In this document: positions 1-64,000 of the stretch, in pieces
Position numbering within the stretch: position 1 is the first letter of the stretch
How the letters are laid out: each line of letters opens with the position of its first letter
Source of the DNA: Styela clava
Lineage: Eukaryota
NCBI RefSeq assembly: GCF_964204865.1
Contig: NC_135261.1
Coordinates: forward strand, 5,518,001 to 5,582,000
Direction: 5' to 3'
Length of the DNA: 64,000 nt
Notes under the pieces: generated by a model
The model's input: only the letters and a program-made list of their open reading frames with translations
Databases searched by the model: none
What the model was told of the DNA's origin: nothing
Position numbers and translations under genes: made by a program

Positions 1-2654
1 GAGTTTAATAATAGTGACAAACCTAATACGTATTTGAATACATTTTCAAACAATAATATATACTTATGTTAATACAGACTATCGGGTTTAAACAAAAACT
101 TGAGGAACTCCTGGACTGTAATGGCGGAATGGGGCCGTTAGTTGAAAAGTTTATGCCTATTTGTGTGAATACACACAGTTTCTACCTGAATAAGCACTAA
201 ACCAAATTTGTTAACCAAGCTGTCGAATAGCGTGGTCGAGGTTCATGGCTTTGTAATTCGATCTTTACGATATGTCATGTTATAGCATTAACACGCCTCC
301 AACACACCCACGGGAAGTTATTAATGTTTGATAGAGGTTCAAGTAAAAATCGATATTCAAGTTAAGCCCTTGACGTTTAATATGATTTATAGAATATCGG
401 AAAACACGTCTTGCGTGTACAGAATAAGCTTGCTGATCTATACTCGATTATAAATTATAATGGTTAAATAAACAGAAGAGCGATTCTCAAATATATGGAC
501 ACTAAGGCCACAACGAAGTAGAGTATTCCCGCAATTTGTATACCAGGTTAGGGTCAAGCCTTAATTTTATTTCGATTTTCCTCATTTCAGTTCTATTACG
601 AGTTCGCGGACTGTCTATTTAAGCCAAATAAAAACACTCCCCTGTCCATAGATTTCAGTCCCTTTTCACAACTTAATGTTAATTAGACGAACAAAATTAG
701 CTACCTCCATATTGGTATACACACTTTCGGAGCGCCCGAAGTAGTACGGGTATGCAATCTGTCACGATGGACTACCGGTACCCAAAGCGTACGACTTCCT
801 CTGACCACCAGATTACTTACGCGAAAGCGCGACCGCCACAAGATGTGCAACTTATAATTTCGACTATGTCATCGCACACAAAAAAACGAATCTCATAGAA
901 GCAGAAATTTTCGAATAAATAAAAGTGATAACCGTCTACCGAGAATAATAATCCCAACCACTGAAAATTTCAGTAGTTAAAGAGAAAAGCGATTTTGTCA
1001 TAATGATAAAAATAAATTTCATCAAGAACAACAAAACGAATAGCAGGTTCATTTCGTGCTGTGACATAGCCAGGGGAGAGGGGGGTTGCTAGTCGGACCC
1101 TGTGTGAAATGTAAAAAAAAATAAGCATATATTTGTATCATGAATAGCAATTTTCGTAGCCTGGAACGCTTTTTAGGCCCCTCAAAACTTTTGAAAAAAG
1201 AATATTTTTTCAAACCCGCTAGCTGCTACGGTTTAAATTGGCAATTACAAGTTTCAGACCCCTCCCCCGCCCTTTGCAAAGTTCTGGCTACGGCCTCGAC
1301 AACGCCACCGCATAGGTTACCGACCCTGTTAAGACGAGAGAACGACCCACAGATGACATTATCATTATCTCAATGATCCACCATAAAACCATCATTTTCT
1401 CGTCGGATCTTCCAGCCTGTAATCTTCGTCCATGACGAATTATTATCGCATTTCATCTGTTAGTTCAGGCGTGCGGGTTTTGATGAAAACACAGATGTCG
1501 GGTCGGGAAATTTTTCGTGGATTTGAAGATAAAGATATATAAATTCCAATGAAAAAAAGAAACTTTGGGTTGTTTTCTCTCTCATTAACGTGAAAAAATG
1601 GAGAAAAAAATACTTACTTCATGCTCAATAAAGTTGTCACATAAGTTTTGTCAAAAACCTTAAACTCATTCAATTAAAAGCACAGTTAATGCGAAACAAA
1701 ACATGACTTAAATAGAAATAGGACAATGGGAAATTCTGATAAATAAACTACATTTTATAACATCTCGGTATGTTTTATTCATGTTTACTGCTGTTCTAAT
1801 TTATTCATTTGGCATTTATGAATTTTCATTCATTATGTGTCGACTTGGGCTGGACATTTTTGAATACCCGATGATTTCAGAATCGAATCGAATATTTTTT
1901 TGAATCGAAGCTCGAATACTTGAAAGATATGAAAGGTCCTCCAGACACATCAATTACAGAAAACATAGAATACATCACTCAGGCAGAGTGCTGAGCGTTC
2001 ACACACAATAAAAAATACGTTTTCACCAATAACTCATTACAGAAAAGAGTCATATGTCAGAATTGCGTTGAAAAAATATGGCTTCAAAAAAAATTGAGAA
2101 AATTACCTCGATCATTGGCGAAAAGAAGAAAAAAAAGATGGCGGCGATTCGAAATTTTGCTCTGAATCGATTCGAATAATTCACTATTCGATTCGAAATG
2201 CCCATGCCTAGTCTCGACATGCATTTGAGCCTGAATATCACTCTAAATATTGATCGTTCTACCGGTTGGCAGCGGTTTCTACTTTAGTTTTCTTAATTTA
2301 ATATGTATTTGTTGAAATATATATGTTTCAACACTTTTGAGGCGCAGCTCGGAATAAGGTTGACTACTTTGTTCTAATTGCCATTTAAATATATACATCT
2401 CATGAGAGATCATTAAATAATCATTAAAGTTTTAGAAATACGTTTTCAATATGCAAATTGGTTAGGATGGTTATATATCCACAATCGCTATTTGAATGGT
2501 CTCTCTCCTAGAGGGCTATTGTGCTGTTTTATTTGAAAGTAGGTTTGATTTATTGAAAGGGCAGCAACACGAGACGTGAACCGTCAATCAAGCGCAATGT
2601 ACATATAAAACCTCGTTATTTTATGGATGTGATCAAATTTCGTACATTTCAAAG

Positions 2655-2862
2655 GGTACTTCCGGAGTATGTGTACCATGGTATGGTTAGGGTTAGGCCA
2701 TAATTTTTTTCTAATTTCCCTCATTTTAGTTCTATTACGAGTTCAGGGACTAGCCAAGTGACTCCCGTAGTATTTGTACCTGAAATTATTGCCTAACCCT
2801 AACCTGGTACCCATACTACGTTACGGTGTCCGCCATCTTGGTTCACGTACTTCGGGAGTACC
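2655..2862. mobile_element. Merlin-like MITE
   Basis: Ends GGTACT...AGTACC (GGNRM-type termini) with a perfect 8-bp TSD TTTCAAAG (2647-2654 and 2863-2870). Confidence 0.75.
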
Positions 2863-5357
2863 TTTCAAAGTAGTAATTTCCTGCATTAGAGCGAGGCTTG
2901 TACAACGCTTTGTTAAGGGTGGATAAGATCTTAAATACCACAAAAATATGTTATATCTCAAATTGCAAAATTCTAACTAATGTTTATCCCGTAGGAACCC
3001 CGCACGTAAAATCAAGTTTATTTTTTCCAACCAGTAAAAAAATATCACTCGAGCACAAAACACGAGAAAATGAAAATGACAAAGTTTTACTGAATAAGGG
3101 AAGTCGCGGGAAACCAAAGCTGGTTATCGAGCAGCGACACCCAAGGTTCTAATTAAAAAAAATTGGAATTTTAGAATTTTCAAACTATTGATATTGACGG
3201 CGAGTACCGTACGAATGATCTAACTAACAGTCCAACACCGCTTATCACATGGTATATTAAAAAGTCATACCACCAAAGGGTCGTTTTAAGTGCCTTCCTG
3301 TTTGCTATTCGAGTTTAAATCTTCGGTCGTGAACTGCGATTTCCGATTTGCCACATTATGGTTCTGATATCATGCTGTTGTCAGTAATTAGAGTCAATCG
3401 CATCCCAAAGGGAGCAACTAACAAACCAAGGTCAATTATTTATGCATTAAACATCGCTGGAATGTGTTTTTCTGAGAAGATCGTTGTCTTGTTTGTGTCA
3501 CATAATGTCTCCTGGGTAAGGTAAGCTGGGATATCGCTCGTTATCGAGTAACGGGCTTGTATTAACGATCTATATCAGAGCTGCCCAACCTGTGGCCCGC
3601 GGGACTCATGCGGCCCGCTATGTAAATGAGTTTATAAGAAGACATTTTAAATTTTTAGTATCGTATTTAGGCTAAAGTATGTTTCGTGATTTTGGCGTGA
3701 TTGTTTCGGCCATCTACATCCAAATGTCGGTTCTTTTTATCACGCATGTATCAAGTCTTGCGCTCTGGTGGACATCGATATTTGAGTGTTTTATTTTTCG
3801 CGGACCTGCGCGTATTGTTCGACAAACTCGAAAGCTACTGTGCGATCAAGACGCTGAGGAAAATTATAAGAATTAACTTGCAACCTAAAGCTTGTTGTTT
3901 TGTTTGTGTCACATGAAGTCTCCTGGGTGATGTAACCTCGGAAATTGCTCGATATCGAGTAACGACCTTGTATTAACGATCTACTCAAATCCGCATTTGC
4001 AGATGTAAAATGTAACGTCATTATACAATATGAAATCGAATCCTATAGGGCCCACATATTTTCAAAATAAAGGAAAAGTAATAGCCTTCTAGCGAAAACA
4101 ACCAATGAAAATTTAAAGAGAAAGGCAAGTTCTAATTGCCAAGTAAGACCAACTAGCGGGTAGTGAAATCGCGGGAGAAAGAGATAAAGCTCAACAGTGA
4201 CATCAAGCGACATAGTAAACATTAATAATGACGTCATAAATATCTTCTTACATTCTGTTATCTAACATTACACAACAATACCCAATTTATACATGCTTTG
4301 GAATCTGTACTTGTAGTATGTTGTAATTTATTAGGTAACCACCTGTAGGCAGCCGATAATGACTGTTATTTCTCAATAGCTTGATTTTAATATTGTAAAT
4401 AGTGTCTGCTTATCATGATAAAAAAATTTCCTTAGGGATCGGTCGACCTCGTTATCCTTGTAGTCTTGCCCGCCCTTTCGTTTATGATTTATAATCAATG
4501 TTTTCTTTTCAGTGATGCAATGTGCACTTTAATGATATTAGAAAATAAGTCATCATCTATCTAACCGCCCAAACAGGCGACTTTATCATTAGACGAGTTA
4601 GGCTGAAGCCTAGAGGCCTCAATATTAAATTTTATTATTATTATTATTATTATTTTCAGGTCGTTTCTAAATTATAAAAGTTTGTTTCAGAATAAAAGCT
4701 GTTTGAAAATTTTATAAAACTGATACTTGCTTAATTTTTTAATTGGATCCAGAATTCCTGCCCCAAGTATTTACCGTTTAAAAGGTTAAAAGACATAAAA
4801 TATGGTCGACTATATGAATTTGTCTAAATTTAAAAATTCCTACGCTTTCTTCTTGTTTATGACGTCATAATACATTTCACGGGACGTGGAAAATACATAG
4901 AACATGACGTCATACTGAATTTAAAAGACGCCATTGTTAAAGACGAATAACGTGGCCTAAGGCCTCTCATCATCGTAATCCTGCGCTGCCCCCAACCGTA
5001 ATTACGTAAACAAGTTATATTGTTTTTATTTGACTAATTGCTAAATAAAAGTTCTTAATTATGAATGACAGTTAAAGGCACCAAAACATTGTATAAACAG
5101 TGGAATGAGACAATTTAATTATAGACGAATCTTCTCCAGCACAGTTGATCAGAAACATAAAAAATAAAGCATGAAAACGGTTTTGTATCGTAATTGCACT
5201 TCAAACTGAAAGAAATGAAATTACCAAGCGGTCATTCAGTTACACGCACAGAGGTTGATGTTTCGTTTATGGCCGGGGTGTGCAACCCAGATAGAAATAA
5301 CCGGGTGAAACCGCTGGCCGCACCGTTATTTACCATAGGCTATCTAGTAATTGCAGG

Positions 5358-5546
5358 CAGTGGTGGGATTCAGCCGGTTCGCACCGGTTCTATAGAACCG
5401 TATCACGGAATTTTATGAGATCAGCAAACCGGTTAGCATTACTGGTTTATTTGCTAAAAAAAATATGACTTTTGTAACAAAAACCGGCTAAAAAGTATGA
5501 CTTTTCTGATGGAACCAGCTGACAAAATATTTGAATCCCACCACTG
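5358..5546. mobile_element. hAT-type MITE
   Basis: TIR CAGTGGTGGGATTCA and perfect 8-bp TSD ATTGCAGG. Second copy at 11638-11818. Confidence 0.8.
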
Positions 5547-7486
5547 ATTGCAGGCACAAACTTTTGGTATTGATCTTGTGACATGCGTTGTTTACACAAG
5601 CTAACTGTTAAGGCATTGTGACGTCATATGCATAGTTATTAAATTGGACTCCGGTATAGTCTTTGCAACGCGAAGGGGTTGGAATCACTCGCACGTAATA
5701 AATTAAAACTTCTTTTCGCGGCCACCACATCGTTTAAAATTAGCACTTCTCCGCGGGCAGTACCTTTTTTCCTTGACGTCGAATTTGGTACGCGGGTCGC
5801 TGGTTTATGAAATTACGAGATAGTAATTATTCTCTTATCGACGAAAGCAAAAATTCTACATGAATACAATGCAGTGGGTGAAAAACACTTGTGGGAAATT
5901 CACTTCAATTTGTTTGACTAATGCTTAAAAAGGTAATAATATAATTGCACAACCCTGATTACTCTGTTATATTCACTGAAGCGATGGTTCCCAGCCTCAG
6001 TTGTAGGGAGGGGCCCACAATACTATGAGACAAATTGATTTCAATTACCTTCAACTTCATAGCCTTTAGTTTGTTTTGGCATAAAAAGCGGAATAAAACA
6101 TTGGTAAATACACAATCGACGTAAGTACCTGGCTTTTATGAACGGTGGACAGGGGGACACGAGCGCTAAAAACCTCTGGATTTGGGCCACAGGCCATACA
6201 AGGTTGGGAACCATAGCTCTAACGTAAAACACTTTTTATAAAAATAATTAACAATATTTTTCATTTCTAATGTTAAAATAAACATTTTAAAGAAAAAATA
6301 ACACATACGAATAGTGAAAAATTAGGAACATCTGTTTTATTTTAACAATTTATAAGAAGAAAAAATACAATATTGTTCAAGTTCCTGTTAAAAAACAAGC
6401 TACCAAACGGTTTTCATTGGCTATTTTTGTAACCTTTCAAAAAAGCAATAACGGCATCAATAAAATTGGACAACGATAGTGTCGCAACAAGACGGTTATC
6501 TGACATTATTTATAAGTTCCAATAAATAACGCCATATTTCAATTGAGGGTTGGGAAACACGGATATAAGCGGGCGAAATAGCCAATGGCTTGTAACTTTA
6601 ATTGATACACATTCCAAATATCAAACTTCTAATATTGATTGAAAATGATGATATATAGGACGACGTAAATATGGATAGAAAAAAGGAGTACCATAATTGA
6701 CACAAGTTAAAGTGAAAGCGTTTTGTATTGAATCGCGAGCAGCGCTGAATTAACCAATAAGCAAGTGCTCAGGGCACTAATTGGGGGGGGGGCACAAAAA
6801 TTTCCATAGACAATTTTTCAATAAAGTTCCTAAGTAGACTAGCATCTTAAATTCCTCTACCAATGTTGCAGAGTAATCGTAACTTGCCCTTAATTAGTAA
6901 TGAATATTAAAATTTACTTATTCAATTTCGGTTCAACAGTTTTATTATTATTTTTTTTTGTATATAGGTCACCAAAATCGCAAGTGCTTAGGGCCTCCAA
7001 AGGGAATGAGTCAGCCCTGACTGCGAGGGTAGAATATATATATCGTTTATCAAGATATCTTTTACTGTTTAGTTTGCGCTTCATATGTACCATAATTATT
7101 TGCAGGTTTTCAAGAGGAATTCGCAAAATTTAAGGCCAGTTAGACCTAATAGGGCAGCCAGCCCAAATTTTTCTTTTGAGTGTGCAATGACGTTACACCA
7201 CGCCTACTCAAGCCTTTCGTTCAGAACAAGGCTGGATAACGTTGGATTTGGGGGGGGGGCATGGTGGGAAGAAATCATCGAAAAATGTTGGGAACCACCG
7301 AGTTAGACAAACACCTCCTTTTCGAATGCCAGTCTTTTTTTACGTTAATCATGCCGTTGGTTTTTTTAATACATGACCAAAGGCACCATACGGTAGTACC
7401 GAAGACCTCATTTATTTGGCGAACAACTTATTTTTCTCATGTTGATTGTCCTTTCGGGTCTTGCTTCAACCGTTGCCCATATACGA

Positions 7487-10400
7487 TCAAGTTTCGTATG
7501 GCAACTTAGGATATCTTGAATACATATAACTTAAACCGTATATTTTAACGTTGTAAATCATAAAATCAAATATATGCATCTCGTCTGTAGACACGTAATG
7601 AAATGTGATTGGATAATTAGAACTGCACTCTGGGCCCTGTAAAACAGATGGTGGAAAATCTTAATTAAATAAAAGTTTTAAATTGAGGTAGGCTATGCCA
7701 CCTATTGGAGTGCCGGATATTTATTTCTGAAAAAGGGGTGCTATGCCCAACATATAATCATTATATTCTGTTTACAATGTATATATTTATTGTTAACGTT
7801 TCATCCATTCATCTATGGCAGGTGTAAGCAACAGGCAGCCGGCGGGCCACAACGCGGCAAGCCAAGCCATTTAGTGTGGTGTCAACAATCGGTTTTTTCC
7901 CCACTAAGCATAAAATCCTAATCCGATGGTTTGTATATAAAGCGTTTACATGGTCGAAAATTAAAAAAAAAATTTGCCCTTGTGCCCGTTCTGCCCAGTG
8001 ACTTACTTACTGGAAAGCTAAAAGATAGCCGCATTCTCTGGTATATAGTCTTTGGAATCCTTCCATGAGTCCCATATTGGTGCCTTTACCAACCGAGGTG
8101 GTGTTATAGTCTGAGAATCTGCAGAGACATACCATCTGCATCTGAGATCAAATAACTGGCTAACTAATCCCAACATGAGCTGGAGACTTGACGAGAGGCT
8201 GTGGTTCGCTATTATAAGAGAAGAGCTTATGAAAATACCGTGAATCCTAATTCTGTATCGTAAATATGATTTATATCTTTGTCTTAGACCAAAATACACA
8301 TACCAAACTGTCTGCACATCAATTTTTAACAAAATTGGAAGTCGGGTATAACGAACTAAAACGAAAAATATACAAATATCTTACCAGGCATGTTGGATAA
8401 TAATTATATTTCCAAAACCAGTTATCAGGAGGTATTGATCCAGGTTTCAGATGATGCATCGGCCCAAGAGGATGAAAGGTCTCTCGATGATCTGCGTCCC
8501 TAGAATCTCCAGCTATCACTCCAATTTTCTCCATACATCTTCCCATTTCGACATCTTCGACCCCTCCACCTTTTGGACACTTTTTTGTTTCTATCCCTTC
8601 GACAAACCTGCGAGTTTTAAGTGTTACACTTTTAGACAGTGGTTATCGAATTTTTTAAGCCGCGCCCCCCTTTTAGAAAATGAGTCTCGCGCATCAAAAA
8701 TAACTAGCTAACATGAAGCTATAAAAATAACAGGTAGTAAGACGAAAGTACGGTATGTTAGAAAGAAAAAAATGTAAATAAGAAATGTAAATATTCAATA
8801 TAAGGCGGGCAAGATTAAATCTGACAAACATTTTTAATTAGATTCACGCCCCCACTATTTGAGAACCACTGTTTATGGATGTTTCCTAGAGAATGTGAAG
8901 CATTAAAGATATGTTTTGACCGATTAACAGTGTAGTGCAGTGGTTCCCAAAGTTGATTGACCGGGGGACAAATTAATAGCGGAATATTATTCGCGGGCCA
9001 AGAGAGTGGAGCACACACAAGGAGCCGATACCGGTATAATTGAATTTGTTACGAATATACACGTGTACGGGCCATATTAAGTCGTTTCGCGGGCCATAAT
9101 TAGCCCGCCGGACGCGGCTTGGGAATCACTGGTGTAGTATACGAGTATATATATAAATGAGCGTCAATTCTCAGAATTAGTGAATGGGATAAGCTATTGC
9201 CGAGAAGATTCTCGGATAGAAACGTGCACAGTTGTTGTTATGAATACACAGAATGTGGTTATAGTTTCAGGAATTCTATTAATTATTCCCTTTCATAAAC
9301 CATTTGCACGAGATACGGAAACCACAAGTCTTTCGGTTCTCGACAAAATGTCTGTAGTCTTGTTTAACATAGAACTATAGCAAATTTAACCGTTAAGTAC
9401 TTAGTTGACATAGTAAACAAAGAGAGCAATGCTCCAATATATGGACATGGGCACGAAAGCCAAACACGAAGTAGTACGGGCATTCAATCTGTCAAGAGCA
9501 TACTACTCTTCACTAACGCGAAACCCCACAAGGTGCTTAATTTTTAATTCAGATGAGGTCATCACACAAAGAACGAATTCCTTGAAACTCACAGAAAGTT
9601 TTGAAATAAATAAAAGTAATAGCCTTTCAGCGAAAAATACAATATTTAACCACTGAAAAATTTCAATACATGTGATACAGTAGTGTAAATTCTTTATAAA
9701 ATAAGAAGAAAAATACCAACAAGGACAGCAACATGATAAAAAAACGATCCATAGGTACATTTCGTGTCCAACTTTTCTCATCATGATTAAGAATGATTGG
9801 AGGAAAATCACGAATGTGTAAGCACAGACAAACCCGAGCTTAAATTTTTGAATTTTCCGATTGTTTCGAGATAATTGAAAAAGGATGCAGTGAACAACAA
9901 AATCTCTATAAATTCAACCGATTTTGTACCACTTCAAAATCGATTTTAATGAAACAATACGCAGTGCAATATCCTTGTACGGTTGGGGATATATTTGGAA
10001 ATTTTGAAGAGGCAACGTTTTCTATGCGGCATGGTATATTACAGGTTAGTTACCTTCTTACAGCATCATTACTTAGCACGTATCCAGCACCTCCACTCAT
10101 GTAACCTTGATTAATGAAAGGCTTGAATTTTCTACCAAAGAAAAGTGGCTTCTTCGGATCATAATCTTTCAAAAGAAACCTGCCAGAATAATGAAAAACG
10201 TTTTGAAAATTCAAATATTCACATCCATAACACAAATCGGTAATATTTTTTTCAACAGGGGTCATTACAGTGGTTTTCAGCCTTTTGTGGTTCGCGGTCT
10301 TTTTCCGGAGGCTTTCGTCACTCATGGCCCCCCTGTCTACCGTTCCGAAAGTTCGGAGTATTCGAGCCTAATATTTAGCATTGTTTATGGTATACAAGAG

Positions 10401-13400
10401 AGCTATGCTCAAATATATGGACACGTAGCGCCACCCAGTGGGAATAATTTTGATGACGTCATAGCAAAATAAAAAGCAATAGCCTTCTGGAGAAAATTTT
10501 ATCTTCAACCACTGAAAATTTCAAAGCAATTGGTCCAGTATTCGAAGAGAAAAGCGATTTCTTCAAAACGTGTCAAAGAACAAGGACACTAAGAACAACA
10601 TAATATTGAAACGATCGCTATGTCCACTACGTGTCCAATAAGAGCACACTAAAGACAAAAATGTCAGAGTTATTGTGATTCTGATTGGTGGATTCTAAAT
10701 CCCATTCTGATTAAACAATTTATACACAAGAAAGAGAAACCGCCCTGTGGCTGAAAATAATCTTTTCAGATGGTGAAAACAGGAGGATCTACTGACTAAC
10801 TGAGGGGGAAAGTAAACAAAAAAAAATTGCCTCAGAATCAATTTGGCGCCTACCGGTGTGTTTCCTTTTAAACTGCCTCATGGCACCCTGGGATGGTTGG
10901 GAATCGTCTATTGTTCTCTGTGACACATGCATGTTATTATGACTGCAGAAATGCCAGTTAAAACATATTATAAGCAACACAAAACGACATACCATGTTTT
11001 ATCAAACGGGTTAAAATTACTCCATGCTGATACCTAGTGGAGTAATTTATAATGATGGTAAGGCGAGACTAGATTTTGTTCATTTTTGTTATTCTATCTG
11101 TTTACATTATCTTAGCGTCATGTACATACGGAAGTATGCGACTTCTCTATCTCCACCGGAGTAGATTCCACTATTCTTGACCGACTCCGAGCACCTCTGT
11201 TCACGTGACCCGATTGCACAATCCCTACCCTATGACTGCCGTGGAGGCTGATCGTATTTGGGGTTCTTTATTTTATCTTACCAATCCGTGCGTTTATATT
11301 ATGTTATTAAAATCTTTACTTAAGCTATAAATTTGTGTGGCAGATGGCGTTACAAACTTGCTTGATTAGGTATGATCTAATCGCCAAGTTCGTAACGCCA
11401 TCTGCCACACGGTAACTTTACCTCACCTCAAGTTTTCTACAACCAAGTACGTATCGTCGTCAGCTTTCATAAACCAGTCTGCTTGATCTTTGTAATGTTC
11501 CCAGGCGTATTTGTACGCTTCTTTCGTCTTTTCATACAATTGGTCTCGACCTTCTTTCACAGGAAGACCGACTGCAGGAAAATTCTTAACGATAAAAGAG
11601 TAAAATACTTTATTTTTGGACACGAAACGGACTTATGCAGTAGTGGGATTCAGACGGTTCGCACCGGTTCTATATAGGACCGTCTCACGGAATTTTATGA
11701 GATCAGCGAACCGGTTAGCATTACTGAAAAAAACATGACTTTTTGTAACAGAACCGGCTGAAAAATATGACATTTGTGTGATGGTACCGGCTGACAAAAA
11801 ATTTGAATCCCACCACTGGACTTATGGACTGTTGTGCTCTTGATGGACGTTTCCCCGACCTTTGGCCCCCGAAAGATTCCTCCTTATCTTTATCATTGCA
11901 AAATTTTCAACGCGGATTTCAAGAGTGTTTTGGAGAGTTGGGGTGGTTACTATTGGTTGCTGTGAAAACCGCTTTCCTCATAGGCAACTGCAATATTGCG
12001 CTAGTAACTTGACTTTTTTATGGATAGTTGTTGGATAGTTGTACACGCTGTTGTTAAAAATCGACTTTTCTCGGAAAGTAATGACCTGGTCGATTTAAAA
12101 TTTCAGTGCCTATATATTTAAGCATTACTATCTAGCTGTTAAATAGGATTCATATTTTAATTGTAAACCTGCGTATCATTCTTCAAATCATTGTAAGGAA
12201 ACGCATTTTAGGGCTAATGACTAATACAGGACGTAACTCAGGAAGCCGTATTTACATGTACGTATCCTGTACTTATTGTTGACGTGTTAAATTAATATTA
12301 ATCCGTTTTTTCTGACACGTGTCATAGAACTAACAAATCGAAAGCGAGCAAATTATCAAAACTTCGTGATGCAAGTTACCTGACTAATTTTTATAAAGCA
12401 TATTTTTAATAAAAAAAAAAGTTTATGCGGAATTGAGGAAATGTCTTTCTCAATGTCTTCCTCGGTACAGTCTATTGTCCGGTAACTCTATTATTTCTCA
12501 CGAACCCTGATGTCCATATTTGTATTGTGTTGATACATTTTTGTGCTTCTCTGTATGCTATTTACTAGACCTTTGATTTAGACAATTTATGACCGAGTCT
12601 GACTTCGACCACCAATTACCCGTGCGAGAGAAAATATATCTCTTTCTCCGGCCGTTTGGCTGGGGGTCGGCTGCATTTTGTTGTGCTCTATTGTGGCTGT
12701 TTTGAGTGTTGAATTGTGCCGTACAAGAACAAACAATTCAAAATTTTTAGTCTTCTGACTTATTTACAACGACAATAGCAAAAAGTAAACTGTGGCACAT
12801 CTAATACTCCAAAGGGACATGAGATTGTTTAACATTTGGGATTTTGAATTGATATACATATATATATATATATATGCTCTCAGTCTATATTTCAATCGCC
12901 TCTTTCATGGAGAGCCGTTGGTAGGGCCGGCCTAAGCTAGGGGTAGGGAAATTACCGCCCGCGGGCCGGTTCCGCCCCACCGAAGTGTTTCATCCGGCCC
13001 ACCTATGCCGGCGCAATATAGATGTGGGAAACGATTTCCTAACGCTTCGTCGATTAGCTCATTTGACAGGCCCAGTACATTCACTCTATTATTAGTTAAT
13101 ACTTCGAGCGACAGACCCGAACTGAAAAACAAATCTCAATGATCGAGCGATCGCAAATGTCAAAGGTAACGCCTTGAGCAAACACCTTTTTGCGGTATCC
13201 AAAGAATACGTGCCAGTACACGACATTTATTTTTTTACATCTAGATAACATACGCACTTCGCATTGAATGCATGCATTTGTGCTGCATGTCGGATACTAG
13301 ATGTACCATCTTTTATTTTTATGAACAGTGATTTATAAATGTTCCCAACAAAAGTTTCGTTTGCTTTGCCCAACTCGGGTGTCGCTGCTCGATAACCAGC

Positions 13401-15342
13401 TTTGGCTCCCCGCGACTTGCTTTCCCCAGTAAAACTGTGTAATTATGATTTTCTAGTAATTTGAGCTCGAGTGATATATTTTACTGGTTTCAAAAATAAA
13501 CTTGACTTAACTTGGTTCGATGTTCGCTAAAATTGTTCTGCGGACAGCACAGAATGTGTCCGCGGACCGCATGCGGCCAGGGTTTGGACCACTCACATAT
13601 CACATTATTGATATCAATATAACTTGGTGTACCTTATCCTCCACAGAGCTCATAAACAATCTGATGTTGCATCTCTTCGACCACGTGTCTCTCACGTGAC
13701 TTGCCTTCTTCTCCAATGTTGCTGGTGACGTCATAATCCAGCACAAAACACGAACTTTCTGGTAAAGTTGTTCTGCTGTCGTGTTGTCCTCTGTACATTT
13801 AAAATAAATTATTTAAAGGTGTTTGGACATGAATAGATCGTTTGGACGACTTGGTTTCGAATTTTTATTGTTACAATTGATTTCCCTTGTTTTCCGGCAT
13901 CTTTATATCAGTGGTTCTCAAACGTTAGGGCGCGCTCCAGAAGGGGCGGGGCGTAAAGCTAATTAAAAGTAAAAATATCTATTAGATTTGATTTTTCTCG
14001 CCTTATTTTGTATTTACATTTTTTACTTTCGCCTTACTATCTGTTATTTGTAGCTTTTTGTTTGCTAGTTATCTTTGCGGTGGGGCGCGACACTTGACAA
14101 CTTCTAAAAAGGGGGCGCGGCTTAAAAGTTTGAGAACAACTGCTCTATATAAACTACCATATGGCAATTTAGCTTTCGTATCCGTTTATTTTAGAGTTAC
14201 CAAGCGAACATACAATACTTTTGGAAAGCTTAACTTTTAAAGTCATGTGCAGTTGTCACTCACTAATTTCTCTCTTTCAAGGAGGCTATAAATACCTTCA
14301 AGACAAGATGAATTTACAAAAAACTAATTGCTCAATATCATATCTTATATTTGTATTATGCAATTCAAGTATTTGGTATTGGAGTTTTATTCTTGCTTCA
14401 GCATCCTTGCATTATACGCATACGGGTCCACTAATACAAAGGCGTTAAGGAAAAATAGGGAGTTAGTCTCGTGTAATGTATATTGATAGTTATATTTGTA
14501 TATTTAAATCATTACACACGGGCATTAAATGCTATTTTCCCTCTTCTCTATAATTCTCCGAGTGACTGAATTTCAGTATGTTCTTACCAGCGTCCGCATA
14601 AACCGGAGCCACAATCTTCGGCGGCACAATTGTTCTTGTTTCACTACTTTCTTCTAAATAATCAACTTTCCTCCCGACAACGATCTTGTTCCCTGAATCT
14701 GGATCTTCATAATCTTTCCGGGCAATTTCATGCGCAGCACCAACGCCCCTGTGAAAATACAATAAAGAAACTGTTAAGGGGCGCAGTCACGAATATTTTA
14801 AAGTATGGGGGTACTCGATACTATTTTAGACAAGTAAGTAACCATATATCTTAATTCCGAGCGAGGGTCGGCACGAAACATTTTTGGAATTCAGTTCTTG
14901 ATTATGTGTGTAAATTAGTTGGTAACTCATCATTCCCCCCCTGTGCAGTGGCGGACAAGAATTGTACGATAAAATGCGCTCCTGAAGTAGGTGTACCCAT
15001 ATGGAGGAAACTAATTTGTTCGCCTACTTTATATCAACTTGTGTAAAGAGACTGAAACCTATGGGCAGGGGTATAGTCACTTGGCTAACACAGACAGTCC
15101 CCAAACTCGTAATAGAACTAAAATAAGGAAAATCGGACTAAAATTATGACCTAACCCTGACCTGGTATACATACTATGGAGTACCCGATAAAATTCATAA
15201 ATTTCTGAATATGGAAAGAAAGATCAACTCACCATACACTATGCATTGTCATCGACTGGTAATAGAAAAGCATCAGTGTGAATCCTGTTCCGAATACAAG
15301 TCCACACATAAATGCTAACGATATATACTTAAAAACTGCCAT
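7487..15342 (-). CDS. C1GALT1: Glycoprotein-N-acetylgalactosamine 3-beta-galactosyltransferase 1 (core 1 synthase/T-synthase), 7 coding exons, 361 aa
   Basis: Exons 15342-15233, 14748-14588, 13790-13633, 11584-11427, 10179-10054, 8607-8385, 7636-7487, all GT-AG with consistent phases (1086 nt). N-terminal signal anchor [28 protein letters not shown]. Family motifs [34 protein letters not shown] (DxD), [36 protein letters not shown], ending RYPKLPYET*. Confidence 0.95.
8938..9131. mobile_element. hAT-type MITE
   Basis: CAGTGGTTCCCAA...TTGGGAATCACTG, TSD GTGTAGTG/GTGTAGTA. Confidence 0.7.
10394..10641 (-). mobile_element. Helentron-associated (HINE/DINE-1-like) non-autonomous element
   Basis: Subterminal IR TGGACACGTAG/CTACGTGTCCA, terminal stem-loop GAGCTATGCTC, no TSD. 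Copies at 25689-25923, 25241-25445 and ~30455-30630; diverged relatives at ~9418-9770 and ~735-1070. Confidence 0.6.
11638..11818. mobile_element. hAT-type MITE (copy of the 5358 family)
   Basis: Near-identical to 5358-5546; 8-bp TSD GACTTATG. Confidence 0.8.
13909..14142. mobile_element. hAT-type MITE
   Basis: CAGTGGTTCTCAAAC...GTTTGAGAACAACTG, TSD CTTTATAT/CTCTATAT. A copy at ~24731-25532 carries two nested insertions. Confidence 0.75.
14975..15185. mobile_element. Merlin-like MITE (same family), in a C1GALT1 intron
   Basis: 8-bp TSD CGATAAAA (14967-14974 and 15186-15193); shared internal CCCTAACCCTGACCTGGTA block. Confidence 0.75.
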
Positions 15343-17052
15343 TTTTACACTAAAATTAACCTAAAATAAACAAGAATAATAAACTAATCATAAATTCTGG
15401 AAAATCGTTCAGAGGGTCGCTCATATAAATATTTCGGATTCATATCTATAAAGCGGATAAGATGGCTACAAGAAACTACTAATTCACTTGAGAGCTATTA
15501 AACGAAATCATTTTTGCTAAAAATTGAAAAACTTTTTGCCAAACTGTATCTTGGTAAGTGCAATTGCTATATTAACTTAATTAAATTAACTATTCAATAA
15601 TAATAAACAAATCATAAAAATTCTGGAAAATATTTTAAAGGGACGCCTGTGGTGTCTAGAGTCTTTTTCTACCATTGGCAAGAGTGACACCGGGATATCA
15701 GTTTGCTAAAATGTATCTCAAAGTCCAAATTCTGTTAGTATTCAATGTTTGACTTTCCCCCTCAGTAGGATTTAATGTTAGATTCGCTCCCTCATAGGTG
15801 ACGCTGCCCGATAACCATAACTGGTTTATCGCGTCTGCCTTCAAGGAAATGCATTTTTTATTATTCTTAATTCTGTTTGTACAATGTGTGCTTTCGGCAT
15901 ATGAAATTTTGGAATGCTTTTGTCCATTTATGATACAATGGTCGTGATTTACAGATAAGGGTATGTCAGGCTGAATACTATATTTTTTCACTCTTTGCTA
16001 TTCAACCATATTGTTGATAGATAGATCGACAAAAGGCGGCAAAGGTAACACTGTGATAATGATGTAGCAAAGTTAGTAACATTTAAAGGTAATACAATTT
16101 ATACTCATTGCTCAAATGAGATACCTTGGCACATTACTCCCTCTTCCCTCATTGAACAAAATTTTGCAACGTATATATTTTTTAAAGCGATTTTGCGGTA
16201 TTTGCAATGAGACACTAAAACGTACATCTTTTTTAATACTATTTTGCTATTCGCGAGCAATTCATTGATAACGTGCCGTATTTGGTTTACTATCAATACT
16301 TCCTCCAAACGACCCAATCAAGAAACTGCGCTTTGGGTCAACTCGGATAACTTCAGCCGCGAAATAAGTCTGGGGATAGCTTCTTTAAGATATCTTTATA
16401 TATCAATGTCTGCTTGCATCTAGCCTTGTTCAGAACGAAAAGCGGCAAGCGTATTAGAAATGCTCCCTCCAAATGTTGGCCTGCCTTTGCCCTTGTTTTA
16501 ACAGAAGCAAAAACATTGATTCAAATATCGTAACGAAGCAGGAAGCAATTTGATACCTAGTTAAGACGTGGGTAGCATTGTAATCAGTCACCAATGTCAT
16601 GGTTGAGGTATATAGATAGATAGGTTATTTTGAAAACTTCATTATACACACAAATTAAAAGTAGAGAATTCTGGAAACCAAGCAAACCAAAGTTTAAAAC
16701 ATGAAAAATACCATATGCCCGCTCACCAGCAAACACACAGAAAAAGTTACAAAGATCACAAACCTAGTCGAACGAGGCTTGGGACATAAATGAATAAATA
16801 AAAATACTCAAATGTATTGAACTTTCAGGCTGTTATACTTTTAAAACACTTAGGAGGGCAGTAACATTTGATAATTCAAAATATTGTGACATCAACACAT
16901 AATTTACACTCGCATTAAGCACAGATTGTGAGTACCGGTAAATAAACTAATCAAGAGAGCTTTTAGCCGCGAACGATTTCTGAAATATTTGCGGTGATGC
17001 AAATACGTGACAGATTCTAAGCAGACACATTGTGATTAAACTATACTACTGA

Positions 17053-17384
17053 ATAGTATGATAACTAACCGCATATTACGTGCTAGATACCTTAATGCTC
17101 GGAACATTTACGCCTCGGTCTTAGATATAACTATGGCGTTTCGTACATACTATATCTATTGCCAAGCTATTTCCTTATAAAGTGCTAAACATTACCACTC
17201 AAACTAAGGCTTTGGACAATAGTATGATAACTAACCGCAAACTACGTGCTAGATAACTTAAAGCTCAAACAATTACGCCCAGCACTTACTTTAGCTCCGG
17301 CGTTTTGCACATACACTAATCTATTATCAAGCTATTTTCTATTGAAGTGCTAAATATTAACGCTCAAACCAAGGCTCTAGGCAA
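17053..17384. repeat. Diverged tandem duplication, ~166-bp period
   Basis: ATAGTATGATAACTAACCGCA at 17053 and 17219. Confidence 0.8.
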
Positions 17385-17518
17385 GAATTCAGGGCTGAAA
17401 TCCACCAGTTTTTTTGACCCATTGGTTCTGCAACGTTTATAATTTGCGGTCCTATTCTAAGGAGTCTCAAAACCCCGTGGCCATCTTCTCTTCAATAGAA
17501 AATATAATTTTGTTTTTT

Positions 17519-17569
17519 AACCCGTTTCCGTCAGTAACCCGTTTCCGTCAGTAACCCGTTTCCGTCAGT
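17519..17569. repeat. 17-bp tandem repeat x3
   Basis: AACCCGTTTCCGTCAGT repeated three times. Confidence 0.9.
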
Positions 17570-18074
17570 TTTCGCCGCGTTTAATATTAAAAATCTAACA
17601 AACAAATGTAAAAATAAATGCATTGCATTCAAAGAATTAAGCAAATCAGAGTAAATTTAGTTTAAATTAATGTAAACATCGCAAATTGCACCTAAGAAGG
17701 GCCTTTTCTCGTGGCCCCCAAATAATTACTCCGTGGCCCCATGAGGGTCGATAAGTGGCGCAGGCAGAGGGGAGGGGTCGTAGTCCAAAATTTTAGATTC
17801 TCGTAGTTGTCATAGAGTGAATGTTTCACGCGATAGAAAATTCATTACACGCTAACAAAGTCGCCTTATTTAACGAGCACGTAATCGCGGCGATGCAGGG
17901 AAATATGTCTCAAAATTGTCGTATTGCACTCTTATCCAACTTGTCCCAATTGTATGAAGCACGCTTCATATGAATACACTAACCTTTTGCCAAAGTATTA
18001 TATCTATCCTAACCTAGAACATACCGTAAATTCCGCATTATATGCTTATATTAACCATTTGCATTGCTTATATA

Positions 18075-18280
18075 CAGGGTGTCCATAAAGTCCCTTCACA
18101 ATTCCAATTTTGTTATGAAGTCAGTTCTCAATATATCTTAACCAGGTTTGTTGTATTTTAATCAGTAATTGCTTAAGTATTTTTACTTCATTTAATACAT
18201 CTGTGAGAGCCAAAACAGTATATGGTATCGATAAATGGCCTTTGCAATTTTAAAATTTTTCAAGACATTATGGAAACCCT
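18075..18280. mobile_element. Tc1/mariner-type MITE
   Basis: TA|CAGGGTGTCCATAA...TTATGGAAACCCTA termini. Relatives at ~26032, 44045-44232 and 50370-50442. Confidence 0.6.
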
Positions 18281-21200
18281 AAATATATATATATATATAC
18301 TCAAACTCAGAACAGCGGGACAATTGCAGCGAAGGAGGAATATATTTTTCAGACGTAGTTAGGCCTATAAAGTTTTAGCATAAATACCAACCTTCAAGCA
18401 CCTTCTCATAACCAAACAATTAGTCAAACTAAATCTTTTTATTATAAAGAATAACCTGCCTGCTGAGATCGCTAATAGTTAATCACAATCTTGCGCCCTA
18501 TTCAGACCGCTCATAATTTTATAATTAAAAGCCACACATACAAAATGAAATGCCTCAATCAGAAAATTTGCATATTACACCTCTAATACCGTATATAAAA
18601 TATATCCCTCCAATTTCCCTCTTATATCTATTTGCAGGTAGCCATTCTACGCCATCTTTTACTTAGGTCGCTATCTCGTAGATAAGCGACCCGCATTCGT
18701 CACGTAGGCTTAATACGAAAGCAGGATGTCAAACAATGAAGAGTTAGTCACAGGAAACTATAGTCTATCTTGAATCTAATTTGAATCTATTCCAAACCTT
18801 TCGCGAACGCAATGCCCTGCATTACCTACTGACTGACTATTTTAATATGAAAGGGGTCACGGTCACGCACCACACGGCTTTGTGATGGTTTTTGCACGTT
18901 TTTACAAGGTTTCTAGTGCTTTTTGACGGTCGCACGGAGTTCGATACCCGGTCAATACAGAAAAAATTGCATTTTAACATCTTGCAAAATGTGTAATACG
19001 TTATTAGGTGAGCTATTTGCAAACAAATTCTAATTTCTGATACCTGCTATGTACTGTTGCCTTCTTGTGTGGAAAAATTTTTGAGGCGAATAGTGAGCTT
19101 AAGTATCGGAGTCTTGAATATAATAACGTTTTCACTTCTCAAACACGGGTCTAAAGCTTGGTTTAGGAACTGTCATTATTTTAGCAACTAACTCTTTCGG
19201 GGAGGTTGAATATTTATCAAGAGAGTGAAGTTTATCTGATATATTGCAACGTAAGGTTGAATGGGGGTAGAATTCATCCTTTGAAAAGAAAAGACGATGA
19301 GAAGATGGCTTAACCACATGGCGAACGTGCCACCAGACTAAGCCAGGTATGGATAAGGGATCCTATGCTCTACCCACAGACCTAAAATCCCCAGTGCGTT
19401 AAATTAGCTAGTGACTTTACTGTTCGTTCAAAGCAATTTTAAATCGAATTCGAATAAAACTCTCTCGTAGTAGTCATATTCATTCCAAGTACCTTACTCC
19501 ACACCTGACATGGGCAAATCCGGTCCGTTGGGTTAATCAATCTGTTGCTGAAACAACCTAACTAAGCCCAAATTTTGATGTTTCAGCTGAAAATAACTCA
19601 AAGAATTTGTTGAAATTGCGATTAAATTTAGTTTCGTCACGAGGTTTATTTTTTTCCACTTTTGCTTTTATAACTGTATTGTTCATGAAATGCAACTTTT
19701 TACGTTATACTCACATGGCCCGCCAGTCTAGGTGGGCCAAATTTTTGCCCCCTGGTCCAAAAACCTTGGCCACCTCTGCTCTACACCACAAGCACCTTAA
19801 CTATCAATTTGTTAAAAGCGCCCACATTACAAAACTCAACTCTATGGCCTGTTGAACGCCGATATATTCAGAACCTCAACAATACAACTCCCAAACCAAA
19901 GCGAAATTCTTCTGAACTTAAGAACAATAGGGAGACGTGTTATCTTTAGACGTTCAAATCTCGCAAAGCAAAGGTTTTATTTAATAACGTATCAAGTATC
20001 CTCCCTTTTACTGTATTTATTTATTCCAAACAAGAATAGGAGTTAACTATTGTATTTCATTGTCGACTGGCGGTTTACAGCGAGGTGTATTCTTAGAAAA
20101 ACATTCCCAAATAACTGTGAATTTATGGTAAACTTTTAGTTTATTTTAATTACATTTCCTGCGTCACTCGGAAGACGAAATCCAGCGATCGTTTGTAAAC
20201 GACTCCCTATGCTTTGCGACGGCTTATATAACAGCAACAGGAAGGTTGCCAGTTTGGTATGCGATCTCCTCGTTATAAAAATACTTTGGCACGTGATCTC
20301 ATTTGCTTAACGTGATCTCAATCTCATAAATACATTCTCATATAATTTCAGTTCCCAATCCTTTCATCGTTGTGTTCGAGTTAGTTTAGTAAATTATTGG
20401 GCGCTTAGTATGTTAACCAAGATGGCGGACAACGGAACATAGTATGTGTACCAGGTTAGGGTTAGAATATAATTTTATTCCAATTTTCCCTTTTTTAGTT
20501 CTATTACGAGTTTGGGGACTAGCCAAGTGACTCCCGTAGTATTTGTATCGGAAATTATGGCGTAACTCTAACCTGGTACACATACTACGTTCCGGTGTCC
20601 GCCATCTTGGTTCACATTCTACGGGAGTACCCATTATGGTTACATTGAATTTACGCTGGCTTTAACACATTTTAGTCATTGAAATATTATGGAATCGATT
20701 TAAATTAGAAACTAGCTATCGGATATTTTATTATATTTATTGTTAGATTGAATTAGAGTCGGCGATATTGCAAACTTTGTCCTCGAAAATATCTGGGCTT
20801 TTTTTCCTAATTCGTTACTTAGTGTCACCGAAAGAACATGACCGTCACTTAGGATCCTAGGAACATTGCTTCGCCTTCGCCGCTGAGTAAATGTTTTCTC
20901 AAATGCCACAAAAAACTTTTCATGAGTTAAAATAAAACAGCAAAATTTTAGATTGAATACCCAGTCCCACATTCTGCAATAATCTTTAGTTTAGTCTTAA
21001 ATCTAAAGCGCACTTACTAAATTACAACTTCAAAACACAGGGATCACGCAATCGCTCATATCGCATAATGAAGTGGCTTCAACAGGAAGTATTTGGTGAA
21101 CATGTATGGTCCTGGCATACGCCGGGTTATATTGCACCGTATAACTTTAAACTGTTTCTTCACTATCCTTGTGCCAAATTGCCAAATATATGGCTCACTA

Positions 21201-22386
21201 TTTTGAATGTTAATTGAATGCCAATCGTTTATAGCGCAAATCTATAATGTGGCTATTTATACTCTCAATAGCGCTGGGCACTACATTGGCCGTCGATAAC
21301 TTCGCTCAGACTCTTTTTATTTCTGAATGAGTGAGCGTGGCCTTGCTTTGAACAAATTTTCTTAAAAACAAACAAGGTCTCTCGGGATCTTTTATACAAA
21401 GCCTTCGCCACTAATGCAAAAATGTAAGATTTGAGAAAAACATTCCCGCCACGTTTTAAAATAACAAATGAGTAAGTACAGTATCCAGTTGGGGTTTGGG
21501 TTGAAAATGCTTTAAAATTTGTAATCGTAATCTGCATTTATAAATAGATACAGGCGCAAACTTTTGCAAATAGTTGTCTTGCAGAAAAAAGTTGTTGAAA
21601 GGTATTGGGTTAGGTTAGAAATAGAATATAGCTTGTATTTTGAATCTAACTATATCGTTGTCAAAATTTCTCTTCTGCTTATATTGTTTATTATTAGAAC
21701 CATTATTAGAATTGCCACTTTTTGTGTTATTATTCCCTTTTTAACAGAGGTTCGATAGCATCTTATACTGTAATTCCTAAACTTATATTGCCAACTTGTC
21801 AGAACTTTTATTCCAAAAGTTGTAATACCCGATCAATGAAAAAGATTGTTTCCGAAGTCGTGATGTGGATACGTTTATAAATTATTTTATTGCCCAATTC
21901 CAACTTCGAACATGACTTACAAAACGAAATCTGATACGACTTATTAAAAATCGGCAATCTTTTTTGATACATCCCCCTATTTTATGGCTATTTTAAAACT
22001 CAGCAATTCTTTCTTTTTAAGCTCAGCTTATTCGCTATACAATCTTGGATGAGGCATTTAACCAGTAATATGAGTAACAGCACTTAGGCTTTTGTACAGT
22101 TTGAATATTCCATGTGTGCATTACATTACTTTAATGATATATAAGTCACGGATATTAGTGTTACCGGACACAAATTACAAAGCAAAATTGATTTCCCAAA
22201 ACAGTAAAATTACCAATAGGAGCTGCTTCTTAAAATGGGAAATACTCCCTTAAAGTCCTAAAGAAACAGGAGCAGTTTCCCATCACTCCAATCTACCAAT
22301 CAGCGAATGTATTCGTGTCTTACAACCTTTCTACCCTAGCCCTCATAGACTTTACCTTTAAGACTATCCTGAGGGTGCCTCTACTT

Positions 22387-22698
22387 CAGGGGTCGGCAAC
22401 CTTTTGCTCGCGGGCCAAAATTAAGGGTTGCAAGTCATTAGCGGGCCGCACATATTTTTAAAAAGTTGAAAACCGAACGGATGATACTTTTTATAATAAA
22501 AATCAAGCAGTGATAAATCTCTCGAACAGACTATAGATTTATTTCCTCATTGCTTGCATCTCAAAAAATTCCATTTTAATATTTTCGACGCCAACGCCAA
22601 CTTTTCTGCGTTTCGTTGCCATTTGTCTAATTATAATTTTTTATAGGCTCATTAAACGGGCCGGACCTGGCCCGCGGGCCGTGGGTTGCCAACTTCTG
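22387..22698. mobile_element. hAT-type MITE
   Basis: CAGGGGTCGGCAACC...GGTTGCCAACTTCTG with perfect TSD CTCTACTT. Inverted relative at ~53649-53891. Confidence 0.75.
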
Positions 22699-22784
22699 CT
22701 CTACTTAATAACCAGTATTGGTTTTCCTTGTCTCCCTTCACCCTGAAATACGATATTTTTAACGCTCCTTAACTTTGTCTGGTG

Positions 22785-23189
22785 CAGGGGTTCCCAAGCT
22801 TTTTTTAGAACGACCCCAATAACAACTTTTAAGTGTCCAGTGCGACCCCAGGTCAATATATATATTTTTCTTGAAACTTTGGAGCTTCTTTCACTGGACT
22901 TTTGAGTTTGGTCATGTGGTGATATTAAGTAAAATAAGCTAAAACCAAACAGTGATGTCACAATAAGCACCTACATTTTCTATAGAAAAAGCATGGAGCG
23001 ATGCCTATGGGCCTGTTTTACTGTAAGCCATGGTACAAGCTGCTAAATTTCACATGATTTATCAAATCTTAGATGTTTTGTACATCCATCCTCCACCATA
23101 CCTCAGCGACCCCATGACCTGTTTGCGACCCCACCTAATTATCACTCCGACCCAATTTGGGGTCGCGACCCCTGGTTTGGGAATCCCTG
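22785..23189. mobile_element. hAT-type MITE
   Basis: CAGGGGTTCCCAA...TTGGGAATCCCTG, TSD GTCTGGTG/GTCTAGTG. Confidence 0.7.
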
Positions 23190-23802
23190 GTCTAGTGAGT
23201 ATTTTCAGCACGGTGAAGAAATAAACTACTGATTGCTCGTCTGCTCGATAATATTTTACCTTGGCATTCGATGCTCGTGATCTGGACTCGATCTAGTTTG
23301 ACATTGCACACGAGGTGAATACAATAACACAATAACCATTTGATGGAATCATTCCGCCCACCATGTTCAGCTTCCTTTTCGATTTGTTCATAATTTATGA
23401 CTAAATATATATAGTTTATTTACGGCCAGTCGTCAATTGCTTGAGTGGATTCCGTGACTATTGATTTCTAACACGATTGACATTGTCCATGAATTCTTAA
23501 AAAATTTTAAAATCGCAAAGGGGATTTATTAATACCATATCTTGTTTTGTCCCTCACAGATGTATTGAATGAATAAAAATACTTAAAACAATTACTAATT
23601 AAAAAACAACAAACCTGGTCAAAATTTATTGAGAACTGATTTCCTTACCAAAGGGATTTTAATACACAGGGCTGGAAAAATCGGACAGAATTTGGCAGAT
23701 GATAGATTAGCATCCCTCAATTTTACTTTGTATTTGGTTTATTCTCACATTTTTTATTTACAAAGAATCACTATAATTCATATTTATGAACACAATATAA
23801 AC

Positions 23803-24001
23803 GGCACTCCAGAAGTGTGTGTACCAATATAGAGGCAACTAATTTTGCCCGCCTACTTTACATCAAGTTGTGTAAAAGGAATGAAACCTATGAGAAGGGG
23901 GTATATTCACTTGGCTAGAACTCGTTATAGAACTAAAATATAGAAAATCAGAATAAAATTATGACCCAACCCTAACCTGGTACACACACTACGTGAGTAC
24001 C
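23803..24001. mobile_element. Merlin-like MITE (same family)
   Basis: GGCACTCC...GAGTACC with 8-bp TSD ATATAAAC. Other or partial copies at ~541-735, 20412-20631, 26221-26392, 27958-28062, 41540-41683 and 63092-63250. Confidence 0.75.
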
Positions 24002-24845
24002 ATATAAACTTTCCAAACTGTGCAAAAACCTAAGTTTGAGTTGCGCATAATATAGCTTGTAATTCATTGGAAGAATAACCAATAAATTGATTTCTCCATA
24101 ACTAATAAGTCATTCATTTCAACTTTTTGGTATTTGTTCCCTTTTTTACATGATTTTGTTGTCACCACTGTACAGGGCAATTAATAGCCTCACTCCACCA
24201 TCACTGAAACCAACCTGACCTTTCCTGTTTAATTTGTGAAATAAATTTTGTAAAATTCAAATGCTATGCACTGACCAAATCCCAAGCATCCGGTGTTCTA
24301 TATTCAGAAATAGAATCAAATCTATAGAATTTGTCTAAATCCTAGTTTCTTGCTGAAATATAGCTCAACGTTTTCATATATTGCCGAGTTTGTTCTGCTC
24401 TGGGCTGGTTGCTTTACCCACTGATGTACAGTATATTCTAATTCACGCCTTCACATGATAAAGTAGCGAAACGTCTCAACAAATGGCCGAGCTTATTCTG
24501 CTGTGAGGTTGATTCACAAAGTACAGGCTGATCATTCTATGTTTATCAGTATCTTATCTAAAGGCCTACAGCTTGCTAAATAAATAGAAGGCCGTACGAC
24601 ACTTATAATACATTGTAACGAATTGCTTATTTAATTAGCATTTTGCTGTAATCATACTGGATGTTCATAATATAAATCTATAAAAATAACGAACAACTCG
24701 GGGTTCGGTGGTTGACGCATTGTGTTATGTCAGTGGTTCTCAAACGATGGGGCGCGCCCCACAAGAAGAGCGTAGGCAATTTTTTGAGGGGGCGTGAAGC
24801 TAATTAAAAATAAAAATATTTGTTAGATTTGATCTTACCCGCCTT

Positions 24846-25150
24846 ATTACTTATCGATTTTAATATCGGTAAGTTTGTTGATAGGTATTTGTCTGTCTGT
24901 ATGTCTGTGTGTTAGATGCACGCGATATCTCACGAAAGCGAAGTTGAATCTGCTCCAAATTTTGCATGTGCATTCATCATAGCTCGGATCAGAAGCCTAT
25001 TGATTTTGGATGGATTTTGTCTTATGATTAGCGAGTTATTATTTAATTAGTGATGGGACACACGGTGTCACTATGGAGTAAGACCACTGTTTTGGGGGAT
25101 CCCCTAACCTTCGATCGATGGGTCTCCGGTTTCTAACCGATATTCTAGTT
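24846..25150 (+). mobile_element. Second DINE/HINE-like family, nested in a hAT MITE
   Basis: (GTCT)n microsatellite near the 5' end, 3' hairpin CGGTTTCTAACCG followed by CTAGTTT, inserted in a T-run without TSD. Confidence 0.55.
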
Positions 25151-25688
25151 TGTTTCATTATTTAAGCTCTATTCAACGTGTTTTTTAATAAAACGTACTT
25201 TCGCCTTACTATCTGTTAACTGTAGCTTATTGTTAGCTAGTTGGACAAGTAACGATCGTTTCAATATTATGTTGTTCTTGTTCTTTGACGCGTTTTAAAG
25301 AAATCGCTTTTCTCTTTGATTACTGGACCAATTAGTTTAAAAGATGGATTTTTTCTACAGAAGGCTATTACTTCTATTTTTTGCTATGACGTCTTCAAAA
25401 ATATGTGGCGCTACGTGTCCATATATTTGAGCATAGCTCTCTTGTTATTTTTGAGGTGGGGCGCGAGACTTGACAAAGTCTAACAACGACTTGACAAAGT
25501 GGGGCGCGGCTTAAAAAGTTTGAGAACCAATGAGCTAAACGTTAGAAATACGCTTACCATCGAATTTCTGATTTTCCTGCTTGGGAGGTCAGTAACCGGA
25601 TGAGAGGTCATGGTACGCAAATGATAAGAGCCGTTTTATCGACTTTCTCATTCCTCGGAATATATTCCTATCATATCCTGAGATAATG

Positions 25689-25923
25689 ACAAGAGAGCTA
25701 TGCTCAAATATATGGACACGTAGAGTCACATAATTTTGATGACGTCATAGCGAGAAAAAAAAGTAATAGCCTTCTGGAGAAAATTTTTATCTTTAACCAC
25801 TGAAAATTTCAAAGCAATTGGTCCAGTATTCGAAGAGGAAAGCGACTTTTTAAAAACGTGTCAAAGAACAACAACAACAACATAATATTGAAACGATCGT
25901 TATGTCCACTACGTGTCCAATAA
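25689..25923 (-). mobile_element. HINE/DINE-1-like element (copy)
   Basis: Highly similar to 10394-10641, with an (AAC)n tract. Confidence 0.6.
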
Positions 25924-28900
25924 CTCACTAGGCTCAGGATAAAAATATCAAAATCTAAATTAAATCTCTTCTCCGTAAGATAGTCCTTAATACGACTTTA
26001 AACTTTATATCATATTGACAGTTAAGTAGTATAGGGTGTTCATAAAGTTCCTTTACATTTTACAGTTTTGTTGTGAAGTAAGTTCTCAATATAAATTTAC
26101 CAGGTTTTGTTTTATTTTAGTCAGTGTTTGTTTAGACTTTTTTTGACTTTACTAAATACACCTTTATATGCACATTATGAGCTGAACGAATCACACCTTT
26201 TTACCTAATTTGATACAGGACATTTTGTTTGCCTACTTTACATCAAGTTGTATAAACGGACTAAAACCTATGGGCAGGGGGGATATTCACTTTGCTAACA
26301 CAGAAAGTCCACGAATTCGTAACTAAAATAAAGAAAACTGGAATAAAATTATGGCCTAACCCTGAACTGATACAAATACCACGGGAGTACTCCTTTGCCT
26401 GTATTTCTGACTCGTTAGTCCTTTCACTTTTGCGAATCCTGTTCCACGTTGCAGATGTTGATACGCGCCAAAAGTTAATATTTAACTCAATAACGAGTTA
26501 CAGTAAATTCACAATCGAACATATATGATCATTATGTGATTTAAACCAAATATATTCACGCCGTGCTAGGTGACGTATCACACAAAGACAAATATTTGTC
26601 GTTCTATTGTACCTATGGCGTCCATGTATAGTTGAATGGCCCGCAATATCAATATGTGATGTGTGTGATAAATAAGTCCGAACGTGCCGACGGGGGAAGG
26701 GGGTATGGATAATTTGCAGTCACGTTTCAAGGTACTATGGCGTTGTATTATAAGTTAAAGCTTACTAACTTATTTTTAAATCTAAGTTAGATGTGAAACT
26801 ACTTTTAAATTCTTTATGACGTAACAGTACTTTTCCAAAAATTATCGGATAATGATTATGATGTCATGAATCCTCAATTTTTAAGTGGTGAACGAAACCC
26901 TGCGCACAAAATTGTGTAGTCAACACCGAACAAAAAAAGATTCGAGGGCTCCCAAACAAAAAAAAGAGGCCTTCCAAATGTATAACCTCCGTACTTATTA
27001 GTAAGTGCTTCCCCGGGGCTCTGTTCGGGGTGATAAAGTTGTGAAAGCGATTCGAAACGAAATGGTTGTGCCACGCTAACTAGAAGTACTTACGTCGTGT
27101 TGTGATCATGGCACCAAAATTCGAATTTGAATTACAGATTTTATCTAATATTTAAAAAACTCTCAAATCGCTAAATTTGACTCAAATTAGACTAATAAAT
27201 AATATTCAGTAACATATAAACGTGTCCGTAAAATTCGCCGTAGGAAATCTCGCCGCAGGAAATTTCGCTGCATAGGGAAATTCGCAGCATGAAAAATTGC
27301 CGCAAGAGCATTTTGCTGTAAAACAAGTATTTGTGATAAAAACAGTTAGCTTTATAGGGTTAGGGTGCTTTTGAATAACGAATCAATTTTAGGTAAAAAT
27401 GTACTTCAAAAACCTAACTGTTTTTATCACAAATACTCGTTTTACAGCAAAATGCTTATCCGGCGAAATTTCCTGGGGCGAGATTTCCTAAAACCACATA
27501 TAAATCCTGTTAAAAGTTTCCGCTTTTCCAAATGCTACGTTCAATTCATTACTTTCAAACACTCTTGAGTCTATAAAAACACAACGGGGTGACAATAGTC
27601 GCTTCCCGGATACAAAACTTCAAGATAACTTTGTCTCGCTCTTGAATAAACTACTTTAGCTCATAACAATGAAGAAATCGTTCGTATCATATCAAAATGA
27701 CGCAATCATGAATTGTTGTTACAATTGCTTATATCAGACAATAAATCGGACGTAGGCAATCTACGGCCCGCGGGGAAAAGCCGGCCCGTTGGATAATTCA
27801 ATCTGGCCCGCCTGATGCTGCCATAAATGTCTGCTTAACCAATTTTGCATGCACTTAATAGTTTTTGTTATTGAAATCTGTATGGCGCAATAGGCTTGTT
27901 AGATTAAGATCATAGTCAGCGATTCTTGTATTTTAGGTTAACACAAACTTATTTGGACCTCCTGAAATATGCGCACCAAGATGGCGCACAACCTGAACTC
28001 AGGTTGTGTACCAGGTTGGGGTTCAGGTTGTGCGACATCTTGGTGCGCATACTTCAGGAGTCCTTGTCGTGTGCCGTCACGCACAGCCCTGAGTTTCAAG
28101 TTAGTGCCGATAAAGTTTTTTTTAACGTCCCCATAAGTCGTAACGCTCTCCTAGCGGTATTTTTTATTTATAGCTTACCTATTCTTGCCATTCTGTTCAT
28201 AAAATGTAACTATTACGTCACAGTTAGTCTACAACGCCCGCCGGTCTAGGTGGGCAAAATCTTTGGCCCCTGGTTCAGAAACCTTGCCCTTCCCAACAGT
28301 GTAAATTGACTATAAATTTCATTTTTGAATTGTTTACTGACTGTATTACGGACCACTCATTTTACCTGTGTCGGATGTTTAGCAAGTATCAATCTTATTT
28401 ACTGGCGTGACCTCAATTATATACTGCAGTATTACTACTGCCTTTTTTGTTACACACATGGCTCGTGAAGTAAAGTTACTTTGATCCTGATTTTGTAGTT
28501 GGTTAAAAAGTCATAAATTGCGAGACGAATTTATTTATATTACAAAACCTTAATTTTCGTTATTATATGAACCTCTGCACAGATTCGATCCCGCGCAACG
28601 CCAGTATGTTCCCCAGCTTCCAAATTTAGGGTAAATATTGTTAGTATTAAACTATTTTAACTTATAAAAATGTGTTATGTATTCGACTGATCATCTTCAC
28701 CGGCATATGAGGCACTTTCTGTATATTCAAACACATTTTTATTTACGTTAAGAATTAAACCATGGTGTCACACCTGAAAAATAGGGAATGGGAGGGGGGG
28801 GGGGGCGTTCACCCTCCATAGAGGGTGGGGAAATCACTGACGCAACCTGTTGCGCACAGATCTCCGCAATAGTTAAAGCCGACTCTGATCTTTGGTTGGA

Positions 28901-29237
28901 TTTTAACTTTGAGAAAAACTTCCAAGAATAGGACCAGAATTGATACATTTTCTCGACAACATTTCTCTCTTGTTCCTTTTTATGAGTGTGAATTAAGCTT
29001 ACTAATACAGTAATCAAAATTGGTTGCAACCTCTATATGAAAGCAGTATTCCCGATTTAACTGCTATTAAATACAATCACGATATATATATAAATTAATC
29101 TTAAAACAATTTTCAATTCAAGAAAAGTTCGACTAAATTCCAAACTCACTAAGCGGAAATATTTAAGCACTTGACAAAATCTATTCCAATTGTACATCAG
29201 TTGCGTGTGAGTAAATGTTGGCACCGTACTGTGGCCT

Positions 29238-29634
29238 AGGTTGGGCATTTCGGATCGAATATTAGAATCAAGTCGAATAGTAAATTATTCGAATCGGTTC
29301 AGATGAGTATTCCAAATCGCCGCCATCTTGTTTTTTTTTGTCCGCACGCAGGTAGAGATGAATCCCTCGTTTTTTGTCCATGTCAAATTTCTTACTGATG
29401 ACTTTTTTCTTCCTAGTGACTTTTTGATGAAACATATTACTTACTGTATGTGAACACTCAATAAACTATCTGAGTGATAGATTATGTGTGTTTTAAAAAT
29501 TATGTGTCTGTAGAATCCATTACAATAAAACAGTCAATACAACTATATATCTTTCAAGAATTCGAGTTTCATTTCGAAAAAAAATATTTGAATCGATTCT
29601 GAAATCATTTAATATTCAAACATGCCCAGCCCTA
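29238..29634. mobile_element. MITE with (T)AGGGCTGGGCAT-type TIRs and TCGAAT repeats
   Basis: Inverted relative of 1847-2210; short version at 44452-44609; internal fragments duplicated at ~52760-52895 and ~53190-53330. Confidence 0.6.
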
Positions 29635-31136
29635 ACTGTGGCCTGACAATCAGTTTTTATCATGTCTGCACAGCACTCCGAATTCCATTTTTTGAAAATT
29701 CGGCTGCCGAATTCGCGGGGTTTTTCAACCAGTCTATTCAAATTTCTTGAATACACCAATGCCAGCACAACATTAGGAACTTTCAATTGTAATTTCGACT
29801 TCCAAACTTCAAAAGATTTTTAGGTTGACCGTAAGCTCAATAATATGTGCTGAAATAACTGACGCATAAACCAATAAAACAATTCGAAAAATCTAAACCA
29901 GGGGTGTACAACAGGCGGCATACGAGCCACATCCGTCCCGTAAAGCCTTTTAGTGAAGCCCTTGTCGACACTCAGAATTTTGCCAATCAAGCAGAAAATC
30001 CTATCCCGACAGCTTACGTTGGAAAAGGCTAAAATGGATTAAAATACATATTTCGCTGCGTTAAATCTTTCGCCGTTTTGTCCGATGCCATTATTACTGT
30101 AAGGCTGTAAGCCGCATTCTTTTGACTTCTCTTCCCGCTAAATATTTTGTGTGGCCCAGCTAGATTAAGTTGATTATATGGCCCACCGACGAAAAATGTT
30201 GCACGCCCCTGGTCGGAACCCTGTGTACCCTGTGTTGATCATATAGTTGTGGATTTACATATCGCACTGGTGGTTTCCACCAGGAGTGTAGGCAGGGAGA
30301 GGGTATGCACAGCGTTTACAAACTGTGTTCCGCGGAACACTAGTGTTTTGCGAGCGTCTTCCGTTTATTCGGTGAATAAGAGATTAAAATTACGACTAAA
30401 TTGGTCGGCACAGCGATCTTGTTCAATATCGCGTCACCGTCTTCCTAAAGAAGACTAACTTTTTGAACACGTAGTGGGCATAACAACCGTTTCGGTATTT
30501 TTGTTGTTCTGATGCTTGTTCTTTGACACGTTTTTAAAAAGTCGCTTTTCTCTTCGATTACTGGACCAATATCTTTGAAATTTTCAGTGGTTGAGGATGG
30601 AATTTTTCTCCAAATGAATTTGATATTTCGTCCAAAATTTTGCTGTATTATTATTATTGCTAGTACAGCGCCAGGGGCCACAAAGCCACAGCGCCAGGGG
30701 CCACAGAAACATTTTCAGATAGGCCACAACTCTATTAAAATTGTTAGACTTGATAAATATGTTTGTCAACTTTGATTTTATATATTAGAAATGAATGATA
30801 TGCCACACATCAAGGGCCGTATTCTGAAAAGGAACTTGAGCACCCAGTCGGACTTGACTTGGACGTGAGTTGGACTTCGGTGTAAAATGGGTATTCAGAG
30901 ACCAAACTCGAGTTTCGAGTTCGAGAAGAGCTCAAGTTCAGCTTGAGGGGCTTCAAGTACGACCTGGAGTTGGCTTGGTATTCAAATACGCACGAAGTAG
31001 GAAATTAAGATACGAATTTTGCCATTTCGAGTTGGAACCTCGAGTCTGGTCAAGGGCTGCTTCGACATCGTACTTGGGTATGGCCAAATCGCATTGTAGT
31101 GTTCGGTGAGTTGTGGCCAGGCAGATAGCATTGAAA

Positions 31137-32261
31137 ATGGATGTGTTATATGTCGCAGAAGTTGCGGAAATTATCAGACGGCATACCGGACCTCGTAGAT
31201 ACTTGAAAGATCAACAAAATCCACTTGAGATTTTGACCGATGTACAGTTTGTTGATCGTTACAGACTCACAAAAGACGGCGTAGTAAACTTCATGGCTTT
31301 TTTACACGAAGATCTAGCGAAAGTCAACAATAGGGGTTCGCCGCTACCGCCACTATTGAAATTCACCGTCGTGCTCCGTTTTTACGCAACTGGGTGCTTT
31401 CAGGTTGTATCGGGAGACCTTGAAGGAGTTTCCCAGCCAACTGTTAGTAGACTGGTGAAGGAGGTTAGCAGAATCATTGCAATAAAACATGATGACTTCA
31501 TAAAATTTCCCACCAACCCACAAGATGTTCGAACGCAGGCGATCAAGTTCTATCAGAAATCTGGATTTCCAGGCGTAGTTGGCGCGCTGGACTGCACTCA
31601 TATAAAAATTCAGTCTCCTGGAGGTCAGCACGCTGAACTGTTCAGAAACCGTAAGGGTTATTTCTCCATTAACGTTCAAGCGGTGTGTGACGCGGACATG
31701 CTACTCACGGATGTTGTCGCGCGCTGGAGAGGTTCAGTTCACGATGCTAGAATTTTTGACAACAGCTCTTTGCGGGAAAAGTTTGAAAACAGCACATATA
31801 CAAATATGCTGGTGGCGGACAACGGTTACGGATGTAAGCCTTACGTTATGACGCCGTTTCTGACACCACGATGTGTTGCTGAGCAAAGATTCAATAAATC
31901 ACTGATAAAATCTAGGATCACTATAGAACGCACTTTTGGTGTTTGGAAAAGGGTCTTTCCTTGCCTTTCTTTTGGACTACGCACCAAGATTGATACCACA
32001 ATGACAATCATTATTGCGACTGCTGTGCTGTACAACTTTGCAAGGCAACAAAGGTAAAAGTGAATGCAATACATTAGTAAATAACTCAGACAACATATTT
32101 CAAAACGAAATCATTTATTTAGAATCATCACTGACGACTATTATGCAGAGATACAGGATAACAATATTTCAACAATTATGGTAGGACCTCAAGCTCAAGG
32201 CAACAATGTCGCTGGCTTAGATAAAAGGAGGCAGATTGTGCAGAGCCATTTTACCCGTTGA
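31137..32261 (+). CDS. Harbinger (HARBI1-like) DDE transposase, 2 exons, 351 aa
   Basis: Exons 31137-32053 and 32123-32261 (GT-AG, phase 2). Motifs LRFYATG, VSQPTVSR (HTH), GFPGVVGALDCTHI (D), NRKGYFSINVQAVCD, GSVHDARIF, ADNGY (D), IERTFGVWK (E). Exon 2 ends GLDKRRQIVQSHFTR*, a typical Harbinger C-terminus. Confidence 0.93.
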
Positions 32262-32460
32262 ATACTGAAATTATGGAACGGTTGAAGGTCCAAATACCAA
32301 AAAAAACAAAAATTTAGGCTTATTCATGTGATTTCTAAACGCAAACATATGTAAACAGTCAACATTGAATTCAAATAAATGTCCAATTTTACAATGCAAT
32401 AATGTTTTAGAATTTTAGATGCTACACTGAGAAGACAAAAATCAGAATAATGTATGAGAT

Positions 32461-32807
32461 CAGGGGTTCCCAAAGTTAATTGACCATGGGCCGCAATTAT
32501 AAGGATAGTTGCGGACCAGAAATAGCAAAAAGGAAGCGAAAGCACGGCCGGGGTTAAGGGCGCACTTAAGCGCCCTGAGAAAAATTTAAAAAATAGGCTG
32601 TAAGTTTAATTTTAGATACGCCTAGACAAATCGCATAAGTGATATTTTTAAAGAAATGAGAACACTGCCAGTGTCTTTTTTCAGTGTCGCAAGAAGGTAA
32701 AAACATAAGTGTTAAACATATTAGTATCTATTTACGATTAAAGTTTTAACTGTTAAACTATTATGCGGGCCGTAACTCTCCCCCAGGCCACGGTTTGGGA
32801 ACCCCTG
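32461..32807. mobile_element. hAT-type MITE nested between the two Harbinger genes
   Basis: CAGGGGTTCCCAAA...TTTGGGAACCCCTG termini; degenerate 8-bp flanks. Confidence 0.7.
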
Positions 32808-32863
32808 TTCTAGATGCTACGTAGGGAACACAAAAATCACCTAGCTCCTGTCCTATTAAAGCA

Positions 32864-35011
32864 CTACTTTTCAGAGATTTCAGAACGGTAAGCTGCCATC
32901 TTTGCCGAATGTTCCTCTTTTAAATAACGTATCTGCAGCTCTAGCTTTCTAACTTTCAAATCATGTTGTATCTTCTGGCTCTCTAATAAAAAGCTTTCCA
33001 GATCAATACTCGAACGCTTTCTGCCCGAATAGGTTTTTGGTTTCTGTTTTTGGCTACGTATATTTACCGCTGGGCTCTGAAGAGACATCAATGTTTGAAT
33101 GCTTTCTGAATCATCAGCGCTGCTTATGCTGTTGTCTTTGCTTGTACTGTTGTCTAACATATTTTCTATTTCTGGAAATTCTCTACACTCAATCTGAATC
33201 ACTGTTGGCAGCGTGTTTCCATCAATTTCTAAAATGTCACAGAAAAGTTTATGTGAAAAAAGCAACACAAAAATGAGCTATGGTTAATAACCATTCTGGG
33301 AAAATCCGCCGAGGAAATTTTGCCCTATAAGAAAAATCGCTGGATGAAAAAAGAATATACCATAACCCTATCAATCTGTTTTTTTAATCACAAATACTTG
33401 TTTTACGGCAAAATGCTATTTTTTCTATGGGACCAAATTTCCTGTGGCGAAATTTCCAGACACGATTAAAATCAAACCAACGGTTCAGGAAATAAGCTAA
33501 AAATTCTTCTAGTCAAAGTAATAAAAGAACATGGCCAGTTCAATTCTGCATAATATCAAGCATTAGAGTGTCAAAATCAGTGCAGATGTAGAGTGATAAA
33601 TCTGCCCTGCAACATACCAGGCATGGTGAAATCTTCCACAGAAAACATGTTTGTGTCACTGTCAACGTCATTGTACAGTGGGTCGAATTGCTCCGGAATC
33701 ATACCATAAATTCTGTGGGATAATTCATCTGCTATATTCTTAGATGGTCCCCCTCCTGTAGATCGTAGACTCTTCTTCTCTTTAAGCACAGCAACCTTTG
33801 CCCTTTTGAAAAGATATAAGATATTTAGATTAGCTTTCAGAATGTGAGTTAGAAATGAAAAAACAAAAGTTTGCATAAGGATATCATGAATAATATTATC
33901 GGGTCTAGTGAGGTAAACGCCGTAACTGCTTAAATAACGCCTAATGAAATTGTGATGTGAAATGAACGCCGTTATTGCTTAAATAAAGCCTAACAAAAAT
34001 GTGATGTGAAATATTAGTGTAAATGATATAAATTATATCCGTATTGTCTAAAAATGTTGACGACTTATCTGCCCCTCATGCGCCAGGTTGTCCACCTTGG
34101 CTTCCATTTGTGCCAAGCGTTTAGCGTATTGTGTTCGTGCAAGACTGACTTTTATTTTCAGAAAAATATGAAATTTGGGTTGTATTTTCATACCACATTT
34201 TTGTTTGGCGTTATTTAAGCAGTTACAGCATTCATTTTCACACCATATTTGTGTTTGGGAGTATCTAAGCAGTTACGGCGTTTGCCCAAAGAGACGCAAA
34301 TTATCTGTGCATTCATTCTTGGAATTTTGGTTGTTTTCCTATTTGGCAAAATATTTAAGGTTCAAGATAACAGATCCTTCTCTTATTATTTATCTCAAGT
34401 TAGGAACGCTTCGTGAGTTTATTAAAACTTATCTTCTCACTTCCAACAACATAAAAATACAAGAGCTTAAGAAGTACAAATTATCTATCATTAGGTACTC
34501 TTTGCGACAGCATATCAAATTACAAGCAATGAATCAGTACACTTTCTTATGTTATGATAAGCAGCCTAGAACCCATGCGTTTCAAAATAATTGACTTACT
34601 AAAAGAGAAGGATGATAAAGAGATAATATTGAAATAAGAATATATATATTTCCAAACAATCATTTACTCTCTATATAAAACTGTTTTTACAATCGTGCTA
34701 TGCAGCATTTTAGACCAGCTATGTTGAGTTACTTTTCTTAGCACCATAAACATATGGAACACAAACCGTGACTTCATATTCATCCAGCATTTCTTCAATT
34801 GCTTGGCAGTGTACTTTTTCACATCTGGTAGAGCATTGAAATGATCTGTTATTCCGGCCCATGCATTACTTTTGTTACAAGTTGCATTAATATCGTTTTT
34901 CTTGCTTTCAATTATTCTGATTTGGGGTTCAACCAAATTGACAAGATTAATTTTTTCATTATCTGTGAATACAATCCGTGGTACAGTCTGTTTTTCAATA
35001 GAATCAGACAT
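32864..35011 (-). CDS. Harbinger accessory Myb/SANT-like DNA-binding protein (MSANTD/NAIF1-like), 3 exons, ~264 aa
   Basis: Exons 35011-34767, 33802-33618, 33228-32864, with consistent phases. FTDNEK..L..LV...IIESKKND...KSNAW..I...FN...QLKKCW.NMK trihelix domain, followed by the STGGGP motif and a C-terminal coiled coil. Alternative ATG at 35023. Confidence 0.88.
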
Positions 35012-35596
35012 TGCTACACACATTAAAATAATCCTGTAAAAATAAACAGTCAAAATAATCCAGTCTGGTCTGAAAGCAAGCATAACTTTGAAATCGCCAA
35101 GTGAACCCAATTCGTACGTTAATCGAGCCATACTGGTACCGTACCGTAGGACCTACTATATACTGCAATTATTAGTGAGATGATATTTTACGATTAACAG
35201 TAAACGTAACCAGCGCCGTAATACAATACGGTACTACATCTGTACAACGAACGGCTGCGCCATTCAGCGATCCCTTGGAGTCCACGTTTCTCGGTACCTC
35301 GCGACCCTTCCCACCAGAGCGCATCATTTTCTCAGCCAATGAGGATCGCGAATTTATGCAGAAGACTCAATGACCCGTAACGTATTTTTGAGTCCAACTT
35401 GAAATTTCGTACCACTCGAGTAGGCCTGGAAAACCGTTCTTGAATACCAAATCAGAACTCGAAATCAGCCGAACTTAAGCCGTACTCGAATGAAGCTTTT
35501 TTGGAGTCGTACTCGGACCTTGTTTCTGAATACGGGCCCAAGTCTCGTGCGAACAATCGTGACTTTTTTTTATTTCAAGTCAACTACGATTATCCA

Positions 35597-35604
35597 TCAC
35601 GTGA
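35597..35604. promoter_or_regulatory. Palindromic E-box (TCACGTGA, CLEAR/USF-like) in the putative promoter of the FKBP-psi/CCNQ/SCARB2 cluster
   Basis: ATCACGTGAT in a CpG-containing stretch ~60 bp outside the Harbinger right TIR, upstream of three plus-strand genes. Promoter role is inferred. Confidence 0.35.
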
Positions 35605-36139
35605 TTACCGCGGCGTTAGTTTTCATCGTTATCATCTGGCAGTCAGGCGCTCGTTTCAAAGGCAGAATTGCGTAGTTTTATTCCAATAGAATAGGACGAT
35701 TTATTTTTTTGACGAGTGTTTAATAAAAGATAGTTCAACATGAATGCTGTTATTGCTGATTTGCGATGTAAATCAACTCTGTACGTGTAATTCCGTGTCC
35801 TGGGGTACCGGTAGTGTGGGTAGACGGATGGTCGCGTATAAACTCTGAAACTAGGTACCGGTACGGTACCGTACCGTACTATACTACGGTACCGGTACTG
35901 AATTACGATATATTTACTGAACTGTTCGCTGTTGCAGGCTGGGTACCAGTACGGTACGGTGTGTCTGTGCGTGAGCAACATATCTGAATACAATAGTTTA
36001 AAGGATATTTATTACCACTTTTTGATTTTCCTGCATGAGAATGCTGGAATGAGGCATTTCAAATACCTGCAAATGACTACCGTATCGCTTCATATGAGAG
36101 CAAAGCGGTAGACTGGTAGAGCAGACGTTTTATCAATAT

Positions 36140-36486
36140 TCTGATATTGAAGTTCTTGCGCTGCATAGGCTATAGGCAAATCTTATCAAAAGAAGGGTCA
36201 AAAAGTAAATTTTCACTATCGGTACCGGTATAGGCTGGTACAGGCACTTTCGCTAGTGGACAAAAGTTTGATTCATCAAGAGGCCGAAGACAACCACTAT
36301 CTGACCGGATTGGTCATGGAGAAGTTATTCATGGATGGGAAGAAGGAATCCTAAAGATGAGCATTGGACAAAAAGAGCAAAGCTGATTTGCAGGTCTGAC
36401 TCAGCTTATGGTGAATCAGGTTATCCAGGGGTGATCCACCAAATTGCACTCTTCTGTGTGATTTGGAATTACTAAGCATTGGTTAA
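36140..36486 (+). pseudogene. FKBP1A: Intronless FKBP12-type peptidyl-prolyl isomerase pseudogene
   Basis: Frame-corrected translation DIEVL..GKSYQKKGQKVNFHY[20-nt insert]TGTFASGQKFDSSRGRRQPLSDRIGHGEVIHGWEEGILKMSIGQ[fs]RAKLICRSDSAYGESGYPGVI[fs]PPNCTLLCDLELLSIG* aligns end to end with FKBP12 (VHYTG, KFDSSRDR, EVIRGWEEG, AYG, GIIPP, ELLK). At least three frame-breaking lesions. Confidence 0.9.
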
Positions 36487-37663
36487 CTGTTCAGATTCCA
36501 ATGATTCATTTTTGCAACAAATTTTGACTTCAAATATTCTAAGTTGGTCCATGTATCCTCAAAATCATAATATTTGTTACATGACTAGACATTGCAGTCT
36601 AAAAATAGGAAATTCAAACATATATCGAATCATATTCACTATCTTATTGTTGTATGCATTTGTTTTCCAGTGATCAGTCATTTGAATTTCAAATCTATTT
36701 TCAAAAATCTGCCCTGGGATAGTGGATTTCATTTTCTAAAATATGGTAGACCAGAAAATTCTTAAGATAGGACTCTTTCAATTCTTGATAATTTCAACTT
36801 CAGTGCAAGCAGGGCTGGAGAGCTGGTTCGAAATCATATTGGCTCCATCTCACATTATATTCAAACTGTGTTCCCAGCTCAGGCGCTTCATTTTTCTATG
36901 TTCAAATGACTCTTTAACATTAAACAAGGATCCACTGAAAGGCACTGAATAGCTTTCCAGTTTGCCTAAGATTTTAACACAGTTTATTATAAACACCACA
37001 CCATCACAGCACTATTTTTTTTAGTTGGTCCAACAATTTTTATCAGTCATTTAATGTTCGAACAAAGTCTTCATTCAAGCGACCTGTTTATTCTAATCAC
37101 CATTTTCCTTTACCATTTGCAGTGTTATTCCTACAATCACTTCATTTTCTTGTTACACATAAAATCGATGCTCTTCATCTGTATGACCCCTCTCTAAAAT
37201 AAACTCATTGTTGTCACTGATATTCATAAATTTATTTATTTAAAGTTATTGCCCGATTCTGTATCGTGTATTTTTGTTTTATTGTGTAATTTGACTGTTT
37301 TTTTTTTTAACTTTTTAAGTTATGCCCGTCCTCTGTGTTTTGTGTTTATTCGTTTGTTATTGTTTTTGTTTTGTTTTATACCAGAGCGGTCGAAATAAAA
37401 TTGATTGATTGATTCAAAGAAAGTCGTACAAACCAAAACAGTCAAAACACATGCTTCTGTGCTTTGAGAATTTAGGAAACGCAAACTAACAAAACCAAAA
37501 ACTTTCAAAATTTCAAAACAAGAGACTACTTTACTGCCTTCGTGGCAGGCAAAGAAAGTTTTTTGCGCGGCAGCAAGGGCTGCGCAAAATACAAAATATC
37601 ACAAATTCTGCAATATCTTAATATTACTTTGCATTTACAGAATTTAATGCTGTTTAAATAAAA

Positions 37664-38389
37664 ATGGATAATAGTGATGAAAAGTCAACAAACTCAAGGA
37701 AGAAAGACAAAGACTCGCTTTTGCATTTTAAAGTTTCGAGATTCATCATTGAGTCGTCAGCAAAGTTGAAACTGAATTCAGTAACTTTGGCAAGTGCTTG
37801 TGTTTTATATCACAGATTTTACCAAGAATGCGAAATAGAAGATTATGATCCCTACACGATCGCTGCAACTGCTATATTTCTTGCAACAAAAATAGAAGAA
37901 CAACACACCCGACTTCGTGATGTTGTCAACGTTTGTCATCGAACTCTATTCCCGAGTAAACCCTTGTTAGAAATTGGACGGGAACTATATGATTTGAAAG
38001 ACACAATTGCTAATTGTGAGCTATTGATATTACGAGTTTTAGAATTTAAAGTCACTTGCGATCACCCACATAAATATATCTTACATTATTTAATGTCACT
38101 CTCTCAATTTTTCAATAGAAGAGAATGGGAGAGACATACCGTTGCACAAACTGCTTGGGCAATACTTCAGGACTGTTATCATGGGACTATCTGCTTATCG
38201 CATAGGCCACAACTCGTTGCTATTAGTTGTATTTATTTAGCGCTACTAACATGTAAAGTTGAAGTTCCGTTGAAACATTCATGTAAAACTCCATGGTGGA
38301 AAGTGTTTCATTCAACAGTTTCGAAACATGAAATATCGACTGTGATGGATGAAATAGTAGACTTGTATAATTTGGAAAAACAGTGTTGA
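37664..38389 (+). CDS. CCNQ: Cyclin-Q (FAM58A/cyclin M, CDK10 partner), single-exon CDS, 241 aa
   Basis: HFKVSRFIIES..KL..VTLASACVLYHRF, YDPY.IAATAIFLATKIEEQHTRLRDVVNV, ELLILRVLEF, HPHKYILHYL, AWAILQDCYHG, PWWKVF match cyclin Q. Splice acceptor TTTACAG 23 nt upstream of the ATG. Confidence 0.93.
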   Translation: MDNSDEKSTNSRKKDKDSLLHFKVSRFIIESSAKLKLNSVTLASACVLYHRFYQECEIEDYDPYTIAATAIFLATKIEEQHTRLRDVVNVCHRTLFPSKPLLEIGRELYDLKDTIANCELLILRVLEFKVTCDHPHKYILHYLMSLSQFFNRREWERHTVAQTAWAILQDCYHGTICLSHRPQLVAISCIYLALLTCKVEVPLKHSCKTPWWKVFHSTVSKHEISTVMDEIVDLYNLEKQC

Positions 38390-40106
38390 TGCTGGCAAAT
38401 GTTGTTTGTACTATAGCATAGGTTCTTAAAGCTCTTAATACGTAGCCTCAGGGCTCCCTGAGAGAAACCTAGAGGCTCTGCGAGCTATTAGTTTACTTAT
38501 TAAAATACTGACTTGGCTAATCTTGTAAGTGTCCAAAGATGCAATAATGTCATTAATGAAATTTGACAAGAGCAGTGTCAAACAAAATGTGACAACAACG
38601 CGGTATTTCAAATATGACATTACCTATTAAACGGTAATTTCCAATAGATAACTTTTATAAATTTTATGTGGACTCTGTTAATAATAGTCAACCTTTTCAC
38701 AGGCTCCTACACCAAAAGTTTGAGAACCCCTGCATAGCATAGTGTGAGTCCTACTGTTATGATGTTGCCTACCCAAGCGACACCATGTTAAATTTTGACC
38801 CATGCCATAAATTGCTAATTAAAGTACAGAATTAAGTGATGTCTATTCTGTCTTATTAGGGATAGACAATGGAAGACCTACCACTATAGGAGAATAGACT
38901 CCATCTGCACTCATAGCTTGAGGTAGATCCAAGCCATACAGCTACAGGGAAAGCTTGGTTAGATTTTGATTGGCCAAATTTTGCTTTTACCTGACCCAAC
39001 ATTAATTCGGTATTTTAGTACTGAAATTACCTGAAAACTTTAAATGAATAGACAAAAAATTTGTATAAGTGGATTTCCAGATTTTGTGGATTCTTATTTT
39101 TTTTGAAAACAAACAGAAATTCAATTAAATTAAAGTACGAAAAACATTAATTTTGGACACATTCATTTCATTAAATCTATTGTTACATGCAGTCCTATAT
39201 CTCTGAATGCCAATTTGATATTATGCTTACTGGCACTTTTGTTTTTGTATTAATTCCATCCAAAGCAATATGTCATAGGAATATTATTTGCTGATTTTGG
39301 AACTATTTTTAACTTATGTAGTATTATTAGACACAACTAAATCCATACTTGTGATATTTATGTAATTCAAAGAGCTATCTTTATTTATTTAGTGACTTAT
39401 GCTGAGTGTCTTACTATCCTACCAAGATTGAACTGGTTATTCACTGTAACTCCCAGGCATGGGCCATCTCTGAATCCATTTAAATATGATGTTTATTATG
39501 TTGTTAAGCTTTCATTGCAATTTAGCTCAATGTTGCAAGCATTGCAAATATTTGTGTTAGTTTATTATTAATGTGATTAAATTCTGAGTTAGTTTAAGCA
39601 TTTATAGGTTGTTGTGGCTATGGAAAGTCATGATTTATAATAATATTGTCATGTGGGGAATTTTTATTAGACACAATATATTGTTAGTATATTAGTCATT
39701 CATGCTTTGCTCCGAACAAGGCATTGTGCAAATATAAGGGGATACATTCGTTGGATAGTTGTACTTGGTATGTACAATGCTCAGCCACACAGCAATAACA
39801 ATTGAAAATTTTGCCTGGTTTTATAGTATTAACAATTGTGAGAGTAAATAAATTGAAGTGAGAATAAATTTTATTGTATGATAATTGATAAATGAGAACT
39901 ACAAGCACAATGAGAATCATTAATAAACAAAGAAAAGGAATTTTCAACTGTTACCACTCAAGAATCGGGGAAATTTTTTTCCCTGTAGATAATGTTTTAA
40001 ATTGCATTTATATATGTGTTCAGTGTCTTTAATAAGAGAATAATTTTGTTTATTTTCAGTCTAATTCTACCTAGTTTTACTCAATTGTTTGAAAAAACTT
40101 GGTAAA

Positions 40107-42204
40107 ATGCCGAAGTGCGTGATAGCAAGTGTTTTAGTCGGAATTGCATTGGTACTGGGTGGTGTCGTTCTTCTTGTTGGTAAATACCCGGAAAAAATTA
40201 TCGATTCGGAAATCAACAAACAATTAGCAATTTCGCTGAATTCACCAGAATTTGATGACTGGATGACCCCGCCCCCACCTATCTACATGCAGTATTGGAT
40301 GTTCAATGTAACGAATCCGGATGCCGTAATTGCAGGACAAAGAGCAAATTTGACACAAATTGGACCTTTTACATATCGATTGTACCAGCCGAGATATAAC
40401 GTCGCTCTATACACGAATAACACTGTCTCCTATCAGTACAATCACACCCTTGTGTTTGTCAAAAATATGTCATGTGCCGACCCCCATAATGTCACAATTA
40501 CGAATCTAAACGTGCCATTACTCACTATTGCTGGAATGCTGAAGAACATGCATATACCTGCTTTTATTTCTAAAAAAATAATAGAAATATTCAAAGACAG
40601 CAAGGTATTTCCGCAACACACAGCCTATGAATTGCTCTTTGGTTACAATGATTCACTGTTAAGCTTCGCCCATATGTTTATTCCTTCATTTCCGGCAAAG
40701 TTTGGACTTTTTTACGGTTTCAATAACACAGACGATGGAGTATATCTTGTGAACAGTGGAAGGAAAGACATATCTCTCGTAAATAAAATGGAAAAGTGGA
40801 ATTTCAAATCCGAATTAGATTATTGGTCCGATAAATATGGCAACATGTTAAACGGTACCGATGGTGTCTTTTTTCATCCTGACATGAAGATAACAGAAAC
40901 GATCTATGCTTATTCAACAGATATTTGTCGTTCTTTACCGTTTAAATATGAAATGAACACAGATGTTCGAAGTATCTCAACATATCGTTATCATACAACT
41001 GCAATGGCATTTGCAAATTCCACTGTTAACCCTGACAATGGAGCGTTTTGCGTTCCGGCTGGAAATTGCATGGGGTCTGGAGTCTTAAATATCAGCGTAT
41101 GTAAGGATAATGCACCAGTCGTTATTTCCTCTCCTCATTTTTACTTGGGTGATCCTAAATATGTTAACGGAGTTATTGGACTTAAACCGAATAAGACTTA
41201 TCATGAAACCTACTTGGATATTGAACCTACTACTGGCACTGTATTAAGAGCAAATAAAAGATTACAGGTATGCTGAATTATGCAATGATTAAGTATACTA
41301 ACGCTTGTTGTGCTGCAGTGCTAATAATTGCGACATTGTCGCTGTATTGACGGGTAAACACTGAACTTTGCCAGTGACGTCAATGATACTGGTTAATTAA
41401 TTGCATTTAGCAAATAGCAGTTTTGATTACTGTTCTGGCATTCTGAAATGATTTGAGTCAGATACGATTGAAAGTAGTTATGATACTACCCAGGTTTCAA
41501 AATTTCCACAAATCACTACCCTATATTGATATACCCTATATTTCGCCTACTTTACATCAAGTTGTGTTCAGGGACTGAAACTTATGAGCAGGGTTTATAT
41601 TCATTTGGCTAACACAGACACTCCCCGAACTCGTAATAAAATTTTGGCCTAACCCTAACCTGCTACACACACCTTGGAGGTACCAAAAAATTTTGAACGC
41701 ATGAGCCATTTGAAAAACAACTGTTTTCGACTTATAGTTGACAAAAATTTGGCTGCCATCTCCTGACCCCAGGTTAATTTTGAAAATATTGATTTGTACA
41801 TATTGACGGTCACGGCCCGTGACCCACAGAAAAACGCTCCATGGGGCCCACAAGAGGGCAGAGGCCTTAGTTTGAGAAGCACTACACCATTTCTCAAGAC
41901 ATTTTTTTCTCTACAGCTCAACATCCAACTTGAAGCTTCAGAATACTCGGATGATCTAAAGAACGTTAGAACAACAACATTTCCGTTTGTGTGGCTGAAC
42001 GAAAGTGTCACAGTTGATGTGGATTCCGCAAATCATCTAAAACAAGTCCTTATGGTGAAGCAAGTCGTGTTATCCACCCCTTATATTCTGTTTGGCATCA
42101 GCGCTCTTATTTTTGTGATTATAATAATCGTAACAATTCACAAAAATAAAAAGAAAGGAACCCCACTTCTCACTAATGTTGATTATGATGAAGATGAGAA
42201 TTAA
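40107..42204 (+). CDS. SCARB2: CD36-family scavenger receptor class B (SCARB2/LIMP-2-like), 2 exons, 482 aa
   Basis: Exons 40107-41267 and 41917-42204 (phase 0). N- and C-terminal TM helices; motifs W..PPPPIYMQYWMFNVTNP, GPFTYR, LLFGY.D, MLNGTDG..F.P, DICRS, SSPHFYLGD, YLDIEPTTG, KRLQ|LN, FPFVWLNE; many N-glycosylation sequons. SCARB2 versus SCARB1/CD36 orthology cannot be resolved by eye. Confidence 0.88.
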
Positions 42205-44885
42205 TTTAATTTGTTAATGTTTCTTTATTTACTCTAATTTGTATAATTATTTTCTGCTTTTTCTCCATTTTGACCCTTACTTTAATAACTAGCTGTTTGC
42301 ATATGGATAGTGTGTCATTAACGAAAAAAAATTTTTCTCTAATTTTAAACATGTACATGTATTATACTCTTGAAACTGGCCCAGTTGTTCCGAATCTTTT
42401 CTATATATTCCTCTCTTCAAGCCTATTTTTGTGCTTTTTTGTTTCCGTTATTTGATCAATCTTTAAAGCAGTTCCCAAACTTTTATTGCAGGGTGGCCCC
42501 AGGTTGCGCGGGCCACAAAATTATTTTTGCATTGTTCGCGGGCCACAATAGTGCCAAGATTTTTGATTACTCTTCGAATGTGACGCGGGCCACAGATAAT
42601 GAAGCGGCGGGCCACATGTGGCCCGCGGGCCTGGGTTTGGACCACCTTGTTTTATTGCTATATGATCTTCTCTTTGTCTATTTTATATCTCTATATTCCT
42701 CCCTCTCTACACATCGTTTGTTCGATATTTAAAGGATTCTCGCTATTGTTATGTGTAATCACACTCTAGATTTGGCACAGTTTGTATAGTTTATAAAATT
42801 ATAACATGTCATTGCATATGTATTACAATTCACAATAATTCTGACCAAACAATATTAGTAAATATACACGGAATGCAGCGTAATGTATCTGTATTTTCTC
42901 CTCAATTACGATATTACCAGAGGACGAATTCCCGGTTTAAAAATGCTGCTATATAGGTAATGGCCAATTTCTTGTTAACCAAGACATATTGGATTTAATA
43001 CTTCTTTGTGCGTTATGTTAAATATCAATCCCCACGCAGAATTTTGTTTCATAAAGAAGCTGTCCTGCCAGTACAAAATTTGTCAAAGCGAAGTTTTGAA
43101 GCCTTAATTTTTTTTTCGGGGGGGGGGGGGGGGGCATTCTGTTCTGCTGCTCTCCTTGCTACTGGAATATAACAAATTCATTGAGGATATATCCAAAAAA
43201 TTGTATCATTTCTTTTCATGAACTGCTTTACATCGGCTCATTCATTAACCTACCTAATTTTCTGAAAAATAACATATGTTTATTAGTTAAATTTAACTGA
43301 TTTTTTGACTGCTTCCTTCTGCTTTGGTGCTGAAAAAAGAAATTTTCAGTCCGGCATTTGGCATCTCAGTAAAATTCTAATAAGAAATAAAAATTCTAAC
43401 GGCATTGACCACGCTGAAGAATGTGTTGTAGGTTATTTTTGCTTGCGAGTAATCATGATTTTTCCGGCGTATCAAACGGATTTGACTCACATGATGTGTC
43501 GGTGCCCTCAGGCATGCACTTGCAACGAAATCCAGACTGGGTAACACTACAGGCCATGTTTTGAAGACGTGTTCCATTATTAGCTCATGCTTGGTTGTGT
43601 CGATGTTTTCGTACCATGTTTGTTATTGGCAAGCCTGCAATAAATCTTTGCAACTCACTGTTTTTCTGTAATAGTAATGAAAAGCTGTTTGGTATGATTT
43701 TTTTGTTTTTGATTTGTTTTTTAGTTATTTAGCTTCATTGATTATTCCTCTTTCTGGGTTTTTTGTCCTATATATGCAATAAAGAAGTTTTCTTTTTCAT
43801 TTGTTAAGAGCATAAGTTTTGGTATATCACTCAGCTACTTTTAAGTCGGACCATTTCTGATATAAACCCCATTGTTTTTTCTGATTCATTTCTTTTTTTT
43901 TGCTTTTGCAGTTTTTCATGATGTAGTTATTGAGAAAATTTATGACTTCATCGTATTATACTGTTTGTAGCTTGTATATTTAAAAAGTGAAAAATATATT
44001 TTATGTTCGTTGTTTCACTGCGGACTGGCGAACTAAATAATATATAGGGTGTCCAAGTCCATTTACAATTTTGTTACGAAGTCAGTTCTCAATATATCTC
44101 AACCAGGTTTGTTGTTTTTAATCAGTATTTGTTTAAGTATTTTTACTTCATTTCAATTGGGCCAAAACAATATACGGTATAGATAAATTCCCTTCGCAAT
44201 TTCAAAATATTTTAAGATTTCATGGACAACCTATTTTCTCAGAATTATATCAGTGTGAGCAATAGATGTCTATGTTGAGCAAATGTGTTACCAAATCTCT
44301 GCAGACCTAGCCAATCTACACAGATCACTGGGGATAAGTTCTTGGTCACGGACCACAAAAAATTATCAGATAAACAAAATTTTCACTAATCCCAAATTTC
44401 GAATCTGGTTCACGATGTAGAGATGTCAAGAATAATTTATATGTTTGGAACTAGGGCTTGGCATTCCGAATCGAATATTCAAATTGAATAGTAAATTAGT
44501 TGAATCGGTTAAGAGCAAAATTTCGAATCTATGCCGTTTTGTTTTTTTCTGCCATTGGTATTCGATACGATTCTGCATTTACCAGGTATTCGAAAATGCC
44601 CAGACCTAGTTTGAACACATTGGACATTGTGCAATTTCCATGACAGTTTAGACTAAAATGTTCCATTATATGCTTTTACTATGAAAATGGCTCATCTGTA
44701 TTTTATTGATTGATAAATTGTTTTTGTTGAAAATATGAAAAAAAAATGGAAAGGTTTTGTTTTGTGAATTTGTTATGTGATCAAAGAAATCAGAATTTCA
44801 TGCTGAACGTATATAATTGAACAAGACAGCAATGCTCAATTCCAGAGGCGCTAAGGTTGCACATTGGTACTAGCTAAAGTGACTG

Positions 44886-45105
44886 AGGGGTTGTTAGCAT
44901 AGAAGTCATATTGGGGGTGTCACAATAGGGCTGACGAAATGCGGTTGTTGTGTGTCGAAATGGGAGTGACGAAATAGGGTCGTCGAGTCAAGTTAGGGGT
45001 AGCGAATTACGGTCGGTGCGTGTAAGATTGGGGGTGACAAAATACGGTCGTTGCGTGGTGTCAGGTTAGGGGTGACGAAATACGGTCGAGACGTGTCAGA
45101 ATGTA
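44886..45105 (+). repeat. Left terminal array of ~33-bp repeats (GGGGTGACGAAATACGGTCGTTGCGTGTCAG..)
   Basis: About five tandem units; reverse complement of 62540-62702 and 62925-63058. Confidence 0.85.
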
Positions 45106-45851
45106 GATGGTAAAATATGACAGAACGTGTCAAATTACCGTTAATCTGACAGTAGGGTGCCGGTACGCAATCAGTGACAGCGAGCTGGATGAAATCAAGG
45201 ATCACTAAAATTTGAAAATGAAATTCGCCGAGTATTTATATGTTTATTGTAGCTATTGAGCCTCTGTTAATTACTATCAACCTAAATAAAGATGCGAGGG
45301 TATACCGGTATAGTGACGCCTGGAAATATAGAATTGAATAGAAATTATTTATGAAATCGGCGATGACAAACCTTGAAAATATATTGGAAGTTATGATTCC
45401 TGAAATGGTGCATACACCTGGTGTTTTATTGCATGAATGAGGAAACGATCACGGACCAAATTTTCGGAAAAGAGCACGCCGTATTGTAAAAACAGTCAAC
45501 TCTCAAAGGAACATTCTTCTCTCGGAACTTCGCGCCCTAGATGTAACATTCAATGAAATTCAAAAAGTAAAAAACGGAGGCACAGTTCGGCAACGTATGA
45601 AATACATCTGCATATGTATTATCTTGTAGTACAACGTTGCCTGAAATACGTTTGTGTTCGTCGGGAGCTTTAAAACAATATATGAAAAACGAATAACAGA
45701 ATATTTTACAGTTGAATTTGTTTCAAAAAAATTTCCATGTCCTCAAATAGTGTCAAACAATTCTTTTCCTATTTCTAATATTTTATGTGACCTATTTATG
45801 CATAGAAATGACATGAAAAAACATGTTTTATGTCATCGTGCAAAGTGATTA

Positions 45852-45965
45852 TGATTTAATTTAAATTTGACGTACGACTGGGATCACTCTGCATAGAGAG
45901 ACTAAAATTAACGAAATCTCTCTATGCAGAGGGATCGAGTCGTATGCCAAATTTAAATTAAATCA
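45852..45965. repeat. Hairpin, ~49-bp stem with ~16-nt loop
   Basis: TGATTTAATTTAAATTTGACGTACGACT..CTCTGCATAGAGAGA versus TCTCTCTATGCAGAG..AGTCGTATGCCAAATTTAAATTAAATCA. Confidence 0.85.
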
Positions 45966-48900
45966 AAATCAGCTAATTAAATTTAACTTAACATTGTAAA
46001 TAATTCTTTAAAGTTTTTTTCATTTTTTCGATTATTAATTTGAATAACATTTTTAATGTGAAGGTATGTTTGATCAATGACATTAAACAACATGATGCGC
46101 AACTCCGGCATTTTTGGCCGAAGATCGTATCTGATAGCACGCTCCAATGCACATACTTGACGAGACGAAAACGAGCGGATGTGTGCTGCTTTCAAGGCAT
46201 AGCACAAATGGTGTTCGTGCCTGCTTTGACAGTTGTTGTCGATTTTAATGATATTTTGGAAAGTTGAGGTGAAAAGAAATTGAAAAAAGGTAAGGTAAAT
46301 ACTATTGTTGTATATCACACCCGGGCATCGCACTGTTAAGTACATGTGGGAAAGCCAGCTTTTGTCAAATACTACAAAGTTATTAATTCAGTACGGTACG
46401 TAGTTGCCCATTTGCCGAAATTGCATATTTACTCACCCCTTATGGTTTCAAATTGTTCATGCACCTCCATTTAGATTTTTTTTTAATCAGTGAGGATATA
46501 TACTCATTGCTGTAACATACTATTGCTCATTCACTTTTATTTGCGTATCGAATCAAAGGGTTAACAAGTTCACCTAACATTCACTCATACCGGACGATAT
46601 TGTATAGTCTGATCTCTCAAGTATTTGGAGCCACGAATGCTTGTAATTTTCTGACTAAACCCTTTTATTAGTTGGTTTATATACCAAATTCAGTAAAACA
46701 TTTTTTACATAAAACATGAGATATTGGATTCATTAGCTTTTCCATTCTAAATCATATAGACTGCTTTATTTATTCTTAACGAAAATTAATAAATCTCCTC
46801 TCTTTCTTCAGATGTAAAAGTTGTGGACGAACCTGTCTAAGCATTGTGAGACTCCTGCAGCACAAGAAGCAATAGCAAAAATACTAAGTATATCAATCAA
46901 GAAATTAAGCCGACATAAAGCAAAACTTTCAACTATTCGTCTAACCTCAATTTCCTATTATTTATTCACAGGACAACTGTAGCAGAGGGGAGATATCAGA
47001 AGTCTGGCGACATATCATTGACAGTGTGATTCCAAGAAATATAATCAGAGTACTCCATAAATGTTTGCAATAGAAGAACAACCTATGGAGTCATGCAAAG
47101 ACATCTGACCCTCCGGCAGAGTTGTGGATGGCCCCCATATCCTGCAGGGCTTGAGGAAAATAACTAAAAATTCCAAAGCGTAAGATTCCATAAACGGTCT
47201 TATTTGTAAAATGGCACAAAACACGCCAGACATACTTAAACAGCTTTGGAAAATGAGGATTACGGGTCACTCACTACACCTGTGTTATATTTGGTTCATC
47301 AACTTTTGGTAGTACTATAGAAGAAATTCAGGAAAGGGTATAATCATGATTCACGATAAAATACAAACCTTTTAAAGTAAAATTGATTATTCACACAGAA
47401 AACAATTTACTGAAAGTAGTTTTGGAAAATTATTTTTTTTTGTTCACATTTTGACCCAATAAAGAATATACATCAAGCTAGCAAAAGAATACTTGTATAA
47501 AACACTTGAGTGAATAAATTAAACGCAAGTACATGAAGAAGGTGGCATTTTCGAAGAAAATGGGAGTTGCAATATTTCTGCATTTCACGAAATTCTGAAG
47601 CAAAGAAAAATTCTGTTTAATTTGTCATATTTCCATCAGTACAATGAAAAAACACAATAAGCTCAGCAGTCAATATGACAAATTAGAAGAGCAACTTCGA
47701 ACAGAAAATTTCCATGTGTTTGTATATTAATATAATTATACAACGACTTAGTTACTAAAAATCAATATCAATATTAATTCAAGCAATCCTATGCCACGCA
47801 ATGTGGCGCGAAATGTCTTGTCGAAAAAATCTGTCATTTGTTTTTTTACTGATCTATACATGAAATGATAAAAGTAACTTTTTTTGCATTACTGGAATTA
47901 TTTAAACATTCGCAAAGATCCAGATTAACCCATGATCATGTGACCTCGTGAGTTAGAGTTGGTACTATAAAATCATTTCAGCCTGACCTTAGTATGCTGG
48001 TGACACATAAAAGATGCCAAACGTCAGGACAAATGTAATTAAAAAAACATTGAGTTTATACTGTAGTATTTTTGTCAATTTTAGGTCCATATATTTAGAT
48101 TAAGTGTATGTAATATTCTTTCCTTATCCAAAGCTTGTTTAAAAATTTTGATGGTTGTACATGGAATTTTATGATTTTTTGTAAAAAATACAGTAACTTG
48201 CAATAATAGTGGAATGCAAATATTAATATGTAATTGCATTCGAAATTAAAGAAAATAATAAAAATCCAACTGTTTAGTTGCATCACAATATATGTCACAA
48301 ACTGAAACAATCTTTCAACTATACATTATCAAAAACTGTTTGCGGCCCTTTTTACAATTTTCAAAATGCAATGCAGCTCTCGAAAACCCATGAGTTTGAC
48401 ACCACTGATCTAGACTAGACGAATAAATTTGTCTTCTAAAATCGGAGGAAGGCAAAACATATAGGTAGTTCCCATTCACACAAGTCTTTCAAGAGGACTT
48501 GCTCGAGCCAAACTAAATGAGCATCGTCAGTTGATCGGTAAGGCTGAAAGTTGATTTAGCCCTGCAACCTCCTGCATCGAAAATAATATTAATTAGTGAG
48601 CTATGAGCTAAATTTAGACACAAACCTATCTACGGGGCATTATGTACCAGAAATGTTACCTACGATTAACTGAATATGTAATATGTCTAATAAATTCACC
48701 TACTAAAGCAAGTTCGATAGGTGCAAACTTTGTGTTATGGAATTGTACCACAGCACCGAAAAAGAAGTACAAACAGTTTTGCTGTTTTGTATGACACCCT
48801 CTTTAAATGAAATTTCAATGTTTAAGCGCAAACATTAAAATTACGAACTCTGAACTTTGTCATTATCTGCAAAATGTTCCACACAAATCTTTACGCTATC

Positions 48901-51434
48901 GCGTTTGTAATCTTCTCTGATAAAAAAAAACGTTTATGATGTCCAGAATTACTCTTCGCAGCTTGTCTGCAATTCCAGCTTTCCAAGTGAGCAAAACTTC
49001 TTAGATATAAGGATTATTTTTTTTCGTTACAGGCGCAAATAGGAAGGTACTACACGTAAAGAAAACGCCGAGTAGCAAAAGCGAGCGGAAAACGGTCGCG
49101 AAAGGCGACGAGAAATATGTGCATTGGAGCGTATCATGAAATACAATCTTTCGCCTGTAGCCTTATGGAGTGACGTCAGAGTTGCCTATCATGTTGTTTA
49201 ATGTCATTGGTTTGATATATTATTACGTTTTGCTCTTCAAGTCTTGAACATCTCGAAATAGTAACAGATTTCTCACATTCAAAGTACAGAGTTTATTTGT
49301 TTTGTCAAACAGAAAACAATAACACGACAAAATATAATTGTATAAGCAACAAATTCTCGGTATAGACTGTATAACAACTGGTATCAATACTATCATGTCG
49401 ATATCGAGATCAGTTACCAGTACCACTCAATATTTATAACGTGAATAACAAGAGCTTTAAATGTGATAAGACATCTAGGATGTGATATTGTATGTTTGTC
49501 TGAGACCATCAATAACTTTCAATGGAATAATAATTTAGTTGACAAGCGTTTGGGATGCTCTAAGCATTAACTAAATATACCTAGATATAAATTCAGACAA
49601 ATTATTTGCTTGATCAATTATGATATTAACGAATTTGACATTTTTGATTAATGACTAAAATAGGAAGAGAAGGTTTTCATGTGAGTGTGTGGCATTGGTT
49701 TCTTTAAAATATGTAAATGGTGAATGACTCAAAGTAACGGTTATATAGGGGCATTGAAACGTCACTGCAATAGTCAAGTTGTTCGAGTGTTAAAGTTCGG
49801 ACCAACAAAGCAGGTATAAAAAAGCAATCATATCAAAATTGAGCTTAAATGTTTTCGTATGAATAAGGTCTACAAGCATCATGTAAAATATCAGGAAGAA
49901 TACTCATGTTAGAATGTAATTTACACTGTTTTTTCATTATTTTAGTTTAAGAACCGAATTCTATGAGAATGTCTTTAACTACGTGATAACTTGATGTCGG
50001 ACTCAGACTCGAATCGAAGCTTGGATGATCTCGACTTGATTCGTGGTTTGATAATTACCAAACAGTGAACTGCGCGGTATGGGTGAGATATCATACTGAT
50101 ACTTGGTGAAACGCATGTCTGTGACGTGTGTGCATAGTGACACGAGGGGTAAAGACTGCCAGAGAAATTCCAAGGGTATGTCATTTTTTGCGTCCGGAAA
50201 GAATAATTTCAATAAAAAGTGACTAAGAATCAACAAAATATTAAATGATGTTGGGTTAAAGGACATATAGGGTGTAAGGACATATAGGTTTAAAATTGCA
50301 GAGGGAATTTACCAATGCCATTTAGAGATTTTGTCTTCGCAGATGTATAAAATACTTGAACAATTACTGATTAACAAACAACAAACCAGGTTAAGATATA
50401 TTAAGAACTGACTTCATAACAAAATTGCAATGGACACCCTGTATTGTTTCAATAGTTATGAGAAAAGCAAAAAATATTGTTGCGTTAAAGTGTCATTTTT
50501 GTATTATGTGTACCTACTCAATTACAAACATGAAGTGAAGTTCTGTAGAGTGTAGACCATGTCAACAGACGTCGCGTAAGATCAATTCCGATTATAATTA
50601 CCCAAAAGAATGAAGCTCCGTAAACGTCACTAATGCCCTATTATGACTCCTCGAACATGTTTAGTCGAGACTGGGCTTTTAACAAAACACAAATAGACTA
50701 ACAACAAATAAATAGTTGTCTTGATAAAGTTTCCATGGAATGTGGTTTAATCAGACAATCTTCTCAGTCACATCCCGAATAAATCTACGTTCTTTATTTT
50801 CAGTAGTAAACAACAATCATTGGTCACTGATTAGAGTGAGATAGAGATTACAGTATCTTTGTTTCTTTATTAAAAATGACAGCTTCCTCCCCTTGTGTTT
50901 CTCTTTGATACTGCTCATTTTTTTCTCTTTTGACCTTAAAAAAATATTTGGCGCGCGTGCCGCATTTCGGCTCAGGGCGTGGTAGTGTGAGGTCGTTTCT
51001 GCGCTGGTCTGAGCTAGGTAAATTCACAGTTTAAGGCAGGGAAGGTCGAGATATAACTAGGTCAACTAATTATTCCCATTCTTCATGCATATATAAGCTA
51101 TAACTTGAATTGTATAAATAATAATCTATTCCGATACAATTGGGTAGCGCCTTTTTTCAGCCATATGCAGAATTTGAGTGTTATATGACGAATATAGATT
51201 TCAGCATTGAGTTCTTGTTTCATTTCTTATATACCTTTCGAGTGTATTTATTTACGTGTTTTGCAACGTTTTTCTTTATGCATCAAGTCTTGTTTTATGA
51301 TAATTTTTTTTGTGAGTTGTAATCCGCGACAACGTGCTGTTTATAATTTTTCTACTTTGCACAAGAACTTTGTATCATCGCTAAAAAGTATCATCGCTAA
51401 AAAGTAAGCCATAACTATAATTTTCAAATTTCAG

Positions 51435-52240
51435 GCTTAAAAAAAAAGAAGAAAAATCTACCAATATAATATGATATTGGCATGATTGATGGTGGAGTGA
51501 CGGACTGATTGATGTAGGCAGAAAGGTAACTGATCTAAAGTAGTTTATCAGTTTTATCATAACTTGATTATAAGGTAAAGGCCTTTTAATTTTAATCTAA
51601 TTACAGGGCTTTGCGAAGAAGGAAGATATTGTTACTGCTGGTGGTCGAGTGGCGATTGGTCGATGTAAATGGAAAGGTAAGTAGTTCTAAGAATGTTACA
51701 AAATCCAAAGCTTTTATCACAACTTCATTATAGAGCAAAGGTTTTATAATTTTTACCTTAATTACAGGTTTTTGCGAAGAAGGAAGATATTGTTACTGCT
51801 AGAGGACTAGTGGCGATCGGTCGATGTAAATGGAAAGGTAGGTATGTTACAAAATTTAAGGTTTTTATCACAACTTGATTATAGAGCGAAGGTTTTATAA
51901 TTTCCACTTTAATTACAGGTTTTTCTGACGCTATGAAGATATTGTCGATGTAAATAGAAAGTTAGGTGGTTGGTCTAAACATGTTGCAAAATCTAAGGTT
52001 TTTATCACAACATTTTATAATTCCCAATTCAATTACAGGTAGAAGATATTGTTACTGCTGGTGACAAGGTGGCAATTGACCGATGTAAATGGACAGGTGG
52101 GTCTGCTTCATTTTTTATGAACAATATACTTTACTCAAAAGGAAAAGGCGTATACGTAAAACATAATTTCCTAAATTGTTGGTTCGTGTTGTTTGTACAG
52201 TGTAAACATTCGAATATTGAAAGCGCTTTTTTACAATAAA
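51435..52240 (+). repeat. Tandem exon-intron repeat array (putative spliced ncRNA)
   Basis: Units TTACAG|exon|GTA with exons 51435-51525, 51607-51676, 51768-51837, 51919-51960 and 52039 onward; AATAAA at 52235. Confidence 0.7.
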
Positions 52241-52927
52241 ACTTTCATTTTCGCTTTTCCACGAGTTTTCCTCTTTTTATATGAACAATTGTGATCATAA
52301 TTTGTTCTACATAAACACACGTATGATACCTAATAAGTTCTGATATTGCTGTTATGCTAATGTAGTTGTGTACATCTCTGTTAACTTTTTACATCACAAT
52401 ATTGTTGCGTATTACAATTGTAAAGGTTGGAGAATAATGCTATACTGCTATAATCTTTACGCTACTGACCTAAAACTTGCCTTCCGTCTTAAACCACAAT
52501 ATTCTTACACCAAATGCTTTTATATAGCAGGCATACGAATGCGAAATGAGATTTTGAAGAAACAAGAGAGCAATGCACAATATGGAGACTGAGTCGGAAC
52601 GAAATATTTCACCCGTATATTCTCCAAAAATCATACCTTGGTCTCGAGATAGCTGTAGTTTGTAATTTTTTTTTCGATTTATCTATTCAACTGCGTTTTG
52701 GGTCGTGCCGAACTGACATTAACTGCTAAAGCTGGGCTTTTTTAAATACTTGCTAATTTCATCATTCAGTCAGTTCGCGCCGAGTTGTCACCGACAATGA
52801 GAATCATGTTTTATCAATAACTCAACTAGTCACTGGGAAGAAAATAGTCGCCTGTCCATCCCTAATAACAGCACACTACGTCAAATGGCCACAGATCCAT
52901 CCCACTGCGTGTTGGGTCGTTCTAAAC

Positions 52928-53038
52928 GGCGCTCCCGAAGTATGTGCACCAAGATGGCGCACAACTGATAACCCTAACCTGGTACACATATAATGTTCAG
53001 GTTGTGCGCCATCTTGGTGCACATACTTCGGGAGCACC
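52928..53038. mobile_element. Short palindromic Merlin-like MITE
   Basis: TIR GGCGCTCCCGAAGTATGTGCACCAAGATGGCGCACAAC; degenerate TSD TTCTAAAC/TGCTAAGC. Confidence 0.7.
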
Positions 53039-55012
53039 TGCTAAGCAGGCATTAAATAATAAAGCCGGGAATACCTGATAACTTAATAATCGAATCTTGA
53101 TTACTAGGAAGATATTTAAATTTCCTATTTAAACGTGATTGTATGCAAATTTTTATTTTAATGAGTCCTCAAGGCATATAAATTACCGAGAACATAGAAT
53201 CCATCACTCAGTCAGTTCGCTAAGTCGTCACTCACAAATAAGAATCGTGTGTCATCAATAACTCACTGGGAAGAAAACAGCCGTGTGTCCGTCCCTCATG
53301 ACAGCGTACTTCGTCAAATAGCTACAAATATGTAAGTAGCTGTTATTCTTGTGAAAAAATCTGCATTTAACTTATCATTCAAATTCTGACTGGAAAAGCG
53401 AATCAAGGCGATCTCAAAATTACAAATCTGGATAAAGTAAGTAATTGTTCCATTTCTTCTTATAAAGGCGTGAAATATAGTAAAAAAAATTATTCAACCA
53501 ATTACTTTATCGATATCTTTAATATCCAACTTCAACTGCAGTTTAGAATTTTAGTATATTCGCCTAGTTATAATTTGTTATCCCCAAATAGTTTTTCAAA
53601 TTGGGTATAAGGGGCACCTTTATCGGCACCATTACATACCTTTTAAGGCAGGGGTTGGCAACCTACAGTAATATAATCCGGCCTGCAAATGGGATAAAAA
53701 TAGGTTTTTTGAGGTGCAATGCAATTAGGAAATAAATCTATATTCTATTCGATAGATGTATCACTGCTTGATTTTTATTATAAAGTATCATCCGTTCGGT
53801 TTTCAACTTTCTGAAAATATGTGCGTCTTGCCAATGACTTGCGACCCCTGTGTCCTTTGTCCCACGAGCGACAAAAGGTTGCCGACCACTGCTTTAAGGT
53901 TATAGAATCAATTTGCGGAGGTATTTCGAATGCTGTAAATTTTCGATGTTATCGAATCGCAAGTGATGCTTTTTAAATTCAATCCCAAGCATATGGGTGT
54001 TTTACTCGTGATTTTAATTGCAGATTATGGAATTGGGGGTAGCAATATAGTCCAGAAGTTATATTTTAATTAAAATCAGGGCGGTTTGTGAATTATTTTT
54101 TCCAACGCTGTTAAACTAGTTTTATATATTTCAGGTTCGAACTGGGCGGAAGCAAAAGACGATTAATCTCACGTGAAGCAGACGTAGATTGACAGTTTTT
54201 TCTGGATATAGTGTTTTAGAATTGTACCAATCGCATTTTCCATTTTATTTTAATAAGTCCTGTATCCGGGTTTTAGAGGTCAGCGCTTCCTTAGCCCCCC
54301 CTTTCCAGATCGTGGGTCATGATGGGTATTGATTGGTTAGGGACACTGAGATTTCTTGCTGCCATCTAATAACCAATTATGCTCGTAGACTGCTATCATA
54401 GATATAAACGCGAGATTTATTCGAATCTTGAAAGTTAGTAAGGTTCCTGTACTTTCACACAAATTCCGTCGTTCTGTGTCTAGAATCTTCAGTGTTTGTT
54501 GAAGTTTTATTCCTTTTTGTTATTTAATGGATATAAATAAATATAACCGACGAGAAAATATCTCCATGCTTGCTCTGAGGCTGGGATTGGTTTGTCAGGT
54601 TTCGGATAGTTGTTCGGGATAAACTAGCAATCATCAGAATGTACAAAAGGGGGTGTGCATCATGCGTATGACGTCACTAGGTTGTGACGTCACCCTAGCG
54701 ATCAGCGGTATTTTGGGGCAGGCCGGCGGTGGATCCGAGCCGAAACGACGCGATTTAATTTTATGTGCGGCCGACCATTGGCCGTAGATAAATCGAGTAT
54801 ATTTTCCGAAATTTATCCATAATCATGCCTGATCATGCATGATCCGAATATAAATTTCAAAAATCTCCATTTTCCAAGGTCTGACCCTTCGATTTTCTCC
54901 ATTTTCGTTTATTTAGGGATTTCTATCTTCTTATAAGTCGGAGCTTCCTTCATACTTTATATATCTGCGTAATCCAATTAATGACGACACGAAATTGATA
55001 CGGGACAGTAAG

Positions 55013-55084
55013 TTCGCGGGATTCAAACTTTGGTCACCATGAACAAACTAAAGGAATATCAACCGCCTTTACCAACTAGGCCAA
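55013..55084 (-). other. tRNA-like Pol III head, mirror copy
   Basis: First 21 nt identical to 55212-55232, and AAAGTTTGAATCCCGCGAA is shared. Confidence 0.55.
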
Positions 55085-55211
55085 GGAGGGACGTGAGAGC
55101 GAGATCTGAGTTTTAATATTTATCAATTATCATAAATGAGTTTATAATTTACAAGTCCGTTGAGATGATATATAAATATTAGACCTTAAAGCTTTGTTCG
55201 TAAGTTCTTAA

Positions 55212-55283
55212 TTGGCCTAGTTGGTAAAGGCGCTGGGTAGACCATAAATTTGTTCACGGTGACTAAAGTTTGAATCCCGCGAA
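55212..55283 (+). other. tRNA-like Pol III head (A box TGGCCTAGTTGG, B-box-like AGTTTGAATCCC)
   Basis: TTGGCCTAGTTGGTAAAGGCG resembles the D arm of Ser/Leu tRNAs. Acceptor and anticodon stems are poor, so this is not called a tRNA gene. Confidence 0.55.
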
Positions 55284-56997
55284 TGTAACATCAAAAATTA
55301 ACGAAGGAGAAACTCGAGCTGTGGACTACAAAAACCCCAAAATAAGAGAATATGGAGGAAATCGAAGGGTCAGACCTTAGAAAATAGAAAATTTTGAAAT
55401 TTTCATTCGGATCATGTATGATCAAGCATGGGCGCGTAAAAATTTCAGTAATTGTACTCGATTTATCTATGGCCTACGATCGGCCAAAGATAAAAAAAAT
55501 CGCGTCGTTTCGGCCCGTAACCGGCGCCCCATAAAATCGCGGCTAGCCAGTATGACGTCATAACCTTGTGACGACTTAGTGTAAAATCCGCAGAAACCAG
55601 TCAAAATGACGTTTTGAGACACTTCTTACACCTATGCTCCAACTCCCATTTCCTATTAGCCTTTAACAAAACCCAGTCGCCGACAACCAATAAGCATGGA
55701 GAACGAATATTGCTTCAATAATTTTATTATTCTTCAAGCAAGAGAATAAACAAAAATGTACATCTAGTCTTCGGGGAAAAATAAGAGAGAGGTGGATAAA
55801 ATGAAGATATTAATGGGAACGCATTGTTTAAAAGGAATATGGAATATTAGCTCACCTATATTACCAAAACTCTCTAAACGGAATAACTTGTGAACTGGTA
55901 ATGAACTATTGGATTTTAAGACTTCGCCCTACAATGACAAATGCGCATTAATTAACACTTTTCAAGTACACAATACTGCTAATTAAATGAAACAACATCC
56001 AGACTTCACAGCTATAAAAGACTATAAAACAATATTATCAAATATTCTAGCTGAAACAATGCGCAATTATAAAAATACCTAATTTGAACAGACAGATGAT
56101 TTGTGAGATCCGTTGTCGCCTCAATCCGCTTGTTCCGGAATCCGGACAGAATCTGCATGAAAAAATAAAGTTAGATATCGGTCTTCAATAGGAATAGTTG
56201 CCGATCGTAAAGAGCAGCGGCGATCGCGCACAAGGGCGGCGTAGACAATTTTTTATATTGCGTTGAGCTTATTTAAAATAACAATTTTTGGATATATGAA
56301 TCCTGACCCCTACCTGATGACGTCATCCAAAAATTACGTCACTGCGACGTCACAATAACGAAATACAGCTTGCCAAAGTATAGCGACGGTCACCCGTAAT
56401 GGCGCCTACGAATATGTCAACAAACTCAATACGTCAGCGACAAATTCTAAAGAGGGGCGCGGCTTAAAATGTTTGAGAACCACTGCTATAGAGTTTCGTT
56501 TGAAGAATATTATATGCTTGGGTAACAATAACTATCGATTTGCAATTCAATTTCTCTAATCCATCTTGTGGATTAGTCATGAAATAAAAACTGGGGTTCT
56601 CAGTCTATAGGATAAAATTAGCGCCGGGGGGTGAACCGGGTAAATTAGCAATCAAGGAATTTTAACGTCAAAAAAAATTTGATTCAACCCACCAAAAAAA
56701 GCAAAACGAGTAGCGAGAGGAAGCAGCGCTGGCAAACAACTTATTCTGACAATCGTATATATATATTTGAGTTTTATACGCGCTATCATCAAGTATTTAT
56801 TTGGTAATAAAATCTGTCACCGCGGGCATTTCCGAGCTTTCTCTCACTACAGAGGTAGACCGTGTTTGTTGGTTACAAACTAGCGTATTATATAAAGTGT
56901 ATTATATACAGCCATAACCATATGCCCGGATATGACTCTGTTATTGCAACACAGGAAATAATAATGACACATCAAAACACATAAGCATACTAGCATG

Positions 56998-57172
56998 AAG
57001 GGACAAAGGGACATTAAACCTACTATATAAGAGGGACACTGCTAAGGGACATGTCCCTTTGTCCCTTACTATATACAAGGTTATAAATGTCCCTTTGTCC
57101 CTTACTGTATACAAGGTTATAAATGTCCCTTACTGTATACAAGGTTATAAATGTCCCTTTGTCCCTTACTAT
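56998..57172. repeat. Minisatellite ATGTCCCTTTGTCCCTTACTRTATACAAGGTTATAA x~4 with an upstream inverted half-unit
   Basis: Direct units at 57051-57172; AAGGGACAAAGGGACAT at 56998 is the reverse complement of the unit start. Confidence 0.85.
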
Positions 57173-57789
57173 ATAGGGTTTTTCAGCCGGCTTTAGGGCC
57201 GCCACTTACCTCTTGAACGATTCGTCTGAAGTTATTAACTAAAAACCCAACCACCCTTCCATAGTCATAACAGTCCTAGTGAAGGGACAATTGCAGATTT
57301 CTACATTTAGTGCATTCTGCACCTTGAAGTTCTTGTAGAAAGCTTATAAAATTGGGAAAAAATAGGACTGAAATAGAAAATAAAGTAACTGAATTTTGTC
57401 ACGAGACTGTTCACAAACGATAATACTCAAAATGAAGTACGCATTTGACTAAGAATGTGCTGGTAACTGATTAGCACTATAAATATTTTTCCTTATTTTA
57501 TTGTTTCAGAGAAGGAAACTTCTATAGGTGGATAGTATATACTTTAAAATTTATTTATTTAGCGTTATTGTACGTGGTATTAAAGCCTACAAGTACCTAA
57601 CCTTAAAAGCTGAAGAGCGAGTTGTGCGCAACTGCCTGATAAACCTGAAGAAAACTGAAACCAGAGTTGTTTACGCATAACAAGGAGAAATAGGCAAAGG
57701 GAGGAAGTATTTGATGATTGTGGACCTCAAGCTGAAGCACGCGCGCATCTCCGGCAGGGTTTCAACACGATGACGAATAAGTCATGGGA

Positions 57790-58045
57790 ATCTTTAAATA
57801 CTCCGATGTAGGTTTGAATTATGTGGGGTTAAATTATGTGGAAGAGGATCGTTGGACTCCTGGTTTCTCTCTTGGACTCTTGGAGGTGATTCACGTACAA
57901 CTGTTTCGTAATACCTCCGCCATTAAGCTCATGCATCCAAGACTAAGCCCGATAGGCGATATGGACTGATCACCGGACGAGAAGCCGTGGTGTCCACGTA
58001 ATCAAGCCGTCTGACGGATTTCCTCTCCACTGTGATAAATATGGA
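57790..58045 (+). mobile_element. Degenerate SINE-like repeat
   Basis: B-box-like GTAGGTTTGAAT and a 3' block ACCGGACGAGAAGCCGTGG...AAGCCGTC shared with ~25595-25660 and ~8150-8255. Confidence 0.4.
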
Positions 58046-61000
58046 AAGACAAAAATATCTACACTTACTTCAACAAACTCTCGATTCGTGAAATTCGCTT
58101 TCACCTTATTCGCTTATTCTCGTTTTCAGGACATAAACTGCATGATAAAATACAAGTTAAAACTATGGAATCCGAAATATTCCAGTCCAATTAAAAACGC
58201 CTTTATGATTTCAGCAAAAGCGAAATGACCTCCACCAATGTTATTTTGCATTCATTTTTATTTCACTCTCAACACATAGATGTCTATGCCGGTACAGATA
58301 GAATGTTTAGGCTTGGAATAAATGATTAATTAATTAATTAATTTCAGTGTGAATTGAATTCAATTTATGAAACACGGCCACTTGCAACGAGTAAGAGTAA
58401 TTTTAGAGCAGTGTTCCAACCTTTATCGTTAAAACTTCTCTTCGCCTTTTTTGGAACTTTTATTTTTTGACTTGGTGGATCATGCGCACTCACACTTTTG
58501 TACAATTTAAGTGTGTTATAATTATCCATTATAGTAATATCAATAATGAAGAAATGCAGAATAGAAATAATAATAAAGAAATGCAGAGTCTATGATTAAA
58601 AAGTTAACCTACCTTGATTATGTTGAGACACGCCGGAGAAGCCACACGCCGGAGAAGCCGTACCTTGCTCCACATGTTTTCCACAAACATTGGATACTTT
58701 CAAGCACTGATTGACAATTTCTGTAGCAAAATAAAACCACTGTAGAAAACACTGTACGTTGAAAATTTTTGAAGGTAATTTAGATTTTCTTTAATTAAAT
58801 TGTTTAATCCATACTTGTTTTTGTCTCAGACGCAGCGGAAATACTGCATTAATTTCATAAACAGTTTTCAGCTTTCATTAAATACATTTAGGACTGATTG
58901 CACACTACGATTTCGGTAACACAGACATCGGATTCTGATTATGCTCGTAAGTATTATTAAAAAAAATGAATTTTGAAGTTTATTTTAAAAATAAATCATG
59001 ATTCGAATTGCAAAAAAATATAATTACTTACATATTTATTTTTATTTGAGACGAATCGGAAAGTCACTCCTCTTGCTTCCCAAATGAAAACGTTTCCTTT
59101 TTCGTTTGAAGAAATTTAATCACCTATTTAAAATTTCTGAAATATAACAAAAAGAAGATACTAACAAGGAAATGAACATGAACAAAAAACAACATAATAG
59201 CATAACGACATGTACAGTTCGCGTCCAATAGTATTGAAACCAACAACAAGTAATTACCCCGTCTCTATCAGTTGACTGTTGATAAAAACTCACTTGTACT
59301 TACCATGTCCAGCTATGTCCGAAGATTCGTCTCCTATCCACTTTTATCTGCACGTGAAAACGAAAATTGGAAGGGTAGGCCAGTAGTGGAAAACTACGCA
59401 ATTTTAATTGCTACACGAGACAAAAAATAGGACCTGGCATACTTCTTCTTCTTACAAAGGGTGAATTACTTATTGCTTAAGACAGATTTTCATCTTACTT
59501 ATTTTATTGCCTTCATTAACAAAAACACTCGCAATGGTTGACGGAAATCTTACAAGGGTATTGGTTTTACAAAATACGAAAGTTACAAAGAATGAAACGA
59601 CTTTAACCCAGACTGCAGATGCGCCGTCATCAATATCAATTTAATACTTCATACCTAACTGGATAAATGTTCATTCAACCGCATTTCCTCCAGCAGATCC
59701 CGATGCCAACAATTCCAGAATTTGTGATCCAATTCCACCCCAGATCAATAATTTTAGGCCTAATATTAGTCTAACTGCATTAGTAAACATAAACTGTAAA
59801 AACATATAAATTGCCTGCAAAGAAACGAGAAAAGCTGTAAATGAAGCCAAATCATTTATTAATTTCCGTTAGAATAAATGAATTTGTCAAACAGCCGAAA
59901 CGACGAATAATTGAAAGACTATTCAAAATTGGAAGACTATTCAAAATGTAAATCTGAATGCACAATGCAATAAATATACGTTTCTCAGCGCAAGAGCCCA
60001 GTAGTATAAAACCTCCATATGTAATCGGATTCATGTTAAGAGTAATATAAGAAGCCAATACAATGACACTGACGGAATCTTTAACACTTGGTTTGACCAA
60101 GATCGTATACTATATTGCCATACGGTTGTGCACTTATAAATAAATTAACAGTTACCTTATTAATCCTTGATCGCCTCTCTTCAACTAAACTTCTGTGAGT
60201 CTTCGAGTCAGGAATTTGGCAACAATAATCGCTTTAATACTATGTTATGGCCTAACTGTATTATTATTTAGTTTATCTTTAGCTATTAGTCCATGTATCT
60301 TTCGTTTTCATTCCACCTCGACAGTCCCACTTGGTAGACAATTGAATTGTAACAAATTTTCAATTGTTACTTTTCAAAAATTATCGAATATGCAGAATTA
60401 ATTTTTGATTGTATACTTTAACCTTCAAGGGAACACAGGTATTTTTCCACCTGCATAAAATAATGATTTCATATTCTTAAAACAATGAGATCATCGATAT
60501 TCCCACGAAATCTATGCTATTCCAATTTATTTTGCTATATATTTACACTACATTTGACCTTAATTACTGCGCCGATGCTATAAACCGGAAATATTAATAT
60601 TGCTCAACCAAAATTTCTCCTATCAAAAACGAAACAAACTAGTTTCTGATTGGTTAAAAATAAACCTTTCCGAAAAAGTAATGAATAAAGATAGAAAATT
60701 TATCCACGAAACGGCAAAATTCCAAAAGCCTTCAAATAACCCAACTTAACCCAAAATAGCACAGACAGAAAAGAGAAAAAAAGTGGGAAAGGTAGGAAAT
60801 ATAGGGGGCAACCCCCGCAACTATCCCATTCAAGGATTCCCAATAGAACACATATACCTTCTGATTAATATATATATATATGCTTTATATCGGAATACAG
60901 ATTATAGAAGTCTAATATATAACTAAAGTCGTAAGTAGTCGACGGGACTATCGGATAAGTATGCAGATAGAAGACCATTCATAGCAGCAACACAACTTTC

Positions 61001-62479
61001 TACGTTACAGAATCAACAATTGTAGATTAAACATAGGTTTAACTGCATTCATATAACGAAAAGATATGGAAGAAGAGAACGCTACTTGTGCCCACGTAAA
61101 TTCTTGACATGACAAAAAAGATTTGGATATAAACTACAAAAAAACCGTTGAAATAATTTGAAAAATATTGAGCAAATAATATTACCTGTACTATATCCAT
61201 CCCAACACAACCGCATCTCTGTTGAGTTTTTAATTCATCAATGATGTAGATCTTATTTATGAAATGGTCCAAGCATCATTGCACAGCCATATCTTACCAG
61301 GGGTCTTTGATTCAACACAAGTATACTCTCAATTCAAACTAGTGTTATATTATGGCCTAACTGCAATCCATAATTCATTGAATATATGTTTAACCGTAGT
61401 TTTTGTTCCGCTCAAGCAGTTTCCGATGTCAACATTCGCATCTTGTTTACGTTCAGTCAGTTTGCATAAACAAGATCTGAAATATGTAACATGGCTAAGA
61501 TGCACTATATTGGTTGAATAAAAGCTAACACAAGCTAAGAGCAGAAATAGGGCAATTCGTATATATGGAATATATCCAAAGCGTAAATATGAATACGGTT
61601 TTAGGTTTCTTACTTGTTCTAACTTGAACATTTCATTGTTCTCGTTCGCCTCCATTTGTTTACGCCGTCGTCTTTGATTCAATATCTACACACTAGGAAT
61701 CATTTAGTATTACGCTATGGGCTAACTAACTGAAAGAATGAAATTATCTCTAATAATCATTGCCGATTTAGATTATCTCACCAATTTCAGATCTCAATTC
61801 CACTTTGTAGACATTTGAATCAATAATTGTAGGCCAAAGCTTAGTTTAACTACATTAGTACAACTATGAAAAATGGCTGAAGATACGCGTTGGATTATGA
61901 AAAAAATACCGACACAAGTATGCACATAAACCATTAAACCGAAAAAATTCGCAAACATGAAATCAGTGCTCACCTGACGGCGTCAACTTTGAAAAGACCG
62001 CCTGAGCGCAAACAAATTTTGACGTGGCAAGAAAAAAGTTTGATTATAATAAAGAAACAAAGAGGGTGGAGGAGACCGCAAAATGAAGATGCTTTTTCAT
62101 TCGTTATTAGGAATCACATGTCTAGGTGACGTAAGAAAATAGCAAAACAACAAAAAAATGATGGAACATGCTGTTTGTCGCATTAACCTTTTACCACTAC
62201 AGCCATATAACAATCTAAATACATCTTATTCTAGAGTCTAGCTAGACAATATTTAATATGCTACATTATTGAGAAAAATAATAATAAGCAGAAAGATATT
62301 CTACCGACGTCATGATGAGGACAGCAGGAAAAATCACGCTGACCAAACATACAGCGATAATAACAAAATCAGACGATTTTTCTTCATAGGATGCTTATTC
62401 AATACTTGTCGCATCGAACAAGACCCTATGCAAGCATCCACAGATACCCCACGATATGCTATGAGTTACTCTCAAAACG

Positions 62480-63058
62480 TTTAAAACGTGCTGCTACTAT
62501 TCTGACATGCCGAAATCAAATATTTAAAGTTTCTTCGCAGCGACCGTATTTCGTCACCCCTAACCTGACACCACGCAACGACCGTATTTCGTCACCCCAA
62601 ATCTGACATGCACCGACCGTGTTTCGCCACCCCTAACTTGACTCGACGACCCTATTTCGTCACTCCCATTTTGACACACAACGACCGCATTTCGTTACCC
62701 CTATACTTGCTTTAAATGTATTAGACGTCCAATATCGCTGTATTAAAAAATAAAAAGATAATTGTGCTAAATTAAGTTTAAATACTGAACTACCCTTGAC
62801 TATGATACATTTATATTTTTCATAAAATTACCGGAATATACGCTATGTTTGGTATTATATATGTCCGGTTCAAAACGTGCTGCTACTATTCTGACATGCC
62901 GAAATCAAATCTTTGGTTTTTTCGCAGCGACCGTATTTCGTCACCTCCAATCTGACACGCATCAACCGTATACCGTCACCCCCAATTTGATACGCAACGA
63001 CCGCATTTCGTCATCCCTATTTTGACACCCTCAATATGACTTTTGTGCTACCACCCCT
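62480..63058 (-). repeat. Right terminal array (two tandem blocks), inverted relative to 44886-45105
   Basis: CGACCGTATTTCGTCACCCCTAACCTGACACCACGCAACGACCGTATTT is the exact reverse complement of the left array. Ends CAATATGACTTTTGTGCTACCACCCCT. Confidence 0.85.
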
Positions 63059-64000
63059 GTAGCTTATTTCCAGCAGCCTGGTTGTACAGCGGGCGCTCCA
63101 GAAGTGTGTGTACCAATATGAAGGTAACTAATTTGTCTACTTTACATCAAGTTGTGTAAACATGTGGGTTATTCACTTGGCTAACACAGACAGACCCCGA
63201 ACTCATAATAGAATTAAAAAGGGAAATCGGTATAAAATTATGGCTTAACCTTTATTATTGCATTGGATTTATTGTTGCAGTAACCAACCTTGTGAATGTT
63301 TGCCTTTCACATTCAATAGATAAGGTTTTGTATGAAAGGTTTGCTAGCTTCAGGTGCACAATGCTTATAATATGTCCCATGTGTGAAAGTGCTCTGTAAA
63401 ATTGATATTTATCATGGCCAAGTATGAATGTGTATATTATTTTTATTGAGTTATTAATGATTAAAATGAAGCATTTTGTCAGTCTGACATAGCCCAAGAT
63501 TATTTACTTTTGATATTCCGAACTTTTGCATGAAACATACCGTAAGTTTATTTCGACTCCATAATCAGCATAATAGACGATAAAATAATTGATACAAAGT
63601 AAATAAAACTGATTAGAGATAAAAATCTCCTCATAGTGTAGTATGGGTAAGAATAAGAAGGTCTAAAACATACAGATTTCGGACTATGTTACGTTTACAT
63701 ATGTGACTACTGTGCAACAATTGAATTAATAAAGATAATTTTATCACAGTACTGAATAACAATTCCCACTAAATGGACAAGATTCGTTCTGATCCGTTAC
63801 CAAGTCTCCAAACCATTAATAAACTAGTCCTAGCTGTTCTAAACGTTGCGCACAAAGCTCATTTTGTGTCTCCAATCAAGTCTCCACAATTATATATTTT
63901 TGCTTCCATTCTAGCCATAATCAAATTATTTCCAAACCATAAACACTACTATGATATACCCACTGTAATACTCTGTACAAAAACAAATAATTGATTGATT

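Follow-up and report, generated by a model that had tools for sequence, protein, structure and literature searches.

Pogo-family elements insert at TA and duplicate it, Tc1/mariner elements leave by a staggered cut after which end joining retains a few terminal bases, and single excision footprints are textbook knowledge. For Tc1 and Sleeping Beauty, the passages of PMC2874221 on excision describe end joining that yields TA, terminal bases and TA, and PMC3520976 names taCATGta a Tc1 footprint in one of its passages. According to excerpts of PMC9976928, fish Passer, a member of the pogo superfamily (DD35D), inserts at the TA in the centre of AAGTACTT, shows in human cells a preference for start sites and the 5' ends of active genes, and leaves 0–4 bp upon excision. 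Table S1 of that paper lists a Passer of Styela clava (2320 bp, 4 copies, 1 intact) with ends TCGTA/CCGTA and TA/TA duplications, and a table taken from PMC7386202 contains CCGTA- and CCGTG-ended TA elements of Botryllus and Ciona savignyi. In Phytophthora, the motifs M93 (TACATGTA) and M94 (TACCGGTA, abundant in promoters) count as high-confidence promoter motifs in excerpts of PMC3597505 and are interpreted as factor-binding sites. A footprint origin of TACATGTA was raised and rejected in favour of a factor in PMC3520976, whose passages on this motif describe no allele test.

The window analysed here comprises 64,000 nucleotides of S. clava (NC_135261.1, 5,518,001 to 5,582,000) and contains modules, words in which TA stands on both sides of a 1–4 nt spacer as in the excision footprints of IS630-Tc1-mariner/pogo elements. 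One of them is the same 8-mer as M94. Modules with the spacers CCG, CGG and CCGG are probably excision footprints of a CCG-ended, TA-targeting transposon of the pogo superfamily (Passer or Fot-like), a reading from sequence comparison whose probability we put at roughly 0.7. They would work like a Tc1/mariner-type footprint and fit Passer in ends and target. With Passer they share, as far as the excerpts of PMC9976928 and PMC7386202 go, the TA target, the CCGTA ends, the GTAC-centred consensus and footprints of at most 4 bp, and perhaps the gene-start bias; however, what these papers present there are single events in cell culture and lists of elements, whereas the modules would be stacked natural scars. 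The succession of TA, terminal bases and TA also resembles the product described for Tc1 and Sleeping Beauty (PMC2874221, passages on excision), but those elements end in CA(G), whereas the module letters here are CCG, with CATG close to chance (2 observed vs. 1.4 expected). Like microsatellites, the tracts are of low complexity and show some slippage indels; unlike microsatellites, they mix units, occur in both orientations and gain new units at lone TA sites. Stacked, self-reinforcing footprint tracts near gene starts did not turn up in a literature search at the level of titles that covered few subscription journals.

Module words in the window

TACCGGTA occurs 8 times in the whole window with 0.5 occurrences expected and ranks first among 692 TA-N(1-5)-TA words, and TACCGTA/TACGGTA occur 17 times (4.9 expected). 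Among the 15 TA-x-TA spacers tested, clear enrichment was confined to CCG/CGG and CCGG; CC, CG and CATG gave none that was clear, and TA-CAG-TA was weakly enriched (16 vs. 10). A stretch of 1.2 kb holds 13 of the 25 CCG/CGG/CCGG modules of the window, and none of 20,000 random placements was as tight. Local dinucleotide shuffles of 35100–36300 yielded 0.32 such modules on average (n = 2000, maximum 4) compared with the 13 observed, which confirms the clustering described in an earlier note on this DNA. Outside the cluster, where that note has the modules only scattered, CCG/CGG are not enriched (8 vs. 4.8, P = 0.11), but TACCGGTA still is (4 vs. 0.5, P = 0.002). In three paralogue comparisons within the window, for the modules at 44173 and at 8749 and for TAGGCCTA at 59755, the differences were substitutions and not module insertions.

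The same note had counted GGC among the modules. TAGGCTA/TAGCCTA are found 4 times in the window with 4.6 expected and TAGGC/GCCTA 4 times near the cluster with 1.6 expected (P = 0.08, local shuffles); the GGC triplets belong to the gene's own glycine codons (Gly11, Gly13 and Gly29 of the FKBP12 frame discussed below) or to a 10-nt tandem duplication. A GGC-ended element as a source is not supported, while for CCG, CGG and CCGG the footprint idea gains a candidate element in S. clava, a matching target preference and allele evidence from other eukaryotes.

Three modules lie within a Harbinger transposon near the 5' end of its Myb gene and the others outside of it (Table 1), so that the group at 35135–35235 belongs to the element and the group at 35805–35960 does not. 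Because Harbinger has GG ends and a CAA duplication, it was rejected as the maker of modules and is the host of one cluster only. The element appears to be complete, with a split Myb/SANT gene and several other repeats nested inside. For the Myb protein, the start given in the database (35131) is well upstream of a likelier one at 35011.

Table 1. Features of the window discussed in the text (positions of the window)
Feature	Position	Strand	Basis or remark
Harbinger transposon with GG ends and a CAA target duplication	30814..35538	.	Ends and frames
DDE_Tnp_4 transposase frame in Harbinger, uninterrupted, 315 aa	31110-32057	+	Reading frame
Harbinger Myb/SANT gene, first coding stretch	34664..35152	-	100% identical to S. 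clava P0003, 82 residues queried
CpG-rich stretch, putative promoter region	35001..36000	.	CpG observed/expected; function inferred
CACGTG, CCAAT and TATAAA in the CpG-rich stretch	35598, 35683, 35837
Chain TA-CCG-TA-CCG-TA	35137..35148	.	In Harbinger, immediately 5' of Myb/SANT reading frame
Single TA-CGG-TA, inside Harbinger	35227..35233	.	Module map
Single TA-CCGG-TA	35806..35813	.	Word count and module map
Longest chain, 4 modules, TA-CCGG-TA-CGG-TA-CCG-TA-CCG-TA	35856..35878	.	Read from sequence
Chain TA-CGG-TA-CCGG-TA	35885..35897	.	Module map
Probably decayed chain TA-CCAG-TA-CGG-TA-CGG-TG	35944..35961	.	Read from sequence; decay inferred
Single TA-CCG-TA, upstream of FKBP copy	36078..36084	.	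Module map
Lone Passer-like end, TA followed by CCGTAAATTCCGCATTATATGC, partner not found	18022..18045	+	By-eye comparison with published ends
FKBP12 pseudogene covering codons 4-108 plus the stop, lacking a start codon and any long intron	36143..36486	+	Protein alignment
First lesion, net +5 nt, codons 10-12 replaced by 14 nt	36161..36174	+	120-protein profile
20-nt insert between Y27 and T28 of P0001	36220..36239	+	Alignment to closest protein
Cyclin reading frame	37664..38389	+	Acceptor-like TTTACAG 24 nt before ATG

The spacers correspond to terminal bases of a resident element by way of the CCGTA end of S. clava Passer in the published table (PMC9976928). The earlier note had suggested a search for TA-duplicating transposons whose termini begin with CCG(G) or GGC; no complete CCG-ended one was found in the window, where 0 of 47 candidate pairs start with CCG, but the listed Passer offers such an end. 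The TACCGTA at 18022 is probably the end of an element instead of a scar. In the window, module flanks follow Passer's GTAC target consensus: at isolated modules, the TA has a G in front of it in 12 of 34 cases compared with 17% for other TAs (P = 0.009), an excess to which decayed modules that went unrecognised may contribute.

Under the footprint reading, a CCG-ended element would insert at TA with duplication of the TA and would later be excised by a staggered cut, with end joining keeping a few terminal bases. Joining of 3-nt CCG overhangs across a central mismatch would give TA-CCG-TA or TA-CGG-TA, and pairing of the overhangs through their terminal CG would give TA-CCGG-TA; by our own derivation, CCG overhangs would predict exactly the three enriched words. 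With a C at the start of each module and a G at its end, scars would rebuild GTAC on both sides and could stack, each scar being a better target for the next visit. Passer's bias towards active gene starts would accumulate them near promoters and in introns, and slippage would contribute some tandem copies. In simulations of the emptied region, the four-module chain had a P of 0.013 with uniform choice of TA and of 0.15 with a GTAC preference (weight 3 per matching flank). Chains could also have been lengthened by slippage, another possible origin of the tandem pair in Harbinger.

The FKBP12 copy and its two lesions

Four frameshifts interrupt the FKBP12 copy (+5, +20, +2 at 36372–36373 and −1 at 36436). 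Among 17 candidates its frame matched only P0001, an FKBP1B-like protein of S. clava (XP_039272530.1), with 87 of 96 residues identical compared with 60 for the next best of 120 FKBP12 proteins, and 10 changes in the 288 nt of codons 13–108 suffice to encode P0001. The frame is contiguous over codons 4–108, with no clear poly(A) tail in the sequence, and because it is unbroken across codons 13 and 66/67 the copy looks like a processed pseudogene. The alignment to a functional FKBP12 that the earlier note had proposed, carried out with P0001 at the protein level, bears out its insert and defines it as 20 nt; between Y27 and T28, all 120 FKBP12 proteins in the alignment are free of insertions.

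Less of the interpretation given to this insert stands. It had been parsed into three footprints, but a tandem duplication accounts more simply for its final 10 nt: these and the ten bases that follow the insert (CGGTATAGGC / TGGTACAGGC) are identical at 8 of 10 positions with both differences C to T. Most simply, the insert would then consist of about 10 module-like nt (T-CGG-TA-CCGG-TA) placed at the TATA of the parent (CAC TAT ACA) and of a 10-nt duplication that copies the gene's Gly29 codon, although any parse of the 20 nt requires one or two secondary changes. At its frequency in the window outside, TACCGGTA would occur by chance in such a stretch with a probability of about 0.001. One or two events would have hit the TATA of codons 26–28 in an already processed copy, and an ordinary 10-nt duplication would then have enlarged the insert. 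A role of the inserts in killing the gene, as once suggested, is unsupported because the copy looks processed, has no start codon and carries four frameshifts.

The 20-nt insert alone could alternatively be the remnant of a parent intron (GT...AG, 36222–36243), as this stretch starts with GT and ends with AG before G/GC and as the lesions lie at codons 13 and 29, which we take to be phase-1 intron positions of vertebrate FKBP1A. We consider such a remnant quite improbable: codon 13 is crossed with +5 nt only and no GT, codons 66/67, where several truncated database proteins break off, are crossed unbroken, and a 22-nt intron together with the loss of two Thr28 bases would be demanded, yet ACA is intact after the insert.

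The second lesion that had been described, near 36166–36176, is real as a net gain of 5 nt. Upstream of it the frame compared with P0001 alone ranks 189 of 127960 and is not significant; homology ending at Gly13, the conclusion from this comparison, was rejected by the 120-protein profile, which ranks DIEVLA 5 of 127960 and 5 nt off register. The TA-GGC footprints that had been seen here are not supported: the two GGC coincide with near-invariant glycines, Gly11 (in 120 of 120 proteins) and Gly13 (in 119 of 120), and the lesion, which contains a 7-nt repeat (CATAGGC/TATAGGC), is no clean TA-x-TA event. Codons 4–9 (36143–36160) differ from P0001 at 6 of 18 nt, far above the remainder and with conservative amino acid changes only, and the 5' end of the true parent, or its N-terminus, may therefore differ. 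The degenerate FKBP pattern matched 0 stretches in metagenome contigs.

The module chain in other eukaryotes

An 18-mer chain of the window recurs in at least 119 stretches of metagenome contigs, and a 16-mer has 13 matches in viral contigs. We sorted 118 loci into 95 groups and dropped 8 as coding (stop-free frame of at least 200 aa through the seed), which leaves the 18-mer with at least 87 groups of non-coding loci from other eukaryotes; by their proteins L043 is ascomycete-like and L054 diatom-like, and many loci may share an organism. Another module follows within 150 nt in 66 of the 87 non-coding groups compared with 1 of the 8 coding groups. Near the seeds CCG/CGG (117 observed vs. 11 expected), CCGG (53 vs. 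1.2), CC/GG (116 vs. 30) and CAG/CTG (35 vs. 6.6), the latter the counterpart of Tc1-like ends, are enriched, as are CG and CCAG, and all 6 spacers enriched at P < 1e-5 have C first or G last. Orientation is balanced across loci (CCG 151, CGG 167), neighbouring modules are unlike in 432 of 593 pairs and identical in 161, and at isolated modules a G stands before the TA in 185 of 354 cases compared with 25% for other TAs. At L020:2095, a chain is flanked by TAGCCTA words, so that some other organism may have spacers of the GGC/GCC class, which is not enriched in the window.

All-against-all alignment of the loci gave 34 clean indels, some counted in two pairs and four with long compound spacers: 14 TA-x-TA non-tandem, 5 TA-x-TA tandem, 3 other duplications and 12 other. 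Mere slippage of existing repeats, which the earlier note had set against its idea, does not describe these alleles of other eukaryotes, as 14 of the 19 TA-x-TA indels are not tandem duplications that copy a neighbouring unit. Of 15 multi-member groups, 2 were excluded as coding, L017 for its low complexity and L036 as a repeat family, and the 11 unique-flank groups left contain 8 clean indels of at least 2 nt (4 modules, 3 tandem duplications, 1 other). The 4 module indels (L015/L038, L043/L058, L074/L076 and L110/L111, alleles 98–99.8% identical) are non-tandem and contrast TA with TA-(GG, CCG)-TA. Their combined probability is 1.7e-9 under random 4–6 nt deletions and 1.4e-6 under microhomology deletions, with a module set picked post hoc, and 3 of the 4 are one base away from a neighbouring 4-5-mer. 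In the L017 group, one module is present in L018 and absent from its closest relative and from a more distant one (L017, L035); this event probably was an insertion. The allele evidence consists of pairs from other organisms, mostly unpolarised; for S. clava the empty TA is implied by the parent protein. Passages of PMC7540406 give a heterozygosity of 1.72% for S. clava along with a large share of DNA transposons, and such heterozygosity makes an allele test in this species feasible.

These indels bear directly on a simple-repeat origin, in which tracts would have grown by slippage from a chance palindromic TACCGG, one-base losses would have produced CGG and CCG, and microhomology deletions the allele differences. 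The tandem pairs at 35137–35148 and at the end of 35856–35878, the identical neighbours in 161 of 593 pairs, the module-type tandem duplications (5 of 34 indels) and the duplicated second half of the FKBP insert agree with such growth. As the main origin it is unlikely, since lone modules stand at TA sites free of a template (L043/L058, L017/L018), the FKBP parent frame has no such unit, and the enriched spacers are confined to words with C at the start or G at the end across unrelated eukaryotes.

A 126-bp TA-flanked element (L110:167-292) with 18-nt perfect inverted ends starting CTTGTCC is absent from L111. It sits 8 nt from a chain, and such tracts therefore do receive TA insertions; its ends read CTT, not CCG. 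No CCG-ended TA element, complete or as a full-element allele at a module TA, was found in the window or the 118 loci. L018 holds 113 modules in 4.4 kb, and in L018 and L091 many introns, not the 5' ones alone, are filled with modules and exons are largely spared. A transposon-free process that cuts at TA (templated end joining, or a meiotic or domesticated nuclease), duplicates the TA and adds C/G-rich bases would suit both the missing element and the density in L018, which would otherwise require very many transposon visits. We judge it very improbable, as it would not fix the letters to CCG, CGG and CCGG, the ends of resident elements. The intron-containing genes at L018:2562-3047 and L091:672-1355, whose introns are packed with TA-x-TA modules, give weak DDE_1 (pogo-type) matches and are possibly domesticated or intron-rich pogo genes.

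Promoter link and meaning of the words

That the cluster lies near a promoter, as the earlier note had it, is suggested by CpG richness. With modules masked, CpG observed/expected is 1.3–1.5 for intervals starting at 35001–35501 and 0.87 at 35751; across the window the median is 0.99 and the 90th percentile 1.33. The cyclin frame is a possible owner of the putative promoter. In 11 of 15 other loci, the seed is located 5' of the closest frame with Pfam confirmation (P = 0.06; the Pfam scan covered 80 of 102 listed frames). The DNA around the 12 modules outside the cluster is not CpG-richer (P = 0.2), and no modules were found upstream of the CD36 frame at 40107. A link between modules and promoters is plausible.

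Transcription-factor binding sites maintained by selection near promoters would also place the words in CpG-rich DNA, and the standing of M94 and M93 as Phytophthora promoter motifs (PMC3597505, in part) and the preference for a factor over a footprint in passages of PMC3520976 point in the same direction. Nevertheless, this origin is highly improbable in our view, given that it leaves unexplained the new module in a dead frame, the x+TA allele differences and the module-packed introns. Later co-option as factor sites would be compatible with a footprint origin.

Self-reinforcing footprint tracts may be a widespread form of mutation: in tunicates, diatoms, fungi and oomycetes, TA transposons would write their end letters into accessible germline DNA, with every scar improving the target for the next, a generalisation to which we give slightly less than even odds. 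The abundant promoter words TACCGGTA and TACATGTA would then record, like fossils, where the germline was accessible and which transposons have vanished, which we likewise propose tentatively. If true, some common promoter motifs would be mutation tracks and not protein-binding signals, and transposon scars would be among the hits when motifs are sought in many invertebrates, algae, fungi and oomycetes. The spacer spectrum would name formerly active elements, even vanished ones, scar density would show where the germline was open, and the scars would be raw material for new regulatory sites. The identity of the two promoter words would become testable with existing resequencing data.

Three further observations concern the surroundings of the cluster. 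At 36001–37250, over the FKBP copy and the DNA downstream, CpG is strongly depleted (0.23–0.41 observed/expected) next to the CpG-rich stretch; this depletion may stem from a methylated parent or may point to transcription of the region. The cyclin frame and the CD36 frame (40107–41276) run over 241 and 389 residues without an intron. Small repeats starting with TA-CAGGGTG/TA-GGGTG (18070–18281, 44040–44233, 50289–50444, 26030–26163) and with CAGTGG (13903–14147, 24725–24848) are likely mariner-type and other miniature elements.

Follow-up and report, generated by a model that had tools for sequence, protein, structure and literature searches.

The window analysed here is a 64-kb stretch of the Styela clava genome, and positions 44883-5 to 63062 of it are occupied by a decayed copy of a repeated jumping DNA without a recognisable gene (Table 1). 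An earlier note on this DNA had described the repeat arrays at both ends as inverted copies of each other, and the arms 44925-45088 and 62541-62704 (164 nt) are indeed 93% complementary and form the longest of the 238 inverted pairs in the window. The terminal motif AGGGGT(T/G)GT..AGCA is present as described there. The arrays themselves are real, except that their period is 35 bp and not about 33 bp and that the right array consists of two blocks. The repeat is not a chance pattern, since an exact 20-mer of it had 53 matches genome-wide and the reversed control had none.

Table 1. Features of the element and their positions in the window
Feature	Position	Strand	Remarks
Left TIR	44883..45099	+	lacks about 430 bp (the outer repeat block with the AT-rich spacer), lost between repeats
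35-bp repeat arrays	44926-45099, 62536-62709, 62923-63028		period 35 bp (units 33-38)
Module A	45100..46074	+	23-24 of the 67 fetched loci align here
Nested non-autonomous element	46075..49209	.	ends CAATGACATT...AATGTCATTG; 7-bp TSD GTTTGAT at 46068-46074 and 49210-49216
Module B	49210..49978	+	part of the short foldback unit
Arm/passenger junction	49976..49978	+	TAA microhomology; common to at least 10 loci on 7 contigs
Passenger (module C)	49979..62474	+	piece of an older dispersed repeat
Exon-like chain with GT..AG edges	51290..52640	+	~51435-51525, 51607-51676 and duplicate, 52040-52096, 52528 onward
Palindromic high-copy MITE	52924..53038	.	in passenger; depth about 200 per strand, with loose ends
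MITE with CAGGGG/CAGTGG ends	53649..53893	.	ends presumably hAT-type
Central palindrome	54759..55495	.	part of the passenger; also in TIR-less native copies (inverted repeats in C19 copies)
28/36-bp minisatellite	57051..57175	.	stretch unique to the present copy; position 57001 covered by 0 of 67 loci
Right TIR	62479..63062	-	AT-rich spacer between two blocks of 35-bp repeats (62536-62709 and 62923-63028)

Using genome-wide DNA searches, in which the best 40 candidates were scored per search, 67 loci were fetched. The ends and the interior were found on other contigs in the same order with about 80-93% identity and between unrelated flanks. The copy at C2:19.0 Mb covers 12,087 of the 15,038 non-nested bases of the present copy with a colinear interior, and the fetched loci combined cover 14,595, with a median coverage of 0 in the flanks. 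As the ends also occur elsewhere in inward-facing pairs that enclose homologous, colinear multi-copy interiors, the description in the earlier note as a non-autonomous, cargo-carrying, foldback-like element holds. The opposite picture, dispersed solo ends and a single-copy interior syntenic in relatives, was not found; many ends in the family are solo or truncated. Its idea of a single giant element did not stand: the structure is very probably a composite, with a 12.5-kb piece of an older repeat lying between parts of two foldback units.

The foldback unit has a length of 6-7 kb and the order left TIR, A, B, R, right TIR, and it also exists alone. The TIRs of the family comprise 480-650 bp and contain the 35-bp repeats in one or two blocks, as in foldback elements; the complete left TIR of about 650 bp is present in the C2:19.0 Mb copy. 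The two ends are asymmetric, with short terminal motifs outside the inverted repeat as in the Tm1/sub-TIR type: the left terminus is GAGAGGGGTTGG in the family and CTGAGGGG in the present copy, and the right terminus, read inward, is CTACAGGGGTGG. The family end sequences are GAGAGGGG/CTACAGGGG. Six copies have two ends, and a perfect 8-bp TSD was found in three of these (TCACCAAA, CTTTTTTT and GTTCCGGG), a 6/8 match differing by two C/T changes in one, and none in the present copy and the copy at C6:12.59 Mb. The statement that a clean TSD is lacking is thus correct for the present copy only, as the family makes 8-bp TSDs. The TSD TCACCAAA flanks the long composite at C2:19.0 Mb, which now measures 47.9 kb and has kept both termini and lost the inner TIR. 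It is the one long composite with a TSD, and one end is cut short in most of the other copies. A Helitron reading of the short unit was ruled out by the TSDs.

The nested inverted pair (46075/49209), the central palindrome and the micro-exon chain at 51.4-52.6 kb noticed earlier all exist. The pair bounds a separate insertion that is later than the foldback element. At 21 other loci the A/B junction is empty of it, and a second copy with its own 7-bp TSD was found elsewhere. From its ends and TSD we take this element to be P-like. The raw-read depth was 46-221 per strand at 46075-49209, compared with 0-8 in bins without high-copy inserts, and 47364-48422 may be a further insert inside it. The open reading frames for hAT, piggyBac and Gypsy proteins within some copies are copy-specific nested inserts. 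An ORF of 326-336 aa in two copies represents a local insert that neither the present copy nor the remaining copies have.

The earlier note had also seen decayed reading frames pointing inward from each end, and this was not confirmed. No frame of more than 115 codons is open in the majority of the copies, and no credible homologue was found for the best frame on either side. The frame in module A comprises 165 codons with 3 stops; its sole match, a repetitive protein, failed in direct comparison. The right frame of 110 aa had no match among longer proteins, which is a weak test. Consistent with the reported lack of a polB, integrase or DDE frame, six-frame Pfam scans with read-through of stops (45100-60360 and 61100-62481) gave no match at E<=0.01, and Rfam gave 0 matches. 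A translated search with the passenger yielded 38 matches, none with a long intact frame. In the exon-like chain no consistent reading frame was found; contigs from sequencing runs presumed to be RNA contain splice-like joints of this chain, and no run containing the sequence is registered as RNA.

Native copies of the passenger have no TIRs, are mostly 65-90% identical and continue past both junctions, at least 2 kb further to the left and about 2 kb further to the right. The outer ends of this repeat were not found, nor was an inverted match between the left and right extremes of the passenger. In the longer copies the segment B2 of module B (49414-49978) is repeated in direct orientation beyond the far side of the passenger; B2 was considered as an LTR, which was ruled out because the native copies run past both junctions. 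Among the fetched loci the arm/passenger junction was found 10 times, the B2/R junction 16 times, the passenger/B2 junction 5 times and the passenger/inner left TIR junction 3 times. Two copies, at C8:18.05-18.08 Mb and C6:4.51-4.58 Mb, show the complete order B, passenger, TIR, A, B, R, TIR. In the present copy about 5 kb of the longer copies are deleted just inside the right TIR; the inner unit is lost and the nested P-like element is gained. In a tree of 23 passenger copies, which leaves out redundant sub-loci, 11 copies, the present one among them, fall into an unresolved clade (100/99) with end branches of 0.022-0.044. This young clade sits among older copies, and 9 of its 11 members carry unit modules; no TIR was found near the members at C5:9.89 and C14:11.03 Mb. 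One arm/passenger junction common to ten loci and the star-like clade indicate that the passenger was captured once and then amplified.

Taken together, we assign a probability of roughly 0.7 to the reading that this copy belongs to a multi-copy foldback family in which a short TIR unit with a captured piece of an older repeat travels as a block of about 20-24 kb, moved by a trans-supplied, likely MULE-type transposase. For the origin of the composite we lean slightly towards a single duplication. A 6-7-kb unit would first have come to adjoin a passenger copy directly on its right, and one template switch guided by TAA would then have duplicated the passenger and the left arm of the unit, so that two left arms came to enclose about 14.5 kb of passenger. 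A transposase acting on the 35-bp repeats would use the outermost left end and the right end, so that the block spreads. Later deletions would drop the inner TIR at TTACCA microhomology and leave B2 behind as a direct repeat; in the present copy the entire inner unit would have been deleted instead, before other elements nested inside. In 3 of 3 copies the inner terminus departs from that of the family in its first base, as expected of an end that is no longer used. This altered base does not separate one duplication from two insertions.

An extended version of this scheme appears doubtful to us. Here a spliced, transcribed locus family of about 14.5 kb would have been captured by the left-arm duplication, the three-ended block would spread and recombination between B2 copies would regenerate the short unit, so that capture, amplification and release of a multi-exon cargo form a cycle and some passenger transcripts stem from mobilised copies. 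It is unlikely that two short units inserted separately on both sides of a passenger copy and that a deletion took the right half of the first, as in a classical macrotransposon. The identical module order is predicted, the family is rich in solo and truncated ends and the left-type B2 copies cluster weakly (92/95, branch 0.009) in a poorly resolved tree (2 of 19 branches starred). But this origin requires three events instead of two, and outer and inner B2 have no fixed difference and differ in their majority at only 3 of 329 columns, a comparison that rests on a column count, leaves out one segmental duplicate and contains the false row oC19d in the 'short' group.

For the mover of the composite, structural analogy points to a Mutator (MULE) transposase supplied in trans as the probable candidate. 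It is the likeliest one because MULE foldbacks with asymmetric ends and 8-9-bp TSDs are present in the Styela clava genome, where MULE transposases sit within tandem-repeat TIRs; several such families exist, with a TIR identity of about 99% in some. The range of MULE TSDs is 8-10 bp (PMC3169594), and the 8 bp of the family fit. A MULE transposase within the same TIRs was found at 0 of 21 loci (20 of the 82 PF10551 matches and one found in passing). A MULE ORF located 13 kb away from a fragment of the family has TIRs of its own, and a relative on C17 (70-76% TIR identity) has no transposase within 50 kb. Searches with MULE proteins revealed no remnant in the modules (best E 0.021), and a PF20700 search gave no signal, its controls being silent too. 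The MULE families checked start with GG at both ends and the present family with GAGA/CTAC.

That a P/Galileo-like or hAT transposase moves the family and that the likeness to MULE foldbacks is superficial seems very unlikely. An 8-bp TSD is compatible with hAT and some P elements, and CAGGGG occurs within the right end, but in most of 22 right ends three further conserved bases precede this motif outside, which argues that the end is not a CAG terminus; the hAT frames are, as mentioned, copy-specific inserts. For a P-type transposase, neither the present copy nor the first 2.4 kb of the right segment deleted from it gave a Pfam match. Foldback TIRs arose independently in several superfamilies (PMC3169594, PMC3573991). 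Galileo, of the P superfamily, resembles the present family in its long TIRs of variable length, its internal tandem repeats and its chimeric copies without TSD, but it has a 7-bp TSD and a P-type transposase (PMC3573991), neither of which is seen in the family; 7 bp were found at the nested element.

The composite very probably spread by transposition. In a highly improbable alternative only the short unit transposed, and the long copies go back to segmental duplication or to ectopic recombination between repeats. Real segmental duplicates exist at C2:20.21/20.24 Mb and C14:3.39/3.83 Mb and most long copies lack one terminus, but both termini and a perfect TSD are present in the long copy at C2:19.0 Mb, the flanks are unrelated over 7 contigs and the passenger clade is star-shaped. 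No joint across the element that would mark an empty site was among the joints listed from four sequencing runs (381 more unlisted). A degenerate Polinton or endogenous virus, or a new class of autonomous element, to which the size of about 18-24 kb, the lack of frames with homologues and the unplaced class of the passenger would correspond, is already largely refuted by the Pfam scans (no polB, integrase or capsid genes), the missing open frames, the separate histories of TIRs and interior and the TSD of 8 bp instead of the 6 bp of Polintons. CMC/EnSpm elements have CAC(T) termini and TSDs of 2-4 bp, which the family does not fit. The 8-bp TSD together with the asymmetric ends points to Mutator rather than to Polinton or CMC/EnSpm.

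A literature search revealed no description of the family. The accessible part of PMC7540406 contains neither 'Mutator' nor 'MULE', and its supplements or Repbase/Dfam may list the family. No paper on foldback transposons with inverted repeats in ascidians was found by the search. Simmen and Bird reportedly described a foldback element in Ciona.

One of the closest known systems is Tm1 of root-knot nematodes (Mutator/Foldback), with composite TIRs of tandem repeats in variable number, short asymmetric motifs outside the inverted repeat, TSDs of 8-10 bp, mostly non-autonomous and decaying copies and even a 7-bp TSD around a nested element (PMC3169594). Tm1 differs by 14-bp repeats, TSDs of mostly 9 bp, described elements of about 1 kb and a copy with a Phantom-type transposase (PMC3169594), whereas the present family has 35-bp repeats, 8-bp TSDs, a unit of 6-7 kb, a composite of 20-24 kb and no partner found. 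Multicopy Pack-TIRs such as Drosophila Ssk-FB4 (FoSTeST model) likewise capture DNA at microhomology and then transpose to distant sites (PMC8277862); the present family has microhomology breakpoints (TAA, TTACCA) and was amplified to at least 10 loci on 7 contigs. In the Pack-TIR survey the median capture was 224 bp, and only four multicopy cases were found in reference genomes (PMC8277862), whereas the present capture comprises about 14.5 kb, includes a second own left arm and has as cargo a dispersed repeat instead of an identified single-copy gene.

Outer ends that move the intervening DNA are also known from the FB-flanked Ising TE of Drosophila (PMC6431247) and from maize Ac macrotransposons of 10-28 kb with 8-bp footprints (PMC9910405). 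Those are rearrangements observed in the laboratory, whereas the present family is natural and amplified genome-wide, includes forms derived by deletion and has just three element ends. The two-unit order is seen at C6 and C8 and the TSD around C2, never both in one copy. Plant MULEs with an additional solo TIR also have three TIRs, the inner one without TSD, but they almost never amplify ('death on birth') and measure about 1-1.4 kb (PMC3310237). In contrast, the present three-TIR form and its derivatives did spread, often with loss of the inner TIR.

The biology is of the known Pack-TIR/macrotransposon type and is notable for the size of the cargo and its traceable origin; the family reveals no new transposase and no new class. 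Cut-and-paste elements are thought to be poor cargo carriers in nature, with an efficiency that declines once the length exceeds about 6 kb (PMC6431247), and in animals captures present in several copies are uncommon and of small size (PMC8277862). If the cyclic capture were true, the family would be a natural macro-Pack element of an animal, with about 60 times the median reported Pack-TIR capture, and its mover would belong to no described family. The family represents a capture of about 14.5 kb at at least 10 loci, and because intermediate forms persist in the genome the succession of events can be followed directly. It is therefore suited for testing a template switch followed by transposition against macrotransposition of two elements.

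The window lies at C16:5518001-5582000. An insert in a related copy encodes a protein with 96% identity to a Styela clava protein, so the DNA is likely that of a Styela sea squirt. Within the 377 Mb of genome searched, the left end of the element matched at least 57 places (best 40 of 156 candidates scored), and two interior pieces of the window copy matched at least 50 and at least 92 places. The fetched copies are colinear with the window copy at about 80-93% identity, and a single copy on contig C2 spans 12,087 of its 15,038 non-nested bases; the median coverage of the flanks among the fetched loci is 0. Since the left end and the interior are both multi-copy and colinear, the foldback element is a family. 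The genome-wide comparison of ends proposed in the earlier note thus returned recurring copies with homologous interiors. The composite family is real, old and inactive-looking.

That note had described the terminal arrays as inverted copies of each other, and the right array indeed matches the left one in inverted orientation at 93% across 164 nt. The arrays are tandem as claimed, but with a period of 35 rather than about 33 bp. The left terminus reads GAGAGGGGTTGG (9 distinct ends matched) and the right one, read inward, CTACAGGGGTGG (22 distinct ends). Six copies retain both termini: three carry perfect 8-bp TSDs, one a 6/8 match and two none. The window copy belongs to the last two, so that the reported lack of a clean TSD applies to this copy and not to the family. 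Solo right termini of ~38-150 bp with unrelated DNA inside were found at L206, L222, L224, L210 and L215, two of them near host-like ORFs; they are possibly footprints of deletions or rearrangements. Four copies of a diverged relative of the TIR (70-76%) lie on C17 within an 11.3-kb tandem duplication (99.4%), and no transposase was found within 50 kb of them. Membership in Polintons, CMC/EnSpm or Galileo was rejected, as in each case a tested feature was absent.

Module maps revealed a short unit of about 6-7 kb with the order left TIR, A, B, R, right TIR; its B-R junction was found at 16 loci. The middle of the window copy, the passenger, is also present at loci that lack TIR, A and B, in most cases with 65-90% identity. 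These native copies extend past both junctions, and the passenger is therefore a piece of an older repeat. Ten loci, spread over 7 contigs, have B attached to it at an identical TAA microhomology. On its right side the passenger meets either a second left TIR directly (3 loci) or, via TTACCA microhomology, a second B2, the right part of B (5 loci). The full order B, passenger, inner left TIR, A, B, R, right TIR is kept on C8 and C6. Added up, the modules amount to about 24 kb in the two-unit form and 20 kb in the B2-repeat form. The element is a composite of short unit and passenger. A tree of 23 passenger copies places the window copy and ten others in one starred, internally unresolved clade among older copies, with end branches of 0.022-0.044. 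Nine of these 11 members have unit modules; C5:9.89 and C14:11.03 Mb showed no TIR in the fetched stretches. Elsewhere, a native passenger copy lies between 354-bp inverted repeats (97%) derived from its own right-hand sequence, and several kb of a ~60-bp tandem array, open in multiple frames, adjoin a family copy.

Features of the window and of fetched loci
Feature	Location
Facing Myb/SANT and DDE_Tnp_4 frames	window 31110-35152
Cyclin-family open frame	window 37658-38386
CD36-family gene	window 40065-42201
Left and right terminus	window 44883-5; 63062
Period-35 arrays	window 44926-45099; 62536-62709; 62923-63028
B2	window 49414-49978
Passenger	window 49979-62474
First splice-like joint	window 51502-51605
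Second splice-like joint	window 52094-52526
Copies with joint-matching exon variant	C2:19.0, C5:14.85, C10:9.25 Mb
Passenger between inverted repeats	L083-L084 (C3:13.453 and 13.466 Mb)
~60-bp tandem array	L037 (C14:11.04-11.05 Mb)
TIR relative	L232, L233 (C17:10.095-10.109 Mb)
hAT-like fragments	L039, L103, L104, L065 (G000:C6:4.545-4.575 Mb)
P0001 frame	L030:8530-9507; L069:2357-3364; L023:1331-2341
MULE foldback families	L134, L135, L146 (C6:13.66, C14:13.91, C6:16.56 Mb); L143; L141, L145, L149
OTU/MULE-like frame	L094:1778-4501

In the window copy, about 430 bp of the left TIR and all DNA between passenger end and right TIR are gone. A 3.1-kb nested element (CAATG/CATTG ends, 7-bp TSD), absent from 21 other loci, has been added to it. 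One family copy on C6 contains about 28 kb of hAT-like transposase fragments from one element arranged head-to-tail, with DUF4371 in a sister copy; this element recurs in four or more further copies or in the DNA flanking them. Two family copies contain a ~2.3-kb tandemly repeated insert with a 326-336-aa frame. Its protein (P0001) had no Pfam match, and Atlas leads were RPA/POT1-like OB folds with scores under 0.9; we take it to be possibly a Helitron-type accessory gene. To the left, the CD36-family gene (Pfam E 3.5e-126) lies 2.7 kb from the insertion site, and the facing Myb/SANT and transposase frames show the layout of Harbinger elements.

The simplest history has four inferred steps. 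A short unit would have lain directly right of a passenger copy, a single template switch at TAA would have duplicated passenger and left arm, a transposase supplied in trans would have acted on the right end together with the outermost of the left ends, and later deletions would have removed the inner TIR or inner unit. The majority sequences of outer and inner B2 differ at 3 of 329 columns, none fixed, as expected if both had been one sequence at birth. Two young insertions followed by a deletion would look alike.

The transposase that moved the family was likely of the MULE type. The genome contains 82 MULE Pfam matches, and most of 20 fetched loci are enclosed by long inverted repeats, many of them with internal repetition. 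Two families inspected closely have asymmetric ends and TSDs of 9 and 8 bp; Tm1 of root-knot nematodes shares the anatomy of the asymmetric-ended foldback TIRs (PMC3169594). The composite works like a Mutator/foldback element. Several points speak against a MULE mover: TIRs matching the family were seen at none of 21 MULE loci, no MULE transposase remnant was found in the modules, the two inspected families start with GG and the foldback family does not, and foldback TIRs are also known in other superfamilies; Mutator membership is therefore unproven. Several MULE foldback families combine long, internally repetitive TIRs with asymmetric ends. One, with 0.9-1.5-kb TIRs (98.6-99.7% identity) and 8-bp TSDs, is likely young; another, in which ~450-bp TIRs go with 9-bp TSDs, likely encodes the FLYWCH+MULE (Phantom-like) protein scanned from L133. 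A frame of 908 codons, absent from the PF10551 genome matches, resembles MULE transposases and contains an OTU-like protease domain (Pfam E 5e-6); it is enclosed by its own ~750-bp tandem-repeat TIRs.

No frame longer than 115 codons stays open in the majority of family copies, so the master copy that spread was likely already non-coding. In agreement with the claimed lack of an intact transposase, six-frame Pfam scans with stops read as X gave no domain at E<=0.01 in 45100-60360 and 61100-62481 of the window copy, and protein searches with frames from the element found no credible relative. The micro-exon chain noticed before exceeds chance, and its joints occur in sequencing-run contigs: the first in 3 and the second (GT..AG) in 2 of 4 runs guessed to be RNA. 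Neither of the two was seen among the joints listed for DNA runs; they may still be of DNA origin. The letters at the first joint correspond to the exon variant of three unit-module-bearing copies, which native copies beyond those fetched may share. The 70-nt exon-like units keep no consistent reading frame, and the chain is thus likely a spliced non-coding or decayed transcript.

No description of the foldback family was found in the literature searched, supplements and repeat databases aside. Each ingredient of the composite is already covered by multicopy Pack-TIRs such as Ssk-FB4 (PMC8277862), the FB-flanked Ising TE of Drosophila (PMC6431247), Ac macrotransposons (PMC9910405) and 3-TIR plant MULEs (PMC3310237). 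The cargo, however, is about 14.5 kb, compared with a reported median of 224 bp for Pack-TIRs (PMC8277862). What is unusual in the composite family is the size of this cargo, its natural amplification to at least 10 loci and the survival of intermediates.

Follow-up and report, generated by a model that had tools for sequence, protein, structure and literature searches.

The central region of the 64,000-nucleotide stretch of Styela clava DNA analysed here (the window) raises the question of why two tRNA-like promoter heads lie back to back in a palindrome on which two spliced transcripts would converge. The original prediction described an old palindrome of about 2 kb under constraint, for example as a bidirectional structured ncRNA unit, a TFIIIC insulator or a replication/recombination centre, rather than a fresh MITE.

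The symmetry indeed runs up to a centre near 55147, with a real size of about 0.9 kb instead of 2 kb. BLAST aligns arm with arm over 54672-55573 at 69% identity (657/954). Aligned with each other, the arms reach a score of 247, whereas 200 shuffles and 200 background segments average 21 and 0/200 attain this value. The outer parts (54120-54660 versus 55585-56160) align at chance level, with a score of 22, a shuffle mean of 22 and 116/200 shuffles as high, and in the family profiles neither the two acceptors nor the two poly(A) regions recognise each other, which rules out a 2-kb symmetry in the window copy. All blocks that had been listed for the two arms are present in both and in mirror order, as checked block by block:

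54667..55573, no strand: central palindrome, two arms of ~430-470 bp, 69% identical, without a real spacer (BLAST, arm alignment and family copies)
55212 (+) and 55064 (-): A-box 21-mer, mirror pair
55265 (+) and 55013 (-): B block, mirror pair
55359 (+) and 54876 (-): AAATCGAAGGG block, mirror pair
55406 (+) and 54838 (-): GATCATG block, mirror pair
55455 (+) and 54785 (-): TACTCG block, mirror pair
55497 (+) and 54739 (-): AAATCGCG block, mirror pair
54669, 54685 and 55553: TGACGTCA, paired motif of both arms
55349..55496, +: right-arm body block of highest conservation (mirror 54758-54905), with short self-palindromic motifs and no consensus fold

The most distant loci of the family were found through this body block. 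Read outward from the centre, each arm carries a TATA-like motif followed by the A and B boxes; a stretch of about 200 nt with almost no T-runs comes next, and a T-run after it. The tRNA-like boxes face outward, as had been claimed. The corresponding elements in the window copy are:

55114..55123, -: left-arm TATA-like upstream motif, 40 nt before the A box; its exact 17-mer is confined to family loci
55072..55083, -: left-arm A box, from sequence
55020..55028, -: left-arm B-box-like GTTTGAATC, T replacing the invariant C
54859..54863, -: left-arm first T-run past the A box, predicted Pol III terminator
55172..55181, +: right-arm TATA-like upstream motif, 41 nt before the A box
55213..55224, +: right-arm A box, from sequence
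55268..55276, +: right-arm B-box-like GTTTGAATC, from sequence
55392..55395, +: right-arm first T-run past the A box, predicted Pol III terminator

This cassette anatomy is fixed in all lineages. The TATA-like motif precedes the A box by 40-42 nt in 28 of 29 scored units, with a spacer of varying sequence, and this distance places the motif within the TFIIIB footprint as positioned for yeast in the accessible part of the source (PMC5052057). The A-to-B distance, searched within 40-75 nt, is tRNA-like at 44-63 nt in 29/29 scored units, and the family head profile matches genuine tRNA genes, tRNA-Tyr and tRNA-Lys, over the stretch from A box to B box, with E values of 0.005-0.016 in a 5-kb set. 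Among 15 arms, one or two per lineage, 2 T4 versus 74 A4 lie between the A box and the conserved T-run as against 28 T4 versus 30 A4 beyond it (P=1e-10), and T4 stands at the conserved terminator site in 13 of them; such a T-free body ending in a T-run terminator characterises a type-2 Pol III unit. In the window copy and the main subfamily both arms read GTTTGA, the canonical C of GTTCRA being absent; the canonical B box occurs in the distant loci L083, L090, L092 and L093 and in the L094 array, the loci of this type being at C19:10.90, 11.12, 14.72, 14.94 and 15.385 Mb. Replacement of this C by G reduces TFIIIC affinity 370-fold in yeast, the accessible text giving no value for C to T (PMC11811891). 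At C19:15.385 Mb the bare unit of motif, A box and B box is amplified into a 116-bp tandem array in which a T-run separates the A box from the B box.

The T-free body up to the conserved T-run points to a fixed RNA length being important, in keeping with the explanation that the arms are genes for a new Pol III RNA of ~200-240 nt acting in trans, the product and not the bound complex being selected. The promoter anatomy is complete and conserved blocks lie inside the predicted transcript, as this explanation would have it. However, RNAalifold returns 0 pairs for the head (28 sequences) and the outer body block (29 sequences), the middle of the transcript lying outside the aligned fold, and Rfam gives no match in 54.1-56.2 kb; ARAGORN finds 0 tRNA genes in the window and 0 in 17 family or control regions. 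Identity with a tRNA or an Rfam family was rejected on these results, and the absent consensus structure also counts against the structured ncRNA that had been suggested. Furthermore, the best conserved block lies largely past the predicted terminator, early T-runs occur 25-44 nt past the A box in L090, L092 and the L094 array, and an RNA gene needs no back-to-back position at a hinge. A product acting in trans is rather unlikely on this balance.

The palindrome is not the oddity of a single locus, being repeated across a dispersed family of dozens of loci. At least 61 partial or whole copies exist, a lower bound in which very distant copies are undercounted, and in this family the palindrome is the hinge of an apparently non-coding unit of ~12 kb. 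Seventeen copies, mostly the oldest, lie on one chromosome (C19:9.3-15.9 Mb). Arm hits on both strands are present at 35 of the 56 loci examined, back to back in 33 of the 35. A genome-wide search with the A-box 20-mer (up to 2 mismatches) places 45 of 47 matches within family loci, which argues against an abundant SINE inserted independently; the remaining two consist of the A-box stretch alone. The upstream-motif matches all fall in family loci (20/20), and no free copy of an arm was found with either motif. Discrete ends with a target duplication and movement without flanks, by which a MITE or foldback element is recognised, are absent from the palindrome: flanks are homologous for kilobases between copies and arm similarity fades without a common end. 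Beyond this genome, the pattern gave 4 matches in metagenomes and 9 in viruses; none of them has a B box or body block, and they are read as chance. This search says little because such collections hold few animal genomes.

In a tRNA-derived SINE, a tRNA-like head containing the A and B boxes precedes a body of unrelated sequence, and a tRNA-like head with an A-rich, T-free body is SINE anatomy. The arms might derive from an extinct SINE that lay beside the breakpoint of an inverted duplication and was carried neutrally by segmental duplication and transposon capture. The SINE-like head and body, the near-neutral decay of young copies, a B box decayed at CpG and the existence of copies without a palindrome agree with such an origin. 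In contrast to tRNA-derived SINEs, the arms show no solo copies, no tail and no target duplication per arm, are always paired, and possess a conserved upstream motif that keeps its fixed spacing while the spacer changes. The palindrome also outlasts its flanks in distant loci, four of which retain a recognisable palindrome and little or nothing else, and the promoter unit alone forms a tandem array. This explanation, already weakened, is improbable.

The argument from block-wise conservation to constraint holds in part, and none of the three outcomes that had been named as refuting it, namely independently inserted SINEs, uniform arm identity and the absence of other palindromic copies, was obtained. 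Within the window arm pair, 6 runs of at least 12 identical positions are found versus 2.6 expected (P=0.015; run count P=0.26), so that block-wise identity exceeds uniform identity only moderately. Arm identity is nevertheless higher at columns conserved in distant loci (132/154 versus 141/199, P=0.001), which speaks against uniform identity between the arms. On the other side, private changes in young copies are distributed as 104/2698 at motif columns and 165/3536 elsewhere (P=0.13); these copies, including the window copy, decay almost neutrally and nearly uniformly. The divergence between arms is inherited from a master copy that was then multiplied. Among 10 loci found via the left unit, 8 carry arm traces at the expected place and 5 have hits of at least 120 nt. 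The flanks can persist without the palindrome, since 14 of the 56 loci examined, including all 9 chosen for an absent BLAST hit, have no arm hit of at least 120 nt.

In the main subfamily, left and right arms form separate clades, a point that had been raised. At five distant loci, by contrast, the two arms of a locus are each other's sisters, which suggests that symmetry has been restored repeatedly. Halves have been exchanged or swapped between loci (L083, L212). Arms of mammalian Y palindromes are kept alike by gene conversion. The distant loci resemble them in that own arms cluster in the tree, although the palindromes here are far smaller, more diverged and non-coding, and conversion seems episodic.

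Sister arms, exchanged halves, the dispersal over at least 61 loci and the many short self-palindromic motifs would also suit a cis-element that serves a large, unrecognised element, mobile or amplifying, as its origin, resolution site or recombination site; whenever that element copies itself, one arm would be rebuilt from its partner. Against this, no enzyme gene of its own was found, the long ORFs being pieces of nested Gypsy, Helitron or MULE elements: a 326-aa ORF (two copies) belongs to a separate Helitron family and a 1397-aa ORF is a nested Gypsy element. No shared terminus, inverted pair or target duplication was found for the old copies, ordinary gene conversion explains the sister arms, and the young copies are explained by a carrier. 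A cis-element of this kind is accordingly given a low probability, and the proposed replication/recombination centre finds no support beyond arm homogenisation.

The young copies, including the window copy, sit within a Foldback/Mutator-like element (carrier T), the ends of which in the window are:

44885..49978, +: T left end, comprising the tip, 35-nt tandem repeats and a unique segment, interrupted by a separate high-copy insertion (46075-49209)
62479..63062, +: T right end, 35-nt tandem repeats, ending in ...CCCCTGTAG

The 35-nt units at both ends are 93% complementary over 164 nt, and several copies resemble cargo between two T ends. An exact 8-bp target duplication flanks 2 of the 3 end pairs tested (L148 and C2:19.007-19.055 Mb, the latter enclosing a palindrome), whereas none is present at the window copy. 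No transposase paired with T ends was found among the MULE matches inspected: of the 82 in the genome, 30 were examined and none of the 30 has T ends within 1.5 kb. A second long inverted-repeat pair around one copy proved to be a separate element into which T had inserted.

The palindrome is flanked by two units that converge on it:

50780..51017, +: left unit promoter region and first exon, donor GT 51018, conserved; first exon inferred from sequence
50858: motif TTTGTTTCTTTATTA of the left promoter, common to the right promoter (62047)
51436..52100, +: left unit predicted short exons, tandemly repeated, splice dinucleotides kept in 14-16 of 15-18 copies
54135..54560, +: left unit terminal exon, acceptor AG 54133-4, AATAAA 54536; predicted 3' end
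55700..56152, -: right unit terminal exon, acceptor 56153-4 (CT), AATAAA 55723-8; predicted 3' end
57950..61850, -: right unit internal exons, alternatively spliced, duplicated modules; no coding frame found
61974..62230, -: right unit promoter region and first exon, conserved, with the shared motif at 62047; inferred from sequence

Runs X1-X5 and X10-X12, presumed to be RNA of poly(A) type, were available as contigs. Contigs of 3 runs begin their exact fit at 54135 with 34-82 unaligned letters before it, and the AG of this exon is kept in 17/18 copies. On the other side, CT..AC joints connect 56152 with 58613 (X2, X4) and with 59660 (X1), the acceptor site being kept in 15/17 copies. Both predicted acceptors and both poly(A) signals (54536 on +, 55723 on -) are in place, and convergent splicing is supported by contigs from both sides, the direction of transcription being taken from splice polarity because the contigs carry no strand or end information. 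No joints of the short exons at 51436..52100 occur in the reads listed. A joint from 61828 back to 60213, resembling circular RNA, may stem from the duplicated exon modules. The flanking units show no sign of protein coding: in one set of 256 candidate exon chains the longest ATG frame has 74 aa, in one of 32 it has 21 aa, 8/49 exon deletions are multiples of 3, and no frame stands out. Homology of the whole promoters was rejected, the left and right regions sharing a 15-nt motif alone (profile cross-scores of at most 5.5 bits).

The two halves are ancient mirror homologues. The profile of the 54134 exon scores a median of 18 bits on the hidden mirror exon (shuffles -5), the 56153, 58100 and 53385 exons cross-score at 12-69 bits, and in L083 the exons to either side are of the right type and equally far away (5159/5157). 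The matching acceptor distances that had been taken for symmetry in the window are accidental, because a deletion removed the mirror of the 54134 exon from this copy; other copies keep the lost segment.

An RNA reading through the hinge would, by prediction, form a single long hairpin (-434 kcal/mol, z -28), and 2 runs each contain a single contig of low depth on the right arm (55300-55699). The locus might be built to produce double-stranded RNA that feeds siRNA or piRNA production, which is very unlikely. Contig depth is lowest over the palindrome (0-11 versus tens to hundreds on exons), although processed small RNA would escape runs of poly(A) type. Because both units have an AATAAA of their own, these signals alone explain the drop in coverage at the hinge.

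Among the three functions originally suggested, a TFIIIC/Pol III element fits best. The back-to-back cassettes may be landing pads for TFIIIC and TFIIIB at which the two Pol II transcripts converging there are stopped and insulated, a reading to which we give slightly less than an even chance. The cassettes, fixed in anatomy in all lineages, are a pair of tRNA-like type-2 Pol III promoter units and occupy the hinge between the halves of an ancient inverted duplication of ~12 kb, with spliced RNA on both sides and little over the hinge in the family contigs. TFIIIC and TFIIIB would bind the hinge, and any Pol II running past its poly(A) site would meet head-on a Pol III that transcribes an RNA of ~200-240 nt outward. 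Fold-back or antisense double-stranded RNA from the homologous halves, and hence silencing of the family, would be prevented. Arm-to-arm gene conversion, as the tree suggests, would restore symmetry repeatedly, and the Foldback/Mutator-like element captured and spread the unit in the young copies. Most of these, and probably the window copy as well, are likely to be passengers in decay whose B box is weakened.

The absent consensus fold and the amplified bare unit point to a role at the DNA level and support such a barrier; the GTTTGA B box of the main subfamily, the near-neutral decay of young copies, the flanks without a hinge and the units' own AATAAA count against it. The body motifs past the predicted terminator have no explanation in it. 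In yeast, TFIIIB and TFIIIC block Pol II, and in the accessible text the mapped roadblock lies upstream of tRNA genes, no head-on peak at their 3' end being seen for Pol II (PMC5052057). The barrier reading is weakened here because each Pol II first meets the 3' end of a cassette.

The closest known systems share parts of this organisation, as far as the available portions of the sources extend. The tDNA/TFIIIB roadblock of Saccharomyces cerevisiae is alike in that non-coding transcripts end where Pol II runs into Pol III machinery and in the fit of the upstream-motif spacing to the TFIIIB footprint, but concerns ordinary tRNA genes met mostly from upstream, compared to a dedicated pair without a tRNA fold in an animal (PMC5052057). 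The fission-yeast IR-L/IR-R are likewise inverted repeats with B boxes, proposed to be a TFIIIC-bound boundary, yet they flank a 20-kb domain, have B boxes only and are single-copy, whereas the cassettes here abut, comprise motif, A box, B box and terminator, and belong to a dispersed family (PMC7474672). The extra-TFIIIC sites of Caenorhabditis elegans CeRep3 form a tRNA-like, non-tRNA repeat family with A and B boxes in clustered regions; TFIIIC binding was measured there and is a prediction here, and the accessible part of that report mentions neither palindromic pairing nor convergent lncRNAs (PMC6950938). Carrier T resembles foldback-type Mutator elements and their cargo-bearing derivatives, such as Aedes Muta1 (PMC5225508) and a composite Drosophila element between foldback elements (PMC6431247), in its long ends with internal tandem repeats, 8-bp target duplications and variable cargo. 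The comparison concerns the carrier and not the palindrome; the cargo here exceeds 12 kb and is older than its capture, and no transposase with T ends was found. In trypanosomes, termination occurs between convergent units, tRNA genes not being confirmed there in the available text (PMC5359979), and this case is not taken as a precedent. A literature search over titles and abstract openings, largely outside subscription journals, brought up no description of this architecture.

It is conceivable, though doubtful, that the family represents a kind of non-coding gene not described before. Such a gene would be a giant palindrome that insulates itself, its two homologous spliced lncRNA units running towards a dedicated back-to-back Pol III cassette, with symmetry kept by arm conversion, an array of 17 loci at C19:9.3-15.9 Mb and later genome-wide spread by a transposon, possibly serving as a small-RNA precursor or as a chromosome-organising system with TFIIIC at its centre. 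If the barrier exists, the family would provide a natural, many-times-replicated test of Pol III machinery ending and insulating Pol II transcription in an animal, offering canonical and decayed B boxes, tandem-amplified cassettes and deleted hinges within the same flanking genes. It would also be a repeat family with its own insulator, avoiding double-stranded RNA from its mirror halves, and a case in which a transposon mobilises a whole two-gene non-coding unit of more than 12 kb.

A palindrome 0.9 kb long and practically without a spacer lies in the window at the hinge of a ~12-kb unit (palindrome centre, ~55147), on which two spliced, apparently non-coding units converge, the left on the plus and the right on the minus strand. 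Self-comparison gives one inverted repeat, at 54672-55573 (identity at 657 of 954 columns), and the occurrence of TGACGTCA at 54669 moves its edge out to ~54667. The inner arm alignment scores 247 compared to 21 for shuffles and background, while the outer segments of the ~2-kb palindrome originally predicted score 22, as do their shuffles; the palindrome is thus genuine and nearly spacer-less, but shorter than proposed. All seven blocks of the original prediction are found on both arms. From the centre outward, each arm is organized as follows:

54667 to ~55147, minus strand: left arm
~55147 to 55573, plus strand: right arm
Order in each arm: TATA-like motif (ATAAATATTAGAACTT)
A box
B-box-like stretch
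GACGTCA
AAATCGAAGGG
T-run
GATCATGCATGATC repeats
Inverted GATAAAT pair
GGCC pairs
GC-rich stretch
TGACGTCA

The TATA-like motif lies 40-42 nt from the A box in 28 of the 29 units scored (13 loci), across a spacer that varies freely in sequence, and the A and B boxes are 44-63 nt apart in these 29 units. The genome contains 20 exact copies of the TATA-like 17-mer (control: 1), all of them in family loci; none precedes the retrieved tRNA genes for Lys and Cys. The family head profile matches real tRNA genes weakly, across the A-to-B interval. Within the palindrome, the tRNA search finds no tRNA and the Rfam search no family, and RNAalifold places zero pairs in the arm head and zero in the outer body. 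Elsewhere in the genome, dense tRNA arrays on small contigs (C54, C98, C125, C131, C138, C154, C191, C216, C276, C296, C318, C340 and C361; L294-L296), with encoded CCA ends, one Ile-TAT gene and a 44-46-kb repeat period within a contig, look as if a phage-like or extrachromosomal genome of ~45 kb stood concatenated within the assembly. A tandem cluster of >30 tRNA-Lys(TTT) genes lies at C2:15.88-15.99 Mb (L291, L297).

On the sense strand of 47 arms (5 of 52 were left out, two being misaligned and three having an A box that did not align), 7 T4 runs stand against 193 A4 runs from the A box up to the conserved T-run, compared to 70 against 95 past it; a lineage-thinned set of 15 arms, one or two per lineage, gives 2 against 74 before the T-run and 28 against 30 after. 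This pattern is characteristic of a Pol III transcription unit. The main-subfamily B box is GTTTGA in both arms, which counts against activity of the window copy; the C at that position makes a base-specific TFIIIC contact (PMC11811891), and B boxes of distant loci retain GTTCRA. Inside the hinge of one distant copy (C19:15.385-15.386 Mb; L094:5390-6570), a 116-bp tandem array consists of TATA-like motif, A box, T-run and B box only, on both strands, with a canonical B box, tRNA spacing and the T-run between A and B. That the arms make a functional Pol III RNA, as the T-run depletion might suggest, is unlikely, the lack of predicted pairing speaking against it.

The window arms agree more often at conserved columns, defined from 8 distant arms only, than at the others (132/154 vs 141/199, P=0.001), and private changes of young copies are slightly rarer there (104/2698 vs 165/3536 without CpG, P=0.13; with CpG, P=0.05). 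Selection thus worked on a long timescale or on source copies, and young copies are drifting. In moderately old copies the palindrome is conserved no better than its flanks. Of the 47 genome occurrences of the A-box 20-mer at ≤2 mismatches, 45 fall in family loci, so that a free SINE with this sequence is absent; that the arms are a neutral SINE relic is quite unlikely. In a tree of 52 arms, whose deepest split is weakly supported, left and right arms form separate groups in the main subfamily (2-3 changes compared to ~17 shuffled), but not in the distant loci L092 (100/100), L094 (100/100), L090 (93/91), L083 (92/85) and L093 (89/71), where a locus's own arms are sisters. The arms have thus regained their symmetry on several occasions, presumably by gene conversion.

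With the two arms as queries, the own genome (377 Mb, that of an animal judging from intron-rich genes and neighbours) returns 66 and 78 matches, in either case spread over 35 candidate places. DNA-run depth is ~7,000-8,000 over the palindrome, where single contigs have a few hundred, which indicates roughly 20-25 close copies. The copies are homologous well past the palindrome, over window positions ~50.0-62.5 kb. The matches of five genome searches, merged by hand, yield at least 61 distinct family loci, 17 of them in C19:9.3-15.9 Mb, 5% of the genome (P=4e-9 under an independence that the loci do not in fact have). An arm-profile scan of 56 loci, 36 chosen via the palindrome and 9 for being without it, gives matches of ≥120 nt on both strands in 35 (33 back to back), on one strand in 7 and none in 14, confirming other palindromic copies; arm traces stand at the expected place in 8/10 loci found via the left flanking unit.

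The window copy sits between ends of T, a Foldback/Mutator-like carrier of young copies, with 35-nt tandem repeats, left tip GAGAGGGG and a right tip ending GTAG. Two of three T end pairs tested have an exact 8-bp target duplication, one enclosing a 48-kb palindrome-bearing copy; the window's own pair has none. T also occurs without its cargo, the ~12-kb unit, and its ends stand beside 9/10 young and 0/20 old copies, some of the latter judged from flanks of just a few kb. In these respects T agrees with Foldback-type Mutator elements of Aedes (PMC5225508) and composite foldback units (PMC6431247). A search for a T transposase found none; of 82 MULE matches in the genome, the 30 retrieved have no T ends within 1.5 kb. 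For the multiplication of old copies, local duplication on C19 would be the simplest explanation. That the palindrome serves some unknown mobile system as a cis-element is very unlikely.

Several other insertions touch the family. One of very high copy number (46075-49209; DNA depth ~100x that of the family, no long ORF in the window copy) breaks the left end of T. A 3.3-3.6-kb non-autonomous element (L110:3499-4025 with L111:7101-7650; also L149, L163, L185), in one copy of which T and cargo are nested, has inverted ends of ~540 bp that start TAGAGG and that we take to resemble Academ ends. Abundant MITE-like insertions lie at 52928-53038, 53560-53900, 56241-56490 and 63092-63250; the 52928 hairpin, being common to old family copies, is older than their spread. 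A piece of a large Helitron-like family (C18:14.465-14.486 Mb, L128-L130; C10:21.32 Mb; C6:18.90-18.94 Mb) is inserted in two palindrome-family copies. This family has 15-kb tandem units and 1.2-kb tandem repeats, and encodes Rep/PIF1 helicase with GIY-YIG, an OTU protease in an ORF of its own and P0001, a 316-340-aa ORF family without known domain (120 genome matches, many intact). Upstream of element T, a CD36/SCARB-like gene with very long exons occupies 40065-42204.

Contigs of presumed RNA runs were placed at 85% likeness, so their splice and depth signal is that of the family and not of the window copy alone. They have CT..AC joints at 56152-58613, 56152-59660, 59136-59294, 59136-59660 and 59347-59655; in three runs their fit starts precisely at 54135, preceded by sequence that does not align. 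A search for a coding frame in the flanking units found none. Both units start in conserved promoter-like regions with a common 15-nt motif, and profiles show the two halves to be homologous. The mirror of the 54134 exon sits in a segment missing from the window copy and kept elsewhere in the family, and the 56153 exon groups with exons at 58100 and 53385; in L083, exons of the right type stand on either side, and the right half of L212 contains inverted left-type exons. The mirror-image exons originally proposed thus hold for the family, but not for the pair named. At 60213-61828, a contig of run X1 (depth 514) connects 61828 backwards to 60213, which may reflect circular RNA or else arise artefactually from the duplicated exon modules. 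Read-through RNA across the hinge is predicted to fold into one hairpin, which as a small-RNA source is highly improbable; contig depth is 0-11 across 54472-55615, compared to tens to hundreds on exons.

Our preferred, still tentative reading builds on the observed arm anatomy and its deep conservation, on splicing that converges on the hinge, on the homology of the halves and on the carrier: the arms would be paired TFIIIC/TFIIIB landing pads that stop homologous Pol II units converging from both sides and insulate them from each other. Yeast TFIIIB roadblocks (PMC5052057), fission-yeast B-box inverted repeats (PMC7474672) and C. elegans extra-TFIIIC repeats (PMC6950938) are precedents. Every part has a known counterpart, and no description of their combination was found in the literature searched. 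TFIIIC and TFIIIB would bind the arm cassettes, from which Pol III may transcribe, and the bound cassettes would act as a barrier to converging Pol II that averts double-stranded RNA.
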